Positions 1-62,783 are shown, numbered from the stretch's first letter. The stretch is DNA of 62,783 nt from an uncultured Oscillospiraceae bacterium (GCA_900547015.1 URFD01000001.1:1-62783), one strand, 5' to 3'. Notes: generated by a model not told the origin, from the sequence alone. Translations and numbers: made by a program.

Positions 1-213
1 TATGTACAAAGAAAATCCCGATTTTGTTGTATGTCAAAAATACCCGCTTCGTTATTTTGCATAAGTTTATTCCACATTTCTCTACACTCTACCAGCCCGT
101 TCCGAGCCGTTTTCTTGGTTTTATCCCGATTTCGACCCGTTCGACTCCATTTCAGCCCGTTTCTCTCCCACCCCTCTTTGTCCCTCAGGTACAAAGGTTT
201 TCCTCCCGCGCGC

Positions 214-243
214 AAAAAAACAGCCGGTCCCTTCGGACCGGCT
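214..243 (-). terminator. Intrinsic terminator after the response regulator
   Basis: Stem AGCCGGTCC/GGACCGGCT with 4-nt loop; the A7 tract on + is a U tract on -. Confidence 0.8.
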
Positions 244-253
244 TTCCCTCTTG

Positions 254-1138
254 TTATGAATTGGTGCAGTAAAAGACCAGCGAGTTCAAAAAGCTCTTGA
301 GCGATACCTTGCCGTGGCTGTCGGAGCGTCCCCGGATATAATCCATCTCCTTGCGAATCTGCTCAAAGCTGTAAATCGAGCCTGCAAAGTCGTGGAAGGT
401 ATCGTTGGAATAATCCTCGATGCCCATATTCGCCAGATTGGTCAGCCCCGCATTGACGGCGCGGCGGATGCGCTGCTCCATCGATTTTGCGTTGCCGGGG
501 CTAAATTTGCTGCACAGCTCGGAAACGGTGAATTTGCCCGATTCCGGCCCCTGCTCAATCATATAGTCCACCAGCGTGATGATGTCGCTGCTGCCGCTCT
601 CTCCGATGATGCCCAGCTTTTGCAGAATGGAGCGCAGTCGGCGGATGTGCGGCTTTTCCTCCGGCTGCTCCGAAGCCAGCTGAAGATTCGGCATCGCCAC
701 CGGAGCGCTGCCCGAGGCAGGCTGACCGTCCTTGAGGAACAGCGACTGCATCTGATTGAAGGTGCGCCGCATCTGGATGGAGTCGATCACATTGGTCAGA
801 ACCCGCACCACCTCGACGCCGTTGACCGGCTTCTGGATAAAGAAGGTGACCCCGCACTCGTATGCCTGTGTAATCATCTCCTTGCTGCTGACCTGCGAGA
901 GCATGATAAAGCTGATGTCCGGATACTGCTCCCGCGCCTTTTTCACAAAGTGGATGCCGTCCATCACCGGCATCAGCAGATCAACGATGACAATGTCCGG
1001 CGTCACATACGCTAAATCCTCGAGTGCGTCCACCCCGTTGGAGGCCGTTCCGCACACCTCGCCCAACTTCTTCTGCTGGATGATAATCTTCAAAATATTG
1101 CAGACGCTTGCGTCGTCATCGATGAGGTAAATTTTCAT
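254..1138 (-). CDS. Response regulator, REC + YcbB (Spo0A-like) output domain; GlnL-like
   Basis: N-terminal receiver (IDDD, DLLMP, KP); C-terminal MEQRIRRAV helix typical of YcbB/GlnL. Confidence 0.85.
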   Translation of the reverse strand: MKIYLIDDDASVCNILKIIIQQKKLGEVCGTASNGVDALEDLAYVTPDIVIVDLLMPVMDGIHFVKKAREQYPDISFIMLSQVSSKEMITQAYECGVTFFIQKPVNGVEVVRVLTNVIDSIQMRRTFNQMQSLFLKDGQPASGSAPVAMPNLQLASEQPEEKPHIRRLRSILQKLGIIGESGSSDIITLVDYMIEQGPESGKFTVSELCSKFSPGNAKSMEQRIRRAVNAGLTNLANMGIEDYSNDTFHDFAGSIYSFEQIRKEMDYIRGRSDSHGKVSLKSFLNSLVFYCTNS

Positions 1139-2433
1139 TTGACCGATACCTCCACATTTTCTTTTGGAATTTTGATGATAAAGTCGGTGCAGCCGTTCTG
1201 GGATTTGACGGTAATGCTGCCGCCCAGCTGCGTTTCCACGATGTCCTTGACCAAGCTCAGCCCCAATCCGCGGCTGACCTGACCGGTCTCAAAATTGATT
1301 TTGGTCGAAAAGCCGGGTGTAAAGATGGTCGGCAGATATTCCGGGTCGATGCCGCCGCAGTCGTCATGGACGATGAACAGATAGTCCGACCCCTGTTCCT
1401 GCTCGGAAAGCAGCACCTGCGCCGGACGGTCTCCGGCAGCTTCGGCGGCATTGTTGATAAGGTTTCGCAGCACCGACATCAGCCCGTAGTGCTTGTCCGT
1501 GTAAAAGTTTTTCCCCAGCGAGGTCTCGATTTTCAGGTTCTGCCCGTAGTCCCCAAACAGGTGGCGGACGCTTTCCTGCATCACCCCGAAAATATCCTTG
1601 AGCCACATCCCGCTCTCTTCCTGGTCGTTGTTGAGCGCCGCCGAGATTCCGTTCATAATCAGGTAGTATTCCTTCTTGATTTCGTGAATATCCTTGGCTA
1701 CCGTCAGCGCCTTCTGCTCCAATGCGCGCGCCCGCGGGTCCTCGATTTGTTCCAGCTCGTTATACAGGCTGTAGGAAACTGCCATCGTCTCCTCGATGCG
1801 GGAGGTGTTTTTGTTCATCCAGATGATTTCGCTTTTGAGCTGGGAGGTCAGCAGCAACAGCTTGCGATAGCGGACGTGGTCGTCCTTTTTGAGGATAGAC
1901 ACCCCGTAGGCATCCAGCGCTGTCAAAAAAATCCCCGCCAGCGCCGTCCTGCCCAGCGCAACGATGAGCAGCCGCAGCAGTACATCGCCCTGAAAGGCAT
2001 TCAAGTCCACCCGCACCACCATCTCCGCCATATTGGAAACAAAGTCGATTCCAATCAGCGGCAGCACCTGACGGGGCCGAAACCGCGCGAAGCTGACCTG
2101 ACTTGCATACAGCGCAAACAGCCCGCCGTAGCACAGATAGAACACCATCTCCGGCGCATAGGCCATCAGGTCCGGCATCGGGGTTCTGTCGTTGAGCCAC
2201 TCCACCAGACACCGCACCAGCAGGATTCCCGGTGCTGTGATGAGGGTCACCGGCAGTGCCGGGAAATTTTGAAACAAAAAGGCAAAAATCGGCAGACAGA
2301 TGACTGCCAGAGAAATCTTAAATCCATTGATGATGAGGTTGATGTTCAGCTGTGCCACCACAATCATCAGCGCCGCAGACACCACAATCAGCTGAATCCG
2401 CTGCTTGCTTTCTTCCTTGGACATTGGCGTCAC
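1135..2433 (-). CDS. Membrane sensor histidine kinase, GlnK(YcbA)-like
   Basis: Several TM helices, HEIKKEY H-box, NLINNAAEA N-box, DDCGG and GLGL G-boxes; overlaps the regulator start; GTG start chosen by RBS. Confidence 0.85.
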   Translation of the reverse strand: MTPMSKEESKQRIQLIVVSAALMIVVAQLNINLIINGFKISLAVICLPIFAFLFQNFPALPVTLITAPGILLVRCLVEWLNDRTPMPDLMAYAPEMVFYLCYGGLFALYASQVSFARFRPRQVLPLIGIDFVSNMAEMVVRVDLNAFQGDVLLRLLIVALGRTALAGIFLTALDAYGVSILKKDDHVRYRKLLLLTSQLKSEIIWMNKNTSRIEETMAVSYSLYNELEQIEDPRARALEQKALTVAKDIHEIKKEYYLIMNGISAALNNDQEESGMWLKDIFGVMQESVRHLFGDYGQNLKIETSLGKNFYTDKHYGLMSVLRNLINNAAEAAGDRPAQVLLSEQEQGSDYLFIVHDDCGGIDPEYLPTIFTPGFSTKINFETGQVSRGLGLSLVKDIVETQLGGSITVKSQNGCTDFIIKIPKENVEVSVK

Positions 2434-2601
2434 GGAATCACCGCCCTTCCTCTTGTTCAAACTTTGCGTTAAATTCAAAACGAACCCAGCTTTAGATTGA
2501 CACAAAAACCGCCGCCTGTCAATAACCCGCCCAAATTCTTTTTCTAAAACTGTGCAGTTTCACAATGTCCTGCCCTGCCTTCTGCGCGCTCTTGGCTCAG
2601 G

Positions 2602-2629
2602 GACAAAAATCCTCCCTCGGTCATATCCT
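2602..2629 (+). promoter_or_regulatory. Candidate sigma-K promoter
   Basis: GACA-N16-CATATCCT fits AC-N16-CATAnnnT. Confidence 0.5.
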
Positions 2630-2676
2630 GAAATGAAGGGATTTCCCTCACTTCTTTTCCAGAAAGGTTGCGTGTT

Positions 2677-3588
2677 ATGAATCAGGACAATTTTTCCGAA
2701 CGCTTGACTGACTTTCCCCAGCCCCTGCCCAGCTTCCCCGATGCGGACGGCAGCGCAGGTGCCGTTGTAGACGGCGACGCTCCTCAGCCCCTGCCCAGCT
2801 TCCCCGATGTGGATGGCAGTGGCGGTGCCGTCTACCCCGACAACAACCGCCCTCTGCCGCTCCCCATCTTCCCCAGCCCGGTGCCGCCCGTCAGCCAGCC
2901 CAACTACCAGCCGTCCAGTAAAATCTGCCGGGTGCGCTTTTTCCATGCCGCTGTGCAGGCAGGGCCCATCAACATCAGCGTCGGCTCCCAGCGTGTCGCC
3001 TCCAATCTCTCCTTCGGAAACTTCTCTCCCTACTTCTGCTACTCCGAAGGCTTCCGCAGCATCAGCCTAATCAATGCGCGCACCGGCCGCACCGTTCTGC
3101 TCCGAAAGACGGTGGCCTTCCACGCAGGTGACACCCTGACCTTTGCCGTCGTCAACAACGCTTCCAGCGGCGCACTGGAGCTGGTCACCATCAACGACGC
3201 CTCCTGCTCCGGCCAGCTCGGCGGCTTCGCCTGCATCCGCATGGCGAACCTTCTGCTGGGTGACACTGCGATGGACCTGCTGCTCCCCGACGGGCGCACC
3301 CTCTTCTCCGATGTCCGCTATAAGGAAGCCACCCTTTCCCGCCGCCTGCGTCCGGGCAGCTACAGCTTCCTGCTGGCAAACACCCCCTCCCGCATCGAGC
3401 CACGCATCGTCGATGTCGAGCTGGACGACAGCTCCTACCGCATCAGCGAGCGCTATCTGCCCGGCTACGGCGAGCTGGACCCGCTGCTCTCCCTCTCCAT
3501 GCAGGTGCGCCGCGGCGTGATGTACACCCTCTATGTCATCGGTCAGGCCAACATCGGCGAGATTCAGGTCGTCATCGCTGAAAACTGA
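2677..3588 (+). CDS. DUF4397-family protein with Pro/Asp-rich repeated N-terminus (possible spore coat/exosporium protein)
   Basis: VRFFHA..AGPINI and IRMANL..DLLL..LFSDVRYK modules typical of DUF4397; sigma-K-like promoter. Confidence 0.65.
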   Translation: MNQDNFSERLTDFPQPLPSFPDADGSAGAVVDGDAPQPLPSFPDVDGSGGAVYPDNNRPLPLPIFPSPVPPVSQPNYQPSSKICRVRFFHAAVQAGPINISVGSQRVASNLSFGNFSPYFCYSEGFRSISLINARTGRTVLLRKTVAFHAGDTLTFAVVNNASSGALELVTINDASCSGQLGGFACIRMANLLLGDTAMDLLLPDGRTLFSDVRYKEATLSRRLRPGSYSFLLANTPSRIEPRIVDVELDDSSYRISERYLPGYGELDPLLSLSMQVRRGVMYTLYVIGQANIGEIQVVIAEN

Positions 3589-3605
3589 CGCAAGCCCCGA
3601 TACGC

Positions 3606-3643
3606 AAAAGAGGAACGAATCCCCCGATTCGTTCCTCTTTTTT
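3606..3643. terminator. Bidirectional intrinsic terminator
   Basis: AAAAGAGGAACGAATC/GATTCGTTCCTCTTTT inverted repeat between convergent genes. Confidence 0.85.
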
Positions 3644-3654
3644 GTTCTGTTCTG

Positions 3655-5412
3655 TTATTCCGCAACCGTCTGGACAAACTGGCTGTAGTACAGCTGATGG
3701 TAGAATCCCTTCTGCTCCAACAGCTGCTCGTGAGTACCCTGCTCGATGATCTGTCCGTCCCGCATGACCAGAATACAGTCCGCCTCTCGGATGGTGGAAA
3801 GTCGGTGCGCCACCACAAAGCTGGTGTGGCCCTTCATCATCTGAGCAAAGGCCTTCTGGATTCGGATTTCGGTTCGGGTATCGATGCTCGAGGTCGCCTC
3901 GTCCAGAATCAGCATCGAAGGCTTGGTCAGCATGGCGCGTGCGATGCACAGCAGCTGCTTCTGACCCTGCGAGATGTTGCCGCCGTCCTCTGCCAGGATG
4001 GTGTCATAGCCCTGCGGCAGACGCTGGATAAAGCTGTGAGCATGGGCAGCCTTAGCCGCAGCGATGACCTCCTCATCGGAGGCATCCGGCTTGCCGTAGG
4101 CGATGTTGTCCCGCACCGAGCCCTTAAAGACCCAGGTATCCTGCAACACCATGCCGTACAGCGAACGCAGCGCACTGCGTCCAATCTTTTTGACCGGCTG
4201 TCCGTCCACCCGGATTTCTCCCTGATTCGTGTCGTAGAAGCGCATCAGGAGGTTGATCATCGTGGTCTTTCCGCAGCCGGTCGGGCCGACGATGGCAATT
4301 CTCTGGCCGGGCTGTACCTTCAGGTTAAAGTCCCGAATCAGCGGATGCTCCTCATCATAGGAAAAGTTCACATGGTCGATTTCCACCGAGCCTTCGCAGC
4401 TGGTCGGATGGGTTGCATCCTCTGCGTCCGGCTCCTCGGCTGGCTCGTCGATGACCGCAAACACCCTCTTGGCACTGGCAAGGGCGGTCTGCAACTCGGT
4501 CACAACGCCGGAGATTTCGTTAAACGGCTTGGTGTACTGGTTTGCATAGGTCAAAAAGCTCGACAGAGTTCCGACCGAAAATCCGCCGCCGATGCAGGAA
4601 AGTGCGCCAAAGATGGCAACCGCCGCATACACCACGCCGTTGACAAATCGGGTGCAGGGGTTGGTCAGCGAGGAGTAGAACTGTGCCTTGGCTCCCACAT
4701 AGTACAGCTCGTGGTTGATGGCGTCAAATTCCTCCTCGGCACGCTGCTCGTAGCCGAAGGCCTTGACCACCTTCTGGTTGCCCACCATCTCCTCGATGTA
4801 GCCGCTGAGCTGGCCCTTGATGGCGCTCTGTCTGCGGAACATATCAAAGGAATGGCGCGCGATAAAGGAAGCCACAAACAAGGACAGAGGGGTCAGCACG
4901 ACCACCACCAGTCCCACCTTAAAGTTGAGGGTCAGCATATAGCCCAGCGTGATGGCGATGGTGATGATGCCGGAGAACAGCTGGGAAAAGCCCTGCAATA
5001 AGCCGTCGGACACCGAGTCGATGTCGTTGATGATTCGGCTGATGATATCGCCGTGGGAACGGCTGTCGATGCAGGAAATCGGAACCTGCTCAATTTTGTT
5101 GAACACCGCTACCCGCAAATCCCGCACCGTCTTGTAGGTCACCATGTTGGTGCACAGGGTCATCAGCCACTGGAACAGCGCCGCTGCCGCCGCCACTCCC
5201 ACCAGCTTCCACAGGATTGGAACCAGCTGCTCGAAATAGACCTTCCCCGGCGCCAGCACATGGTCGATGCCCTGTCCAATCAGAATCGGAGTATACAGGG
5301 TCAGGGAAACGCTCAGCACTGCGCTCACCAGTCCTGCCGCCAGATACCAGAGGTGCGGCTTGGAAAAGCTGAGGATTCGCTTGAGGATATCGCTTCTTTT
5401 TTCCATATCCAT
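3655..5412 (-). CDS. ABC exporter, fused permease/ATPase (heterodimer subunit B)
   Basis: TMD followed by GPTGCGKT, ISQGQKQ, LILDEATS, VAHRL; start after GGAGG. Confidence 0.93.
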   Translation of the reverse strand: MDMEKRSDILKRILSFSKPHLWYLAAGLVSAVLSVSLTLYTPILIGQGIDHVLAPGKVYFEQLVPILWKLVGVAAAAALFQWLMTLCTNMVTYKTVRDLRVAVFNKIEQVPISCIDSRSHGDIISRIINDIDSVSDGLLQGFSQLFSGIITIAITLGYMLTLNFKVGLVVVVLTPLSLFVASFIARHSFDMFRRQSAIKGQLSGYIEEMVGNQKVVKAFGYEQRAEEEFDAINHELYYVGAKAQFYSSLTNPCTRFVNGVVYAAVAIFGALSCIGGGFSVGTLSSFLTYANQYTKPFNEISGVVTELQTALASAKRVFAVIDEPAEEPDAEDATHPTSCEGSVEIDHVNFSYDEEHPLIRDFNLKVQPGQRIAIVGPTGCGKTTMINLLMRFYDTNQGEIRVDGQPVKKIGRSALRSLYGMVLQDTWVFKGSVRDNIAYGKPDASDEEVIAAAKAAHAHSFIQRLPQGYDTILAEDGGNISQGQKQLLCIARAMLTKPSMLILDEATSSIDTRTEIRIQKAFAQMMKGHTSFVVAHRLSTIREADCILVMRDGQIIEQGTHEQLLEQKGFYHQLYYSQFVQTVAE

Positions 5413-5413
5413 C

Positions 5414-7171
5414 TTATCTCTCTCCTCCTTTTCCGTCCTCGTCCCGCTCATTCTGCGACCAGTAGATTTCCTGATATTCTTCACACTGCTCCAGCAGCTG
5501 TTCATGGGTGCCCTTTCCGGCAATTCTGCCGTCGTCCAGCACCACGATCTGGTCGGCATACCGCACCGTGTTCGCCCTCTGCGAAACAATCAGCACCGTC
5601 ATGCCGCCTTCCTTCTGCTCCGAAAACCGTGCGATTGCCCGGCGCAGTGCTGCATCGGTCGCAAAGTCCAGTGCGCTTGCGCTGTCGTCCAGAATCAGGA
5701 TTTCAGGCGCGCCCACCAAGGCTCTTGCGATGGTCAGTCGCTGCTTCTGTCCGCCGGACAGATTTTTTCCGCCCTGCAAAATGATGGTATCCAGACCATC
5801 CGGCAGCTTGCGGACAAATTCTGCCGCCTGTGCGATTTCCAGCGCGGTCCAGATTTCCTCGTCGGTGGCATCTTCCTTCTGCCACTGCATATTTTTCCGC
5901 AGAGTTCCCGAAAACAGGACTGCCTTCTGCGGCACCAGTCCGATTTTGTGGCGCAGCTGGCTGATCGGATAGTCCCGCACATCCACGCCGTCCACCCGCA
6001 GCATTCCCTTGGAGACATCATAAAACCGCGGAATCAGGCTGACCAACGTGGATTTTCCGCAGCCGGTACCGCCGATGATGCCGACCGTCTCTCCCTTGCG
6101 AATCTCCAGAGAGATGTTCTCCAGCGAATAGTCGCCGGCATCCGGATAGACAAAGCTCACCTCATCAAAGGCAATCGCCGAAGCGCCTGCCTGTTCCTTC
6201 ACTGGGGTCATGGTGCGGTTGACAATCGAGCTTTCGGTCTCAAGCACCTCGCTCACCCTCACCGCCGAAGCCGCCGCCTTGGTAAAGATGATGATGAGGT
6301 TTGCCACCATAATCATGGCAACCAGAATCTGGTTGAGATAGTTGACAAATGCGATGACCTCGCCTTGGGTCATTCCGCCGACATTGACCCGGAGGCCGCC
6401 GAACCAGACCACTGCCACGATGGCAAGGTTGACAATCACGCTGGTCAGCGGATTGAGCAGAGCCGAGATTTTGCCGACCGTAATGGAGGTGTTCATCTGG
6501 TCGGTGCTGGCTTCCTCAAACCGTTCCTTCTCCTGCTCCTGACAGGAAAACGCCCGGATGACCCGCACGCCGGTCAGGTTTTCGCGGGTAATCAGCGAGA
6601 TGCGGTCCAGCTTGCGCTGAATCAGCCGATAGTACGGAATCGACCGGCTCATAATCAGATAGAGCACCAGAGCCACCAGCGGGCCTGCAATCAAAAAGAT
6701 GCAGGCAAGTCTCCAGTCCAGAATCAGCGCCATCACCGTTGCACCCACCACCAAGAAGGGCGAACGCACCACCAGTCGGATGAGCATTGCCACCGCCAGC
6801 TGTAATTGGTTAACATCGTTGGTGATGCGGGTGATGAGCGAAGGGGTTCCAATCTGGTCGATTTCCCCGTGGGACAGGCTGTTGATGTGCCGGAACATCT
6901 CCGAGCGCACCACCGTTCCAAAACCTTGGCTGGCACGCGCCGCACAGTACTGGCAAATGAGCGCACAGCCCAATCCCACCAGACCTAAGAGGACCATCAC
7001 GCCGCCCATCTTCAGGACATAGTCCCGGTCGCCGTTTGCCACTCCCACGTCGATGATTTTTGCCATGACCAGTGGGACAATCAGTTCGAAGATTGCCTCG
7101 GTCAGCTTGAAGACAGGCCCGATGAGGACCTCCTTCCAGAAGCGCTTGAGGTATTTTGTAAACTTTAACAT
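5414..7171 (-). CDS. ABC exporter, fused permease/ATPase (heterodimer subunit A, degenerate site)
   Basis: GGTGCGKS, LSGGQKQR, degenerate Walker B ILDDS and switch SQR. Confidence 0.93.
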   Translation of the reverse strand: MLKFTKYLKRFWKEVLIGPVFKLTEAIFELIVPLVMAKIIDVGVANGDRDYVLKMGGVMVLLGLVGLGCALICQYCAARASQGFGTVVRSEMFRHINSLSHGEIDQIGTPSLITRITNDVNQLQLAVAMLIRLVVRSPFLVVGATVMALILDWRLACIFLIAGPLVALVLYLIMSRSIPYYRLIQRKLDRISLITRENLTGVRVIRAFSCQEQEKERFEEASTDQMNTSITVGKISALLNPLTSVIVNLAIVAVVWFGGLRVNVGGMTQGEVIAFVNYLNQILVAMIMVANLIIIFTKAAASAVRVSEVLETESSIVNRTMTPVKEQAGASAIAFDEVSFVYPDAGDYSLENISLEIRKGETVGIIGGTGCGKSTLVSLIPRFYDVSKGMLRVDGVDVRDYPISQLRHKIGLVPQKAVLFSGTLRKNMQWQKEDATDEEIWTALEIAQAAEFVRKLPDGLDTIILQGGKNLSGGQKQRLTIARALVGAPEILILDDSASALDFATDAALRRAIARFSEQKEGGMTVLIVSQRANTVRYADQIVVLDDGRIAGKGTHEQLLEQCEEYQEIYWSQNERDEDGKGGER

Positions 7172-7308
7172 TCTTTTCTCATTTCCTCCATTGCATCGTT
7201 CATCTGTTGGTGATATGATTATAACACATTTTGAGATAAATAAAATATATTTTATTTCTATGATTCCTATAGCTTTTTTAGATACACCTGCCAAGGAGGT
7301 TTTTCCCG

Positions 7309-8196
7309 ATGGATGTCCGACAGCTGCTGTACTTCACCACCATCGTTGAGGAGGGCAGCATCAGCGCCGCCGCCAAGAAGCTCCATCTCTCCCAGCCGCC
7401 GCTGAGCCACCAGCTCAAGCTGCTCGAGGAGGAGCTGAACCTTCAGCTGGTACAGCGCGGGCCGCGCTGCATCACCCTGACCGATGCCGGCCGTCTACTC
7501 TACAAGCGCGCCCAAAGCATCCTGTCGCTGACCTGGTCTGCCAAAAAGGAGCTGTTGGCGATGGCATCCGGCTACAGCGGAACGCTCCATCTGGGCACTG
7601 TCTCCTCCTCGGGAGCCTCTCTGCTGGACTGGCGCATCCCCGAGTTCCACCGACGCTTCCCTCAGCTGAGCTTTGCCATCCACGAGGGCAACACCTTCGA
7701 GCTGCTCGAAATGCTCGATGCCGGTGTCATCGAGGTCGCAGTCGTCCGCACCCCCTTCCACAACGAGCAGGTGGAATGTCACTACCTGCTCGAGGAGCCG
7801 ATGATTGCCGCCGGCGCACCCTCCCTCTTTCCGGCTTCGGCGCCACAGGGGGCGATTTCTCTGTCTGTCCTGCGGGATTGCCCGCTCATCCTCTACCGCC
7901 GCTTCGAGCTGCTGCTCACCGAAGCCTTTGCCGAGGAGGGAGCCTCTCCCCAGATTTTCTGCATCGCCGACGATGCCCGCACCGCCATGATGTGGGCAGA
8001 GGCAGGGCTTGGCATCGCGGTGGTTCCGCAGTCCGCATGGCGCATCATGCCGCACCAGAACCTGACCTTCCACGAGCTGGCCCAGCCAAAGCTGACCACC
8101 CGCATCGCTGCCATCTGCAAAAAAGGGGAATATCTCACCGACCCTGCCCGCAGCTTTCTGGAGCTGTTCTGCGAGCCGGAGCTTCCCCACGCTTAA
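7309..8196 (+). CDS. LysR-family transcriptional regulator
   Basis: HTH SISAAAKKLHLSQPPLSHQLKLLEEEL; divergent from the ABC pair. Confidence 0.95.
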   Translation: MDVRQLLYFTTIVEEGSISAAAKKLHLSQPPLSHQLKLLEEELNLQLVQRGPRCITLTDAGRLLYKRAQSILSLTWSAKKELLAMASGYSGTLHLGTVSSSGASLLDWRIPEFHRRFPQLSFAIHEGNTFELLEMLDAGVIEVAVVRTPFHNEQVECHYLLEEPMIAAGAPSLFPASAPQGAISLSVLRDCPLILYRRFELLLTEAFAEEGASPQIFCIADDARTAMMWAEAGLGIAVVPQSAWRIMPHQNLTFHELAQPKLTTRIAAICKKGEYLTDPARSFLELFCEPELPHA

Positions 8197-8231
8197 CATT
8201 CCGACCAGATTATCAGAGGAGGAACCCTACC

Positions 8232-9071
8232 ATGCCCCAGATGTTTTCGTACAATGTCCTGGTCACCCTCGACCGCAACTACCTTTCGGTACTGACCACC
8301 ATGCTCTACTCGCTGTCCCAGTCCGACCCCAACGGTGTCTTTACCGTCTATGTCGCACACGACAGTCTGACCGACGAGGACTTTCTCCGGCTCAACACCG
8401 TCATCCCGCGCACCGAATTTGTCAATGTTCGGGTCCCGCAGGAGTCGCTAGCAGATGCGCCCATCTCCGACCGCTATCCCCGCGAGATGTACTACCGCCT
8501 GTTTGCCGCCCAGTACCTCCCCGAGCAGCTCGACCGCATCCTCTACCTCGACCCGGACTTGGTGGTGCTGCACTCCCTGCGTGAGCTGTACCAGATTGAC
8601 TTCGGCTCCTGCCTGTTTGCTGCCGCCTCCCATATCGAAAGCCGCAGCTTCCGCCGCTTTAACCAGCGCCGCCTCCACCTCGGCGAGCAGGACCGCTACA
8701 TCAATTCCGGTGTCATGATGATGAACCTGAGCCTCCTGCGCACCGAGCAGGACCCTCAGCAGATTTTCCGCTTCATCCGCCAGCACCGCCGCACCCTTCT
8801 GCTGCCGGACCAGGATGTTCTCAATGTCCTCTACGCAGGGCGCATCCGCTTTCTGGACCCGCTCATCTACAATCTGGGCGACAAGTACCTGCGCCTGCAC
8901 AACCTGCACCAGCCGCGCGGCAAAAAGCTCGATTTGGATTGGGTTCGCCAGCACACCGCCATCGTCCATTTCTACGGGCGCAATAAGCCTTGGAAGGATG
9001 GCTACCGCGGCAGGCTTGGCAGACTCTATCAGGAGGCTGCCGCTGCGGTCCCCTCCGAGGAGCAGGCATAA
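8232..9071 (+). CDS. Glycosyltransferase family 8
   Basis: YYRL, ILYLDPD (DxD), YINSGVMMMNL, PDQDVLN, HFYG..KPW; RBS GGAGG before ATG 8232. Confidence 0.9.
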   Translation: MPQMFSYNVLVTLDRNYLSVLTTMLYSLSQSDPNGVFTVYVAHDSLTDEDFLRLNTVIPRTEFVNVRVPQESLADAPISDRYPREMYYRLFAAQYLPEQLDRILYLDPDLVVLHSLRELYQIDFGSCLFAAASHIESRSFRRFNQRRLHLGEQDRYINSGVMMMNLSLLRTEQDPQQIFRFIRQHRRTLLLPDQDVLNVLYAGRIRFLDPLIYNLGDKYLRLHNLHQPRGKKLDLDWVRQHTAIVHFYGRNKPWKDGYRGRLGRLYQEAAAAVPSEEQA

Positions 9072-9170
9072 TCTCAATTTCAGAACAGCAAAAAAACCGG
9101 GCAGACGGTTCCTTGGAGCCATCTGTCCGGTTTGTTGTTTTTGGGGGAAGTGCGGGGTGCTGTCGGGTGC

Positions 9171-10991
9171 TTACTCGTCCAGCTTGAGCACCGCCATGAA
9201 AGCCTCCTGCGGAACCTCCACCGAGCCCAGCTGACGCATCCTCTTTTTGCCTTCCTTCTGTTTTTCCAGCAGCTTGCGCTTACGGGAAATATCGCCGCCG
9301 TAGCACTTGGCAAGAACGTCCTTGCGGAAGGCCTTGACCGTCTCGCGCGCGATGATCTTTCCGCCGATTGCCGCCTGAATCGGCACCTCAAACATCTGCC
9401 GCGGGATGTTCTCCTTGAGCTTCTCCGCCATCTTGCGTCCGCGGGAGTAGGCACGGTCGGCATGAACGATGAAGGACAGCGCATCGACCACATCGCCGCT
9501 GATCATAATATCCAGCTTGACCAGCTTGGAGACCTGATAGCCCGACATCTCGTAGTCAAAGGAGGCATAGCCCTTGGTGCGGGATTTGAGCGCATCAAAA
9601 AAGTCATAGACAATTTCGTTGAGCGGCAGCTCGTAGTGCAGCTCCACACGGTCGGTGTCCAGATACTTGGTATCCTTGTAGGTTCCTCTGCGCTCCTGAC
9701 ACAGCTCCATGATGGTGCCGATGTAGGAGGCCGGTGCAAAGATGCTGGCTCTGACATACGGCTCCTCCGCCGATTCGATGTCCGACGGGTCGGGGTAGTT
9801 GGTCGGGTTGTCGATCATCATGGTGGTTCCATCGGTCATGTTCAGCTTGTAGATTACGCTCGGAGCGGTGGTGATGAGGTCGAGATTAAATTCCCGCTCC
9901 AAACGCTCCTGAATGATTTCCATGTGCAGCAGTCCCAAAAATCCGCATCGGAAGCCAAAGCCCAGCGCCTTGGAGGTCTCCGGTTCAAAGGAGAGGGAGG
10001 CATCGTTGAGCTGCAATTTTTCCAGCGCATCCCGCAGGTCGGGGTACTTCGCGCCGTCCGCCGGATAGATACCGCAGAACACCATCGGGTTGACCTGACG
10101 GTAGCCTGCCAGCGGTTCCTTGGCCGGTGCATCCGCATGGGTCACGGTGTCGCCGACTACGGTATCCTTCACGCTCTTGATGCTTGCGGTGATGTAGCCA
10201 ACCTCTCCGGCAGACAGGCTGGAGGACGGGACCAGAGTGGTCGGACCCATGCAGCCGACCTCCACAATGTGGAATTCTGCGCCGGTTGCCATCATGCGGA
10301 TGTCGTCGCCGGGACGGACAGTGCCCTGCATCACGCGGATATATACGATAACGCCCTTGTAGCTGTCGTAGTAGGAGTCAAAAATCAGCGCCTGGAGCGG
10401 AGCGTCCGGGTCGCCGGACGGAGCCGGGATGTCGGTCACGATGCGCTCGAGCACCTCGTCTACATTCAGTCCGGTCTTGGCCGAGATGCGCGGTGCATCC
10501 AGAGCCGGGATGCCGATGATGTCCTCGATTTCGTGGCAGACCATATCCGGGTTGGCGCTGGGCAGGTCAACCTTGTTGATGACCGGCACAACCTCCAGGT
10601 CATGCTCGACCGCAAGATAGGTGTTTGCCAAGGTCTGTGCCTCGATTCCCTGAGAGGCATCCACCACCAGCAGCGCACCCTCGCAGGCAGCCAGCGAACG
10701 GGAAACCTCATAGTTAAAGTCCACGTGTCCCGGAGTATCGATTAGATTGAAGTCGTATGTGTGTCCGTCCTTGGCGGTGTACTGGGTCTTGACCGCACGC
10801 GCCTTGATGGTAATGCCTCGCTCACGCTCCAGCTCCATGTTGTCCAGCAGCTGGTCCTCCATCTCACGCAGAGAGATGGCCTGGGTCTTTTCCAGAATAC
10901 GGTCAGCAAGGGTGGACTTGCCGTGGTCGATGTGGGCGATGATGCAGAAGTTGCGGATACGGGAAATATCCTTCTGCTGGTTGTCTGCCAT
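9171..10991 (-). CDS. lepA: Elongation factor 4 (LepA)
   Basis: [47 protein letters not shown]. Confidence 0.98.
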
Positions 10992-11139
10992 GGGATCTCA
11001 CCTTTCTATTATAAAAGAATCGTTTCTGCTTGGAATCAGTACTTTATTATAGCACATCGTCTGGGTCTAGGGCAACGAAAAATTTTTGCCTTCCCCCTAC
11101 AAAAAAGGACAGCACAGGCCTCCCTGTGCTGTCCTGCTT

Positions 11140-13452
11140 TTATATCCCGTGCTTGACGCGGTCGTGCTCCTCAGCGCGCTTGGCGTTGTTGAAGTGCTCG
11201 AGCGAGCCGACCAGATATCCGGTGATGCGACGGATGCGCTCCATCGGCTGTTCGGGGGTTTCCTTCCTGCCGCATTTCGGGCACTCGTCCCCGATGATGC
11301 CGGTATAGCCGCAGGCTGGGTCCCGGTCTACTGGGTGATTGATCGAGCCGTACCCGATGCCCGACTCCTTCATACAGCGCACCAGCTGCATAAATGCCTC
11401 GATATTCTGGCAGGGGTCGCCGTCCAGCTCGACATAGGTGATGTGACCGCCGTCGGTCAGCGCATGGTAAGGCGCCTCCAGACGAATCTTGTCACAGGCG
11501 CTGATCGGGTAATAGACCGGGATGTGGAAGGAATTGGTATAGTAGTCCCGGTCGGTGATGCCGGGAATCGAGCCGAAGCGCTCCCGGTCGATTTTGACAA
11601 AGCGTCCCGACAGGCCCTCCGCCGGGGTAGCAATCAGCGAAAAATTCAGTCCTGTCCGCTCTCCTGCCGTCTGCATCCGCGCGTGCATATGACCGATAAT
11701 CTCTAGTCCCAGATTCTGGGCGTACTCGCTCTGCCCGTGGTGCTCGCCAATCAACGCCACCAGCGTCTCGGCAAGCCCGATGAAGCCGATGGTCAGCGTG
11801 CCGTGACGCAGCACCGGAGCCACCTCATCGTCCGGGCCGAGCTTGTCCGAATCCATCCAGACGCCCTGCCCCATCAGGAAGGGGTAGTTGAGCACCTTTT
11901 TCTGCCCCTGAATCCGCATCCGGTCCAGCAGCTGTCGGACGACCAAATCGATTTTGGCATCGAGCAGCTCAAAAAACAGGTCGAGATTCTTGCCGGCCAG
12001 CAGGCCCAGCCGCGGCAGATTGATGGAGGTGTAGGAGAGGTTGCCTCTTCCGGTCGTGATTTCCCGCTCGGGGTCATAGCGGTTCGCTGCCACACGGGTG
12101 CGGCAGCCCATATAGGCAACCTCGGTTTCCGGGTGACCCTCCCGGTAATACTGCAAATTAAACGGCGCATCCAAAAACGAGAAATTCGGGAAGAGCCGCT
12201 TTGCCGAAACCTCGCACGCCAGCCGGAACAAATCGTAGTTGGGGTCCTGCGGCTGATAGTTGACTCCCTCTTTGACCTTGAAGATATGGATTGGGAAGAT
12301 CGGGGTTTCCCCGTGTCCCAGCCCTTCCCGCTCTGCCAACAGGATGCTGCGGATGACCAGCCTGCCCTCCGGCGAGGTGTCGGTGCCGTAGTTGAGGGAG
12401 CTGAACGGGGTCTGTGCTCCGGCGCGGGAGTGCATGGTGTTCAGGCTGTGGATGAGCGACTGCATCGCCCGGTAGGTTTCCTCCTGCGTTTCCTGCTCGG
12501 CGTGCCGATGTGCAAAGCGCTGTGCCTGCTGTGCCTGCTCCTCGGTGCAGCCCAGCGCCGCAGTCAGCTGCTCCCGCTCTGCCCGGTCGTACTGCTCGTT
12601 GTCCTCCAAGCGGGGAGACAGCCCCTCCTGCTCCAGCCGGTCAAACAGCTCCGCCAGCTCGCACGGACCGTCACACAGCAGCTCACACGCCTTTTCCAGA
12701 TTGCACCGATAGCTGCTGCGGTAGGTCTTTCTGACGCCCGGCGCCATGTCGAAGTCAAACTTCGGTACACTCTGACCGCCGTGCTGGTCGTTCTGATTGG
12801 CCTGAATCGCCGTATAGGCAAGCGACGCATAGGCTGCGATGTCCTCCGGCTCGCGCAGATAGCCGTATCCGGAGTTAAAGCCGCCGTCGAACAGCCGGGT
12901 CAGGTCGATCTGACAGCAGGTGGTGGTCAGCGAAAAAAAGTCCAAATCATGAATGTGGATGTCGCCGCAGTCGTGGGCGCGCGCGTGCTCCGGGTCCAGC
13001 ACGAACATCTCGTAGAACGCCTTCGCACCCTCCGAGCCGTAGCGCAGCATGGTGCCCATCGCGGTGTTGCCATCGACATTTGCGTTCTCCCGCTTGACGT
13101 CATTCTCCGCCGCACTCTTAAAGGTCAGGTCCTCGTACACCTTCATCAGGGCGGTGTTCATCTCCCGCACCCGGGTTCGCTGTGCGCGGTAGAGGATGTA
13201 CTCCTTGGCGGTGCGGGAGTGTCCGTTCTCGATCAGCACCTTCTCCACCATATCCTGAATCTGCTCCACCGTCGGCGGCTGGTCCTTGGCGGTGGTTTCC
13301 TCCAACCGCTGCTCCACCTGCTGTGCCAACCGTTGAGCCGTCTGATAATCCTTGCCGCCCACCGAGGTCGCTGCCCGAAAGATTGCCCGGGCAATCTTCT
13401 CGACGTCGTAGGCTGCATGGCGTCCGTCGCGCTTGATGATAGTGTCGATCAT
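11140..13452 (-). CDS. nrdD: Anaerobic (class III) ribonucleoside-triphosphate reductase with N-terminal ATP cone
   Basis: IIKRDG ATP cone, IHIHDLD, MGCRT finger loop, YYTNSFH, RITGYL glycyl-radical motif. Confidence 0.95.
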   Translation of the reverse strand: MIDTIIKRDGRHAAYDVEKIARAIFRAATSVGGKDYQTAQRLAQQVEQRLEETTAKDQPPTVEQIQDMVEKVLIENGHSRTAKEYILYRAQRTRVREMNTALMKVYEDLTFKSAAENDVKRENANVDGNTAMGTMLRYGSEGAKAFYEMFVLDPEHARAHDCGDIHIHDLDFFSLTTTCCQIDLTRLFDGGFNSGYGYLREPEDIAAYASLAYTAIQANQNDQHGGQSVPKFDFDMAPGVRKTYRSSYRCNLEKACELLCDGPCELAELFDRLEQEGLSPRLEDNEQYDRAEREQLTAALGCTEEQAQQAQRFAHRHAEQETQEETYRAMQSLIHSLNTMHSRAGAQTPFSSLNYGTDTSPEGRLVIRSILLAEREGLGHGETPIFPIHIFKVKEGVNYQPQDPNYDLFRLACEVSAKRLFPNFSFLDAPFNLQYYREGHPETEVAYMGCRTRVAANRYDPEREITTGRGNLSYTSINLPRLGLLAGKNLDLFFELLDAKIDLVVRQLLDRMRIQGQKKVLNYPFLMGQGVWMDSDKLGPDDEVAPVLRHGTLTIGFIGLAETLVALIGEHHGQSEYAQNLGLEIIGHMHARMQTAGERTGLNFSLIATPAEGLSGRFVKIDRERFGSIPGITDRDYYTNSFHIPVYYPISACDKIRLEAPYHALTDGGHITYVELDGDPCQNIEAFMQLVRCMKESGIGYGSINHPVDRDPACGYTGIIGDECPKCGRKETPEQPMERIRRITGYLVGSLEHFNNAKRAEEHDRVKHGI

Positions 13453-13514
13453 GAACATTCTCCTTTGGCTTGCAAACATAAAAAGAGGGCGCATCCTTTG
13501 TGCCCCATGCCTTT

Positions 13515-13543
13515 ATTGTAGCCGGGCTGCCGCCGCAAGTCAA
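13515..13543 (-). promoter_or_regulatory. sigma-A promoter of nrdD
   Basis: TTGACT-N17-TACAAT on the minus strand. Confidence 0.65.
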
Positions 13544-13586
13544 TGAGGCAAAGCTACGAATTGCCCTGCGCCCTGTCCTGTCCCGA

Positions 13587-13645
13587 ACACAATATCTGGT
13601 AGAAGCCCCTGCGCCCGATTCGGACTTTCCCACCAGATACGGACT
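13587..13645. promoter_or_regulatory. NrdR box(es) upstream of nrdD
   Basis: ACACAATATCTGGTAG (13587-13602) fits acaCwAtATaTwGtgt; weaker second copy CCACCAGATACGGACT 43 bp away. Confidence 0.6.
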
Positions 13646-13862
13646 GCGCCGCCCGACACCCGTCCCCAAATACTCCTCCCTTTCCGACAAGGATTCCCCT
13701 TGATTTTTGGTCAGTTTTTTGGCGACTTTCCCTCTTGACAGCCTAACGAGTGTCTGCTGTCCCGACTGCAATCCTGTGCGGTTTGTGGTTCTAACGAAGC
13801 TCTCCTCCCTCTCCTGCCGGCGCCTTCGGGCAAAGCACACAAAGGCATTGTCCCCAAATACC

Positions 13863-13898
13863 AAAAAAGGGGAGCCCGGCTTTTGCCGGGCTCCCCTG
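13863..13898 (-). terminator. Intrinsic terminator of ppaC
   Basis: AGGGGAGCCCGGC/GCCGGGCTCCCCT hairpin with A tract. Confidence 0.85.
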
Positions 13899-13908
13899 AG
13901 TTGATTCG

Positions 13909-15564
13909 TTATTGCTGAAGGGTTGCGATGATGGACGGAACAAACTGCTTCTTGCGCGAGACCATGCCCGGCAGCAGCAGACCATCCGCCGGAATTTCTT
14001 CCAGATGGTTCGACTGCTTGAGAATCTCCTCTGCCCGTCCGCCGCAGCACAGCACGATACTGCTTTCCTCGATGATGTTGGTCAGCAGGAAGAACAGCAT
14101 GGTGGACGGGTCCTTCTGGGCCTTCTCCCGCATCAGCTCCTGAAGCGCAGGAACCTGCTGACGCAGTCCGGCATCGCTGACCGAGGTAATCTGTCCAACG
14201 CCGAAGTTGGCTCCGGCAGTGGAGAAGGTCTTGTAATCCTGATAGAAGATTTCCTCGATGGAGCGGGAGGACAGGTCGCTGCCCGCCTCAAACATCTGCT
14301 GGGCATACTGCGGGATGTCGATGCCGGCAATCTCTGCCAGAGCCTGTGCCGCCGCCTCATCGGCCTGAGTGCAGGTCGGGGAGCGGAACATCAGGGTATC
14401 GGACAGAATTGCCGAGCACAGCAGGCCCGCGATGGAACGCTCGATGGTCACGCCGCTTTCGCAGAACATCTGGTAAACGATGGTGGCAGTACAGCCGAGC
14501 GGCTGGTTGCGGAAAAAGACCGGGTTGATGCTCTCCAGACCACCCAGACGATGGTGGTCGATAATCTCAAGAATATCGGCGCTTTCCACGCCGTCCACTG
14601 CCTGGTTCTTCTCGTTGTGGTCCACCAGAATGACCTGCTTCTTTTCGGTTGCCAGGAAGGAGCGCTTGGAGATTTGACCGATATAGCGGCCATGCTCATC
14701 CAGCACCGGGAAATAGCGGTGGCGCTCCTTGGCCATGACCTCCTTGACATCGTCGGTGTAGTCCTCCAGCGAGAAGGAAAGGATGTGGTGGGTGGTCATG
14801 AAAAAGTCGATTGGCATACTCTGGTTAATCAGCCTTGCCACAGTGTAGGAATCGTAAGGGCTCGACAGGATGATACAGCCCTTGTTCTTCGCCCGTTCGA
14901 TGATTGTCTCGTTCGGCTCGGAGCTGGTACACAGGATGATGCAGGAGGCTCCCATCTCGATGGAGAAGAACTGCGATTCGAAGCGGTTGCCGATGACGAC
15001 CATGTCGTGCTCCGCCACATAGTCCACCATCATCTCGGGAGTGTTGGCGGCGATGGTCACCCTGCCCTGTTCAAAGGTGCCGCTGATGTCGCCGCAGATG
15101 ACCTTTGCCTCGAGCACCCGCACGATGTTTTCATACGGGGTCTTTGCCTTGGAGACGATTCGATTGTCATAGACGTCCATATCCGAGGCCGCGATGTTGG
15201 AGATGGTGATCAGTCCCTGCGCGCAGCCCTCCTCGTCGGTGATGCAGATGGTGCTTGCGCCGTTTTCCTTCATCAGGCTGTAGGCCTGCTTGATGGAGAT
15301 TTTGCCGTCAACTGCCGGCATCTCCTTGATTTCCATGTCACACACGCGGGTGCGGACATCCGCAAGATACTTCGGAGCCGGTACCCCGAAGTAGGACAGG
15401 GCGAAGGCGGTCTCCTTGCTGACCTCTCCGGCGCGCTTCGGCGTGTATTTTTTTCCGGTCAGCTTCTGTTTGAGGTCCGCGTAGGCGATGGCGGAGCAGA
15501 TCGAATCGGTGTCCGGATTCTTATGACCGATGACGATGACTTCTTTCTCGTGATTTAGGTGCAA
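13909..15564 (-). CDS. ppaC: Mn-dependent inorganic pyrophosphatase (family II, with CBS/DRTGG insert)
   Basis: GHKNPDTDS, LVDHNE, IDHH, SDTL..SPT. Confidence 0.93.
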   Translation of the reverse strand: MHLNHEKEVIVIGHKNPDTDSICSAIAYADLKQKLTGKKYTPKRAGEVSKETAFALSYFGVPAPKYLADVRTRVCDMEIKEMPAVDGKISIKQAYSLMKENGASTICITDEEGCAQGLITISNIAASDMDVYDNRIVSKAKTPYENIVRVLEAKVICGDISGTFEQGRVTIAANTPEMMVDYVAEHDMVVIGNRFESQFFSIEMGASCIILCTSSEPNETIIERAKNKGCIILSSPYDSYTVARLINQSMPIDFFMTTHHILSFSLEDYTDDVKEVMAKERHRYFPVLDEHGRYIGQISKRSFLATEKKQVILVDHNEKNQAVDGVESADILEIIDHHRLGGLESINPVFFRNQPLGCTATIVYQMFCESGVTIERSIAGLLCSAILSDTLMFRSPTCTQADEAAAQALAEIAGIDIPQYAQQMFEAGSDLSSRSIEEIFYQDYKTFSTAGANFGVGQITSVSDAGLRQQVPALQELMREKAQKDPSTMLFFLLTNIIEESSIVLCCGGRAEEILKQSNHLEEIPADGLLLPGMVSRKKQFVPSIIATLQQ

Positions 15565-15859
15565 TTTTTTCCTTCCTCTCTTATTGATGGTTGAGCGGCA
15601 GGGCCGTTCTATTTCGCATCAATCCCTCAGGATTTCTAATCTGAAGCCACTATACCATAAAAGCCGCCCTGATACAAGGCTTTAGTTCGTTAAAGTAAAA
15701 ACAATGCCTGCCTTTCTCCACTCTGCCAAAATCCCCGGCTCTCCTCTTTACGGAAACGGGTGGATATGCTACAATACTTTTATCTGTTCACCGGCCTTGG
15801 CGTCCTGATTTTGACGCCCGATGCCGGAGAAATTTTCTCTACAGGAAGGAAATCGTTTT

Positions 15860-16468
15860 ATGAGCTCGAATCTTATCATCACCTGCATCCTCGTTGCGCT
15901 GGTTGCCGCTGTGGTCGTTGCCTGGTATCTGGGCAAGAGCGTCCGCTTCTCCAAAGGCAACTACGGCAAGAAAACCGTCAAGTCTGTCCTGCGCCGCTAT
16001 GCCGCGACCCACAACTTCAAGCTGTTGGAAAACGTGGAGATGGAGCTGGACGGCAGCAGCCAGACCATCGACTTCGTTCTGGTCGGATTTTTCGGCCTGA
16101 TTTTCGTCTCCGCGCTTCAGGGCAAGGGAGATTTCTACGGGGACTTCAAGGAGGAAAAATGGACCTTTGTGGATGAGGAGCAGAGAATCCGCTTCAACAA
16201 CCCGGTCATCGAGATGGACAAAAAGCTCGAAATGTTCCGCCGCATCATCGCACAGAAGAAGGTTTACAACCTGAAGGTGGACACCGCCATCGTGGTGGTC
16301 AGCACCAAGACCGATGTGCCGATGTATCTGAGCAACGTTCGGGAAAACAACCCGGTCATGAATGTTGAGCAATTCAGAAAAATGCTGGGCAACGAAAAAT
16401 ATGAGCGCGACAACAATGTCGATGTGGATGCCGTCTGCAAGGTTCTGCGTGAGCTGAAAGGGAACTAG
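15860..16468 (+). CDS. Membrane-anchored NERD-like (nuclease-related domain) protein
   Basis: N-terminal TM helix; NV..IDFVLVG..GLIFV..G..YG..W..FNNPV pattern. Confidence 0.6.
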   Translation: MSSNLIITCILVALVAAVVVAWYLGKSVRFSKGNYGKKTVKSVLRRYAATHNFKLLENVEMELDGSSQTIDFVLVGFFGLIFVSALQGKGDFYGDFKEEKWTFVDEEQRIRFNNPVIEMDKKLEMFRRIIAQKKVYNLKVDTAIVVVSTKTDVPMYLSNVRENNPVMNVEQFRKMLGNEKYERDNNVDVDAVCKVLRELKGN

Positions 16469-16490
16469 GCAGCAAAACAGGGCAAAACAG

Positions 16491-16532
16491 AATCGGGCAT
16501 GAAGGCCGTTTGGCTTTCATGCCCGATTTTTT
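16491..16532. terminator. Intrinsic terminator between convergent genes
   Basis: AATCGGGCATGAAGGCC/GGCTTTCATGCCCGATT followed by a T tract. Confidence 0.8.
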
Positions 16533-16565
16533 GTGGAATCATATCCTGTTTTGGGGGCTCTCCGG

Positions 16566-17138
16566 TTAAGAGAGGTTGAGCTTTTCCGGAATATAGCGTT
16601 CGACGATGCGCCGTGCCGACTCGTTATCCTCCAGCATGAGCATCACGACATATCCGCCGCGCTCAAAAATCACCGCATTTTCTGCAATCTCGGTCGAGTT
16701 GTAGACATCATAGTTGGCAAATTCACGGGTGCGGCTGTCCTTGCGCTCCTTGAGCTGTGCCAGCACGTGCTCCCGATAGCTCTCTCCGTCCTCATTTTTT
16801 CCTTCCTTGGGAAGGATGATATAGACATCGTCCGCTCCAAAGTCCCCTTCCACATAGCGGACATAGGCTTCCTTGACATCCTCAGGGTCCAGCCCGACCA
16901 CTGTTTCCAGCTGTTCGGCGGTTGGCTCCACCAATCCGATGCGTTTGCCAAGCTCCTGATAAATCTGTTCAATCGCCTTTTGGGGCGATGCGGTACGGGT
17001 CTTTTTGCGGGTCTTGGTTGTCTGCTGCTCCTCTGTGCTGGGAAGCGAGGTATCCAGCGCACTGCATCCGGTCAGCATCCCGACACAGAGCATCGCTGCC
17101 AGCAGCAGCGCCAGTATCCGTCTTTTTTCCTGTTTCAT
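16566..17138 (-). CDS. Lipoprotein, DUF4358-like
   Basis: Signal peptide with LTGC lipobox; F.NY..AENAVI..GGYVVMLM C-terminus. Confidence 0.65.
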   Translation of the reverse strand: MKQEKRRILALLLAAMLCVGMLTGCSALDTSLPSTEEQQTTKTRKKTRTASPQKAIEQIYQELGKRIGLVEPTAEQLETVVGLDPEDVKEAYVRYVEGDFGADDVYIILPKEGKNEDGESYREHVLAQLKERKDSRTREFANYDVYNSTEIAENAVIFERGGYVVMLMLEDNESARRIVERYIPEKLNLS

Positions 17139-17283
17139 CTGGTTTTCCGTGCCACCTTTCCGGCGGCGGCATCCTGCCGCCTGTGTGTATCCAGCTTCCA
17201 TTATAAGCGATTGGCAAAATCCGGTCAAGCATCGGTGCCCAGCATTTGCCAAAAGTTTACACCTGCGGGGAATTTCCCTTCGG

Positions 17284-17297
17284 ATTTCCCGGGAAAT
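17284..17297. promoter_or_regulatory. Noc-binding site (NBS) palindrome
   Basis: Exact ATTTCCCGGGAAAT. Confidence 0.75.
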
Positions 17298-17492
17298 ATT
17301 CGGAAATATCCAAAAGTATCTCGGAAATGCCCGAAAACAAGGTCATCTTGTGAATGGGGATCGACCGATTTTGGTTGACTTATGAACAGTTAAGGCTTAA
17401 AATAAAGGTGAACTCTATCTGTTTTGTACACATTTTACCAAACATTACGGACGCCTTTGGCGCTGACCGCATAACAGAAAGGATGACGTGCA

Positions 17493-19205
17493 GTGAACTA
17501 TCTGGACACCTATCAAATCTGGAAATCGAAAAAGCTGGAAGACCCGGACCTGATCGCCGAAATGTCGGATATCGAAGGCAACGAGCACGAAATCAAGGAA
17601 CGCTTCATCAAGATGCTGGAATTCGGGACCGCCGGACTGCGCGGCGTCCTCGGTGTCGGCACCAACCGCATGAACATTTATACCGTCGCTCTGGCAACTC
17701 AGGGCATGGCGGACTATATCAAACAGCAGTACGATAACCCTACCGTCGCCATCGCATACGACAGCCGTATCAAGAGCGACCAGTTTGCCCGTATCACCGC
17801 GCGCGTTTTTGCCGCTAACGGCATCAAGGCCTATCTGTTCCGCGAGCTGATGCCGACCCCGACCCTGTCCTTTGCGGTTCGGGAGCTGCATTGCAGCGCC
17901 GGCATCGTCATCACCGCCAGCCACAACCCCTCCCAGTACAACGGCTACAAGGCCTACGGCGAGGACGGCTGCCAGCTCAACCCGCAGGCTGCTGCCAAGG
18001 TCATGGAGCTTGCCAGCAAGACCGACATCTTTGACGGGGTCAAGCGCATCTCGTTGGAGGAGGGTCTGCGCACCGGCATGATTGAGTACATCCCCGACTC
18101 GTTGGTGGACCAGTATCTCGACCGTGTATTTGCTCTGCGTGTCAACCGCGACCCTGTCACCGAAAGTGATTTAAAGGTTGTTTATACTCCGCTCAACGGC
18201 ACCGGCAACAAGCTGGTTCGCCGCATCCTCAACCGCATGGGCATCGAGCATCTGGCGGTGGTTCCCGAGCAGGCGCTTCCGGACGGCCATTTCCCGACCT
18301 GCCCTTACCCGAACCCGGAGGAAAAGAGCACCCTTCAGCTGGGCATCGAGCTGTGCCGCAGATGCAACGGCGACCTTGTCCTTGCAACCGACCCGGATGC
18401 TGATCGTGTCGGCGTAGCAGTCAAGCACAACGGCGACTATGTTCTGCCGACCGGAAACGAAATCGGCGTGCTGATGCTGGACTACATCGCTCAGCAGCGC
18501 ATCGCACAGGGCACCATGCCGAAAAACCCAATCGTGGTTCGCTCCATCGTTTCCACCCCTCTGGTCGATGTCGTGGCAGAAAGCTATGGAATTCAGGTCG
18601 TTACCGTCCTGACTGGCTTCAAATACATCGGCGAGCAGATCACCCTGCTGGCGGAAAGGGGCGAGGAGGACCGCTTCCTGCTGGGCTTTGAGGAGAGCTA
18701 CGGCTATCTGACCGGCGGCCATGTCCGTGACAAGGACGCTGTCAACGGCTCTATGATCATCTGCGAGATGGCAGAATTTTATAAGAAGCAGGGCAAGACC
18801 CTCATCGATGCTCTGGAGGACATCTTCCGCCGCTTCGGTGTTTATGCTGCCCGGGTCAAGGGCTACACCTTTGAGGGCACCGACGGCATGGACAAGATGG
18901 CCGGCATCATGAAGCAGCTTCGTGAAACACCTCCGCAGGAGTTCGGCGGCTTCCGGGTTTTGACCCGCGCCGACTACCAGTCCTCCAAGCGGGTTGACCT
19001 TGCTTCCGGCACCGAAAGCACCCTCGACCTGCCTTCCTCCAATGTGCTGGAATACGGGCTGGAGGACAACCTCAAGCTCATCATCCGTCCATCCGGAACA
19101 GAGCCGAAAATCAAGGTCTATCTGACCATCGTGACCAACGACCGCGACCAAATCGATTCCATCGCCGAGCGTCTGTTTGAAAGCGCCCAGCAGTGGATGA
19201 AGTAG
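17493..19205 (+). CDS. pgm: Phosphoglucomutase/phosphomannomutase
   Basis: FGTAGLRG, ITASHNP, DPDADR, GFEESYG, RPSGTEPK; TTGACT-N17-TAAAAT upstream. Confidence 0.93.
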   Translation: MNYLDTYQIWKSKKLEDPDLIAEMSDIEGNEHEIKERFIKMLEFGTAGLRGVLGVGTNRMNIYTVALATQGMADYIKQQYDNPTVAIAYDSRIKSDQFARITARVFAANGIKAYLFRELMPTPTLSFAVRELHCSAGIVITASHNPSQYNGYKAYGEDGCQLNPQAAAKVMELASKTDIFDGVKRISLEEGLRTGMIEYIPDSLVDQYLDRVFALRVNRDPVTESDLKVVYTPLNGTGNKLVRRILNRMGIEHLAVVPEQALPDGHFPTCPYPNPEEKSTLQLGIELCRRCNGDLVLATDPDADRVGVAVKHNGDYVLPTGNEIGVLMLDYIAQQRIAQGTMPKNPIVVRSIVSTPLVDVVAESYGIQVVTVLTGFKYIGEQITLLAERGEEDRFLLGFEESYGYLTGGHVRDKDAVNGSMIICEMAEFYKKQGKTLIDALEDIFRRFGVYAARVKGYTFEGTDGMDKMAGIMKQLRETPPQEFGGFRVLTRADYQSSKRVDLASGTESTLDLPSSNVLEYGLEDNLKLIIRPSGTEPKIKVYLTIVTNDRDQIDSIAERLFESAQQWMK

Positions 19206-19417
19206 CGCCATTTTTTAAGGGGCACCTGCAAAAAAGCAGGTGTCCCTTTTCTGATTTCCTTGGTTTTTTTGGTCTCATCAACTAAAAAATTTGTTTTCTT
19301 CACCGAATCTTTCTAGCGGAAAACTCCACAAAGTCTCTTGCAATTCGTCCTTGGCTTGGTATAATAAAAAAGTATTATCAAAAACAGCATAAAAATGCGT
19401 GTGTTTTTTAGAAAAGG

Positions 19418-20821
19418 ATGGGTGTTATGAAGAAATCGTACGAGATGGATATGTGCTCCGGTCCGCTCTTGAGCAAGATTTTAATCTTTGCCATTCCGCT
19501 GATGCTGTCCGGTATCCTCCAGCTGCTGTTTAATGCCGCCGACATCATCGTGGTCGGACGCTTTACCGGCAGTGAAGCACTTGCCGCAGTTGGCTCGACC
19601 AGCGCCTTAATCAACCTGATCATCAACCTGTTTATTGGAGTCTCGGTGGGTACCAACGTTGTGGCTGCCCGCTACTACGGTGCGCGGGATGCCGAAGGGG
19701 TTAGCCAGACCGTTCACACCTCCATGCTGGCAGCATTGGTCGGCGGCGTCATCCTCATCTTCCTCGGAATCTTCCTGGCCCGTCCGATGCTGGACTGGAT
19801 GGGAACCCCTGAGGATGTCATCGACCTGTCGGTATTATATATGAGAATTTATTTTGTCGGAATGCCTGCCCTCATGGTCTACAACTTTGGTGCGGCAATC
19901 CTGCGCGCCATCGGTGACACCAAGCGTCCGCTGTACTTCCTGACCTTTTCCGGCGCAATCAATGTAATCTTTAACCTTTTCTTTGTCATCGTCCTGAATC
20001 TGGGAGTTGCCGGTGTTGCACTTGCCACCATTATTTCCCAGGCAATTTCCGCCATCCTGATTCTGTTGTGCTTAATCAAAACCGAGGGTCCCTGCCATCT
20101 GGATTTAAAACAGTTGAAATTCCACCTCAAGCCCTTCAGCGATATGCTCCGCATCGGTCTGCCCGCAGGCTTGCAGGGTGCGATTTTCAGCATCTCCAAC
20201 GTGCTGATTCAGTCGTCGGTCAACTCCTTTGGCTCGCTGGTCATGGCAGGCAACACCGCCGCCGGCAACATTGAGGGCTTTGTCTACAACTCGATGAACT
20301 CCATTCATCAGACCTCGCTGAGCTTCACCAGCCAGAACATGGGCGCACGCCAGTACAAGCGTGTAGACCGGGTTCTCGTACAGTGCCTGATGGTCGTTAC
20401 CGTGGTCGGTCTTGTGATGGGTGTCGGCGCCTATGTCTTCGGCGACAAGCTGCTGGGCATCTACTCCTCCGACCCGCAGGTTATCGAGTACGGCCTACAG
20501 CGAATGAGCTTGGTCTGCGCCACCTACTTCCTGTGCGGTCTGATGGATGTGCTGGTCGGCAGCATCCGCGGTCTGGGCTACTCCATCATGCCGATGCTCG
20601 TTTCGCTCACCGGCGCCTGCCTGTTCCGCGTCATCTGGATTTTCACCATCTTTCAGGTCGAGCGCACCCTGTTCTGCCTGTACATCTCCTACCCGATTTC
20701 TTGGATTCTCACCTCGAGCATCCATCTGATCTGCTACCTGTGCGTCCGCAAGAAAGCCTTTGCCAAGGCCGAAGCCGCCGCTGCACAGTCCAGCGCTGTC
20801 GAAGCTGCCGCCGAGGTATAA
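19418..20821 (+). CDS. MATE-family efflux transporter
   Basis: About 12 TM helices; LRAIGDTKRPL, GVAGVALAT, SQNMGA. Confidence 0.92.
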   Translation: MGVMKKSYEMDMCSGPLLSKILIFAIPLMLSGILQLLFNAADIIVVGRFTGSEALAAVGSTSALINLIINLFIGVSVGTNVVAARYYGARDAEGVSQTVHTSMLAALVGGVILIFLGIFLARPMLDWMGTPEDVIDLSVLYMRIYFVGMPALMVYNFGAAILRAIGDTKRPLYFLTFSGAINVIFNLFFVIVLNLGVAGVALATIISQAISAILILLCLIKTEGPCHLDLKQLKFHLKPFSDMLRIGLPAGLQGAIFSISNVLIQSSVNSFGSLVMAGNTAAGNIEGFVYNSMNSIHQTSLSFTSQNMGARQYKRVDRVLVQCLMVVTVVGLVMGVGAYVFGDKLLGIYSSDPQVIEYGLQRMSLVCATYFLCGLMDVLVGSIRGLGYSIMPMLVSLTGACLFRVIWIFTIFQVERTLFCLYISYPISWILTSSIHLICYLCVRKKAFAKAEAAAAQSSAVEAAAEV

Positions 20822-21021
20822 ATATCATCGCTTTTGCGCCTTTGGGAGCCCTTTCGTGGGCTCCCTTTTTGGTTCGATGCGCCTGCCCATCCCTGCCCTT
20901 TGCGAAAATGGATTGATTTTCATACCAAGATTGTTTATAATATAGAAAACGGAACGACCGCTCCTGCTCTCTTTTCCCGGACAGGAGCCGAGGTCTTCCA
21001 AAATAAGGAGGAATTTTTACT

Positions 21022-21885
21022 ATGTTAGTCTCTGCAAAAGAAATGCTGGACAAAGCAAAAGCCGGTCACTATGCAGTTGGCCACTTCAACATCAACAACC
21101 TGGAGTGGACCAAAGCGATTCTCCAGACCGCTCAGGAGAACAACTCCCCTGTCATCCTCGGCGTATCTGAGGGCGCAGGCAAGTACATGGGCGGCTACAC
21201 CACCATCGTTGGCATGGTCAACGGAATGCTCGAAGAGCTGAACATCACCGTTCCGGTTGCTCTGCACCTGGATCATGGCAGCTACGAAGCCGCAAAAGAA
21301 TGTATCGCAAAGGGCTTCTCCTCCGTTATGTTTGACGGTTCCAAATACGGCATCGAAGAAAACATCGAAAAGACCAAGGAAATCGTTGCTCTGGCTCACT
21401 CCAAGGGCATCTCTGTCGAGGCTGAGGTCGGCGCAATCGGCGGCGAAGAGGACGGTGTTCTGGGCGGCGGCGAAATCGCAGACCCGAACGAGTGCGCAAG
21501 CATCTGCGAGCTGGGCGTTGATATGCTGGCTGCCGGCATCGGCAACATCCACGGCGTTTACCCGGAAAACTGGGCTGGCCTGCGTCTGGACGTTCTGGCT
21601 CAGATTCAGGAAAAGACCGGCACCATGCCTCTGGTTCTGCACGGCGGCACCGGCATCCCGGACGAAATGGTAAAGGATGCAATTTCCAAGGGCGTTTCTA
21701 AAATCAACGTCAACACCGAGTGCCAGATTGTATTCACCGCTGCTGTCCGCAAATACTTCGAGGAAAACCTCGACCAGCAGAAGAAGGGCTTCGACCCAAG
21801 AAAAGTTCTGAAACCGGGCGTTGAAGCAATCAAAGCAAAGGTAAAAGAGAAGATGGAACTCTTCGGCTCCATCGACAAAGCATAA
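21022..21885 (+). CDS. fba: Class II fructose-1,6-bisphosphate aldolase
   Basis: LHLDHG, SSVMFDGS, GNIHG, LVLHGGTG, KINVNT. Confidence 0.96.
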   Translation: MLVSAKEMLDKAKAGHYAVGHFNINNLEWTKAILQTAQENNSPVILGVSEGAGKYMGGYTTIVGMVNGMLEELNITVPVALHLDHGSYEAAKECIAKGFSSVMFDGSKYGIEENIEKTKEIVALAHSKGISVEAEVGAIGGEEDGVLGGGEIADPNECASICELGVDMLAAGIGNIHGVYPENWAGLRLDVLAQIQEKTGTMPLVLHGGTGIPDEMVKDAISKGVSKINVNTECQIVFTAAVRKYFEENLDQQKKGFDPRKVLKPGVEAIKAKVKEKMELFGSIDKA

Positions 21886-21954
21886 TCAAACAAGTTCATC
21901 AAAGCAGGGAAACTTTGTTTCCCTGCTTTGATTTTTTAGACAAGGAGGAACCCT

Positions 21955-22518
21955 ATGTTATTTTCAGCCAAAACGCTCCACCTTCGGGACGGGCAGCAGC
22001 TGCTCCTTCGCTCTCCCCGCGCCCAAGATGCCGAGCCAATGCTCGATTATATGCGGCTCATCTACTCCCAAACGCCCTATCTCCTGCACTACCCGGAGGA
22101 TTTTCACAAGACCGCGGAGCAGGAGCGCAGCTTTTTGGAGGGAACGCTCAGCTCTCCCAATGCCGTCATGATTGTCTGCGAGGCAGACGGAGAGATTGTC
22201 GGCACCTGCCAGCTGAACCTCAACCAGAAGATTAAGACCCACCACCGCGCCAGCATCGGCATCTCTTTGGCTCAGAAATACTGCGGGCTGGGCATCGGAA
22301 CCGCACTGATGGAGGAGCTGATTTCGATTGCCCACCAGCACGGAGTAGAGCAGCTGGAGCTGGAGGTCTTTGAAGGCAACGAGCGAGCCATCGGCCTCTA
22401 CCGAAAAATGGGCTTTGTCCAGGTGTGCGCTCTGCCCGATGCCATCCGCCTCAAGGACGGCCGCAGCCTTGCCCTTTTGACCATGATCAAAAAATTGCCA
22501 AACAATACCGAGGAATAA
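21955..22518 (+). CDS. GNAT-family N-acetyltransferase
   Basis: YCGLGIGTALM, N.RAIGLYRKMGF. Confidence 0.9.
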   Translation: MLFSAKTLHLRDGQQLLLRSPRAQDAEPMLDYMRLIYSQTPYLLHYPEDFHKTAEQERSFLEGTLSSPNAVMIVCEADGEIVGTCQLNLNQKIKTHHRASIGISLAQKYCGLGIGTALMEELISIAHQHGVEQLELEVFEGNERAIGLYRKMGFVQVCALPDAIRLKDGRSLALLTMIKKLPNNTEE

Positions 22519-22617
22519 TTTCCCCGGTATTTTTCTTTTTCTGACAGCGCCTTCCGCCCTTCTTCGGTTGATTCGTTCTCAAAATCACGCTATAATAAAA
22601 GGAGCACCATCTCCCGG

Positions 22618-22646
22618 GTATATCCGGACGACCGCAGTACACACTA
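22618..22646 (+). promoter_or_regulatory. Candidate sigma-G promoter of tepA-ylzJ
   Basis: GTATA-N17-CACACTA. Confidence 0.5.
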
Positions 22647-22681
22647 ACAGGGAAGTTTTTTTCTCACGGAGGTGTGACACT

Positions 22682-23440
22682 TTGGGTCAAACAAACCACA
22701 CAAAATTATCCGACAGCCAGCCGCTTGCCTGCTCCCAAGAGGAGGAGGAAGCAAACGAGCTGGACGAGCAGACCGACCAGATTATCCAGTCCGGCTCGGT
22801 CACCATGACAAAAGCCAAGCACATCATCCACTGCCTGACCATCGTTGGGCAGATTGAGGGGCACTATATCCTGCCTCCCCAGAATAAGACCACCAAGTAC
22901 GAACACGTCATTCCGCAGCTGGTTGCTATTGAGCAAGACCCCTCCATCGAGGGACTGATGATTCTGCTCAACACCGTCGGCGGAGATGTGGAAGCCGGGC
23001 TTGCCATCGCCGAGCTGATTTCCGGCATGAAAAAGCCCACCGTTTCGCTGGTGCTGGGCGGCGGCCACTCCATCGGCGTTCCGCTGGCCTGTAGCGCCAA
23101 ACAGTCCTTCATTGCTCCATCCGCAACGATGACCGTCCACCCGGTCCGAATGAACGGTCTGGTGCTGGGCGTCCCGCAGACCCTCTCCTATTTCGACCGG
23201 ATGCAGGAGCGCATCGTCCGCTTTGTCACGGACAATTCCCGCATCTCCTCGGAGGATTTTCGCCGTCTGATGATGAACACCGGCGAGCTGGTCATGGATG
23301 TCGGCACCGTCCTGGACGGGGAAAAGGCGGTCGAGGAGGGACTCATCGACCATCTGGGAGGGCTCAGTGAAGCCATCTCCTGCCTGTATGCCATGATTGA
23401 GGCAGAGCATCCGGACCGCTCAAAGGAGGCTGCACAATGA
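22682..23440 (+). CDS. tepA: ClpP-like protease TepA
   Basis: [51 protein letters not shown] start after GGAGG. Confidence 0.9.
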
Positions 23441-23682
23441 TTCTCCACTCTGTTGTCCCAACCAGCGTCATGCAGCAGATGATTGCCGATTCCCGGCTCT
23501 CGGAAGCTGTCCCTTGTGTCCAAACGATTGCACTTTCGCCCCTCTGCACGCTGGAGGGCACGCTTTGCGACGGCGGATTTCGGGTCAGCCGCCTGATTTC
23601 CACCAATCCGCAGGACTATCTTTCCCCGGACCTGATGCCCGGCAGCATCCGTCCTGTGCCGACCCACCCCAAAATATTCTGA
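23437..23682 (+). CDS. ylzJ: YlzJ-like protein
   Basis: MILHSVVP start and [13 protein letters not shown] motif; conserved position between tepA and spoIIIE. Confidence 0.75.
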
Positions 23683-23771
23683 ATCTTCCGCAGTCGGGCT
23701 CTGCTCCGACTGCTGTCCATACCGGAAACCTGTGTTCCCGTGACATCAACGACCCCGACAGGAGGAATCTT

Positions 23772-26700
23772 ATGGCAACCAAAAAAACATCTTCCCGCAG
23801 CAAAAGCACCACCCGCTCCCGCAGCGCTGCGGCATCGGAAAAGGAGCGCAAGAACCGCGAGCAGCACTCGCGCCAGCAATTCTGGGCCATCGTGGTCTTT
23901 GCCGTTGCCATCTTCATCATGGCAACCACTTTGATTGAAGGTCAGAATGTCTGGAACTGGATTCACAATTTCTTTCTGGGAATGTTCGGCTGGAGCGCCT
24001 ACCTGATTGCTCCTCTGCTGTTCTACATCGCCATCATGACCACGCTGGACAAGCCCATCGGCTTAGTCGGGCACAAGGTCTGGCAGTCGATGCTGCTCAT
24101 CTGCCTGCTCAGCGGAGCCACGCAGGTGTTCGGCCTCGGAATTCCCAACGGTAACCTCATCGAAAAGTTCCTTTTCCTCTTTCAAAACGGCATCGACGGA
24201 CACGGCGGAGGCGCTGTTTCCGGGCTGTTCGGCCTGCCTCTGCTGTACTGGTTCGGCATCACCGGAGCCCGGGTCACGATGGTGCTGCTCATCTTTGTCA
24301 TGGTGATGGTGCTCACCGGCAGCACCCTGATTGGTCTGTACCAGTCCGCACAAAAGCCGGTCAAAAAGATGGAGGAGGTCTATGTTGCCCACTCCGAAAT
24401 CCGCAACCAGCAGCGCCAACTGCGGCAGGAACAACAGCAGGAGCGCCGTCCCTTCAACATCAATATCCCCGTAGCTGACCCCGAACCGCCCGAGGAGCAG
24501 GATTCGCTGCTGACCGACTCCGAGGGTCTGCACACCGACAGCTTCCTTCATGCCAAGCGCAAAAAGGAAGAGGAGCTAGACCGACTGCGTCAGGCACAGG
24601 AGCAAACCCAAAAGGACCGTGCTGACTGGCGCGAAAAGCTCGCTCAGGAGCGTGCCGAGCAAAAGCGTCTGGAGGAGGAGCGTGCAAAACAGCTCTCCAT
24701 TCCCCGCAGCGAACGGGAGGAGCCGCTCTCGGAGGGCGACTTCTGGCTTCCTCCGTCCGATTCTGACGAGGAGCCGCTGTCCTCTCCTTATCTGGATGAC
24801 CTGATTGACCGGGTCGCCAGCGGAAAGCCCTCCCTTGCCCGTGAGGACCAAGCGGTACTCAACACCCTGAAATCCAATATGGTGGACCCGACGGTGCGTG
24901 CTGTCGTCGATTCCGAAAACTCCCGCCGGGCCATGAAGATTTTCGAGGAGGAGCTCGGCGATGTTCAGCAAACCGGACTTTCTTGGGAAAACGCACCCGA
25001 GGAGGATTTGGGGGACGGCTTCCTTACCCCGGAGATGATTCACTTTGACCCGGAAGCCGCCATACATCCCGACTGCTCTGACAGCCAGCCGGAGCCGCCC
25101 TGCCAGACCGCCGAATTTTTCCAGCCTATTTTGGAGGAGGAACCGCCCGAGCCGCCGGTCATTCCGGAGGAAGCCTCGTTCTGTCCCGAGGACATCACCC
25201 TCGAGGACGAGCCTGTTGCTCCCGCACCAAAGCCGACTCCGGAGCGTCGAACCTCCCCGCACGAAATCATCGAAGTTTCTGCCGACGACATCCGCGCTCA
25301 GGGCATGGATTTGCAGGGCGCCTCCCACAGCATCGACCGGCCTGAGCCGGAGCCCGAAGAGCCCGAATACATCAAGCCGCCAATCAGCATCCTCAACGAG
25401 GTCGAAAAGCCCAGCGAGCAGAATCTTCAGGAGGAGCTGCGCTCCAACGCTGAAAAGCTGGTCAACACCCTCCAGAGCTTTGGAGTCCAGACCCGCATCA
25501 TCGATATTGCCCGCGGACCTGCGGTCACCCGCTATGAGCTTCAGCCCTCTGCCGGCGTCAAAATCAGCAAGATTACCAACCTCGCCGACGACATCGCACT
25601 GAACCTTGCCGCCTCCGGTGTCCGCATCGAAGCCCCGATTCCCAACAAGCCTGCTGTCGGCATCGAGGTTCCCAACAAGGTGGTCAGCACCGTCTCGATT
25701 CGTGAAATCATCGACTCTCCCGAATTCCAGCAGGCCAAAAGTCCGCTGGCTGTGGCGCTGGGTCGAGACATTGCCGGCAAGGTCACCGTAGCAGACCTGG
25801 CAAAAATGCCGCACACCCTCATCGCAGGCTCCACCGGCTCGGGTAAATCGGTCTGCATCAACTCTCTGATTGTCAGCATCCTCTACCACTCCACCCCGCA
25901 GGAGGTCAAACTGGTGCTCATCGACCCGAAAATGGTCGAGCTCGGCATCTATAACGGCATCCCGCACCTGCTCATTCCGGTTGTCACCGACCCGAAAAAG
26001 GCGGCCGGCGCTCTGTCGTGGGCAGTCAACGAGATGCTCAACCGCTACCAGCTCTTTAAGGATTACAGCGTCCGCGACATGGCAGGCTTCAACCGCGCCG
26101 CCGAGAAAAACGGCTTAAAGCCCATGCCGCAGATTGTCATCATCATCGACGAGCTGGCAGACCTGATGATGGCTGCTCCCGGCGAGGTCGAGGATTCCAT
26201 CTGCCGTCTGGCACAGATGGCGCGTGCCGCCGGAATGCATCTTGTCATCGCCACCCAGCGCCCGTCGGTCGATGTCATCACCGGTGTCATCAAGGCCAAC
26301 ATCCCGTCCCGAATCGCCTTCGCAGTCTCCTCCCAGATTGACTCGAGAACCATTCTGGATTCCAGCGGAGCCGAAAAGCTGCTCGGCCGCGGCGATATGC
26401 TCTTCTCCCCGATTGGCTCCTCCAAGCCAACCCGCGTCCAAGGCTGCTTTGTCACCGATGGAGAGGTCGAGCGCATCATCGAGTTCATCAAGCAGACCAC
26501 CCAGCCGCTGACCTACGACGAACAGATTCTCGCCGAGATTGACCGCCATGCCGTTTCGGACAAAAAGAAGGGCAGCCGCGACAAGGATGACGGCGGCGGC
26601 TTCGAGGATGAGGACGAGATGCTGCCCAGCGCCATCGAGATTGTTGTCGAAACCGGACAGGCCTCCACCTCCATGCTTCAGCGCAAACTCAAGCTCGGCT

Positions 26701-26861
26701 ATGCCCGCGCCGCCCGACTGATGGATTCCATGGAAGAAAAAGGGGTCATCGGGCCTTTCGAGGGCAGCAAGCCCCGTCAGGTTCTCATCACCAAGGAGCG
26801 TTGGATTGAGATGAAGATGATTTCCGCCGCCCGTGCGGAGGACAACCGCCGCAATTATTAG
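23772..26861 (+). CDS. ftsK: DNA translocase FtsK/SpoIIIE
   Basis: 4TM N-domain, acidic/Pro linker, [28 protein letters not shown], gamma domain [14 protein letters not shown]. Confidence 0.96.
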
Positions 26862-26882
26862 ATTTTCCCGTATTCACCTTTT

Positions 26883-26912
26883 AAATCCCCCACCTTTGTG
26901 GGGGATTTTTTT
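26883..26912. terminator. Terminator between ftsK and the convergent phage-like operon
   Basis: AAATCCCCCAC/GTGGGGGATTT followed by a T tract. Confidence 0.8.
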
Positions 26913-27389
26913 CTAGCCTTTTTTCGGAAAAACACAGTAAAAATAGGTCTTGCCGCTCTGGTTGAGCTGGCATTTTTTTCCGTCCGGCGGATTGTTGCTG
27001 TGGTTGGTCACTCGAAAACCCTTTGCCTCCAGCGCAATTCCCTTGCTGCATCCCAGACTGCTCATCATCCCCGCATACAGATTGACCGGCCCCGACGATG
27101 ATGGAACCACCATCGACTCACCGGACGCAAAGACGACCCCGAATCCCACCGCCTCCTCCAGCGTGATGGTTCGGGTCGAGCTGCCGTCCCCGGTATAGCT
27201 GCCGACGATTACGCCCGCCTTTCCCAGCTGCTGCCGCTCCTCCTCTGTGATATGCAGCTTCGATTCGATATGCTCCTGAAACTTCGCATCGATTGTCTGA
27301 TTGTCAAAATTCACATCCTCCATCTTGGGGTGGTCTGTTCCCACAAACCGATTTAAACCCAGATAGTTTGTCTTATAGCTGCTAGACAT
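26913..27389 (-). CDS. Short tail fibre / receptor-binding protein
   Basis: N-terminal KTNYLGLN..D.P.MEDVN.DN..ID fibre-anchor pattern, GSYTGDG and LN.SG.TY.Y C-domain; last gene after the baseplate. Confidence 0.6.
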   Translation of the reverse strand: MSSSYKTNYLGLNRFVGTDHPKMEDVNFDNQTIDAKFQEHIESKLHITEEERQQLGKAGVIVGSYTGDGSSTRTITLEEAVGFGVVFASGESMVVPSSSGPVNLYAGMMSSLGCSKGIALEAKGFRVTNHSNNPPDGKKCQLNQSGKTYFYCVFPKKG

Positions 27390-27993
27390 TCTGCACCTCC
27401 TGCCACTGCTCTGCACCCATCATTTCCAGCTCGGACCAGCTCTTGTCCAGTCTGTCCAGCTGTTCAAAGCTTCTGTCCAAAGCATCAAATTCCTCAAAAT
27501 TCAGTCCGCCGGTGACAAAGTCCGCCTCCAGATGGGCAGGCATCAGCGCAGAAAAGGCCCGCTTGGCCTCATCCAGCGTCATGCTGCTGTCCGCCATCTC
27601 CTGCGCTGTCACCGTGATTTTCTCCTCCCCGGGCATTTCTTTGACTGCCGCTCGGATGCCCAGCGCACCCAGCGCCCGTTCCAGTCCCTCCCGATGATAG
27701 TCGTTTGGGCTGATTGCCAGCTTGCTTTGGGCAATCCTTCTCCTGCTCTGGATTGGAATCGCAAGATTAACCGGGATCGAGAGCATCCGCTCAAATTCTG
27801 CCAATCGCTTCGGACTGCATCGGTCGGGCAGAAGATTCTGCTCCACCGCTGCGATTTGCTCCTCCAATGCCTCCAGCACACACAGATAGCCTTCCAGCTC
27901 GCACTCCACCAGACTGCGCTCTCCCTGCGCCAAACGGTAGATTCCCAGCGAGCGCATCCGCTCCATCATCTGTCTGCGGCAATTTCCCATCAC
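27382..27993 (-). CDS. Baseplate wedge protein (XkdU/YmfQ/Mu gp48-like, DUF2313)
   Basis: L..FERML.I..RR.I..KL and C-terminal MPAHL; follows baseplate J. Confidence 0.7.
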   Translation of the reverse strand: MMGNCRRQMMERMRSLGIYRLAQGERSLVECELEGYLCVLEALEEQIAAVEQNLLPDRCSPKRLAEFERMLSIPVNLAIPIQSRRRIAQSKLAISPNDYHREGLERALGALGIRAAVKEMPGEEKITVTAQEMADSSMTLDEAKRAFSALMPAHLEADFVTGGLNFEEFDALDRSFEQLDRLDKSWSELEMMGAEQWQEVQNV

Positions 27994-29069
27994 AGTGCCT
28001 CCCTCTGCCGTTGTGCCATCTCTCCGATTTGAATTGTACCTGCTGTAAAGATTTCCTTCTCCTGCGGATAGCTGTCCTGCGCCGGAGCCAGCACACGGCA
28101 GTTTGCAACGCCCGGACAGGATAACAGCTCCCGCACCAGAAGCGCCGGGTACAGCGGCTGCCCGATTTCAAAGGTTTCCAGATACTGCTTCCAGCGCTCC
28201 TGACACTGCTGACAAACATCTGCGATGCTGTATCCATCGGCTGCCGCAATTTCCGCCGTCAGGGTCACCGGACGCTCCACTGCCTGCTCCACGCTCAAAT
28301 CGACGTTGATTTCCTTCTTCTTTGAAATCTGCTCCTGCATCGTCCGCAGTAGCTGCTCATCCACCCCGGGGCCATAAACGACCACTCCGACCGTTCCTCG
28401 GCCCTTGTGTCTGGGCAGAACCCTTGCCGAGCGCACCCCGGCATAGCTCATCGCACACTGATGATAAAATGCACCGTTGGTTCCGTTGGTCACCATGCGG
28501 TAGCTGTCCATCAGGCGCTGTCGCAGGGATTGGTCACTTTCCGCGTCCTCTCCTGCGGTCATGGGACTCGGGTTGTTCACCGCCGCAATTCCCTGCACCG
28601 GGCTGATGATCACACGGAGCATCCCTGCCGCTAAATTTCCCTTTTTCCCTGCCACCTCGCTGCATACCGGAACCCGAACCTCGGTCTGTCCTCCTGCCAA
28701 AACCGCTTCCTGCACCGTAACAAACCGAAGCTGGCCGCTTCCTCCGGTCAGGGGTGTTCCCTTCGGAATCACAATGTCCTCCGCCGCAGGCACCGTTCTG
28801 GAAAAGACCACCTCTCCTCGGGCAAAGCTCGCAGGCTTTCGGCTCAGACCGCGCGCCGCCGCATGACGCTCCAATGCCTCTCCGCAGGCGGTCTGGGCAA
28901 ATGTCTGCCGCTTGACCTCCTCCAGCTGACCCTTGAGCATCGCCAGCTGCTCTGCCAGGATTTTCAGCCGAACCCCAATATCCGAAGCATCGTCCGCCTT
29001 CATCCCGGTCAGCTCCTCGTACCGACTCTGCATCTTCTGTAAAAATTCTCCCATGCCTTCCTCCACCAT
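27990..29069 (-). CDS. Baseplate J/gp47 family protein (XkdT-like)
   Basis: FAQTACGEALERHA..GLSRKPA..A.G.V.F, G..GN, GEDAESDQSLRQR, RGTVGV. Confidence 0.9.
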   Translation of the reverse strand: MVEEGMGEFLQKMQSRYEELTGMKADDASDIGVRLKILAEQLAMLKGQLEEVKRQTFAQTACGEALERHAAARGLSRKPASFARGEVVFSRTVPAAEDIVIPKGTPLTGGSGQLRFVTVQEAVLAGGQTEVRVPVCSEVAGKKGNLAAGMLRVIISPVQGIAAVNNPSPMTAGEDAESDQSLRQRLMDSYRMVTNGTNGAFYHQCAMSYAGVRSARVLPRHKGRGTVGVVVYGPGVDEQLLRTMQEQISKKKEINVDLSVEQAVERPVTLTAEIAAADGYSIADVCQQCQERWKQYLETFEIGQPLYPALLVRELLSCPGVANCRVLAPAQDSYPQEKEIFTAGTIQIGEMAQRQREAL

Positions 29070-29079
29070 GCTTCCCTCC

Positions 29080-29445
29080 TTAACCATTCAGCTCCCATTC
29101 CAGCCGAAACCGCTCCTCAACTTCTCCTTGACAGCACAGCTCCAGCTCCAAAAACAGGCTTTCCTCTCTGCGCTGTGCCTTCGCCGACAGCACCCGCACC
29201 TCTTTCAGCTCCAAAAGTGCCTCCTGTGCATATTCCAGCGCCAGCTCCTGCAAGCGGCCCGGCTCTCGGTTGCCCGTTCCCAGCTCATACAATCGACTGC
29301 CCAGCTCCGGGTCCAGCGCAAAACGTCCCTTCGGCACGGTCAGCCGAATGATGGCCTGCTGGATTTTCTCCGCTGTCCCCTCTGCCTGCTGTGGATAGCC
29401 TCGATCGTCCCGCCTGTGGTCGCCGTGATATAACACCAGATCCAT
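29080..29445 (-). CDS. Baseplate sheath-initiator (gp25/gp46/XkdS-like)
   Basis: IRLTVPKGRFALDPELGSRLYEL..AQEAL. Confidence 0.7.
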   Translation of the reverse strand: MDLVLYHGDHRRDDRGYPQQAEGTAEKIQQAIIRLTVPKGRFALDPELGSRLYELGTGNREPGRLQELALEYAQEALLELKEVRVLSAKAQRREESLFLELELCCQGEVEERFRLEWELNG

Positions 29446-29457
29446 GCTCTCTCCTCC

Positions 29458-29754
29458 TTACTCAAACACCTTGCCGTTGAGCAGGATTTTTCCGTCCGCA
29501 CACAGACGAATACTCGCTCCTCCTGCGGAGCGCAGCAGGATTTCTCCCTCCTGTAATTCAGGCTGTCGCTCCTGCACCGCTCCCAGACAGACCTTGTTTT
29601 CTCCCACCGACAACAGCAGTAGCTCCTCATCCTTCATCGGTCTTGCATAGATTCCGTACGGCGCGCAGACAGCTGCCGCCTCCATGCCCTGCCGTGTGCT
29701 CACAGCGCGCAGTTCTTCCTCCTTTGCCGAGGATGTTCTTCTTGCCAGCCACAT
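29458..29754 (-). CDS. Small baseplate spike-like protein (Mu gp45/XkdR slot)
   Basis: PYGIYARP, GEILLRS.GGASIRL..DGKI; located between hub and gp25-like genes. Confidence 0.55.
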   Translation of the reverse strand: MWLARRTSSAKEEELRAVSTRQGMEAAAVCAPYGIYARPMKDEELLLLSVGENKVCLGAVQERQPELQEGEILLRSAGGASIRLCADGKILLNGKVFE

Positions 29755-29776
29755 CGTTTTTCCACCTCTCCTGTTT

Positions 29777-30700
29777 CTATTCCAGCACCAGTCGGCTCAC
29801 CGCTCCGGATTCCCGGAATCTCAGCTCTCGCTCCACCAGATTTCCCCGGAAATACTGCCCGGTTCCCGGCACCTCCAGCAGCACCTCGCAGCCCAGCTCC
29901 CAGTCTGCGATTCCCGCCAGCTCCACCTCCCAGCGAACTCTCCCGCGCATCGATTCCTCCAACCGCAGCCCGGCATCCACACTGGTTTGCGCCCACTGCG
30001 CCGATGGAATCAGGCATCTTCTGCGCCGGATGTGCAGCCGTTTGGCCTCGCTGTTGTCGATTCCGCTGCTGTACCGTCCCTGTCCGTCCCGCACCAGCAC
30101 CTGAGAAATCACCTCGCTGCGCCGCACCGTTTTGCTCATCCGCAGTACTGGCTCCCGGGAGGAGATGACCCTTCTGCCTCTCCCCGGCAGCAGGAAGCGC
30201 ACCGTCCTTCCGTCCAGATAGGGGCGCAGCTTCACCGCTCGCTGACAAAATCGGCTGAATGCCTCCCATTCGCTGACTCCCTTGCTAACCTGATAGTGTT
30301 CCAGCACCGCCGAACGCTCCAAGTTTGCGGTAAATCCGTATGGTCGGATGTGCCGTTGGAACATCTGCTCCACCGAGATTCTGCTGTATTCCTGCGGAAT
30401 GGCCTCGTTGTCCAGCAGAACCGCCCCTTCCGAGCGTCCCCACAGCGTCAGCCGACGGCCCTGCGCTCCCATGCTCACAATCTGTCGGTCGCACATTCCG
30501 CAAAAAATTCTTCTGCCGTCGTACAGCAATTCCAGCTCTGCGATTTCTTCCTCCCAATCGCTCCCAAGGTCGGTCAGCACCACCGCACGCAGGCTGTCCG
30601 CCGGGGTGTCCACCGAGCTGATGCAGGAAAATTCCGTCACCAGCTCCCGCCGTCTTTCTCTGCCGTCCGGGGTCCATGTCCGAATCTGTGCCTGCTTCAT
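29777..30700 (-). CDS. Baseplate hub protein (Mu gpP/XkdQ-like)
   Basis: DTPADS, IFCG.CDRQ..L.GRS.GAVLLDNEA.P; synteny. Confidence 0.7.
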   Translation of the reverse strand: MKQAQIRTWTPDGRERRRELVTEFSCISSVDTPADSLRAVVLTDLGSDWEEEIAELELLYDGRRIFCGMCDRQIVSMGAQGRRLTLWGRSEGAVLLDNEAIPQEYSRISVEQMFQRHIRPYGFTANLERSAVLEHYQVSKGVSEWEAFSRFCQRAVKLRPYLDGRTVRFLLPGRGRRVISSREPVLRMSKTVRRSEVISQVLVRDGQGRYSSGIDNSEAKRLHIRRRRCLIPSAQWAQTSVDAGLRLEESMRGRVRWEVELAGIADWELGCEVLLEVPGTGQYFRGNLVERELRFRESGAVSRLVLE

Positions 30701-31047
30701 CCTTCTTTTCTCTCCTCAATAAACCGAAAGCGGTACCCGATGACCGCCTCTCCGCCGCTGCCCGTCATCTGCAAGCTCTCCAGCACCGCGCGCATCGGCT
30801 CCAATCCGGCTCCGCTGAGCACCCCGCTGCCACCCTCCATCAAGGCGCGCAGCTGGGCAAACTGCTCCATCGCATCCTCTCCGAACAGCTCTCCCTCTCC
30901 CTGCACCTCGCTGAGTCCCGAACCCAACTGCTGCAAGCTCTCTCCAAAGCCGCAGCAGACTGCGGATGCCGTCCGTTTTCTGTGGAGAACCACCAGCCTG
31001 CGCGGATTGTTCCGAAAGGTATATTCCTTAAATCGCAGATTGGTCAT
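30697..31047 (-). CDS. Tube-initiator / DNA-circularisation N-terminal-like protein (XkdP/Mu gpN slot, no LysM)
   Basis: LRFKEYTF.NNP..QQLG..GEGELFG..YRFRFIE; synteny. Confidence 0.55.
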   Translation of the reverse strand: MTNLRFKEYTFRNNPRRLVVLHRKRTASAVCCGFGESLQQLGSGLSEVQGEGELFGEDAMEQFAQLRALMEGGSGVLSGAGLEPMRAVLESLQMTGSGGEAVIGYRFRFIEERKEG

Positions 31048-31384
31048 ACAGCCACTCCTCCATTCCTCTGCCGTACCGCTGGGCCAGCCGTTCCAGCTCG
31101 TCCGAAATCTCCCGAATCGAATCTGCTCCTGTGCTTGCGGCCTCGCTCGGCTCAAACAGCTCCTGCTCCTCCCTCACGAGGATGGTTTCTTTCGGTTCTC
31201 GCAACTCCTCTGCGCTCCGAGGCTGCTCGCGCACCTGTGCCTGCTCCCTCTCTTGGAAGCCATCTCGACTGCGCTCCGTCACCGTCCGCTCCGCTTCGCT
31301 TTGCATCTCCACTGCGTTCTTCTCAAGCCGACCGCCCTCATACACCCTGCGGTTTTCTTCCAGCTTTTGCCTTACGATTTTCAA
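31028..31384 (-). CDS. Charged helical 118-aa protein in the tape-measure slot
   Basis: TTG start overlaps the upstream TGA; E/R/Q-rich; function inferred from position only. Confidence 0.5.
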   Translation of the reverse strand: MKIVRQKLEENRRVYEGGRLEKNAVEMQSEAERTVTERSRDGFQEREQAQVREQPRSAEELREPKETILVREEQELFEPSEAASTGADSIREISDELERLAQRYGRGMEEWLYDQSAI

Positions 31385-31674
31385 TTCTCTCCGCTCCCGC
31401 CTTCATACCGATTCTGATACTGCGCGGCAAGCTCTGCAATCCTGCTCAGTCCCATCTTTCTGAGCACCTGTCTGGCATCCTCAAAGGCCCTTTTGCCGCC
31501 TCGATTCAGAGCCAGAGACAGCAGAGCCGCGTTGCCTGCGACCGCCCACAGACAACGCTCCTCCTCTTCGCTGATTGTTCCGCAGATGTCCTTGAGATAG
31601 ACAAACGCTTCCTGCGCTCTGCCGTCCAGCTGTAATTCCTCCGCCGCCGACAGCCCTCTCATTCTGTACCTCAT
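31381..31674 (-). CDS. Putative tail assembly chaperone
   Basis: 97 aa, RGLSAAEEL motif, directly after the tube gene. Confidence 0.5.
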   Translation of the reverse strand: MRYRMRGLSAAEELQLDGRAQEAFVYLKDICGTISEEEERCLWAVAGNAALLSLALNRGGKRAFEDARQVLRKMGLSRIAELAAQYQNRYEGGSGEN

Positions 31675-31685
31675 CTGCCCATCTC

Positions 31686-32060
31686 CTATAACTTGATTCT
31701 TCTGCTTGCCACCAAGCTCACCTTTTCCAGAACGACCTCTCCCACCGAAGCCGCCTGTGTGATGTCCGCCCACTCGCATCCGGTGTAGATGATCTTGCTG
31801 TCCGGCAGTACGATGACCAGATTGAAGCCGCTCAGCTCATAAAAGTCGATTCCTTCCTTCTGGTTCAGGCACACTCTGGACAGCTCAATCCAGTGCTTGA
31901 CTCTGCCGCCCACCGTGCCCACCGGCTCTGTGCTGCCAAAGGCCTCGATGTATCGGCTCTCCCTCGAGGATTTCACTCGGTAGCTCTGCGCCGCCGCCAC
32001 CTTCCGACCGTTTACCTCCAAATAAATGTCCGCGCTGGTCGGGATTGAAACCAATGCCAT
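31686..32060 (-). CDS. Putative tail tube protein
   Basis: Beta-rich 124 aa after the sheath gene; IYLEVNGRKVA, YTGCEW..E.V. Confidence 0.65.
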   Translation of the reverse strand: MALVSIPTSADIYLEVNGRKVAAAQSYRVKSSRESRYIEAFGSTEPVGTVGGRVKHWIELSRVCLNQKEGIDFYELSGFNLVIVLPDSKIIYTGCEWADITQAASVGEVVLEKVSLVASRRIKL

Positions 32061-32072
32061 CCTCATCCCTCC

Positions 32073-33116
32073 TTAGACTGTGATGTGTGCGGTCAGATAG
32101 ATTTGGCTGAGCACCGCCGCCAGATGGAATTCCAGCTCCACCACGCACACCGTCGGGTCGCTCTCCTCCGGATAGACCACCGGCGGCTCAAAATCCACCA
32201 GCACTCCCTGCTGCTTCTTTTCATCCAGCACCACCGCCACCTGCGAGGAAATGCTGTCGGGGCCAAGCCTTCTTCCCGTTCCTCTCAGCATCCCTTCCAG
32301 CCTTTCCCGCACCGAGCGGATGATGTCGTCAATCATCAGCACCGTATTCACCGAAGCAAAGGTTCTGTCCGCTTCTCCTGCCGTCATGGTTCGGGTGGTC
32401 ACACAGCGGATACACTCCACTCTGCCTGCATTTTCTTCCAAAGCGGTCACACCGCCGCCCAAAAACTGCTCCACCTGCTCCTCGCTCAGGCTTTCCACCG
32501 TCTCCAGCCCAAGCTCTGCTCCGCAAAAACTCTCATCCGGCTCTGCCGTTGCCAGCATCGCCGCGATTGCCGCGGCCGCCGCCAGTCTCGAATCCTTCGC
32601 GCTCTGCGCACACAGCACCATTCGCTCGCTGTTCATCTGCTTTGCCGCCGCAAGGGCTTTTTCCGGTAGGATTGCCCCGACGCCGATTCGCTCCTTCTGA
32701 TTCTCCGAAGCCTCCTGCACCTTTCGGCACAGCAGCTGCAAGACCTCCTCCTCACAGCTGCCGCACATCATCACGCCGCTGCGCTTGATTTCGCACAGCC
32801 TGCCGATAGCATCGGTATATTCCTCGGTGGTCGGTTTCCTGCCGTCGATTGTGATTGGCACAGCATATACCCCTGCCGCACCGCCCTCCAACAGCACCCT
32901 GCACACCTCGCAAAAATCCTTTCCCGCTCCCTGCTCGGAAAAATATTCTCTCAGCTGGGCAAGCGAGCTCAGCTGGACCACTCCGCCTGCCGGCAGATGT
33001 TTTCCCTGCTGTAAGACCGCCGCACCGCAGTAAAAGGCATAACAATCCTGTCGGCTGTGCGGCCTGCTGATAATGTCATACCGGGAGTACACTCCCGGAC
33101 GATAGCTCTTTTTCAT
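32073..33116 (-). CDS. Contractile tail sheath protein (compact)
   Basis: N-terminal RPGVY; C-terminal GGVT.L..IR.VTT..V..VLMIDDI sheath domain. Confidence 0.8.
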   Translation of the reverse strand: MKKSYRPGVYSRYDIISRPHSRQDCYAFYCGAAVLQQGKHLPAGGVVQLSSLAQLREYFSEQGAGKDFCEVCRVLLEGGAAGVYAVPITIDGRKPTTEEYTDAIGRLCEIKRSGVMMCGSCEEEVLQLLCRKVQEASENQKERIGVGAILPEKALAAAKQMNSERMVLCAQSAKDSRLAAAAAIAAMLATAEPDESFCGAELGLETVESLSEEQVEQFLGGGVTALEENAGRVECIRCVTTRTMTAGEADRTFASVNTVLMIDDIIRSVRERLEGMLRGTGRRLGPDSISSQVAVVLDEKKQQGVLVDFEPPVVYPEESDPTVCVVELEFHLAAVLSQIYLTAHITV

Positions 33117-33589
33117 CGGCTCTCTCCTTTCCTGATAATGCGGAAACCCTCGGGATACGGGCCTTCCGTTCCCGGCGCCTCACCGCTGATGACCCACTCG
33201 CAGCACAGCTTCACCGGCAGTACCACACCGTTCCAATCCTTTTGCCAGACTGCCTCTGAGCATTCGATTTGGGTCAGTTTCAGCTGCGGGTGAAACAGCA
33301 GTCTCTGCGCGCACCGCTCCCACAGCTCCCAACATTCCTCTGCACTCGGACAGCACAGCGACAGCTTGAGCCACACCTGTGCGAGCCGTCCTGCCTTCTG
33401 CTGTCCGTCATACAGATTTCCCAACCCCAGCGGGGACAGCCCCACCTTCTGGATTCCCAGCACCGCCAGCCGTCCCAGCTGTGGATTGGGGCGCATCCGG
33501 GTCGAAAAGGCGGTTCGCACCTCCAACTCCGGCTCGCCCTGCCGAAGCACCTGACGAACCTGCTCCAGCATCTGGAGAAACTCACCCAT
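33113..33589 (-). CDS. Putative tail terminator/completion protein
   Basis: 158 aa between neck and sheath genes; stop overlaps the sheath ATG. Confidence 0.5.
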   Translation of the reverse strand: MGEFLQMLEQVRQVLRQGEPELEVRTAFSTRMRPNPQLGRLAVLGIQKVGLSPLGLGNLYDGQQKAGRLAQVWLKLSLCCPSAEECWELWERCAQRLLFHPQLKLTQIECSEAVWQKDWNGVVLPVKLCCEWVISGEAPGTEGPYPEGFRIIRKGESR

Positions 33590-33911
33590 CTGCTCGGCCT
33601 CCTTCCTGCACTCGGGAAGCGATTCCCCACAGATATGCGGCATCCTTCCCCCAAAACACCGGCTCCATCCGTTCGAGCAGGTAGCTTGTGCCGCCGCACT
33701 CAAACACCACTCCGCGTCTGGCGTGCTCCTCCTTGTCTGCTGAAACAAGGACCAGCCAACGCTCCGGCTCGCTTCGTCCGGCCTCGCCCGATTGCAGCAC
33801 CCCTGTCCGCTCACGCATCGGGTTCAGATAAGCTAAAAAGCTCCCGGTCGGAAACTGTACGACCCTTCCACACTGTCGAATCAGCCGCCCGACCACCTGC
33901 GCTGTCTGCAA
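33582..33911 (-). CDS. Putative head-closure protein
   Basis: 109 aa, RBS AAGGAG, neck position. Confidence 0.5.
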   Translation of the reverse strand: MQTAQVVGRLIRQCGRVVQFPTGSFLAYLNPMRERTGVLQSGEAGRSEPERWLVLVSADKEEHARRGVVFECGGTSYLLERMEPVFWGKDAAYLWGIASRVQEGGRADG

Positions 33912-33915
33912 ACCA

Positions 33916-34254
33916 CTACACTCCTTTCAGGCAGATTCCCTGCGAATCCATCAGGTCACCCACCATCTCCATCAGTTCCTTTCTGGCCTGCGCACCGTCG
34001 CTCTGGGTAAAGGAAATATCGCCCACCCGAACCGCCGAGCACACCGTTCCCTGAACCGTCTGAAATCGGTGGTTGGCTAGAGCGGCACAGGCCAGTGCCA
34101 GCCGCTGTTCATGCTTTGCTGGATCGACGCTCGGCCTCAGCCTACCCTTCAGGTCCTCCCAGCAGGCCAGCACCAGCGGCTCCCACTCCTGCGCTTGTTC
34201 CGCCTTCAGCCCGCTGACCAGACAAAAATCCTTCATCAATAACCGTTCGTCCAT
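33916..34254 (-). CDS. Putative head-tail adaptor
   Basis: 112 aa, helical with ACAALA and VRVGDISF hairpin; directly after the capsid gene. Confidence 0.6.
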   Translation of the reverse strand: MDERLLMKDFCLVSGLKAEQAQEWEPLVLACWEDLKGRLRPSVDPAKHEQRLALACAALANHRFQTVQGTVCSAVRVGDISFTQSDGAQARKELMEMVGDLMDSQGICLKGV

Positions 34255-34263
34255 ACGCTTCCC

Positions 34264-35274
34264 CTATTTTCCCAGCACCTTGACTGCCTCTGGGAAGATT
34301 TTGGAAAATCCTGCAATGGCAGTCACCGCCGCACGCTCCAGCTGGCAGTCGATGAGCTTGTCATATTCCACCTGAATTCCGCCTGCCTGTACCTTTTCCA
34401 GCGCATAACGCTTGTCCAGACCGATGATGCAGCCCTCCGGCACTGCTGGGGATACAAACAGCTTCGCACCCAGCGGAGTGGTCAGACAGCCGGTTGCCTG
34501 AAAGTTCAGTCCGGTCTCCGGATTCTGTAATTCCGGAATCTGCAAAATCTTCAGCATCATGTCCGGGCTTGCCAGCATTACGTTCATCTGATACTCTCCA
34601 AAGCTGCCCCAAAGGTTCAGCAGGTCGGTGTAGGTCAGCTGACCGGCATTAGCCAGCTTCACCCTCTGTGCCGGATTGTGGTTGCCGTCACCCTCCATCA
34701 GCACACGAACCGCGTCCTGCAACTGTGCCTTGCCGATGCATGCGCCAATCTGCTTGAGTGCCACCGTGAACAGATCCAGTCTCTGGAACTTGATTGCCTC
34801 ATAGGAGGCCACCATCATTCTGCCGCGTTTTTTCAGCTGGATTAAGCTCTCCTTAAGTCGGATGGTCGTCTCCGGAATAAAGCCGCCCTCCTCGATGACC
34901 GACGGAGCATCCTCCTCCCAGTTCGGGTCGGACACGATTGCGCGGTAGTCCATCCCCTCAATCTCGGTCTGCGCCGCGCAGATTTCCTCCAGAATGTGGT
35001 TGGCATCCACGCCCTGCTTCACCGCACGGGAAACATACTCCGGAAACAGCGCCGCACTGTCCGATGTCGCAAAAAACTTCTGCAAACGGTCGCTGTCCTG
35101 ACCGGACACCTTGATGTCAAATCGCTTGAGCTGTCTCTGAAAGGCATCATAGCCGCCAAGCTCGGTTCCGTGGTACTGCTCGCTCGGGTCCAGACGCTCC
35201 AGACATTTGGAAAAGCCCTCCGCTGTCTTGTAAAAATCCTTGGAAATATTGATGTTCTGATAGTTGTACTTCAT
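34264..35274 (-). CDS. Major capsid protein (HK97-like fold inferred)
   Basis: 336 aa; LFPEYV, VIEEGG.IPE E-loop, LKKRGR..SYEAI, C-terminal D..ALE..E.D..Q pattern. Confidence 0.85.
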   Translation of the reverse strand: MKYNYQNINISKDFYKTAEGFSKCLERLDPSEQYHGTELGGYDAFQRQLKRFDIKVSGQDSDRLQKFFATSDSAALFPEYVSRAVKQGVDANHILEEICAAQTEIEGMDYRAIVSDPNWEEDAPSVIEEGGFIPETTIRLKESLIQLKKRGRMMVASYEAIKFQRLDLFTVALKQIGACIGKAQLQDAVRVLMEGDGNHNPAQRVKLANAGQLTYTDLLNLWGSFGEYQMNVMLASPDMMLKILQIPELQNPETGLNFQATGCLTTPLGAKLFVSPAVPEGCIIGLDKRYALEKVQAGGIQVEYDKLIDCQLERAAVTAIAGFSKIFPEAVKVLGK

Positions 35275-35318
35275 CGTTCACTTCACTTCTCCTCTTCCTG
35301 TATTTTGGCAACCATGGC

Positions 35319-35660
35319 CTAAAATAAAATTCCTACATTTTTTGCGGTTGTGTTGACCTCTGTTGCCAGCACCTCACGGCCGCTCTCGGATAAAACCGCA
35401 TCCGCCTTGCTGTCCGCCGCCAGCTTGATAAAGCCCACCTGCGGGTCGCTGCCGGAATAGTGCAGCACCGCAAAGCCGCCGGTCTGAACCAGTGCGTGCT
35501 CTCCTCTCATCGAGCGCACCACCCCTGCAAATTTTCCCGAAGCTGCCTTCTTCACCGTGTTGTCCGCGCACATCACAACCAGGTCTCCCGGCTCCGCTGT
35601 GCCCTCGCATTTCATCGTGACATACTGGCTGTTAAAGCCCTGCATACAAATTTCCTTCAT
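35319..35660 (-). CDS. Putative capsid decoration/cement protein
   Basis: 113 aa, GDLV..V..A..FAGVV..VQTGG pattern; between protease and capsid; RBS GGAGG. Confidence 0.55.
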   Translation of the reverse strand: MKEICMQGFNSQYVTMKCEGTAEPGDLVVMCADNTVKKAASGKFAGVVRSMRGEHALVQTGGFAVLHYSGSDPQVGFIKLAADSKADAVLSESGREVLATEVNTTAKNVGILF

Positions 35661-35671
35661 TTGCTCTCCTC

Positions 35672-36643
35672 CTAAATGATGAATCTCTTGTCCGAATCCT
35701 GACCGCCTGCTTTTTCTTCCTCCCAGCCGAACTGCGATGCCTTCAGCCTCTGCGGACTGCGGCAGAGCATCTGTCTCAGCGCCTTCATCTGCTCCACCGT
35801 CATCCCATCCAGCATCTTGGAAAGGGAGCGGTTCACCGCCTCGTCCGGCTCTCCCTTTGCAAAGACCTCCTGCATTACCTGTCGGCGGGCGCATCTTCTG
35901 GTCTGCTCGCAGTCCTCCATCAGGTTTTTCATCCTGCCCTGTAACTGGCAAACCTCCTCGCAGCTCAGCCACAGTCCCTGATTTCTTCCGGCTGCCTGCC
36001 ACAGCTTTTCCACGCTGTCGCCCGTTCTCTCGCCCAAGCTCTTGATGACGCCTGCCGAGCGCTGCGCCGGCACTGCCACAAACGACCACTCATAGGCATC
36101 TGCCGCCCCGTGCAGAACGGTGCAGCACAGTTTGCCGTCATACACCTCTCCGGGAATATGCTCACAGCCGTGCTGACCGCGCTCTCTGCCGCAGATGGAG
36201 CATCGTCCGCCCTGCACACTGCACCCGACGCTCACCTCTTTTTTGATTCCCGCCTCGATTTCCAGAATCAGGTCGCGGTTGCGTTCGGTTCTCACCATGT
36301 ACGCCTTTGCCACCAGCGCACAGTATGGCTGACCCAGCAGGTTTGTTCTGCCTTCCTCGCGCTCTACCCTCGCCTCATAGATTCTCGCCTGCTGATTTCG
36401 GCTCACCGCCTCGTGGTCACAGATGCCGGTCTTGCCGACAAACAGCCCAGCCAGCTCCTCCAGCGTCTGCTCGTCGAACTGCTCCCACTCTCGGTCTACC
36501 TCGTTGTCGCACAGCACCACGCGGAAGCAGTACAGCTCCTCCTCCTGAAATTCCCTTCTGGTCAGGCGGTTGATCTGCTCCAGCTCCTCCTGACCCAGCT
36601 TCATCTCCCTGCACAGCAGGTTTCCCGACTTGCTGCATCTCAT
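35672..36643 (-). CDS. Prohead protease/scaffold with Cys/His zinc-like insert
   Basis: DH, EVSVG and EWSFVAVPAQ..A resemble caudoviral prohead proteases; CSICG..C.H..C insert; helical C-terminus. Confidence 0.65.
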   Translation of the reverse strand: MRCSKSGNLLCREMKLGQEELEQINRLTRREFQEEELYCFRVVLCDNEVDREWEQFDEQTLEELAGLFVGKTGICDHEAVSRNQQARIYEARVEREEGRTNLLGQPYCALVAKAYMVRTERNRDLILEIEAGIKKEVSVGCSVQGGRCSICGRERGQHGCEHIPGEVYDGKLCCTVLHGAADAYEWSFVAVPAQRSAGVIKSLGERTGDSVEKLWQAAGRNQGLWLSCEEVCQLQGRMKNLMEDCEQTRRCARRQVMQEVFAKGEPDEAVNRSLSKMLDGMTVEQMKALRQMLCRSPQRLKASQFGWEEEKAGGQDSDKRFII

Positions 36644-37824
36644 CGTTTTCCTTCCCCTTTCTTCTCCATCGCCTGCTCGATCTGTCTGGCCTGCGCCTGT
36701 AGCAGTTGGGCTCTGGCCTGTTCCACCTCATCGGTAATGCTGACCGGTTTCCACTTCACCTGAATTTCTCCGCCCAGCCCCTTGAGCGCCAGATGATATC
36801 GGCACACCTTCAGGATGACCGAGGTCAACAGCTGTCGATAGCTTTCCAGCTCGCTTGCCAAAATTTCCGCCTGCTGCTGGCTCATGCGCTCGGTGGTGGA
36901 CCAGCTCAGTCCCAGCACAAACGGTGGCAGTCCCAGCTTCGCCACAATCTGTTCGAGCATCTGACGCACCGGAATCTGGCTGTCGATGATCTGATTGTCC
37001 GCACCGATTACCCGAATCCCCACATCGCCCACCGCTACAAAGTCCCTTGTCTGCTCTGTGTCCATCGTCTGGGACCACTGCTGCGCCATTTCCTGGGCAA
37101 TTTCCCGGGCATACGCTCCGTCCACATTTCCCTGCGGATGATAGGTCACCGCAAAGCGCAGATTTCCCATCCGCTCAAAGTTCTGTCCGATGGACTGATA
37201 GATGTTCAGCAGGATGGAGGTCACAAACGGCAACCCCGACAACAGCGACCGTCCCCGCACCTCACCTGCCGCCGGATTCAGTGCGCTGAACACGATTCGC
37301 TCCGGGTGCTCCACCGGCTGCTCGGTCACTCCGTCCGGATAGCTGTAAAACTGCATCCCGGTCGGCTCCTCGCCGCGCTTGACTAAAATCCTCTTGAGCG
37401 GGATGTTGCACAGCGCCCCGACGCCGTCCCCGTCCCAGGTCGGAATCATCTCTCCGGCTGCATTTCCGTAGGTCAGCAGGTTGTCCAGATAGCAGCAAAG
37501 AAACTGCTCGATTCCCACCGATGCCGGGCCCACCTGAACATTCCTGCAAAACAGGTCCAGCTCCTTCTGAACCTGACGGTCGTCACACTCCACCGAAAAC
37601 GGCCCCACCAGCCGAATCAGCTTGCTGATGGCCGCATCCACGATCGGCACAGCCTGCCGAATCTGGTCAAACAGCCGGTTTTCACTCTCGTCCAGCAGTC
37701 CCAGCCGCTCCAGCCTCCCAAACGGGTCGGTGTGGATTTGTCCGCCCTGCACGCTCTGCGCGGCTGCCGGCGGCTTCTCCCGACCCCGTTTCCTTCTCCA
37801 CATCGGTCTTTGCAAATTCCTCAT
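36640..37824 (-). CDS. Phage portal protein
   Basis: Follows TerL with ATGA overlap; PIVDAAI, LLTYGNA.GE, G.SLL, IVAKLGLPPFVLG. Confidence 0.8.
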   Translation of the reverse strand: MRNLQRPMWRRKRGREKPPAAAQSVQGGQIHTDPFGRLERLGLLDESENRLFDQIRQAVPIVDAAISKLIRLVGPFSVECDDRQVQKELDLFCRNVQVGPASVGIEQFLCCYLDNLLTYGNAAGEMIPTWDGDGVGALCNIPLKRILVKRGEEPTGMQFYSYPDGVTEQPVEHPERIVFSALNPAAGEVRGRSLLSGLPFVTSILLNIYQSIGQNFERMGNLRFAVTYHPQGNVDGAYAREIAQEMAQQWSQTMDTEQTRDFVAVGDVGIRVIGADNQIIDSQIPVRQMLEQIVAKLGLPPFVLGLSWSTTERMSQQQAEILASELESYRQLLTSVILKVCRYHLALKGLGGEIQVKWKPVSITDEVEQARAQLLQAQARQIEQAMEKKGEGKR

Positions 37825-39068
37825 CCTTTCCTCTGGCTTCTGCTGTGTGCCACGGCAAAAAATCCGCCTTGGCTTTCTCTGCAAACCTCCATCGCAAAAT
37901 ATCGGATGTCATCCATCGCGTGGTCGTTCTCCTTGACTGGCTGGTCATTTCCCAGCCCCTCGTTCCATCGGTATAAGGAAAACTCCCGCAGACTGTCCGT
38001 ACATCCCGCACAGAACTTCAGCCGTTCCTCCTGTAGCAGTCGGGACACCAGCTGGATTCCCTCCACCACCTGATTCTTTGCCGGAACCACCCGAAACCGC
38101 CCGTGCCGACGGATACATTCCATCATGCTCGCCGCGCTCGGGTCGATGATGACCGCCTCGATGACCGTGTCGCCGCACAGCCGTTCCAGCTCGGCATAAT
38201 ATTCCTCGTCGGTTTTGCAGACACCCTGCCTGCGTGCATCGTGGTAATACTCTCGGATTCGGTACCACCTTCCTCCGCTTTCTCCCCACAACCCCATCGA
38301 GCAGGGATTCATCGTCCCGTAATCGCACGAAACCCAAAATCTCCTGCACTGGGGCGCTTGCTCGACCAGGTGCTTCTCTCTGGAAAACATCGGGTACACC
38401 AGCCCCTGCGGACTGCACCACTCTCCCAGCACAAAGCGCTTGTAAAAGCTGCCGCTGTACAGCCGCTCATACCGCTGCCGCATCTGTCTGGACAGCGAGG
38501 GGTTGTCCTCCATCCGAAAGTGCAGATAGCACAGATTTTTTTCCTCTCTCTTCTGAATCCACTCGGTGTAAAACCAATGGCCCGGATGCTCCGGATTGCA
38601 GTTAAACCACAGCCTGCTTCCTTCCACCGAACACCGCGCGGCAGCCTGCTCCACAAACTCCCGCTCCTGCAAGGCTGCCTCGTCAAACAGCGCACCGCCC
38701 AGCGTCATTCCCTGAATCCTGCCTGCGCTGCCTGCGTCGTGTCCCGAAAACAGGTAATATCGGTTGCGCCGCCCCGAAACACTCAGCTCCACCCAGTTTT
38801 CCGAAACCTTCTCCTTCCAGCCAAAGCCCAGCTCCTCCAGCAGTGGTCGCAGCGGCTCCAGCAGATTGCGTTTGACACCCGCTATTGTCTTGCCGCACAG
38901 GGCAAACTGCTTTCCCTCCATGCTGCCCATGCTCCATAAAAAGAAGGAAAGCCCCATGCAGATGGTTTTTCCGCTCCTCACCGCCCCGTCGCAGATGATA
39001 CCGTCATACCCGTAATATCGGCTCTGCGGCAGCCACCAGCTCATCAGCGTCCGCTGCTTTTTGCTCAA
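37821..39068 (-). CDS. Terminase large subunit (PBSX family)
   Basis: Walker A GAVRSGKT, Walker B LFDEA, NCNPEHP.HWF, nuclease DYG..IDPSA..KENDHAMDDIRYF. Confidence 0.93.
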   Translation of the reverse strand: MSKKQRTLMSWWLPQSRYYGYDGIICDGAVRSGKTICMGLSFFLWSMGSMEGKQFALCGKTIAGVKRNLLEPLRPLLEELGFGWKEKVSENWVELSVSGRRNRYYLFSGHDAGSAGRIQGMTLGGALFDEAALQEREFVEQAAARCSVEGSRLWFNCNPEHPGHWFYTEWIQKREEKNLCYLHFRMEDNPSLSRQMRQRYERLYSGSFYKRFVLGEWCSPQGLVYPMFSREKHLVEQAPQCRRFWVSCDYGTMNPCSMGLWGESGGRWYRIREYYHDARRQGVCKTDEEYYAELERLCGDTVIEAVIIDPSAASMMECIRRHGRFRVVPAKNQVVEGIQLVSRLLQEERLKFCAGCTDSLREFSLYRWNEGLGNDQPVKENDHAMDDIRYFAMEVCRESQGGFFAVAHSRSQRKG

Positions 39069-39514
39069 GTTCTTGATTCTTCTGATTCTTCTCCCTCCTG
39101 TGCGCTCTGCTGTAAGGCTGTCAGCAATCCCTGAAATCCGGATGCGTCCCGTTCCTCCTGCTCCATCTGGGCAAGCCTGATTAACAGCTCACAGGCCTTG
39201 AGCTTGTCCCAAAACTGATACTCCGCCTCTTTGCCCTTGTATCGCTCCACCGCAAACCCGTCCGTGAAAGGATTTCCGTCCCGGTCGATCTGCGGCGCCG
39301 CAAACAGGATTCTGCTCAGTCCTGCCTTGGCTGTCTGAGCCGCCGAGCTTTTTCCCAGCAATCGGTTCATCCTTCTCAGCTGTGCCTGAACCCTTCGCTG
39401 TCCCAGCAGAGCCGCTCCGTTGTCCATCCCGATTTTCTGGGCTGCCAGCTGTGGGTCTCTCGTCACAAAGCACCAGTAGGCAAACTCCTGCGCCTGCTCC
39501 TTTTCCAGTTCCAA
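39065..39514 (-). CDS. Terminase small subunit-like protein
   Basis: EFAYW..AAQKIG N-terminus and WDKLKACELL resembling TerS DKLKALELL; TTG start after GGGGAG. Confidence 0.6.
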   Translation of the reverse strand: MELEKEQAQEFAYWCFVTRDPQLAAQKIGMDNGAALLGQRRVQAQLRRMNRLLGKSSAAQTAKAGLSRILFAAPQIDRDGNPFTDGFAVERYKGKEAEYQFWDKLKACELLIRLAQMEQEERDASGFQGLLTALQQSAQEGEESEESRT

Positions 39515-39637
39515 TTTTCTCTCCCCCCTTTTTGCCCTTGCACCTATCCCCATTTTTTCCGCAAAAATTGCCCCGAAAAGGGCAATAACTACACATTTTC
39601 AAAAAATTTTCTTCCCGGATTTCCCTCAAAAAAGGGC

Positions 39638-39677
39638 AAAAAAAGAGGAGCCGCCTCCTTTCGGAAGCAGCTCCTCT
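39638..39677 (-). terminator. Terminator separating the G5/3D gene from the phage-like operon
   Basis: AGAGGAGCTGCTTC..GAGGCGGCTCCTCT + T7 on the minus strand. Confidence 0.8.
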
Positions 39678-39691
39678 GCACACACCCGGAC

Positions 39692-40795
39692 CTAGTCCAG
39701 GATATAAATATTCACATTTCTTCTGCCGTTCAGGCAGCTTTCCAGATAGCTGTCATAATACAGGTCCACATCGATGATATCTCCCAGCAGAGCGGTTCCG
39801 GTGTCTGCCGCGATGGCAAACCCGTACACAAAGCTGTTGTCCGGGCTGGTAATATACATCTTGGTTCCGTATGGGATTTCACCCGGATGCACCGCCACAT
39901 AGCCTGCCGACAGTGTCTGTCCCGAAGCGCCCCATGCGCCCTGTCCGGCGCTGTAGCCGGTTGCCACCTGATTGGTCAGCACCTTGCTGTACTGCACCGG
40001 CACACCCTGCTCATCCAGCTCGATGCCAAAGTCCAGCGGCGAGATTGCAGCCTGCACACCTGATGCACCCACCAGACGGACTTCGGCTACCGGCTCCTGC
40101 AAAACGGTCTGGGAGACCACCTTCTGCTCCTGTACCTCACCGTCCACAATTTTCTGCTCATAGACTACCTTCTGTCTCCCGTCCACGCCGTACCACAAAA
40201 CCTGCTGCTGTCCCGGACGCAGCAGGGAGCTCAGCCGCTCCTCCACCGGGTGCTCCAGAATTTCCTCCTGCTCCACCCTGCGGGTTTGTGCATTGGCGCT
40301 ATTGACGCTCCGCACAGATTCTGCTCGAACCTCCGTGCGCTTCACGGTCGGGCTCTCGGATTCCTGCGGTTCCGGCTCCACCGGTTCGATGGACTCCTCC
40401 TCCGAACCCAGATAGCTGCCGGCAAGCTCCTTGGCAAGCTCACTTACCTTCGAAAGCTGCTGCCCGTTGATTTCCAAAAAAGTACCTGCCAGCAGCGAAC
40501 TTCCCAATCCGGTCGAGCCTGCGGTGCGTCCGGTAAATTTGCTCGGGTCTGCCGATGCGGTCAGAATATCGCCCGACAGATGGATTCGCTCCGCCACCGT
40601 CATCTCATCCAGGTTCTGTTGTCTGCTGCTCAAGGGAAATACCCAAAAGACGATTGCTGCCATCGCTGCAGAAAGCACACACGTCATGGTTTTTCTTCCG
40701 CGTCGGATTCCCCGCGCGAAGGAAGTCCCCAATTTGTCCCAAAGGTTTCGTTCATCCTTGCGGATTCCCGATTCCTCTTTTCTGAAGTTTTGCAT
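39692..40795 (-). CDS. G5 + 3D domain cell-wall protein (YabE-like)
   Basis: TM anchor, G5 (GVDG..V.Y..VDG..EPV.EV..VG), 3D (ATGY, VAV.P..IPYGTK, ADTG, DVDLY). Confidence 0.88.
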   Translation of the reverse strand: MQNFRKEESGIRKDERNLWDKLGTSFARGIRRGRKTMTCVLSAAMAAIVFWVFPLSSRQQNLDEMTVAERIHLSGDILTASADPSKFTGRTAGSTGLGSSLLAGTFLEINGQQLSKVSELAKELAGSYLGSEEESIEPVEPEPQESESPTVKRTEVRAESVRSVNSANAQTRRVEQEEILEHPVEERLSSLLRPGQQQVLWYGVDGRQKVVYEQKIVDGEVQEQKVVSQTVLQEPVAEVRLVGASGVQAAISPLDFGIELDEQGVPVQYSKVLTNQVATGYSAGQGAWGASGQTLSAGYVAVHPGEIPYGTKMYITSPDNSFVYGFAIAADTGTALLGDIIDVDLYYDSYLESCLNGRRNVNIYILD

Positions 40796-40858
40796 AATCT
40801 TCTCCTTTGTTCTGATTTGCCTGTGACCTGTTTGCCCTTCGGTTTCAGGTCAGTTGCC

Positions 40859-40887
40859 ATTATAAGCAAGCTCTCAGATGGTGTCAA
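40859..40887 (-). promoter_or_regulatory. Consensus sigma-A promoter of the G5/3D gene
   Basis: TTGACA-N17-TATAAT on the minus strand. Confidence 0.8.
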
Positions 40888-41260
40888 GAAAATCTACCCG
40901 CTTCGATTCAGGTCGTTTTTTCCCTCATTTCCGGGATTCTTTCTTTATCGCTGAACATTTTGCTTAAAATATTCTGCCACACCCTCGGATATTTTATGCA
41001 CATCCTCCTAATTTATCCGTCATTTTATAAATCCAGTAATTTTACCAAAAAATCAACATTCTTCCTCGATTAAAATTGTCTGGATTTTACCAATTTTTTT
41101 GAAAATTTTCTCTTTCCTTTGCACCTGTCAAAATTCGCATAAATAAGCCATTTTTCCGTTTTTTGCAAAAGAAAAGGAACGGTTTTGTCTGAACCGTTCC
41201 TTTTCTTTTTATGAGAATAGAGTTGGGAGCTCTGATGTCGCTTTCTGTTATTCTTTTGCC

Positions 41261-41785
41261 TTAGTGCTGTTCGCCCAGCAGCTTCTGCTTCAGGGATGCA
41301 CGGTCTACTGCCAGTGCCATCACGCTAAACAGGACAGCGCTGCCTGCGGACTGGATCAGGTTTGGTCCCATACTTGCCAGAGCTGCAACCCAGTTGCCGT
41401 ACATGATCGCTTCTGCCACATAATAGCCGACAATCGAAACAACACCTGCGCCAAACATCGCGATGATATTGCGGCGGTTGAGCATCTTGTCGCCCTTATT
41501 CGTAAACCACAGAGCGGTCAGAGGCTTGATGATCATGGTTGGGATCGCCCAGATTGCGGAGCCGGACATGATATCTGCCAGACCGCCGCCGAGAGCTGCC
41601 GCTGCACAGGCATAAGGAGCAGGCAGGAAGCTGCCGGCCAAATAGATGAAGGCATCACCCAAATGGATGTAGCCGGTCACGCCGGTCGGGATATGGAACA
41701 GATAGGTGATGGTCAGTGCGATGATTGCCGCAAACATCGCGCTCAATACCAGGTATCTCTGTTTTTCATGCATCTGTGTTTTCAT
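41261..41785 (-). CDS. ECF transporter S component (TIGR04002-like, probably for B6 vitamers)
   Basis: HIPTG..GYIHLGDAFIYL, W..PT.IIK; co-oriented directly downstream of pdxK. Confidence 0.8.
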   Translation of the reverse strand: MKTQMHEKQRYLVLSAMFAAIIALTITYLFHIPTGVTGYIHLGDAFIYLAGSFLPAPYACAAAALGGGLADIMSGSAIWAIPTMIIKPLTALWFTNKGDKMLNRRNIIAMFGAGVVSIVGYYVAEAIMYGNWVAALASMGPNLIQSAGSAVLFSVMALAVDRASLKQKLLGEQH

Positions 41786-41804
41786 TTTATGTTCCTCCTT
41801 AAAA

Positions 41805-42638
41805 TCAATCCATCAGCAATTTCAGGTGATGCTCAAAGGCAATCCCCTCGTTTGGGTCGGTGCCGTCCGCCACAGCCTCTGCAATCGAGGCCTCCAGCAG
41901 CCGTGCCGCCCGTTCCAATGCGGTGTGGGCGCTCTCGCCGCGGACCATGCACCCGCAGACCACCGAGGATAAAATATCCCCCGTTCCGGAATATCCTCCT
42001 CCGATTCTCCGGTTTCCAACCAGAAATTCGCTGTCCTCTCCCGCATCATACCCGACGTTCCAGACCGTTTCTCCCTGTCCGATGCCGGTGATGATGACCG
42101 TTTTGGGGCCCAGCTCTGCCAGCTCTCTGGCATATTCCTTGGCTGTCTCCGGTGAAAGATTCTGCTGTCGTGCGTCCTTGCCCAGCAGCATCAGCGCTTC
42201 GGTCAGGTTCGGCGTGATGATGTCCGCCTGCTTGCACAGGCCGCGCATAGCGCACCGCATCTCCTCGTCAAATCCTCGGTAATACTCCCCGTTCTCTCCC
42301 AGCACCGGGTCCACTAAGACCAGCGTGTTCTCCCGGCGAAACCGCTCCAGAAACCCGGACACCCATTCCACCTGCTGCACACCGCTGAGATAGCCGGTAA
42401 AGATTCCGTCCAACCTCAAATCCATCCTCTGCCACTGGTCGGCGATCATCGGCAGATGTTCCGATAAATCCACCCCGACATAATGCTCGAACGATGTCTG
42501 ATTGCTCAGCACCGCGGTTGCCAGCGGGACCGCCTGCACACCGCAGACCGACAGAATTGGGATTGCCGCGGTCAGCGAACACTTGCCCAAGCCGGACAAA
42601 TCGTGAATTGCTGCCACCTTTGGCACTGCCATTCCCAT
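41805..42638 (-). CDS. pdxK: Pyridoxamine/pyridoxal kinase
   Basis: HDLSGLGKCSL, TGYL, VDPVLG, ITPNLTEA, SGTGDI. Confidence 0.88.
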   Translation of the reverse strand: MGMAVPKVAAIHDLSGLGKCSLTAAIPILSVCGVQAVPLATAVLSNQTSFEHYVGVDLSEHLPMIADQWQRMDLRLDGIFTGYLSGVQQVEWVSGFLERFRRENTLVLVDPVLGENGEYYRGFDEEMRCAMRGLCKQADIITPNLTEALMLLGKDARQQNLSPETAKEYARELAELGPKTVIITGIGQGETVWNVGYDAGEDSEFLVGNRRIGGGYSGTGDILSSVVCGCMVRGESAHTALERAARLLEASIAEAVADGTDPNEGIAFEHHLKLLMD

Positions 42639-42971
42639 TCCTCCAAACCTCGTTTTTCTGTCCTCTATTGTAAGTCATTTCCTCCGAAAAGAAAAGATTT
42701 CATTTCACCGCCTTCGTCCGCTCCGCTTTATCAGATTTATATAGATTCTACTGCTTTCATTCTCTATTTCTTGTCAGTTTCTGCCAAGCTTCCCCAATCC
42801 ATTTTATATCCGTAAAATAAAATCTGCGTGAAATACACCAGTTTTATCCATCACACACCCCTGTCACTTAGATAGTTTGCCGAAAGTGTTTTCCTCCTCC
42901 TTCGCGCCGTATTTCCCTCCCAGACGCACAAAAGCAGCGGAACCACCTCCGCTGCTTTTGCCGAACATCTT

Positions 42972-44036
42972 CTATTTTACCGTAATGTCACCCGATACAG
43001 TAGAAAATTCCGCTACGATTGCCGAGGACGGGTCGCTGCTCTCGCCGCACTCGTCCGCACCGCAAATCCGGCAGTTGCCCGAAACGCTTCGGCTCTTCGC
43101 CACCACCAGCTTGCGGCCCCGGCGATCCAGTGTCAGGCCGATGTCGCCGCTCTTACTGCCGCACCGGATGCGAGTAGCATACAGCTTGCCTTCGGTGTCT
43201 CCGCTGACCGTCTGGCTCTCCCAAAACTCCGCCTCCACCTCGCACAAGGAAAGGTCGCCGCTGGTCGATCTCACCTTGAGCTGACCTGCGCTCACCGCTT
43301 TCAGCGTCAGATCCCCGCTGGTGGTCTGGACGGTCAGACTGTCCGCCCGAACCGCCTCCATCTCAACATCCCCGCTGGTGGTCTGGACGGTCAGACTGTC
43401 CACCCGAACTGTCTCCATCTCGATGTCCCCGCTGGTGCTGCTCAGCAGCAGCTCCCTGCTTCCAAAACCACCCAGCTGCATATCGCCGCTGATGGTCTTG
43501 ATGGTCAGCGACTCCAACTGCTCCGGCACCTCCACCACCAGACAGAGATTCTCCTTGCTGTGTCCAATATTCATCAGCTGGGCAAGCAGTCCTCTGGACT
43601 GGTCCCGTTTCACCTTGCGCTCATAGGCGTAATAGCTGTCGCCTGCCATCCGCTCTTCCAGATAGGTTCCCTTGTCCTGTCCACCCTCCAGATAGACATG
43701 AAGCTGGTTGTCCGCCGAAGCCGAGAGCTTGACATCGATTGCCACCAGCGAAAGCTCCACCCTTCTGATTCCGCTGTACTGCTCCTGATACTCCGCCACC
43801 GCGGTATACTGTTCCAGCTCGTGGGCGCGGATATCCCGGTCGCCCATCATCTCCTGAATGTCCTGCAAGAGGGTTTCGATTTCTCCCAGCTCCTCGCAGA
43901 TTTCCTCCTCGGTGCGTCCTTCACGCAGACCGGTCTCAAAATGCTCCCGATAGTTGTCCAGAATCTCCTCGGCAAATTCCCGGCTGTAACCCTGAAGTGA
44001 TTCTTCCAGCTGTTTCATATATTCTTCTCTGGTCAT
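42972..44036 (-). CDS. DUF1700 + DUF4097 (beta-solenoid) protein
   Basis: MTREEY..YREHF..G..EEEI..ELG N-domain; repeated T.SGD motifs. Confidence 0.8.
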   Translation of the reverse strand: MTREEYMKQLEESLQGYSREFAEEILDNYREHFETGLREGRTEEEICEELGEIETLLQDIQEMMGDRDIRAHELEQYTAVAEYQEQYSGIRRVELSLVAIDVKLSASADNQLHVYLEGGQDKGTYLEERMAGDSYYAYERKVKRDQSRGLLAQLMNIGHSKENLCLVVEVPEQLESLTIKTISGDMQLGGFGSRELLLSSTSGDIEMETVRVDSLTVQTTSGDVEMEAVRADSLTVQTTSGDLTLKAVSAGQLKVRSTSGDLSLCEVEAEFWESQTVSGDTEGKLYATRIRCGSKSGDIGLTLDRRGRKLVVAKSRSVSGNCRICGADECGESSDPSSAIVAEFSTVSGDITVK

Positions 44037-44051
44037 AACTGCGTCCTCCTT

Positions 44052-44357
44052 TTAGCCAAGCAAGCGGTCTACCGCCTGTGTAAATTCCTTCCATTCCTGT
44101 CTGAGCTGCTGCTGATATTCCAAACCCTTCTGAGTCAGATGATAATACTTTCTGGCTGGGCGTCCGGGCACCTCCATCGAGTAGGTTTCAACCTGCTCCT
44201 CATCCTTCAGTCGTTTCAGGATGAGGTAGAGCGTCCCGGTCGAAAGCTCGATTTCCCGGGAAATTGCCTCAGTCAGCTCGTAGCCATACTGGTCCCCTTT
44301 GGTCAGCTGGGACAGCACGCACAGCTCCAACGCTCCTTTTTTAAACTGTGTGTTCAC
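44052..44357 (-). CDS. PadR-family transcriptional regulator
   Basis: QFKKGALELCVL, YGYEL, GTLY..LKRL, RKYY.LT..G; GTG start after GGAGG. Confidence 0.92.
   Translation of the reverse strand: MNTQFKKGALELCVLSQLTKGDQYGYELTEAISREIELSTGTLYLILKRLKDEEQVETYSMEVPGRPARKYYHLTQKGLEYQQQLRQEWKEFTQAVDRLLG
44251..44264. promoter_or_regulatory. Noc-binding site (NBS), intragenic
   Basis: Exact ATTTCCCGGGAAAT. Confidence 0.65.
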
Positions 44358-44515
44358 CGTTGTTCCTCCTTGCCTTATTTTGTTGTATTTATTATATCGC
44401 TTTATATTCTGTATTGCAATATATATTGTATCTAAATATATCATGTATCATATAGTAATTTTGCAAAAAAACAGCACCCCCGATACCTTGGTATCAGGGA
44501 TGCTCTCACATCTCT

Positions 44516-45358
44516 TTAAAAAGGGCCAAAGGGCTGTCGTTCTCTGAGCAGACGCTGCTGATACTTGACCGCCGCCATCGAGCCGATTTTCCGCAGCAGG
44601 ACACCATTCTGAAAGCCTCCGTACACCCCGATGATTGGGGTTCCCTGCACCAGCTTTCCTGCCAGTGCGGCACTGCACAGAGCATGGGCTGCCCGCCGTT
44701 TTGCTTCTTCCCGGCTGATGGACAGCGTCCCTCCCATCCGGATTTCCTGCGCCGTTCGGTCGGCGTCGGCAGCAGCGCAGCGGCGTTCCTGCTCCGGTCC
44801 CACCGCCGCACCAATGAGCAGCAGCTGATAGACCTGCTCCTGCGGCAGATGATACGGGAACCCAAAGCGCAGTGAGATTTCAAACAGGGTCTTTAAGACC
44901 GCTCCCAAAAAGATAGGCACATCGGGCAGGCCGATGCCTAATGCTCCCATCGCTCCGCCCTGCACCGTGGAAAAGACTAGATTGGCCGAAGCTCCCATCG
45001 CCGCCTCACAGCCCAGTCGGGTCAGCTCCCAGCCCGACAGCGGCTTTTTGGCAAAGGCTTCGTACCGTTCGAGCTTCCTTCGCTCGCCGCACATCCGCCC
45101 AATCAGACCGCTGCCCTTTTCCAGCACGAGGTCAAAGCTCCTCTCAAAGGCACGCTCCAACAGCTCTGCCGATTTTTCCACCGCGCGGGACTTTCCGCCG
45201 AGCCTTTCCCGAACCGGTGCTGCCAGCTCAGAAACCTTTCGTGCGGCAAGGGATGGCTCCTGCGGCTCCAACAGCCGCTGCTCCCTGTTTTCCAGCTTTT
45301 CGAGCCGTTTCTGCTGCACCCGCAGCTCGCGCCTTTGCTGACGGCTGGCTGATTCCAT
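44516..45358 (-). CDS. EcsC-family protein
   Basis: GALGIGLPDVPIF..EI..FGF.Y, KLVQG.PIIG..GG. Confidence 0.75.
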   Translation of the reverse strand: MESASRQQRRELRVQQKRLEKLENREQRLLEPQEPSLAARKVSELAAPVRERLGGKSRAVEKSAELLERAFERSFDLVLEKGSGLIGRMCGERRKLERYEAFAKKPLSGWELTRLGCEAAMGASANLVFSTVQGGAMGALGIGLPDVPIFLGAVLKTLFEISLRFGFPYHLPQEQVYQLLLIGAAVGPEQERRCAAADADRTAQEIRMGGTLSISREEAKRRAAHALCSAALAGKLVQGTPIIGVYGGFQNGVLLRKIGSMAAVKYQQRLLRERQPFGPF

Positions 45359-45378
45359 CTGCCTGCCCCCTTTCGAGC

Positions 45379-46629
45379 CTAGTTCTCGTTGAGAATGATA
45401 TAGTCCTGCACCCGATGACAGACCTTCAAATCCACATTGGCATCCAGATAGGTTCCGTCCTCGCGGTACTCCTCGGCATACACCCTGCCGTTCTGACGGA
45501 TTTCTCCAATCAGCGCGCTCTTGTCATAGGGGATCAGCAGGTGCAGATGTCGGTGGGTCTCCGGCAGATTCAGCACGATTTTTTCCAGCAGCTGATCCAG
45601 CCCCATGCCGGTCTTGGCGGAGATGGCAGCTGTACTCTTGTTCAAGGTCATCGGCAGCTCCGGCAGCTTGTCGCACTTGTTCAGTACAGTCAGCACCGGC
45701 ACCTTTTCCGCTCCCAGCTCCCGCAGCAGTCCGGTCGTGATTTCCAGCTGCTGGTCAAATTCCGGCGAGGAAACATCGCAGACATTCAGGATGAGGTTTG
45801 CATCCGCGGCCTCCTCCAAGGTGGAGTGAAACGCCTGCACCAGCTGATGGGGCAGACGGCTGACCAGACCAACGGTGTCGATTAACATAACCTTGCGGCC
45901 ATCGGGCAGGCTCAGCGCACGGGAGGTCGGGTCGAGGGTCGCAAACAGCATATCCTGCGCCAGCACACCTGCGTCGGTCAGGGTGTTGAGCAGGGTGGAC
46001 TTGCCCACGTTGGTGTAGCCGACGATTGCCACGCTGATGACATCGTCCTTTTTGCGGCGCTGACGCAGCAGACCGCGCCGTTTTTCCAGCGCCTCCAGCT
46101 CCTCCTCCAACGAGTGGATGCGGCGGCGGATGTGTCGGCGGTCGCTTTCCAGCTTGCTCTCACCCGGACCTCGGGTTCCGATGCCGCCGCCCAGACGGGA
46201 CAGGCTGGTTCCCAAGCCGCCCAACCGGGGCAGCCGGTATTTGAGCTGTGCCAGCTCGACCTGCAAGCGGCCCTCACTGGTCTTCGCACGCTGGGCAAAA
46301 ATATCCAAAATCAGGGTGGTGCGGTCGATGATGGCGGTGTCTACCACCTTCTCAATATTCTTCAGCTGGGCAGGCGCCAGCTCGTGGTCAAAAATCACCA
46401 GATCGATATTCTGGGCGCGGACAAAATCCGCCACCTCCTGCAAGCGCCCAGCGCCCATCAGGGTAGCCGGGTCCGGCTTTTCCTTCTTCTGGATGACCCG
46501 TCCCATCACCTGTGCGCCGGCAGACTTTGCCAGCTCCTCCAACTCGTCGATGGAGCGCTGCACATCAAATTCTCCGGTGTCCACCGCCGCCAGCAGGGCG
46601 GTCTGCTGCTGCTCTTTGTTCTCGTACAT
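45379..46629 (-). CDS. hflX: Ribosome-splitting GTPase HflX
   Basis: LILDIFAQRA, GGGIGTRGPGE, GYTNVGKST, LFATLDPT, DTVG, NKCD. Confidence 0.96.
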   Translation of the reverse strand: MYENKEQQQTALLAAVDTGEFDVQRSIDELEELAKSAGAQVMGRVIQKKEKPDPATLMGAGRLQEVADFVRAQNIDLVIFDHELAPAQLKNIEKVVDTAIIDRTTLILDIFAQRAKTSEGRLQVELAQLKYRLPRLGGLGTSLSRLGGGIGTRGPGESKLESDRRHIRRRIHSLEEELEALEKRRGLLRQRRKKDDVISVAIVGYTNVGKSTLLNTLTDAGVLAQDMLFATLDPTSRALSLPDGRKVMLIDTVGLVSRLPHQLVQAFHSTLEEAADANLILNVCDVSSPEFDQQLEITTGLLRELGAEKVPVLTVLNKCDKLPELPMTLNKSTAAISAKTGMGLDQLLEKIVLNLPETHRHLHLLIPYDKSALIGEIRQNGRVYAEEYREDGTYLDANVDLKVCHRVQDYIILNEN

Positions 46630-46703
46630 ATCCTGTTCCTTTCCGGGTGTGCGATATTTGCTTTCCTATCTTATGCGCCGCGCGGCAGAACGATGCCTCC
46701 GGG

Positions 46704-47243
46704 CTATTTCACTGCCTTGTCCATCGCCTTCACCAGCTGTGTGGACAGCTCGGAGGAGGCTTGCCGCGCCACCGAGATGATGGCATTCAGCCCGGTCTCC
46801 ACATCCTGTGCGGCACTCAGTCCGAAGTGATTGCGGCCTCGTGCCTTGGAATAGCGGCGGATCATCTTTTTCACCTGCTCGGTGCGCGCCTCATTAAACA
46901 GCTCGCCCGATGCCAGCTGAGCCAGCACCTCCGAACAGTCGTCCCGCAGCTGGCTGAGCTCCTCCATCGCCTGCTCGCGGAACCGTGCCACCACCTCACG
47001 CTCGTCGTGGGAGTCCAAAAACTTCATCTCGACAATGGAGGCCTCGCCTCCCATCTCCAGGATTTTCGCCGAAAGATATTTGAACTTGGTGTAGCTCTGG
47101 CGGTTATAGGGCAGCAGGGCAACCCCCTGTTTAAAATATTCCGCGCCATATTCCTTGAGCTTTCGCCAGACATAGACACGGTTTTTGGACGGATTGACCG
47201 GCACGCTGTATCCCAGCGCCAGCCAGCGGATTGGCTCTGCCAT
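46704..47243 (-). CDS. ChrB N-terminal-domain protein
   Basis: W..L.Y.VP..PS..RVYVWRKLK..GA..QGV..LP; own TTGAAA-N17-TAAAAT promoter at 47277-47305. Confidence 0.7.
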   Translation of the reverse strand: MAEPIRWLALGYSVPVNPSKNRVYVWRKLKEYGAEYFKQGVALLPYNRQSYTKFKYLSAKILEMGGEASIVEMKFLDSHDEREVVARFREQAMEELSQLRDDCSEVLAQLASGELFNEARTEQVKKMIRRYSKARGRNHFGLSAAQDVETGLNAIISVARQASSELSTQLVKAMDKAVK

Positions 47244-47442
47244 GGCAAGACCTCCTTTGCAACATCTATTACATTTATTTTACCCGTTCAGCCGCGATTT
47301 TTCAAGGGGGCCGCACAGGAAAAGCGCCGTCCGACGCCCTCCCCGTTCTTTTTGCAGTACCTTCCCCGTTTTTCCTGCAAATTTTCAGAAGGGATTTTGT
47401 CAGATTTTTCTCAATTTTTTCGTTTTTCCGATGATTTCAGCA

Positions 47443-47471
47443 TTGACATCGCCGTTCCAATGCGCTATAAT
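47443..47471 (+). promoter_or_regulatory. Perfect sigma-A promoter with no downstream CDS
   Basis: TTGACA-N17-TATAAT. Confidence 0.8.
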
Positions 47472-47477
47472 AATGAC

Positions 47478-47653
47478 AACGACAATGAGTTTTGCAAGTT
47501 GTCACATCGAAATCTCCAAAAAATCCTCCTGTTTTATTCTGACAGCTTCTCCTTTTTTACATAATCCTTCCAATATTCGTACAGGAAACTGGTTCCTGAA
47601 CACAACAAAATGCCCCCTTTTCGCACAGGGGGCATTTTGTTGTGTTTTCTTTT
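47478..47653 (+). ncRNA. Candidate small regulatory RNA (~175 nt)
   Basis: Lies between the orphan promoter and a strong terminator; no RBS-led ORF; four CU-rich anti-SD motifs. Confidence 0.55.
47599..47653. terminator. Strong, probably bidirectional terminator
   Basis: 20-bp stem AACACAACAAAATGCCCCCT/AGGGGGCATTTTGTTGTGTT + TTCTTTT. Confidence 0.85.
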
Positions 47654-49019
47654 ATTTGGTCAGTACACCGCCGGGCGTCTCCAGCAACAGCAGCAGCTGT
47701 TCCTCGGCCCCGGTGACACAGTTTCGATAGCACAGCACCCGGTCGCCGGTGGGCGAGGTGCAGACAAATTCATAGCAGAGCGTCTCCTTCTGCCCCGAGC
47801 TTGGGATGAGGGCAAGGCGCTGGCTCTGCACCTCCAGCATCGGGCTGAGCGATTGGGCTGCCTGCTCCGGGCCGATGGTAGGCTCAGGCAGGGTTCGCTC
47901 GCTGTGGTTGACCAGATACCCTCTGGCATCCATCCCGAGGATAGCTCCGTCCTCCAACGAGACCTCCACCTTGATGAGGTCGGGGTAGCACACCGCCTGC
48001 GCCTGCGGCTCAAAGTAGGCAAAGTTGAGGGTCATCACGCCGTTGTCGGTCTGGTAGTAGGTGTCCTTCATCGAGCGGTAGCCCTGCTGCTCCAAGAATT
48101 GCCGCGCTCGCTCTGCCGCCTGCTCATAGCTCAGTCGCTCGGTCAGCGTGTCGGGCTTATCGATGATGAGGTAGCACAGCCGTCCGCCCTGTCGGCTGAC
48201 CGCCGCCGAGACGCTGACTCCGTCATGAAAGACATAGCAAGGCAGGGCGGAATTTTCCTCCCGCAGCTCGGGCAGCTCCCTGCCCGCAGCACGCAGAGCG
48301 GTCTGTCGTGCCCGCTCCGTCGACACCTCCGGCTGACCCTGTACTGCTTGCGGGGTCTTTTCCAGCAGGTGGTCCGAAAACGGCCCGTCATAAATCAGCG
48401 TCGGGTAGCCCAGAAAGCCGTCCTCCACCTGCTTGAGGGCGCTGACCGGAGCCTCGCTGTCAGGAGCATCGGCACGGTCCATCCTCCGGTCAGCCTGAGA
48501 AAGCTCCTCCACCCGCAGTCTGCCACTTTGCAGCTCGCAGGCAATCTCATCCACCTGTTCGCTCAGTCGGTCGGCATACTCCCGAAGGGCGGCAAACTGG
48601 GTGCGTTCCTCCTCGGTCAGCTCCTCTCCGGCGGCAAATTTTCGGGAAAGATACATCGCATAGTCGCCTGCCTGCGACAGAAAACGGTTGGTATTTTCCA
48701 GCGTCAGGTCGGTGACCGGCAGGGTGGACAGGGCGGACTTCGCCTCGGCGGACTCCTTCCACATCTTGGAGGAAATCATCGACAGCTGCGGCGAGGTTCC
48801 GGCATACATCCCCTTGACCAAATCGGAGGAGAGGTTCGCCAGACTGTCTGAGGCTAGGTCTGCCGCCCGCTGATAGGTGCTCTGCAATGCGGCACGACAG
48901 GCGGTGAGCTTGAGGTAGCTGTCGCTTGCCCAGACCGCCAGTCCGGCAGACAGCACCAGCAGAAAGCCGATGACCAGCTTGGACGCAAGGGGAGCAAGGG
49001 GCGTTTCGTTCGAATTCAT
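47652..49019 (-). CDS. ypeB: Germination protein YpeB-like (PepSY domains)
   Basis: TM anchor, YQRA, LSTLP..FLSQAGDYA, YPTLIYDGPFSDHL, YPDLIKV.V.L.DG, LCYEF. Confidence 0.85.
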   Translation of the reverse strand: MNSNETPLAPLASKLVIGFLLVLSAGLAVWASDSYLKLTACRAALQSTYQRAADLASDSLANLSSDLVKGMYAGTSPQLSMISSKMWKESAEAKSALSTLPVTDLTLENTNRFLSQAGDYAMYLSRKFAAGEELTEEERTQFAALREYADRLSEQVDEIACELQSGRLRVEELSQADRRMDRADAPDSEAPVSALKQVEDGFLGYPTLIYDGPFSDHLLEKTPQAVQGQPEVSTERARQTALRAAGRELPELREENSALPCYVFHDGVSVSAAVSRQGGRLCYLIIDKPDTLTERLSYEQAAERARQFLEQQGYRSMKDTYYQTDNGVMTLNFAYFEPQAQAVCYPDLIKVEVSLEDGAILGMDARGYLVNHSERTLPEPTIGPEQAAQSLSPMLEVQSQRLALIPSSGQKETLCYEFVCTSPTGDRVLCYRNCVTGAEEQLLLLLETPGGVLTK

Positions 49020-49256
49020 AGGGAGGGTCCCTGCCTTTCTCTTTGATTTCTGCCTCTATTCTTGCCCAAAAGTGCAAGGATATTCCAAGCCGCAGGACGA
49101 AGGAAATCTTCCTCCGAAAAAAGCCTGCCGCCCCCTTTGTGCCAAAACCGCCTTTATGCTATAATATAGGAATGTTCGGGCCTTCTACCCGACCTTCACC
49201 TACCTCTCAATCATTCGAACCGTGTTCTTTTGTATAGACAGAAAGGAGATTTTCCT

Positions 49257-51038
49257 ATGGCACTTGATGGCGCTCTGCTTCGTCAGATTAAACATGAGCT
49301 GGAAGGCTGTCTCATCGGCTCGCGGGTGGATAAAATCCACCAGTTTTCCCGCGAGGAGATGGTCTTCGTCCTGCGTCTGCGGGAGCCTGCGGCAGATGGT
49401 GCGCGCAGTGCAAAGCTCTACCTCTCGGCAGGTGCGGACAGCCCGCGCCTGCACCTGACCTCCTCTTCCTTTGAAAACCCCAAATCTCCCCCGATGTTCT
49501 GTATGCTGATGCGCAAGCATCTGGGCAGTGCAAAGCTCTTGGAGATTCGTCAGGTCGGCCTTGACCGCATCCTGCACCTCATCTTTGAAACCCGCAACGA
49601 AATGGGCGACCTCATCGAGCTGACCGTCGCCATCGAAATCATGGGCCGCCACTCCAACATCATCCTCATCGATGAGAACGGCAGGGTCATCGACTCGATC
49701 AAGCGCATCGACGACACCATGTCCTCGGTTCGTCCCATCCTGCCGGGCGTCCGCTATACCCTGCCTCCGGCTCAGGACAAGCTCGACCTGATTACCAGCA
49801 CCCCGGAGCAGATTGAACAGCGCCTCATCGAGGGCAAGGACACCCCTCTGTCCAAGGCGCTGCTGGCGGCGGTGCAGGGCGTCTCCCCCATCGTCTGCCG
49901 CGAGGTGGCAAACTATGTCTTTGTCGGGGACGACCGTGTCATCTCCCAAATGACCCCGGACCACTTTGACCGCCTGCGCTTCTTCCTGTCCCGGGTCATT
50001 CTCATGGCAAGGGACTACACCGGCACCCCCACCAGCGTCATCGACTCCCGCAAAAAGCCGATGGACTTTTCCTTCTTGGACATCCATCAGTACGGCGGCA
50101 GTATGTTCACCCGAACCTACGACAGCTACAGCCAGCTGCTCGACGACTTCTACACCCAGCGGGACAACATCCAGCGGATGCGCCACCGCAGCTCCGACCT
50201 GCTCAAGGTGCTTGCCAACACCGCCGACCGCATCGCCCGCAAGCTGAGCCTCCAGCAGAAGGAGCTGGCGGATTGCTCCGACCGCGAAACTTGGAAAATC
50301 TACGGGGACCTCATCAGCACCAACCTCTACTCCATCCAGAAGGGCGACCGCACCGCGCGGCTGATTAATTTCTATGACGAGGCGCAGAGCGAGGTTGTCA
50401 TCCCGTTAGACCCACGCAAGACCCCGGCGCAGAATGCCCAGAAATACTATGGCGAATACCGCAAGGCAGACACCGCCGAAAAGAAGCTGCGGGAGCTCAT
50501 CGAGGAAGGCCAGCAGGAGGCGGTCTATATCGACTCGGTCTTTGATGCGCTGACCCGCGCCCAGACCAACGACGAGCTGACCGCCATCCGCGCCGAGCTT
50601 GCCGAGCAGGGCTACCTGCGCAAGAAGGGCAGCGCCGCCAAGAAGGGCAAAGAGCCAAAGCTCGCCCCCAAGCGCTACCGCTCCGACGACGGCTTCACCA
50701 TTCTGGTCGGACGCAACAATGTCCAGAACGACCAGCTGACCCTGAAGGAGGCCCGCGGACGGGACTACTGGTTCCACACCAAGAATATCCCCGGCTCCCA
50801 CACCATCGTAGTCAGCGACGGGCAGGAGGTTCCGGACTCCACCCTCCATCAGGCTGCCATTCTAGCGGCAGTCAACTCCAAGGCGGCGGAGTCCTCGCAG
50901 GTTCCAGTGGACTACACCCTCATCAAAAATGTGAAAAAGCCGCGCGGCGCCAAGCCCGGCATGGTCATCTATGTCAGCTACCAGACCGCCTATGTCACCC
51001 CGGACCTCGAGCTGGAAAAGCGGCTGGCCATCGACTAG
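49257..51038 (+). CDS. rqcH: Ribosome quality control factor RqcH (NFACT/FbpA)
   Basis: MALDG, PPMFCMLMRKHL, EIMGRHSNIIL, VGRNNVQND, WFHTKNIPGSH, KKPRGAKPGMVIY. Confidence 0.93.
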   Translation: MALDGALLRQIKHELEGCLIGSRVDKIHQFSREEMVFVLRLREPAADGARSAKLYLSAGADSPRLHLTSSSFENPKSPPMFCMLMRKHLGSAKLLEIRQVGLDRILHLIFETRNEMGDLIELTVAIEIMGRHSNIILIDENGRVIDSIKRIDDTMSSVRPILPGVRYTLPPAQDKLDLITSTPEQIEQRLIEGKDTPLSKALLAAVQGVSPIVCREVANYVFVGDDRVISQMTPDHFDRLRFFLSRVILMARDYTGTPTSVIDSRKKPMDFSFLDIHQYGGSMFTRTYDSYSQLLDDFYTQRDNIQRMRHRSSDLLKVLANTADRIARKLSLQQKELADCSDRETWKIYGDLISTNLYSIQKGDRTARLINFYDEAQSEVVIPLDPRKTPAQNAQKYYGEYRKADTAEKKLRELIEEGQQEAVYIDSVFDALTRAQTNDELTAIRAELAEQGYLRKKGSAAKKGKEPKLAPKRYRSDDGFTILVGRNNVQNDQLTLKEARGRDYWFHTKNIPGSHTIVVSDGQEVPDSTLHQAAILAAVNSKAAESSQVPVDYTLIKNVKKPRGAKPGMVIYVSYQTAYVTPDLELEKRLAID

Positions 51039-51056
51039 GCAGAAGGAGGAGACAAC

Positions 51057-51938
51057 ATGGCAACACAACTGATTCTGCTCGGAACCGGCACCCCCAATGC
51101 CTGCCCGAATGCCAGCGGCCCTGCCAGCGCAGTGGTGGTGGACGGCAAGGCCTATCTGGTCGATTTCGGCCCCGGGGTGGTGCGACAGGCTGCCAAGGCC
51201 TATCATCAGGGCATCGATGCCCTGCGCCCCGACCTGCTGACCTGCGCCTTCTGCACCCACCTGCACACCGACCACACCGCCGGCTACCCCGACCTCATCT
51301 TCACCCCGTGGGTGTTGGAGCGTCAGGAGCCGCTGACCGTCTTTGGGCCCAAGGGGATTGCCGACATGACCCAGCATCTCCTCGCTGCCTATGCAGTGGA
51401 CATCGACTTTCGCCTGCATGGCTTCGAGCGCGCTAACCCGGTGGGCTATCAGGTGCAGGCGCACGAAATCCAGCCGGGGGTCATCTATCAGGATGAGCGG
51501 GTTTTGGTCGAAGCCTTTCGGGTCAGCCACGGAACGCTGGAAAGCTACGGCTACCGCTTCACCACCGCCGACGGCGTCATCGTCATCAGCGGCGATACCG
51601 CCCCGCTGGCTGTCACCGCACAAATGGCAAAGGGCTGCGACATCCTGCTGCACGAGGTGGAGTACACCGCCGGCATCGCCTGCCGGGAACCCAAGTGGCA
51701 GAAGTATCACCGCGAGGTACACACCCTCAGCTGCGACCTTGCCGCCATCGCCCAGCAGGCACATCCAAAGCTGCTGGTGACCTACCACCGCATCTACCAC
51801 ATGAATGTCCAGGACAACACCCGAGACCTCAACGAGGAGATGGCTTGGCGCTGTCAGGCCATCCTCGACGAAATCCGGGATGCCGGCTACGACGGCAAGG
51901 TGGTCAACGGACAGGACTTAGACTGCTTTTCCTTGTAG
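51057..51938 (+). CDS. MBL-fold metallo-hydrolase (RNase Z/arylsulfatase-like)
   Basis: LLGTGTP, VDFGPG, THLHTDHTAG, ISGDT. Confidence 0.85.
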   Translation: MATQLILLGTGTPNACPNASGPASAVVVDGKAYLVDFGPGVVRQAAKAYHQGIDALRPDLLTCAFCTHLHTDHTAGYPDLIFTPWVLERQEPLTVFGPKGIADMTQHLLAAYAVDIDFRLHGFERANPVGYQVQAHEIQPGVIYQDERVLVEAFRVSHGTLESYGYRFTTADGVIVISGDTAPLAVTAQMAKGCDILLHEVEYTAGIACREPKWQKYHREVHTLSCDLAAIAQQAHPKLLVTYHRIYHMNVQDNTRDLNEEMAWRCQAILDEIRDAGYDGKVVNGQDLDCFSL

Positions 51939-51976
51939 AAAAAGAGCCTGATGGATTTTTCCATCAGGCTCTTTTT
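51939..51976. terminator. Bidirectional terminator
   Basis: AAAAAGAGCCTGATGGA/TCCATCAGGCTCTTTTT. Confidence 0.85.
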
Positions 51977-52002
51977 GGGCTTGTCGTATTTTTTGTTCTT
52001 CC

Positions 52003-53361
52003 TTATTCGTCCGTGTCCGGAATCTGGGCGCATTTTTTGCGGTAGTAGAAGATAAACATCAGCGCAGTGAGCGTCCAGCTGATGGGGTAGCTGTAGATGA
52101 TGGTGTCGATGACCGGCTTGAGCGGCACGACGAACATCATCCAAAGGATTCGAAGCACGCAGACGCCTCCGCAGGTCATCAGCATCGGCACCAGCACATC
52201 GCCGGTTCCGCGCAGGGCGCCCGAATAAATCTCGATAAAGACATAGATGGCATACGCCGGAGCCATCATCGTAATCATGTGCATTCCAATCTCGACGACG
52301 GCAGCATCGGTGGTAAACAGCTGATAGACGTACCGGCCAAACAGGATGAAAATTGCACTGATGGAGATCGAAGCACCCACCGCCATCGCGATACAGATGC
52401 GAACGCTCTTTCTCATTCTGCCAAATTTTCTAGCGCCATAGTTCTGACCCACAAAGGTGGTGATGGAGATGCCAAAGGCATTGATTACCATCCAGAAGAA
52501 GGAGTCGATTTTGCCGCAGGCAGTCCATGCCGCCATGGTGTTGGTGCCGAAGGCATTCAGCGCGGTCTGGATGATGACATTAGAAAAGCTGTACATCACC
52601 GACTGCAAGCCGGCCGGCAGACCAATCTTAATCAGCAGCTCCAGCGCCTCCCGATGGAAACGGATTTTGCGGATTTCCAGCCGGAACAGGTCGGTCGAGC
52701 GGCACAGCGCCATGACGACCAGCACCGCACTGACCCCCTGTGCAAAGACGGTCGCGATGGCAGCGCCCGCAACGCCCATACCCAGACCGACGACCAGCAC
52801 AATGTCCAGCACGATGTTGATGATGCAGCAGACGATCAGGTAGTACAGCGGCCGTCTGGAATCGCCCACCGCACGCAGGATGCTCGAGCCAATGTTGTAG
52901 ATAAAGACAAACAGGATTCCGCCGAAGTAAATTCTCAGGTAGGTGGCGGACGGGCCGATGACCTCCTCGGTGGTGTTCATCACCCGCAGCAGTATCGGAG
53001 AACAGATTAGCCCCACCGTGGTGATGACCACACTGCCCACCAGCGAAAAGGCAAAGGCTGTGTGCAGCGCCTTGCTGAGGTTTTCCCGGTCGTGCGCGCC
53101 GTAATACTGCGAGATTACAACGGTTGCACCGGAGGACAGGCCAACAAAGAAGCCGACGATCAGGTTGATGATCTGGCTGGTGGAGCCGCCCACCGCCGCC
53201 AGAGCTTCGGTCCCGACAAAGCGTCCGACCACGATGGCATCCGCCGTATTGTAGATTTGCTGGAAAAAGGTACCCAGCACAATCGGGAAGAAGAACAGCA
53301 GCAGCTGCTTCCAAATCACCCCGTGGATGATTTGATTTTCTTTCGATTCGATTTCGTTCAT
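52003..53361 (-). CDS. MATE-family efflux transporter
   Basis: LRAVGDSRRPL, GVAGAAIAT, GQNYGA. Confidence 0.92.
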   Translation of the reverse strand: MNEIESKENQIIHGVIWKQLLLFFFPIVLGTFFQQIYNTADAIVVGRFVGTEALAAVGGSTSQIINLIVGFFVGLSSGATVVISQYYGAHDRENLSKALHTAFAFSLVGSVVITTVGLICSPILLRVMNTTEEVIGPSATYLRIYFGGILFVFIYNIGSSILRAVGDSRRPLYYLIVCCIINIVLDIVLVVGLGMGVAGAAIATVFAQGVSAVLVVMALCRSTDLFRLEIRKIRFHREALELLIKIGLPAGLQSVMYSFSNVIIQTALNAFGTNTMAAWTACGKIDSFFWMVINAFGISITTFVGQNYGARKFGRMRKSVRICIAMAVGASISISAIFILFGRYVYQLFTTDAAVVEIGMHMITMMAPAYAIYVFIEIYSGALRGTGDVLVPMLMTCGGVCVLRILWMMFVVPLKPVIDTIIYSYPISWTLTALMFIFYYRKKCAQIPDTDE

Positions 53362-53507
53362 ACGCACCCTCCTCTGAGCCGTTTTTGGATCTTGAAATCG
53401 TTCTCCTCCAATATATATCACAAACGGGAAAACTTGTCGATAGGTTTTTGAAAAATCATCGGACAAAGCAACAGACCCGAAGGTTTCTTCGGGTCTGTTC
53501 GAATCAT

Positions 53508-54902
53508 TTATTGCATCTGGGCATACAGGCGAAGCGCCATGCACTGCTCGAATGACTGATTTTTGCTCTTGCTGGTGAAGCTGCCGTTCTTTGCACTGCC
53601 GTTCTGGAAGGTGCGGAACTCCTCCATGCAGCACAGGGCATCGGTGAACAGCTTCTGCTCGCCGGTTTCCAGCGCAATCAGGGCTGTGAGGGCATACACA
53701 CCGGGCGTTTCGTCCCGATAGCGCTCCTGCACCTTGCCGTTTGCGCTGTACCGGGTTCCAAGCGTTCCGTTTTTGACCTTCTTTTTTAGCCACTGGATGG
53801 TCTGAGGCTTCACCCGACCCTGCTGTGCCAGATGGTAGACGGTCATCAGCGCCTCGGTCGTATCGATGGCATCCTTGCTGTAGGTGTTTTTCTGGGCATC
53901 ATACTGACCGTAGTACAGCGGGAAGTCCGCGCTGATATAGCCCTTGCGGACGATGGACAGTGCCTGCTCCGAAAGCTCGGGAGCGGCGGTTGCCAATGCC
54001 TTCAGGTTCAAATCGCTCAGGCTGACCTTGCCGGAAATGGTATTTCCCGGGAAATAGGTCTGGGAAATCTTCTCCTTGAGCTGGTTTGCCGCCTGCGCTC
54101 CGTCCGAGCTTGCAGACAGTGCCGCATACAGGCGCAGGTCATCCCCCAAATCTCCGGTGGAGCCGTTCTTCAGTACCCACTTGCTCTGCTGGGCAAGTAG
54201 CTTTTCGTTCCCTGCCAGCACCGCATACTCTGCCAGCAGGCTCTGGGCGCAGGAATCGATCTTGGAGGAGCCGGTTGCGGTCTTGACCGAGCCATCCGAA
54301 TTCAACAGATTTTCGCTCACATAGCGCAGGGTTGCGGCATCCCTTCCCTTGGCGGCGCAGTCCAGCATCGCCCGCAGATAGCTGGTTGAGCGGATGATGT
54401 ACGGGTCGCACATCACCACCCTGCCCTGTTCATCGAGCAGGACGGTCGTTGGAATCTGGGCGACGCCCAGCGACTGGAAGGCGGTCAGCTCGGTATCGTA
54501 CAGCACCGGCAGTCCCAGATTTTTCTTTTTGATAAAGGCTGAGCCGGTCTCCAGCGTTTCGCGCTTGCCGTCCACGCGGTCGATGAGGTACCACTTGGCT
54601 CCCTCATACTCCTTAAGCACCGGAATCAGCTTCGGCAGGAGGCTGAATTCTTCCTGACAGTCCGAGCACCAGCTTGCCCAGTAGGTCACCAGTGTGTATT
54701 TCCCCAGCTCGAGCTGCGCGGGGTTTCCGTCGGCGTCGTACAGATTTTTGACCGGCAGCTCAGCGCCAATCGACAGCTTGGTGGGAAGGCCGGTTTCGCG
54801 TCCGGCGGCATTAGCGGTCACTCCTGCCAGAATCGGCAGCAGAAGGGCAGCCAGACACAGGATGCTCAGCACCCGGCACAAGGTTTTTCTGCGTGAATTC
54901 AT
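53508..54902 (-). CDS. Secreted TlpA-like thioredoxin fused to a GH8/YdaJ-like helical domain
   Basis: Signal peptide; YWASWCSDC and IPTT cis-Pro; C-domain Q.LL.EYAV, DDLRL..AL, FPLY..YD, E.P.VYAL. Confidence 0.6.
54041..54056. promoter_or_regulatory. Noc-binding site (full 16-bp palindrome), intragenic
   Basis: TATTTCCCGGGAAATA. Confidence 0.7.
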
Positions 54903-55089
54903 AAAGGTTCCTCCTCCGTTTTTGTGGGTTCCACAGGCTTTCTTTCTTTTAACTATAGCTTTTTGTCGGCCCTGCGTCAACCGCCTGCGGACGATTCGCC
55001 CTGTTTTTTGGTATCTTTTTGCATTTACACAGAAGAAAATTCCCCAAACCCTTGGAATTTCTTCCATCAGATCGGGGGATTCTATCTCT

Positions 55090-55578
55090 CTAATAGCCCA
55101 TCTGCTCCATCGAGGCGTCCTGATTGACCCAGCTTTCATAGACATCGATGATGCGGTAGGTGATCTTGGTATCCCGCACGACCACCTTTTCGATGCCTGC
55201 GTTGATGATCAGGCGCTTGCACATCGCGCAGGGATTGGCGTTGGCAACATAGCTGCCGTCCTTATATTCCAGCCCCACCAGATACAGGGTGCTGCCAATC
55301 ATCTCGGAGCGCGGTGCAGAGATGATGGCATTGGCCTCGGCATGGACCGAGCGGCACAGCTCGTAGCGTTCGCCGCGCGGCACGTTGAGCTTCTCCCGGG
55401 TGCAGTAGCCAAGGTCGCAGCAGTTCTGTCTGCCTCTGGGCGCACCGACATAGCCGGTGGAAATAATCTCGTCGTTTTTAACGATAATCGCCCCAAAATT
55501 TCGGCGCAGGCAGGTTCCCCTTGCTGCCACCGTCTGGGCAATATCCAGATAATAGTTCATTTTATCAACACGTTTCAT
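55090..55578 (-). CDS. dCMP deaminase-family protein
   Basis: [22 protein letters not shown]. Confidence 0.9.
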
Positions 55579-55836
55579 CCTGTTTCTACCTCCCTAGTTC
55601 GGCTGTCGGCAAGATTTCCCCTAACAAGACAGCTGCCCTGTGCCGACCTGCCTACAGTAAGTTTATCGGATTCTCCCGGCTTGTTCAAGTTCTTTTCTAA
55701 ATTTTATAATTTGTTCATCCCGCATGGCGCCCTCGGCCAACGCAGATGCTTTCCTTTTCTGCCGTTTCGGGGTATAATAGGGGTATCCTCCCCACCGCTC
55801 GATGTGGGGAAAACTGACCAAAGAAAGGGTGTTTTT

Positions 55837-56544
55837 ATGTCCAATGTTCCAACCCCTCACAATAACGCACAGTACGGAGAGATTGCCAAGACAGTCCTGA
55901 TGCCCGGTGACCCACTGCGCGCCAAGCTGCTGGCAGAGACTTACCTGAGCGATGCGGTATGCTACAACGAGGTTCGCGGTATGCTCGGCTACACCGGACA
56001 GTATCAGGGCAAGCCGGTCTCGGTGCAGGGAAGCGGCATGGGAGTGCCCTCGATGGGCATCTATTCCCACGAGTTGTTCCATTTTTACGGAGTGGACACC
56101 ATCATCCGCATCGGCTCTGCCGGAGCCGTTGACCCTTCGCTGAAAATCGGCGACATCGTCATCGCCACCTCCTCCTGCTCGACCTCGAACTATGCCGCCC
56201 AATACCACCTGCCGGGCAACTTTGCTCCGACCGCTGACTTCGAGCTGGCACGGCGCGCCGCACAGTTCTGCGAGCAGAAGGGAATCCGCTATCAGGCGGG
56301 AAGCGTGCTCTGCTCGGACTGGTTCTATGACGAATCCGGAGGTCTGCCCGAATGGCAGAAGATGGGCGTGCTTGCCGTCGAGATGGAGTCCGCCGCCCTG
56401 TACACCGAGGCTGCCCGTGCCGGAAAGAAGGCGCTGTGCCTGATGACCATCTCCGACAACCCCTTCACCGGCGAGGCCGTTTCCGCTCAGGTACGTCAGA
56501 ATGCCTTCACCCAGATGATGGAGGTTGCCCTTTCCCTGATTTAG
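55837..56544 (+). CDS. deoD: Purine-nucleoside phosphorylase (DeoD type)
   Basis: [34 protein letters not shown]; start 55837 rather than the long track ORF. Confidence 0.94.
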
Positions 56545-56554
56545 AAAAACAAGC

Positions 56555-56596
56555 ATTTCCCGGGAAATATTGCCTTATCCTGATTTCCCGGGAAAT
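56555..56596. promoter_or_regulatory. Tandem pair of Noc-binding sites in the deoD-deoB spacer
   Basis: Exact copies at 56555-56568 and 56583-56596. Confidence 0.78.
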
Positions 56597-56619
56597 ATTC
56601 TGCAAAGGAGAGCGTTGCT

Positions 56620-57783
56620 ATGAAGCGTGTGTTTATCATCGTTCTGGACAGCTTTGGCATCGGGGAACTGCCGGATGCCGCCGCTTACGGGGACAGCGGG
56701 AGCAATACTCTGGCTGCCTGTCATGCTACCGGTGAGCTTCACCTGCCCAATCTGCAAAAGCTGGGACTGTTCAACATCGACGGTGTCCGCGTCGGAGCGC
56801 CTTGCCAACAGCCTGCGGGCGCTTTTGGGCGGATGGCGGAGCGGTCTGCCGGAAAGGACACCACCACCGGTCACTGGGAGCTGATGGGGCTGGTCTCCGA
56901 AAAGCCGATGCCGACCTATCCCGACGGATTTCCGCCCGAGGTGCTACAGGAGCTGTCCCGCCGCACCGGCAGAGGAATCCTGTGCAACCGCCCCTATTCG
57001 GGCACGCAGGTCATTCAGGACTATGGCCGCCAGCATCTGGAAACCGGGGATTTGATCGTCTACACCTCGGCGGACAGTGTTTTGCAGATTGCGGCGCACG
57101 AGGAAAAAGTGCCGCTGGAGGAGCTGTACCGCGATTGTATCATTGCCCGGGAAATTATGCAGGGCGACCATGCCGTCGGCAGGATTATCGCACGGCCCTT
57201 TGTGGGGGAAGGCCCCTTTGTCCGCACCGCCAACCGCCGCGATTTTTCGTTGGTTCCGAAGCAGGACACCCTGCTCGACCTGCTCCAAGCGCAGGGACTG
57301 GACACCATCGGGGTGGGCAAGATTTCGGATATTTTCGCCGGAAAGGGCATCTCTCAAAAGGTGCTGACCCACTCCAACGAGGAAGGAATGCAGGAAACCA
57401 GTCGGCTGTGCAACACCGATTTTGCCGGACTTTGCTTTGTCAATCTGGTAGAATTTGATATGCTGTACGGCCACCGCAACGACGCGGTCGGCTATGCCCA
57501 TGCGCTCAACCGCTTTGACCAGTGGTTGGAGGGATTCCTGCCGCAGCTGCGTCCGGAGGACCTGCTGATCATCACCGCCGACCACGGCTGTGACCCATCC
57601 ACCCCATCCACCGACCACAGTCGGGAATATGTTCCGGTTCTGTGCGCCGGTGCATCGGTACAGCCCGGCTCCAACCTGCACACCCGCAGTTCCTTTGGCG
57701 ACCTTGCCGCCACCGTTGCGGAGTATCTGGAAATCGTATTTCCCGGGAAATTTTCTTCCTTTTGGAATCAAATCGCCCGATAA
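56620..57783 (+). CDS. deoB: Phosphopentomutase
   Basis: VLDSFGIG, GKDTTTGHWE, YTSADSV, FD..YGHRND, TADHGCDP, DHSRE. Confidence 0.95.
   Translation: MKRVFIIVLDSFGIGELPDAAAYGDSGSNTLAACHATGELHLPNLQKLGLFNIDGVRVGAPCQQPAGAFGRMAERSAGKDTTTGHWELMGLVSEKPMPTYPDGFPPEVLQELSRRTGRGILCNRPYSGTQVIQDYGRQHLETGDLIVYTSADSVLQIAAHEEKVPLEELYRDCIIAREIMQGDHAVGRIIARPFVGEGPFVRTANRRDFSLVPKQDTLLDLLQAQGLDTIGVGKISDIFAGKGISQKVLTHSNEEGMQETSRLCNTDFAGLCFVNLVEFDMLYGHRNDAVGYAHALNRFDQWLEGFLPQLRPEDLLIITADHGCDPSTPSTDHSREYVPVLCAGASVQPGSNLHTRSSFGDLAATVAEYLEIVFPGKFSSFWNQIAR
57738..57751. promoter_or_regulatory. Noc-binding site within the deoB 3' end
   Basis: Exact ATTTCCCGGGAAAT. Confidence 0.7.
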
Positions 57784-57816
57784 GGGCAGAGCATCAACAC
57801 CGGAGGAGGTGAGCCT

Positions 57817-58233
57817 ATGTATGAAAAACGGCTGATCGAGCTGGCGCTGGATGCCAGAGAAAAATCCTACTGCCCCTATTCGGGCTTTGCGGTCGGGGCG
57901 GCTCTGCTGTGTCAGGACGGAACCATCTACACTGGCTGCAACATCGAGTCCTCCGCCTATACCCCCACCATCTGCGCGGAGCGCACCGCGCTCTTCAAGG
58001 CGGTTTCGGAGGGCAAGCGGGACTTTATCTGCATGGCGGTTGCCGGAGGGCACCAGAGCGCGGATGTGCTGCCCATCACCACCCCCTGCGGCGTCTGCCG
58101 TCAGGTCATGATGGAATTCTGCAATCCGCAGACTTTTCTGGTTTTCTGCGCGTCCAGCCCGGACAATTACAAGGCATACACATTAGCACAGCTGCTGCCA
58201 AAGGGCTTTGGCCCTATGAATCTGGGCGTTTAA
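57817..58233 (+). CDS. cdd: Cytidine deaminase
   Basis: YCPYSGFAVGAA, GCNIE, CAERTA, PCGVCRQ. Confidence 0.94.
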   Translation: MYEKRLIELALDAREKSYCPYSGFAVGAALLCQDGTIYTGCNIESSAYTPTICAERTALFKAVSEGKRDFICMAVAGGHQSADVLPITTPCGVCRQVMMEFCNPQTFLVFCASSPDNYKAYTLAQLLPKGFGPMNLGV

Positions 58234-58264
58234 GCCCAATCTATCATCACAGGAGGTTTTTCCC

Positions 58265-58450
58265 ATGACAAACTATGAGTACAAATTCGTTGAGGTTCCG
58301 GCTCAGGAGGCTGGAAAGGAGGATGCTTCCCCGTTCAAAATCTGCGCGCAGATCATCACTGCCGAATCCAAGGCTGGATGGAGACTCAAACAGATTGTAA
58401 CCGCACCGGAGGTCAGCTATCTGGTCATTCTGGAAAAGGAAGCAAACTAG
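58265..58450 (+). CDS. Small DUF4177-like protein
   Basis: YEYKFV..GWRL.QI..ILEKE; RBS GGAGG. Confidence 0.65.
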   Translation: MTNYEYKFVEVPAQEAGKEDASPFKICAQIITAESKAGWRLKQIVTAPEVSYLVILEKEAN

Positions 58451-58475
58451 GCCTCGGAGCGGTATGCTCCAAGAT

Positions 58476-58504
58476 ATTTCCCGGGAAAATATTCCCCGGG
58501 AAAT
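58476..58504. promoter_or_regulatory. Pair of 1-mismatch Noc-binding sites upstream of rsmA
   Basis: ATTTCCCGGGAAAA and ATTCCCCGGGAAAT, nearly back-to-back. Confidence 0.65.
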
Positions 58505-58606
58505 ATTTTCCTGTTCGGGCAGGCTGTGCTCTGGCGGCATCAGGAAAAGTGTGATATAATACCTGCATGACTTTGCAGAGAAATGCAATCCCGAAAGGAG
58601 TTTCTG

Positions 58607-59470
58607 ATGGACAATCTTTCCAATATTTCCGTCATTCGGGACGTGCTGTCCCGCCACGGATTTTCGTTTTCCAAAGGGCTGGGTCAGAACTTTCTGATTA
58701 ACCCGACCGTTTGCCCGCGCATGGCAGAGATGGGCAACGCACAACCCGGCTGGGGCATGATTGAAATCGGCGCCGGAGTCGGGGTGCTGACTGCCGAGCT
58801 GGCAGAGCGCGCCGACAAGGTGGTCTGCATCGAAATCGACAGCCGCCTGCTGCCCATTCTGGACGAGACGCTGGCGGAGTACGATAACATTAAAATCGTC
58901 AACGAGGACGTGCTGAAGGTGGATCTGCATCGGCTGATTGCGGAGGAATTCCCCGAAATGCCGGTGGCAGTCTGCGCCAACCTGCCGTACTACATCACCT
59001 CGCCCATCATCATGAGCCTGCTGGAAAGCCGATTGCCTATCGAGTCCCTGACGGTCATGGTGCAGAAGGAGGCCGCCCAGCGCATCTGCGCCCAGCCCGG
59101 CAGCCGTGAGGTGGGTGCGGTATCGATTGCCGTCCGCTATTACTGCGAACCGACCGTGCTGTTTCAGGTTTCCCGCGGCTCCTTCATGCCAGCCCCAGAT
59201 GTGGATTCCACCGTCATCCGGCTGGACATCCGCAAAGAGCCGCTGGTCGAGGTCCGGGACGAAGCCAGTTTCTTCCGGGTGGTGCGGGCCGCGTTCAGCC
59301 AGCGCCGCAAGACCCTCTCCAACACCCTCTCCTCCGGTTTGGGATTCCCCAAGGCGCAGGTGAACGCTCTGCTGGAGCGTGCCGGGGTGAGCGCGAGCCT
59401 GCGTGCCGAGCAGCTTTCCATGCAGCAGTTTGCCGATATTGCAAACGCTCTGACAGAAGAATCAAGATAA
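58607..59470 (+). CDS. rsmA: 16S rRNA m6,2A methyltransferase RsmA/KsgA
   Basis: KGLGQNFL, EIGAGVG, ANLPYYITSPI, MVQKE, FSQRRKTL. Confidence 0.96.
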   Translation: MDNLSNISVIRDVLSRHGFSFSKGLGQNFLINPTVCPRMAEMGNAQPGWGMIEIGAGVGVLTAELAERADKVVCIEIDSRLLPILDETLAEYDNIKIVNEDVLKVDLHRLIAEEFPEMPVAVCANLPYYITSPIIMSLLESRLPIESLTVMVQKEAAQRICAQPGSREVGAVSIAVRYYCEPTVLFQVSRGSFMPAPDVDSTVIRLDIRKEPLVEVRDEASFFRVVRAAFSQRRKTLSNTLSSGLGFPKAQVNALLERAGVSASLRAEQLSMQQFADIANALTEESR

Positions 59471-59506
59471 GAAAGCGGGACAGGAGCAAAGCTCCTGTCC
59501 CGTTTG

Positions 59507-59947
59507 TCATCGATTGAAAATGGCATCCAGCCTCTGCTCCCAATCCTCCGAGCAGATTTTAAGATGGTGTCCATCGAACTGATTGGTAACCGAGAGCCAC
59601 TCTCCCCCAATCAGATGGAGGGAAAGGGGCAGCTCCTGCTCGGAAAACTGAATCTGAATCTCGTACATCTTCTGGTCGGAAAATCGGACAAAGCCGGCAG
59701 GACTGCGGCGAAAGCGCGTGTCCACCAAGAGCTGCTGAAGCTGCTGTTTCTGGCTCTCATCGAGCGTGCAGACGGTGCGGTCATCATATTGATGGAGCTG
59801 ATAGCACTCCACCGTTACCCGGTCTGCCTGTGCAATCCGCAGGACACCGACAATCTCTACACCACCCACCGAGAAAAACTCCAGCAGACCCGCCAGACCA
59901 ATCAACAGGAGCAGGACTGCTATCCCATTTTGGATGCGGTACTTCAT
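59507..59947 (-). CDS. Hypothetical membrane-anchored protein
   Basis: RBS GGAG, N-terminal hydrophobic helix, follows the ferredoxin gene. Confidence 0.55.
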   Translation of the reverse strand: MKYRIQNGIAVLLLLIGLAGLLEFFSVGGVEIVGVLRIAQADRVTVECYQLHQYDDRTVCTLDESQKQQLQQLLVDTRFRRSPAGFVRFSDQKMYEIQIQFSEQELPLSLHLIGGEWLSVTNQFDGHHLKICSEDWEQRLDAIFNR

Positions 59948-59983
59948 GCAGATTTCTCCGCTCAGTATAACTGTTTCTTACGA

Positions 59984-60769
59984 TTACAGATAGGATTCTA
60001 TTTCGCGGCGCGGCTCCCGGAAGTTTGCCAGACACCACTCCACCGTCTTTTGGAATCCCTCCTGCGGGAATGCCTTGGAGCCCAGCGGGCACAGGCGCAC
60101 GCAGGACAGACAGCGCAGGCACTTGCCAGCGTCTACACGGGTAGGGTCGGCAGGGTCGATTGCACCGACCGGGCAGTTGAGGACGCAGTTTCCACAGCGG
60201 ATACAGCCGTTGGTGGTTTCCGGCGCCATCGGTGTGGATGGCTTGCGCTCCCGATAGGGGCGGTTGCCGGGAATCACACCCTGTTCCAGAGCGGTCAGCG
60301 GTGCATTTTGGAGCTTTTCTGCCAGCTGTCTGCCGAAAGCCTCCGCCTTGGCGAGGTCCTCCTCGTCCGGACGGCCGGTCGCAATCTGGGTGGTGAAGGA
60401 ATGTTCCCCGATGCAGGCCGCAGCGGCGGTGACCACAAAGCCCTTTGCGGTCATCAGGTCCTCCATCTCTGCCAGACAGTCATCGTAGTGGCGGTTGCCG
60501 TAGACCGCAACGACCGCACAGCCGGTCCGGTCTCCTGTGATGTGCTGCTCAAGATACTCCCGCACCAGCAGCGGCATCACGCCGCCGTATACCGGCGAGC
60601 CGACCAAGACAAAATCCTGTGGTCCAAAGTGGTAGTCCATACTGCGGTTCTGCGGAAGGGTGAAATCGACCTCCTGCACCTGCCAGCCCATCCCGCGGGC
60701 GATGGCGCGAAGGCTGCGCTGGGTTGTTTTGGTACTGCTGAAATACAGCAGTGTGACCGTTCTTTCCAT
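59984..60769 (-). CDS. EFR1-family ferredoxin (flavodoxin-like + 2x[4Fe-4S])
   Basis: YFS.T.TT, PVYGG, YGNRHYDD, CIRCGNCVLNCP, CLRCLSCVRLCP. Confidence 0.88.
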   Translation of the reverse strand: MERTVTLLYFSSTKTTQRSLRAIARGMGWQVQEVDFTLPQNRSMDYHFGPQDFVLVGSPVYGGVMPLLVREYLEQHITGDRTGCAVVAVYGNRHYDDCLAEMEDLMTAKGFVVTAAAACIGEHSFTTQIATGRPDEEDLAKAEAFGRQLAEKLQNAPLTALEQGVIPGNRPYRERKPSTPMAPETTNGCIRCGNCVLNCPVGAIDPADPTRVDAGKCLRCLSCVRLCPLGSKAFPQEGFQKTVEWCLANFREPRREIESYL

Positions 60770-60852
60770 ATTGGTTCCCCCTTGCTGATTTGGGGCAGGC
60801 CGCCCCGATTACCCTAAGGATAGCGCAAGGGCGGTGCGGCTGTCAAGGCGGG

Positions 60853-62508
60853 CTAACGCAGGGCCAGCGCATCCCGAAAGACAACCTTGCCGCCGTAGGG
60901 GTAGTAGTCGATGCCGGTGACATCCTTGCCGAGGACAAAATATTGGGTCTCGACCAACAGCGGATAGACCACCGCATCGTCCATCAGCATCGATTCGGCG
61001 GCGGAATACTGGTTGAGAATCTGGGCGCGGTCGTGGGAGATTGCCGCCGAATCCAACAGCGCATCAAAATCCGGGTTCCGATAGGCGGTCACATTGGCCG
61101 TCGAGGTGGAGGTGAAGCGGCTGAGAAGATCCGCCGGGGTATTGGCGGAGGCGGTCAGCGGAATCAGCGTCGCCTGATAATCGCCGCGGCTCAGGCGGGA
61201 GGACAGCTCGTCCCGTGTGACCTCCTCGATGTTGACCGAGATTGCCAGCGTGCTCTGCCATGCCTGCTGGAGCAGACCGCACAGCTCCGGAATATTGCTG
61301 TCCTGCGGCACCAGCAGCTGAATCTTGCGCAGGGTGTCCGCCTCCAGCTCGTCCATTCCGGCGCGGTATGCCTGATAGGCCGCCTGCGGGTCGTGGGTGT
61401 TTTGGGTGGGTGCGGTGGTCTGCGCCGTGTAGGACTGGGTGAACAGCGAGATTGCAGGCGGAATCAGCCGGTCGCAGACCTGAAGATTTTCCTGACGGTT
61501 TTCCTGCAAAAACTGCCCCAGTGTACTGCGGTCAATCGCGCGCAGGAAGCCCTCCCGAACCTGCTGGTTGCAGAAGGCTGTGTGGGTCTGGTTGAAGGTC
61601 AGCGCCCAGACGATGCTCTGGCTCTCCTGACAGGTCATCCCGGCACTGCGCGCTTGGCGGTACTGCTCATAGTCGGCAAGGCAGCCGTCCGATTTTCCGC
61701 TCATCAGCAGCTCGAAGCGGGAGGGTGCCTGCTCTCCCTTTTCCTTCTGGATGGCGGTCTGCACATCGCGGTCCATATAAAGGTAAAGTCCCGGCGACTG
61801 CACCTGCTGAACATCGTAGTATCGGGGATTTTTCTTGAGATACAGGCGGTTGCCGTTTTCCCACTGCATCAGGAAGAACGGGCCGTTGGAATAACTCTGC
61901 TTGATGGTGGAGCCGTACTTTCCGTTGGCGGCCTCGAACAGCTGGCGACTGCACGGCATCGCCGACGAGTGGGAGAGGCTTTCCAAAAAGGCAGGGTCCG
62001 CATAATCCAGCGTAAATTCCACCGTCCGCTCGTCCACCGCACGAACGCCCAGCCGCTCCACCGGCAGCTCTCCGGACAGAACCTGCTGGCTGTTTTGGAT
62101 GGCGCCGTACATCGAGGCGAAGGGGGAGGGGTAGATGCTGTTGAAAATCCGCTGGAAGGCAAAGACGAAATCGTCCGCCGTCACCGGCAGCTCGTCCTTG
62201 TCGTCCCAGCTCATGCCCTCCCGCAGATAGAAGGTATAGCGTTTCTGGTCCTGCGACACCTCATAGCGCTCGATGACCCCTTCCTCGAGCTTGCCGTCCG
62301 GGCGCTGGCGCATCAGTCCTTCCATCATATTATAGATGACCAACTGCTCGCTTTCCCGCTCTGCAAACTGCGGGTCCAGCGTATAGACCCACGAGGAAAT
62401 GTCATACCGCACCAGCGAAGGCTCGGTACCGCAGCCGGACAGGGAAAATGCCAGCATCAGCACCGCCGTCAGACCGGAGATGAGTTTTAAAATTCGATGA
62501 TTTTTCAA
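60853..62508 (-). CDS. oppA: Oligopeptide ABC transporter substrate-binding lipoprotein (OppA-like)
   Basis: LSGC lipobox, TLDPQ, EGL, YTFYLR..W.D..PVTADDFVFA, NGPF, KNPRYY. Confidence 0.88.
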   Translation of the reverse strand: MKNHRILKLISGLTAVLMLAFSLSGCGTEPSLVRYDISSWVYTLDPQFAERESEQLVIYNMMEGLMRQRPDGKLEEGVIERYEVSQDQKRYTFYLREGMSWDDKDELPVTADDFVFAFQRIFNSIYPSPFASMYGAIQNSQQVLSGELPVERLGVRAVDERTVEFTLDYADPAFLESLSHSSAMPCSRQLFEAANGKYGSTIKQSYSNGPFFLMQWENGNRLYLKKNPRYYDVQQVQSPGLYLYMDRDVQTAIQKEKGEQAPSRFELLMSGKSDGCLADYEQYRQARSAGMTCQESQSIVWALTFNQTHTAFCNQQVREGFLRAIDRSTLGQFLQENRQENLQVCDRLIPPAISLFTQSYTAQTTAPTQNTHDPQAAYQAYRAGMDELEADTLRKIQLLVPQDSNIPELCGLLQQAWQSTLAISVNIEEVTRDELSSRLSRGDYQATLIPLTASANTPADLLSRFTSTSTANVTAYRNPDFDALLDSAAISHDRAQILNQYSAAESMLMDDAVVYPLLVETQYFVLGKDVTGIDYYPYGGKVVFRDALALR

Positions 62509-62562
62509 GAGAACATACTCTCCTTATTCACTGTAATTGGGCTCCGGGAACCAAACCTTTTC

Positions 62563-62614
62563 ATTTCCCGGGAAATCATCATTCCCAAGAAATCCAAAAT
62601 ATTTCCCGGGAAAT
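62563..62614. promoter_or_regulatory. Cluster of Noc-binding sites upstream of oppA
   Basis: Exact copies at 62563-62576 and 62601-62614, with a degenerate copy between them. Confidence 0.78.
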
Positions 62615-62783
62615 CATGCCGATGCGCCCCGCAGCATTGCGCGGACTCTCCTGCTAAGTGTAGCATGAGGGGTCAGGAAAAGCAATTGCTATCTTATAAA
62701 TCTTTTGATCAAAACGAAATCGGGTGCAGGATTTCTTCATTTTTTTCCGGAGGCCGGACTTGAGCTCTTGCATTGGCGGCAGG

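Follow-up and report, generated by a model that had tools for sequence, protein, structure and literature searches.

On the minus strand of the window (the whole stretch of DNA that was analysed, 62,783 nucleotides long), positions 26913-39514 are occupied by 20 co-oriented, intact and tightly packed open reading frames that span approximately 12.6 kb. The initial annotation had described such a set of 20 frames, with ATGA, TTGA and GTGA overlaps, and the layout confirms both points, the overlaps in the cluster being TTGA, ATGA (three times), TTGA and GTGA. The cluster is placed between the host gene ftsK and a host G5/3D gene. A terminator-like hairpin at 39644-39677 (minus strand), with a 15-pair stem followed by a T run, lies 3' of the G5/3D gene and sets it apart from the cluster, and a second at 26883-26908 (plus strand), with an 11-pair stem and a T run, lies between ftsK and the last tail gene; the boundaries that had been proposed, terminators and these two host genes, are thus those found. 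All 20 flanking proteins examined have host functions, including FtsK, a Clp-like protease, an aldolase, the G5+3D protein, HMP kinase, an ECF S component, YpeB and HflX. There is no tRNA in the window, no integrase, recombinase or repressor among the 20 neighbours, and no integration, repression or replication gene near the cluster.

The block opens with the head and packaging genes, all on the minus strand. The first, g01 (39065-39514), encodes a Terminase_2-like small terminase (TerS), for which TTG at 39514 is the probable start and an ATG at 39553 is in frame. Its assignment is made only at the profile level: Pfam Terminase_2 is matched by 4 of the 14 family members in TerS alignment A4 (best 1.2e-17), and the TerS profile matches the small terminase 3zqp in the PDB at 4.5e-6. 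The large terminase (TerL) follows as g02 (37821-39068; Terminase_6N 1.3e-13, phrog_2 1.3e-47), with a match to Terminase_6C at 9.5e-4 that falls under that family's cut-off, and the portal as g03 (36640-37824; phrog_30703 7.4e-120), probably starting from the ATG at 37824. The product of g04 (35672-36643) is a conserved head-module protein that matches a family of unknown function (phrog_16951, 9e-87) and for which Pfam and PDB sequence searches gave no match. Among the 30 sequences of alignment A3, His77, Ser138, Cys148, Cys151, Cys160 and His162 are invariant, and the protein is possibly a fusion of a prohead protease with a scaffold. A small, decoration-like head or virion protein (g05, 35319-35660; phrog_4588 'virion structural protein', 1.1e-16) precedes the major capsid protein (g06, 34264-35274; Phage_capsid_4 1.9e-10, phrog_3922 4.3e-94). 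Between capsid and sheath lie three small genes, g07, g08 and g09 (33113-34254), without a match in family searches; their order is kept in genus relatives, and their position suggests roles in head completion, the neck or tail termination.

The tail genes continue on the same strand. The sheath is encoded by g10 (32073-33116; Phage_sheath_1C 1.3e-6, phrog_279 4.8e-25), and g11 (31686-32066), placed after it, is the putative tube: it is 80-89% identical across the core of the genus and matches phrog_27038, of unknown function, at 4.4e-35 and phrog_985 'virion structural protein' at 4e-6, with no search naming a tube. By position, g12 and g13 (31028-31674), which gave no match in family searches, occupy the chaperone slot and a tape-measure slot of 118 aa. 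The corresponding tape-measure slot proteins in other genera have 118-192 aa, and the length of this slot, assigned by position only, implies a very short tail. The baseplate genes begin with g14, a conserved small baseplate-proximal protein whose family is found in 36 loci, and g15, a gp44-like hub (together 29777-31047; for g15, phrog_177 baseplate hub 5e-14 and Gp44-like_2nd 0.009). They continue with a spike slot, g16, and a gp25/W-like slot, g17 (29080-29754), of which the former matches a family of unknown function (phrog_25991, 1e-8) and the latter gives two weak matches (phrog_975 5e-4, phrog_180 7e-3). The block ends with baseplate J (g18; Baseplate_J 8.9e-45), a Mu gp48-like protein (g19; Phage_Mu_Gp48 4e-8, under the Pfam cut-off) and a small fibre-slot protein (g20; phrog_33092 3.8e-5, covering the N-terminal 50 aa only), at 26913-29087. 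Thus, the labels first given to TerL, portal, capsid, sheath, hub and J are upheld by family matches and that of TerS at the profile level, whereas protease, the two neck proteins, terminator, chaperone, tape measure, initiator, spike, gp25-like protein and fibre are labels from position or weak matches.

The order of hub, spike slot, gp25/W slot, J, gp48-like protein and fibre slot resembles the baseplate of Mu/P2-type myoviruses. Unlike these, the cluster has a far shorter tape-measure slot and no modules for transposition/replication, lysogeny or lysis. Furthermore, it encodes a conserved TerL, portal and capsid, which rules out a tailocin or an extracellular contractile injection system.

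The upstream element and the loci that share it

A conserved element lies 5' of TerS at 39535-39611 (minus strand). It consists of an A/T tract and a 7-bp inverted repeat with the consensus GTTGCAC-N6-GTGCAAC, followed 18 nt on by TATRGGTGAAAGG, and is probably a promoter with an operator. It is found in all nine of the aligned genus loci, and an nhmmer search matched it in 34 of 94 loci, each time directly 5' of TerS. The arms of the repeat covary: 89.4% are paired, compared with 81.6% after shuffling, and none of 500 shuffles reached the observed value.

The source genome holds three copies of the element. Besides the one at the cluster, a copy on contig C43, unlinked to the cluster, precedes genes for a GH25 endolysin (1e-29) and a holin (5e-11), and a copy on contig C3 precedes a 143-aa winged-helix gene. 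The earlier statement that holin and endolysin are lacking therefore stands for the window but fails for the genome. The presence of the same element before the cluster, the endolysin-holin cassette and the winged-helix gene suggests a co-regulated, multi-locus system; common control of the dispersed loci is here inferred from the shared DNA element. An exact pattern occurs in 2-4 copies in each of six cluster-bearing genus genomes and in none of the five cluster-less ones. Similarly, the element lies 5' of GH25 genes in G013 (twice), G004, G019 and G031, and in Ruminococcus sp. JE7B6 it precedes a holin gene that stands alone. A promoter-like element with an inverted repeat, common to such a cluster and to unlinked loci, is new here.

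The accessory loci are less regular. A close orthologue of the endolysin (at least 74% identity) is found in only three other genus genomes and the winged-helix gene, at high identity, in two, so that with these queries the accessory loci are not uniformly conserved. The element-linked genes in two relatives are DnaD-like (Lin1244_N + DnaB_2), and replication-type genes of phage origin may therefore remain in play. In one species (G014), 38 copies of the element occur, often in tandem and without obvious partners alongside; it is thus not exclusive to the particle system.

Distribution, inheritance and selection

TerL gives one match in the source genome (1.71 Mb, 90%-complete), and each of the 48 genomes positive for the capsid profile, among 401 sampled in the order, has a single match to it, bearing out the single copy that had been anticipated. 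The site is also conserved, as had been expected: the G5/3D gene lies directly upstream in 8 of the 11 other cluster-bearing genus genomes, and in four of them ftsK also lies downstream. In a second clade the cluster adjoins SpoU-DegV-PGK-TPI-iPGM (five loci), and in an Oscillibacter group it adjoins AddA/AddB (five loci). Across approximately 98 related loci with flanks of up to 10 kb, no flank family recurs in more than ten; of 30 flank-family representatives scanned, 26 have Pfam matches, all housekeeping but for one CHAP-domain gene, and no integrase, recombinase, repressor or replication family appears among them. Sheath and J fall within 11.1-12.8 kb in 36 of the 53 adequately long loci, and relatives of the capsid gene are present in at least 593 species records. 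Of the genera sampled in the window's family, the largest lacks the capsid family (0 of 10 genomes). The cluster is missing from 5 of 16 genus genomes and is therefore dispensable; these five form one clade (98% support), and absence within the genus is thus not the patchy presence that would speak against domestication.

Divergence of the head module follows that of the host (Mantel r 0.92, p 0.0002; 18 genomes, 153 pairs), with r 0.93 within the genus and 0.92 for the tail module, and the host, head and tail trees have well-supported clades in common, in agreement with the predicted congruence with the species tree. Genome G009 is placed differently in the head trees than in the host tree, and one pair has a mosaic of dS values, so some recombination has occurred. 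For G006-G010, the sole pair without synonymous saturation, dN/dS is 0.088 (4007 codons, dS 0.15) and no gene exceeds 0.17; the expected ratio well below 1 is seen, and relaxed selection is not. Packaging motor, portal and capsid show the same degree of conservation as the tail. The gene set, complete for head, packaging and a short contractile tail, is therefore inherited vertically and under purifying selection.

These data bear on whether the cluster could be an inert prophage remnant, in which decay is merely still to come. Its loss from one clade of the genus speaks for this, since it shows that the cluster is not essential. However, all 20 frames are intact in the source genome and in eight genus relatives with full loci, the same architecture is held by 36 species records, the regulatory element is retained upstream, and every gene is constrained as described above; inertness is hardly credible.

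In the virus databases, no complete phage carrying the head module was found. INPHARED returned five unannotated faecal scaffolds, its remaining matches having at most 27% identity, and IMG/VR holds at least 546 records of the cluster filed as viral; among the 80 best records, 46 are 10-18 kb in length and often exactly coextensive with the cluster. By these two databases, its closest homologues do not lie within complete temperate phages, the finding that had been named as adverse to domestication. The cluster does not fit a functional temperate myovirus, in which lysogeny, replication and lysis modules adjoin the structural genes, given that both of its ends, here as in relatives, border on housekeeping genes and that the IMG/VR records stop at the cluster ends. 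Nor does it fit a helper-dependent, cf-PICI-type capsid-forming satellite, given flanks without an integrase, replication or regulatory module, the cluster's own tail genes and its co-divergence with the host.

More generally, the cluster might belong to a mobile element (a capsid-forming satellite or a small temperate phage) with integration and replication genes beyond the stretches examined. Virus-finding pipelines do call it viral, the upstream element precedes the DnaD-like genes of two relatives, and related TerL genes (45-52% identity) occur in unrelated loci of four relatives. Yet the scanned flank families include no integrase or recombinase and the window no tRNA, the same site is occupied across species and genera, divergence tracks the host, and there is always one capsid gene per positive genome. 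A mobile element is accordingly very improbable.

Relation to known particle systems

To our knowledge, gene transfer agents (GTAs) are known from few lineages. As in these, the chromosomal head, packaging and tail genes here are not accompanied by genes for integration, repression or replication, and vertical inheritance is combined with purifying selection. The locus is thus probably not a prophage but the structural core of a particle system of the GTA kind, derived from a phage and maintained by the host. Copy number, sites, co-divergence, dN/dS and the lack of a complete phage relative all support the domestication proposed in the initial annotation.

RcGTA-type GTAs of Alphaproteobacteria, which have a non-contractile tail and the regulators CtrA and GafA, share with the cluster vertical inheritance, purifying selection and a lack of life-cycle genes in the head-tail block. 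RcGTA-type agents also have dispersed loci, lysis genes included, that are controlled in common, as the shared DNA element suggests for the loci here. They differ in phylum, in regulators that are unrelated as far as known, and in the tail, which is contractile in the cluster. PBSX of Bacillus subtilis, a defective phage of a Firmicute, has a contractile tail and packages host DNA; its tail is long, and its regulators and lysis genes lie beside the structural genes.

It is conceivable, but unlikely, that the cluster produces a killer of the PBSX type, in which DNA-filled heads on contractile tails kill related strains without delivering genes. A contractile tail with a full baseplate is maintained by purifying selection, the lysis cassette appears co-regulated with the cluster, and sequence alone does not separate killing from transfer; the same doubt is voiced about the particles of FpGTA, the GTA of Faecalibacterium prausnitzii, in the paper that describes it (PMC12946183). 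Conversely, a pure killer would have no need of the packaging motor, portal and capsid, which are conserved like the tail, the 118-aa tape-measure slot (position only) implies a tail far from the long one of PBSX, and none of 175 cluster loci has PBSX-like regulators or lysis genes within 10 kb.

If the cluster encodes a GTA, as is preferred here, a DNA-binding factor would act on the inverted repeat to switch on all loci together, probably in few cells, and TerS and TerL would fill small HK97-type heads by headful packaging. As the element would neither excise nor replicate, the packaged DNA would be mostly that of the host. A very short contractile tail would be attached to each head, and the particles, freed by the holin and the GH25 endolysin, would inject their DNA into related cells.

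A 2026 paper reports that host fragments of 4.6-8.9 kb are packaged in GTA-like fashion in Ruminococcaceae and Oscillospiraceae. It also reports GTA-like packaging in Christensenellaceae, with a gene cluster identified in Faecalibacterium only, the one cluster tied to particles in Gram-positive gut anaerobes (PMC12946183). The same paper assigns ten ORFs in 10.5 kb to FpGTA I, describes its appearance as podovirus-like without a visible tail, places baseplate and fibre genes at a second locus, finds the system nearly ubiquitous in its genus, and notes no obvious DNA-binding domain in its TerS (PMC12946183). Compared with this description, the cluster has a host in the same broad group of gut Clostridia, a compact operon opening with TerS, TerL, portal, a scaffold-like gene and capsid, holin and endolysin at a separate locus, and a TerS whose helix-turn-helix region lacks six residues in the window's genus relative to other genera. 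By the same description it differs in holding 20 genes, with sheath, tube and whole baseplate in one 12.6-kb block, and the FpGTA-type layout of a ten-ORF operon without sheath or tube and a second baseplate locus does not apply; the word 'sheath' is absent from that paper (PMC12946183). The kind of system that had been called new is thus already reported (PMC12946183), while its contractile-tailed form and regulon were not found in print.

A broader reading is offered more tentatively. The clusters could represent an ancient, vertically inherited, multi-locus GTA with a miniature contractile tail across Oscillospiraceae, Ruminococcaceae and Acutalibacteraceae (as named in the records), and could supply the genes behind the short host DNA fragments packaged in GTA-like fashion in gut virus-like particles from Ruminococcaceae and Oscillospiraceae. 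Sheath-less forms of approximately 9.6 kb (Ruminococcus type), and perhaps the 'podovirus-like' FpGTA, would be reduced derivatives. A small winged-helix or DnaD-like factor, taken over from the ancestral phage, would switch on all loci through a single conserved inverted-repeat promoter element. The cluster family supplies concrete candidate genes for GTA-like packaging that has been seen without genes in several Ruminococcaceae, Oscillospiraceae and Christensenellaceae. If a GTA role were confirmed, it would point to a major route, under host control, for gene flow in abundant gut bacteria, and thousands of database records labelled 'viral', at least 546 of them in IMG/VR, would instead be host systems in the chromosome.

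A weak hint of expression comes from four short contigs of one metatranscriptome, for which library DNA could be the source. The cluster family is carried by cultured isolates, namely Oscillibacter valericigenes, Oscillibacter sp. PC13, Anaerotruncus sp. G3(2012), Flavonifractor sp. An100, Ruminococcus sp. JE7B6 and Youxingia wuxianensis. With these isolates, and with the element shared by the cluster and the lysis genes, it is possible to test directly for particle production, packaging, regulation and transfer.

Gene content and borders of the cluster

Twenty intact ORFs (g01 to g20), all on the minus strand, fill window positions 26913 to 39514, where 12,792 coding bases exceed the 12,602-base span because the ORFs overlap; the junctions read TTGA, ATGA (three times), TTGA and GTGA, together with two 8-base overlaps. 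The head genes identified by family searches are the large terminase TerL (g02; Terminase_6N 1.3e-13, phrog_2 1.3e-47), the portal (g03; phrog_30703, 7e-120), a small virion protein (g05; phrog_4588) and the major capsid protein (g06; Phage_capsid_4, and phrog_3922 at 4e-94). The tail genes are the sheath (g10; Phage_sheath_1C, phrog_279), a gp44-like hub (g15; phrog_177), baseplate J (g18; 9e-45) and a Mu gp48-like protein (g19), while g11, the putative tube, matches a family of unknown function (phrog_27038) and is called from its place after the sheath, backed only by the 'virion structural protein' family phrog_985 (4e-6). The labels protease, neck, terminator, chaperone, tape measure, initiator, spike, gp25-like and fibre are provisional, being drawn from position or weak matches only; for the protease or scaffold candidate g04, a profile search of the PDB returned just two chance-level matches (E ~0.06).

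Taken alone, g01 has no Pfam match. However, 4 of the 14 members of its alignment (g01 and 13 relatives) match Terminase_2, the best at 1.2e-17, and the alignment profile also picks out 3zqp, a solved SF6-type small terminase, at 4.5e-6; because of these two lines of homology g01 is assigned as the small terminase, TerS. Relative to other genera, the helix-turn-helix region of TerS lacks six residues in the window's genus, a shortening that would fit a loosened sequence specificity.

Terminator-like hairpins lie at either end of the cluster, and all 20 neighbours tested on its two sides are host genes, including those for FtsK, an aldolase, the G5+3D protein, HMP kinase, HflX and the sporulation protein YpeB; the window contains no tRNA. 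The ORF calls, family searches, hairpins and neighbours thereby confirm the initial annotation of a 20-ORF head and contractile-tail operon with overlapping genes, bounded by terminators and host genes. Its further observation that phage life-cycle genes are missing is borne out both by these 20 neighbours and by the flanks of related loci. When crude ORF calls from about 98 loci were clustered, no flank family recurred in more than 10 of them. Pfam matches were obtained for 26 of the 30 family representatives scanned, and all but one of these were housekeeping families, among them PGK, TPI, iPGM, DegV, SpoU, AddA/AddB, a two-component pair, PBP5, GlgB/GlgC, TrkA/TrkH, RF3 and GerA; integrase, recombinase, repressor and replication families were absent among the 30. 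The sole exception is a gene for a CHAP-domain protein (a cell-wall hydrolase), found about 2 kb past the tail end of the cluster (L056:20336-21023) in three of the four loci L056, L060, L091 and L044. The three are titled Dysosmobacter or Clostridia, and in L044, titled Oscillibacter, the gene is upstream. In that lineage, it may serve as a local lysis gene.

Inheritance of the cluster with its host

The 1.71-Mb assembly (188 contigs, 90% complete) contains one TerL, and in an even sample of 401 genomes from the order the capsid profile matched 48, each exactly once, so that the single copy expected of a host-maintained cluster was found throughout. These matches are concentrated in six families, with none in the 24 others. 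Second TerL genes, 45-51% identical, do occur in L025 (G024:C6), L026 (G049:C7) and L027 (G016:C25), where no other cluster gene is found; these loci are presumably unrelated prophages with a related terminase.

Were the cluster a prophage, its closest homologues might be sought inside complete phages, and no complete phage with its head module was seen either in the phage record collection or among the best 80 of at least 546 IMG/VR records encoding a relative. In the phage collection, the capsid matched five unannotated faecal 'Bacteriophage sp.' scaffolds at 46-58% identity, followed by cultured phages at no more than 27%. The longest of these scaffolds (46.7 kb) may be a chromosomal fragment, since an aldolase gene 40% identical to the host's adjoins its head module. 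Three loci, L028 (MT835508.1), L029 and L030, are filed there as 'Bacteriophage sp.'; L028, with a host-like aldolase gene beside the head module, is probably a piece of bacterial chromosome and not a phage genome. Among the best 80 IMG/VR records, 46 measure 10-18 kb, 30 are below 10 kb and 4 exceed 20 kb, and many coincide with the cluster ends, as in a 12,756-base record that matches from 31 to 12,753. Searched against the Atlas, the capsid matched solely Bacillota or virus capsid clusters, none of them with a genus name.

A TerL orthologue (61-72% identity) is present in 11 of 16 other genomes of the genus, and the order of all 20 genes is identical in 8 of these. The conserved synteny that had been anticipated extends to the flanks, with G5/3D directly upstream in 8 and ftsK downstream in 4 of the 11, while in 3 the cluster lies beside other neighbours; in a second clade, of several genera, it adjoins SpoU-DegV-PGK-TPI-iPGM in 5 loci. 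The 5 genus genomes lacking both TerL and capsid are 77-99% complete. A host tree built from four markers joins them in one clade, with 98% support, whose sister is a cluster-bearing species, a pattern that fits a single loss. No direct 'empty site' was found in the cluster-less species, whose G5/3D homologues (38-47% identity) lie elsewhere, without ftsK or other window neighbours.

Pairwise protein distances for four host markers (HflX, phosphoglucomutase, NrdD and DHH pyrophosphatase) were compared with those of the cluster. Host distances correlated with those of the head module (TerL, portal, g04 and capsid) at r 0.92 over 153 pairs of 18 genomes (Mantel p 0.0002) and at r 0.93 inside the genus, and with those of the tail module at r 0.92 over 78 pairs. 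As kin are not independent, the trees weigh more than these correlations. The host, head and tail trees all recover the genus clade, a ten-species core and three sister pairs with support of at least 95; the grouping of two sister pairs is supported at that level by host and head trees alike and reappears in the tail tree, from which G001 is missing. The proposed congruence of cluster and host thus stands but for one genome, G009, whose position is the only well-supported conflict. Rates of evolution are about 2-4 times higher for the cluster proteins than for the host markers. Two NrdD (anaerobic ribonucleotide reductase) genes, about 59% identical, are present in this genome (window 11140-13494; G000:C8:462-2705) and in several relatives, and the marker comprised only the closer of the two sets.

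Purifying selection had also been predicted. In the single close pair, G006 and G010, dN/dS is 0.088 over 4007 codons (dS 0.15) and does not exceed 0.17 for any gene; other pairs gave 0.13-0.19, rough values only, with dS saturated (>1 or undefined). Values for ftsK were disregarded on account of misaligned low-complexity parts. Along the G006-G010 comparison (L118 against L119), dS is 0.2-0.55 at both cluster ends and in the G5/3D gene but only 0.004-0.07 from g05 to g14, which suggests a recent recombination patch inside the cluster. One metatranscriptome provides a weak hint of expression: four short contigs fall within the cluster (sheath-tube junction, sheath, capsid and portal) and further ones within host genes, although coverage was thin (19 of 30 bins) and the uncovered parts are uninformative. 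Domestication of the head-tail cluster is supported on every count that sequence can address.

Distribution, architecture and relation to known gene transfer agents

A scan of one genome per species returned at least 593 relatives among 600 candidate stretches. Among the matches listed, the top two titles are Clostridium sp. CAG:169 (86%) and Negativibacillus sp. (83%), followed at 54-61% by Youxingia, Anaerotruncus, Oscillibacter, Dysosmobacter, Lawsonibacter, Flavonifractor, Ruminococcus and Acutalibacteraceae. Of 80 loci retained, 53 were long enough for architecture to be judged. Sheath and J are both present in 36, in which 11.1-12.8 kb lie between TerL and the final tail match; 7 (about 9.6 kb; 5 titled Ruminococcus) have J without a sheath match, and 10 have the head module alone in common with the query. 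In the sheath-less Ruminococcus type (e.g. L079:11727-12625), just ~900 bases separate the head-completion and baseplate genes, leaving no room for sheath, tube and tape measure, and the baseplate of such particles may therefore lie almost directly below the head. Each of 17 sequencing runs contains at least half of the stretch's sampled words, and the 19 holder runs, from 7 studies, are animal gut, manure and fermentation metagenomes. A 33-kb DNA contig from another strain, differing by ~2.3%, reaches from ftsK to HMP kinase and contains an intact cluster.

The proposal that this is a candidate new gene transfer agent (GTA) stands in part. According to a recent paper (PMC12946183, Nat Commun 2026), bacterial DNA in human gut VLPs is most often packaged in a GTA-like manner, with fragments of 4.6-8.9 kb mainly from Ruminococcaceae and Oscillospiraceae; a gene cluster is reported in Faecalibacterium only, where FpGTA I comprises 10 ORFs in 10.5 kb, FpGTA II comprises baseplate, fibre, holin and endolysin genes, and the capsids, ~40 nm across, show no tail. 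A 2026 preprint on transductomics in mice proposes Coprocola and Pelethomonas as sources of GTA candidates and gives no cluster of this type for them. The kind is known, having recently been reported in this bacterial group, and the present cluster is a candidate for it; a GTA in the strict sense would carry random host DNA in its heads and deliver it. No Faecalibacterium name appears in the best 120 of at least 7998 capsid matches in a protein search. Full-text searches on GTAs in Oscillospiraceae, Clostridia, Ruminococcaceae and Bacillota found no description of the contractile-tailed cluster or its control element, although supplements may list related loci. The present form is marked by a contractile mini-tail, by the spread of the cluster over several families of the order, and by a cis element that it has in common with lysis and small DNA-binding genes.

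A promoter-like element and its further copies

Beyond G5/3D comes a strong terminator, and some 30 bases past it starts a conserved element that stops about 20 bases short of the TerS start. Its parts, in order, are an A/T tract, a 7-bp inverted repeat (consensus GTTGCAC-N6-GTGCAAC), a stretch of exactly 18 bases and TATRGGTGAAAGG. All 9 aligned genus loci contain it, and iterated nhmmer searches found it in 34 of 94 loci, every time just upstream of TerS and nowhere else in them. Across 38 aligned copies, the arms of the repeat pair in 89.4% of cells, compared with 81.6% after shuffling (0 of 500 shuffles as high) and 22-48% in shifted controls, and changes on both sides occur in 5 of the 7 pairs. 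The element could act as an RNA hairpin; we favour an activator-type promoter, in which a dimer would bind over the -35 position. A resemblance to sporulation sigma-factor promoters was considered but set aside.

A whole-genome scan located two more copies of this putative promoter. The copy on contig C43, adjoining rimP-nusA, directly precedes genes for a GH25 endolysin (1e-29), an LL-H-type holin (5e-11) and a 100-aa coiled-coil membrane protein. The copy on C3 (G000:C3:1990-2510, L303) precedes a gene for a 143-aa winged-helix protein with weak HTH matches, and the two lie, as if inserted, between cbiQ-like and cbiO-like genes of a cobalt ECF transporter operon, cbiO being called from an ABC ATPase match and cbiQ by eye. 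Six cluster-bearing genomes of the genus contain an exact form of the pattern 2-4 times each, a seventh contains it once, and an eighth has it only at a site that looks unrelated; it is absent from the cluster-bearing G004, G010 and G016 and from all 5 cluster-less genomes, and the reversed control matched 0-1 times per genome. Extra copies precede a winged-helix homologue in G009 and G007, DnaD-like genes (Lin1244_N plus DnaB_2) in G008 and G009, and GH25 genes in G004, G019, G031 and, at two loci, G013. With a covariance model, the complete Ruminococcus sp. JE7B6 genome yielded a second copy, immediately ahead of a lone holin gene (all 30 of 30 Atlas matches are Phage_holin_4_1), and Oscillibacter sp. 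PC13 two further copies. A third PC13 match (E 0.004) was not counted, being weak and before unrelated-looking genes. Model R1 found no copy in the Youxingia genome and the cluster copy alone in two other isolates (E <=0.01).

In none of 175 loci is any of these accessory genes found closer than 10 kb to the cluster. Some observations speak against a tidy regulon. For the endolysin and the winged-helix gene, close orthologues were found in just a few relatives. Furthermore, G014 has 38 copies of the element, whereas the four other genomes searched alongside it have 1-2 (reversed control 0), often in tandem arrays of ~170 bases (e.g. L215:572-941 and L216:515-963 in G014). The genes downstream of the G014 copies share no common theme and offer no clear partner, which likewise argues against a tidy regulon, and Rfam and tRNA searches offered no explanation of the repeat, the sole matches being an unrelated 6S RNA and a cobalamin riboswitch. 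In this genome the element looks to have spread; two copies lie upstream of TerS in its locus L221.

In related strains (three DNA runs), the leader just upstream of the element carries an 18-base insertion at window position 39615, and these strains also have small compensating indels near 31454-31462, inside g12.
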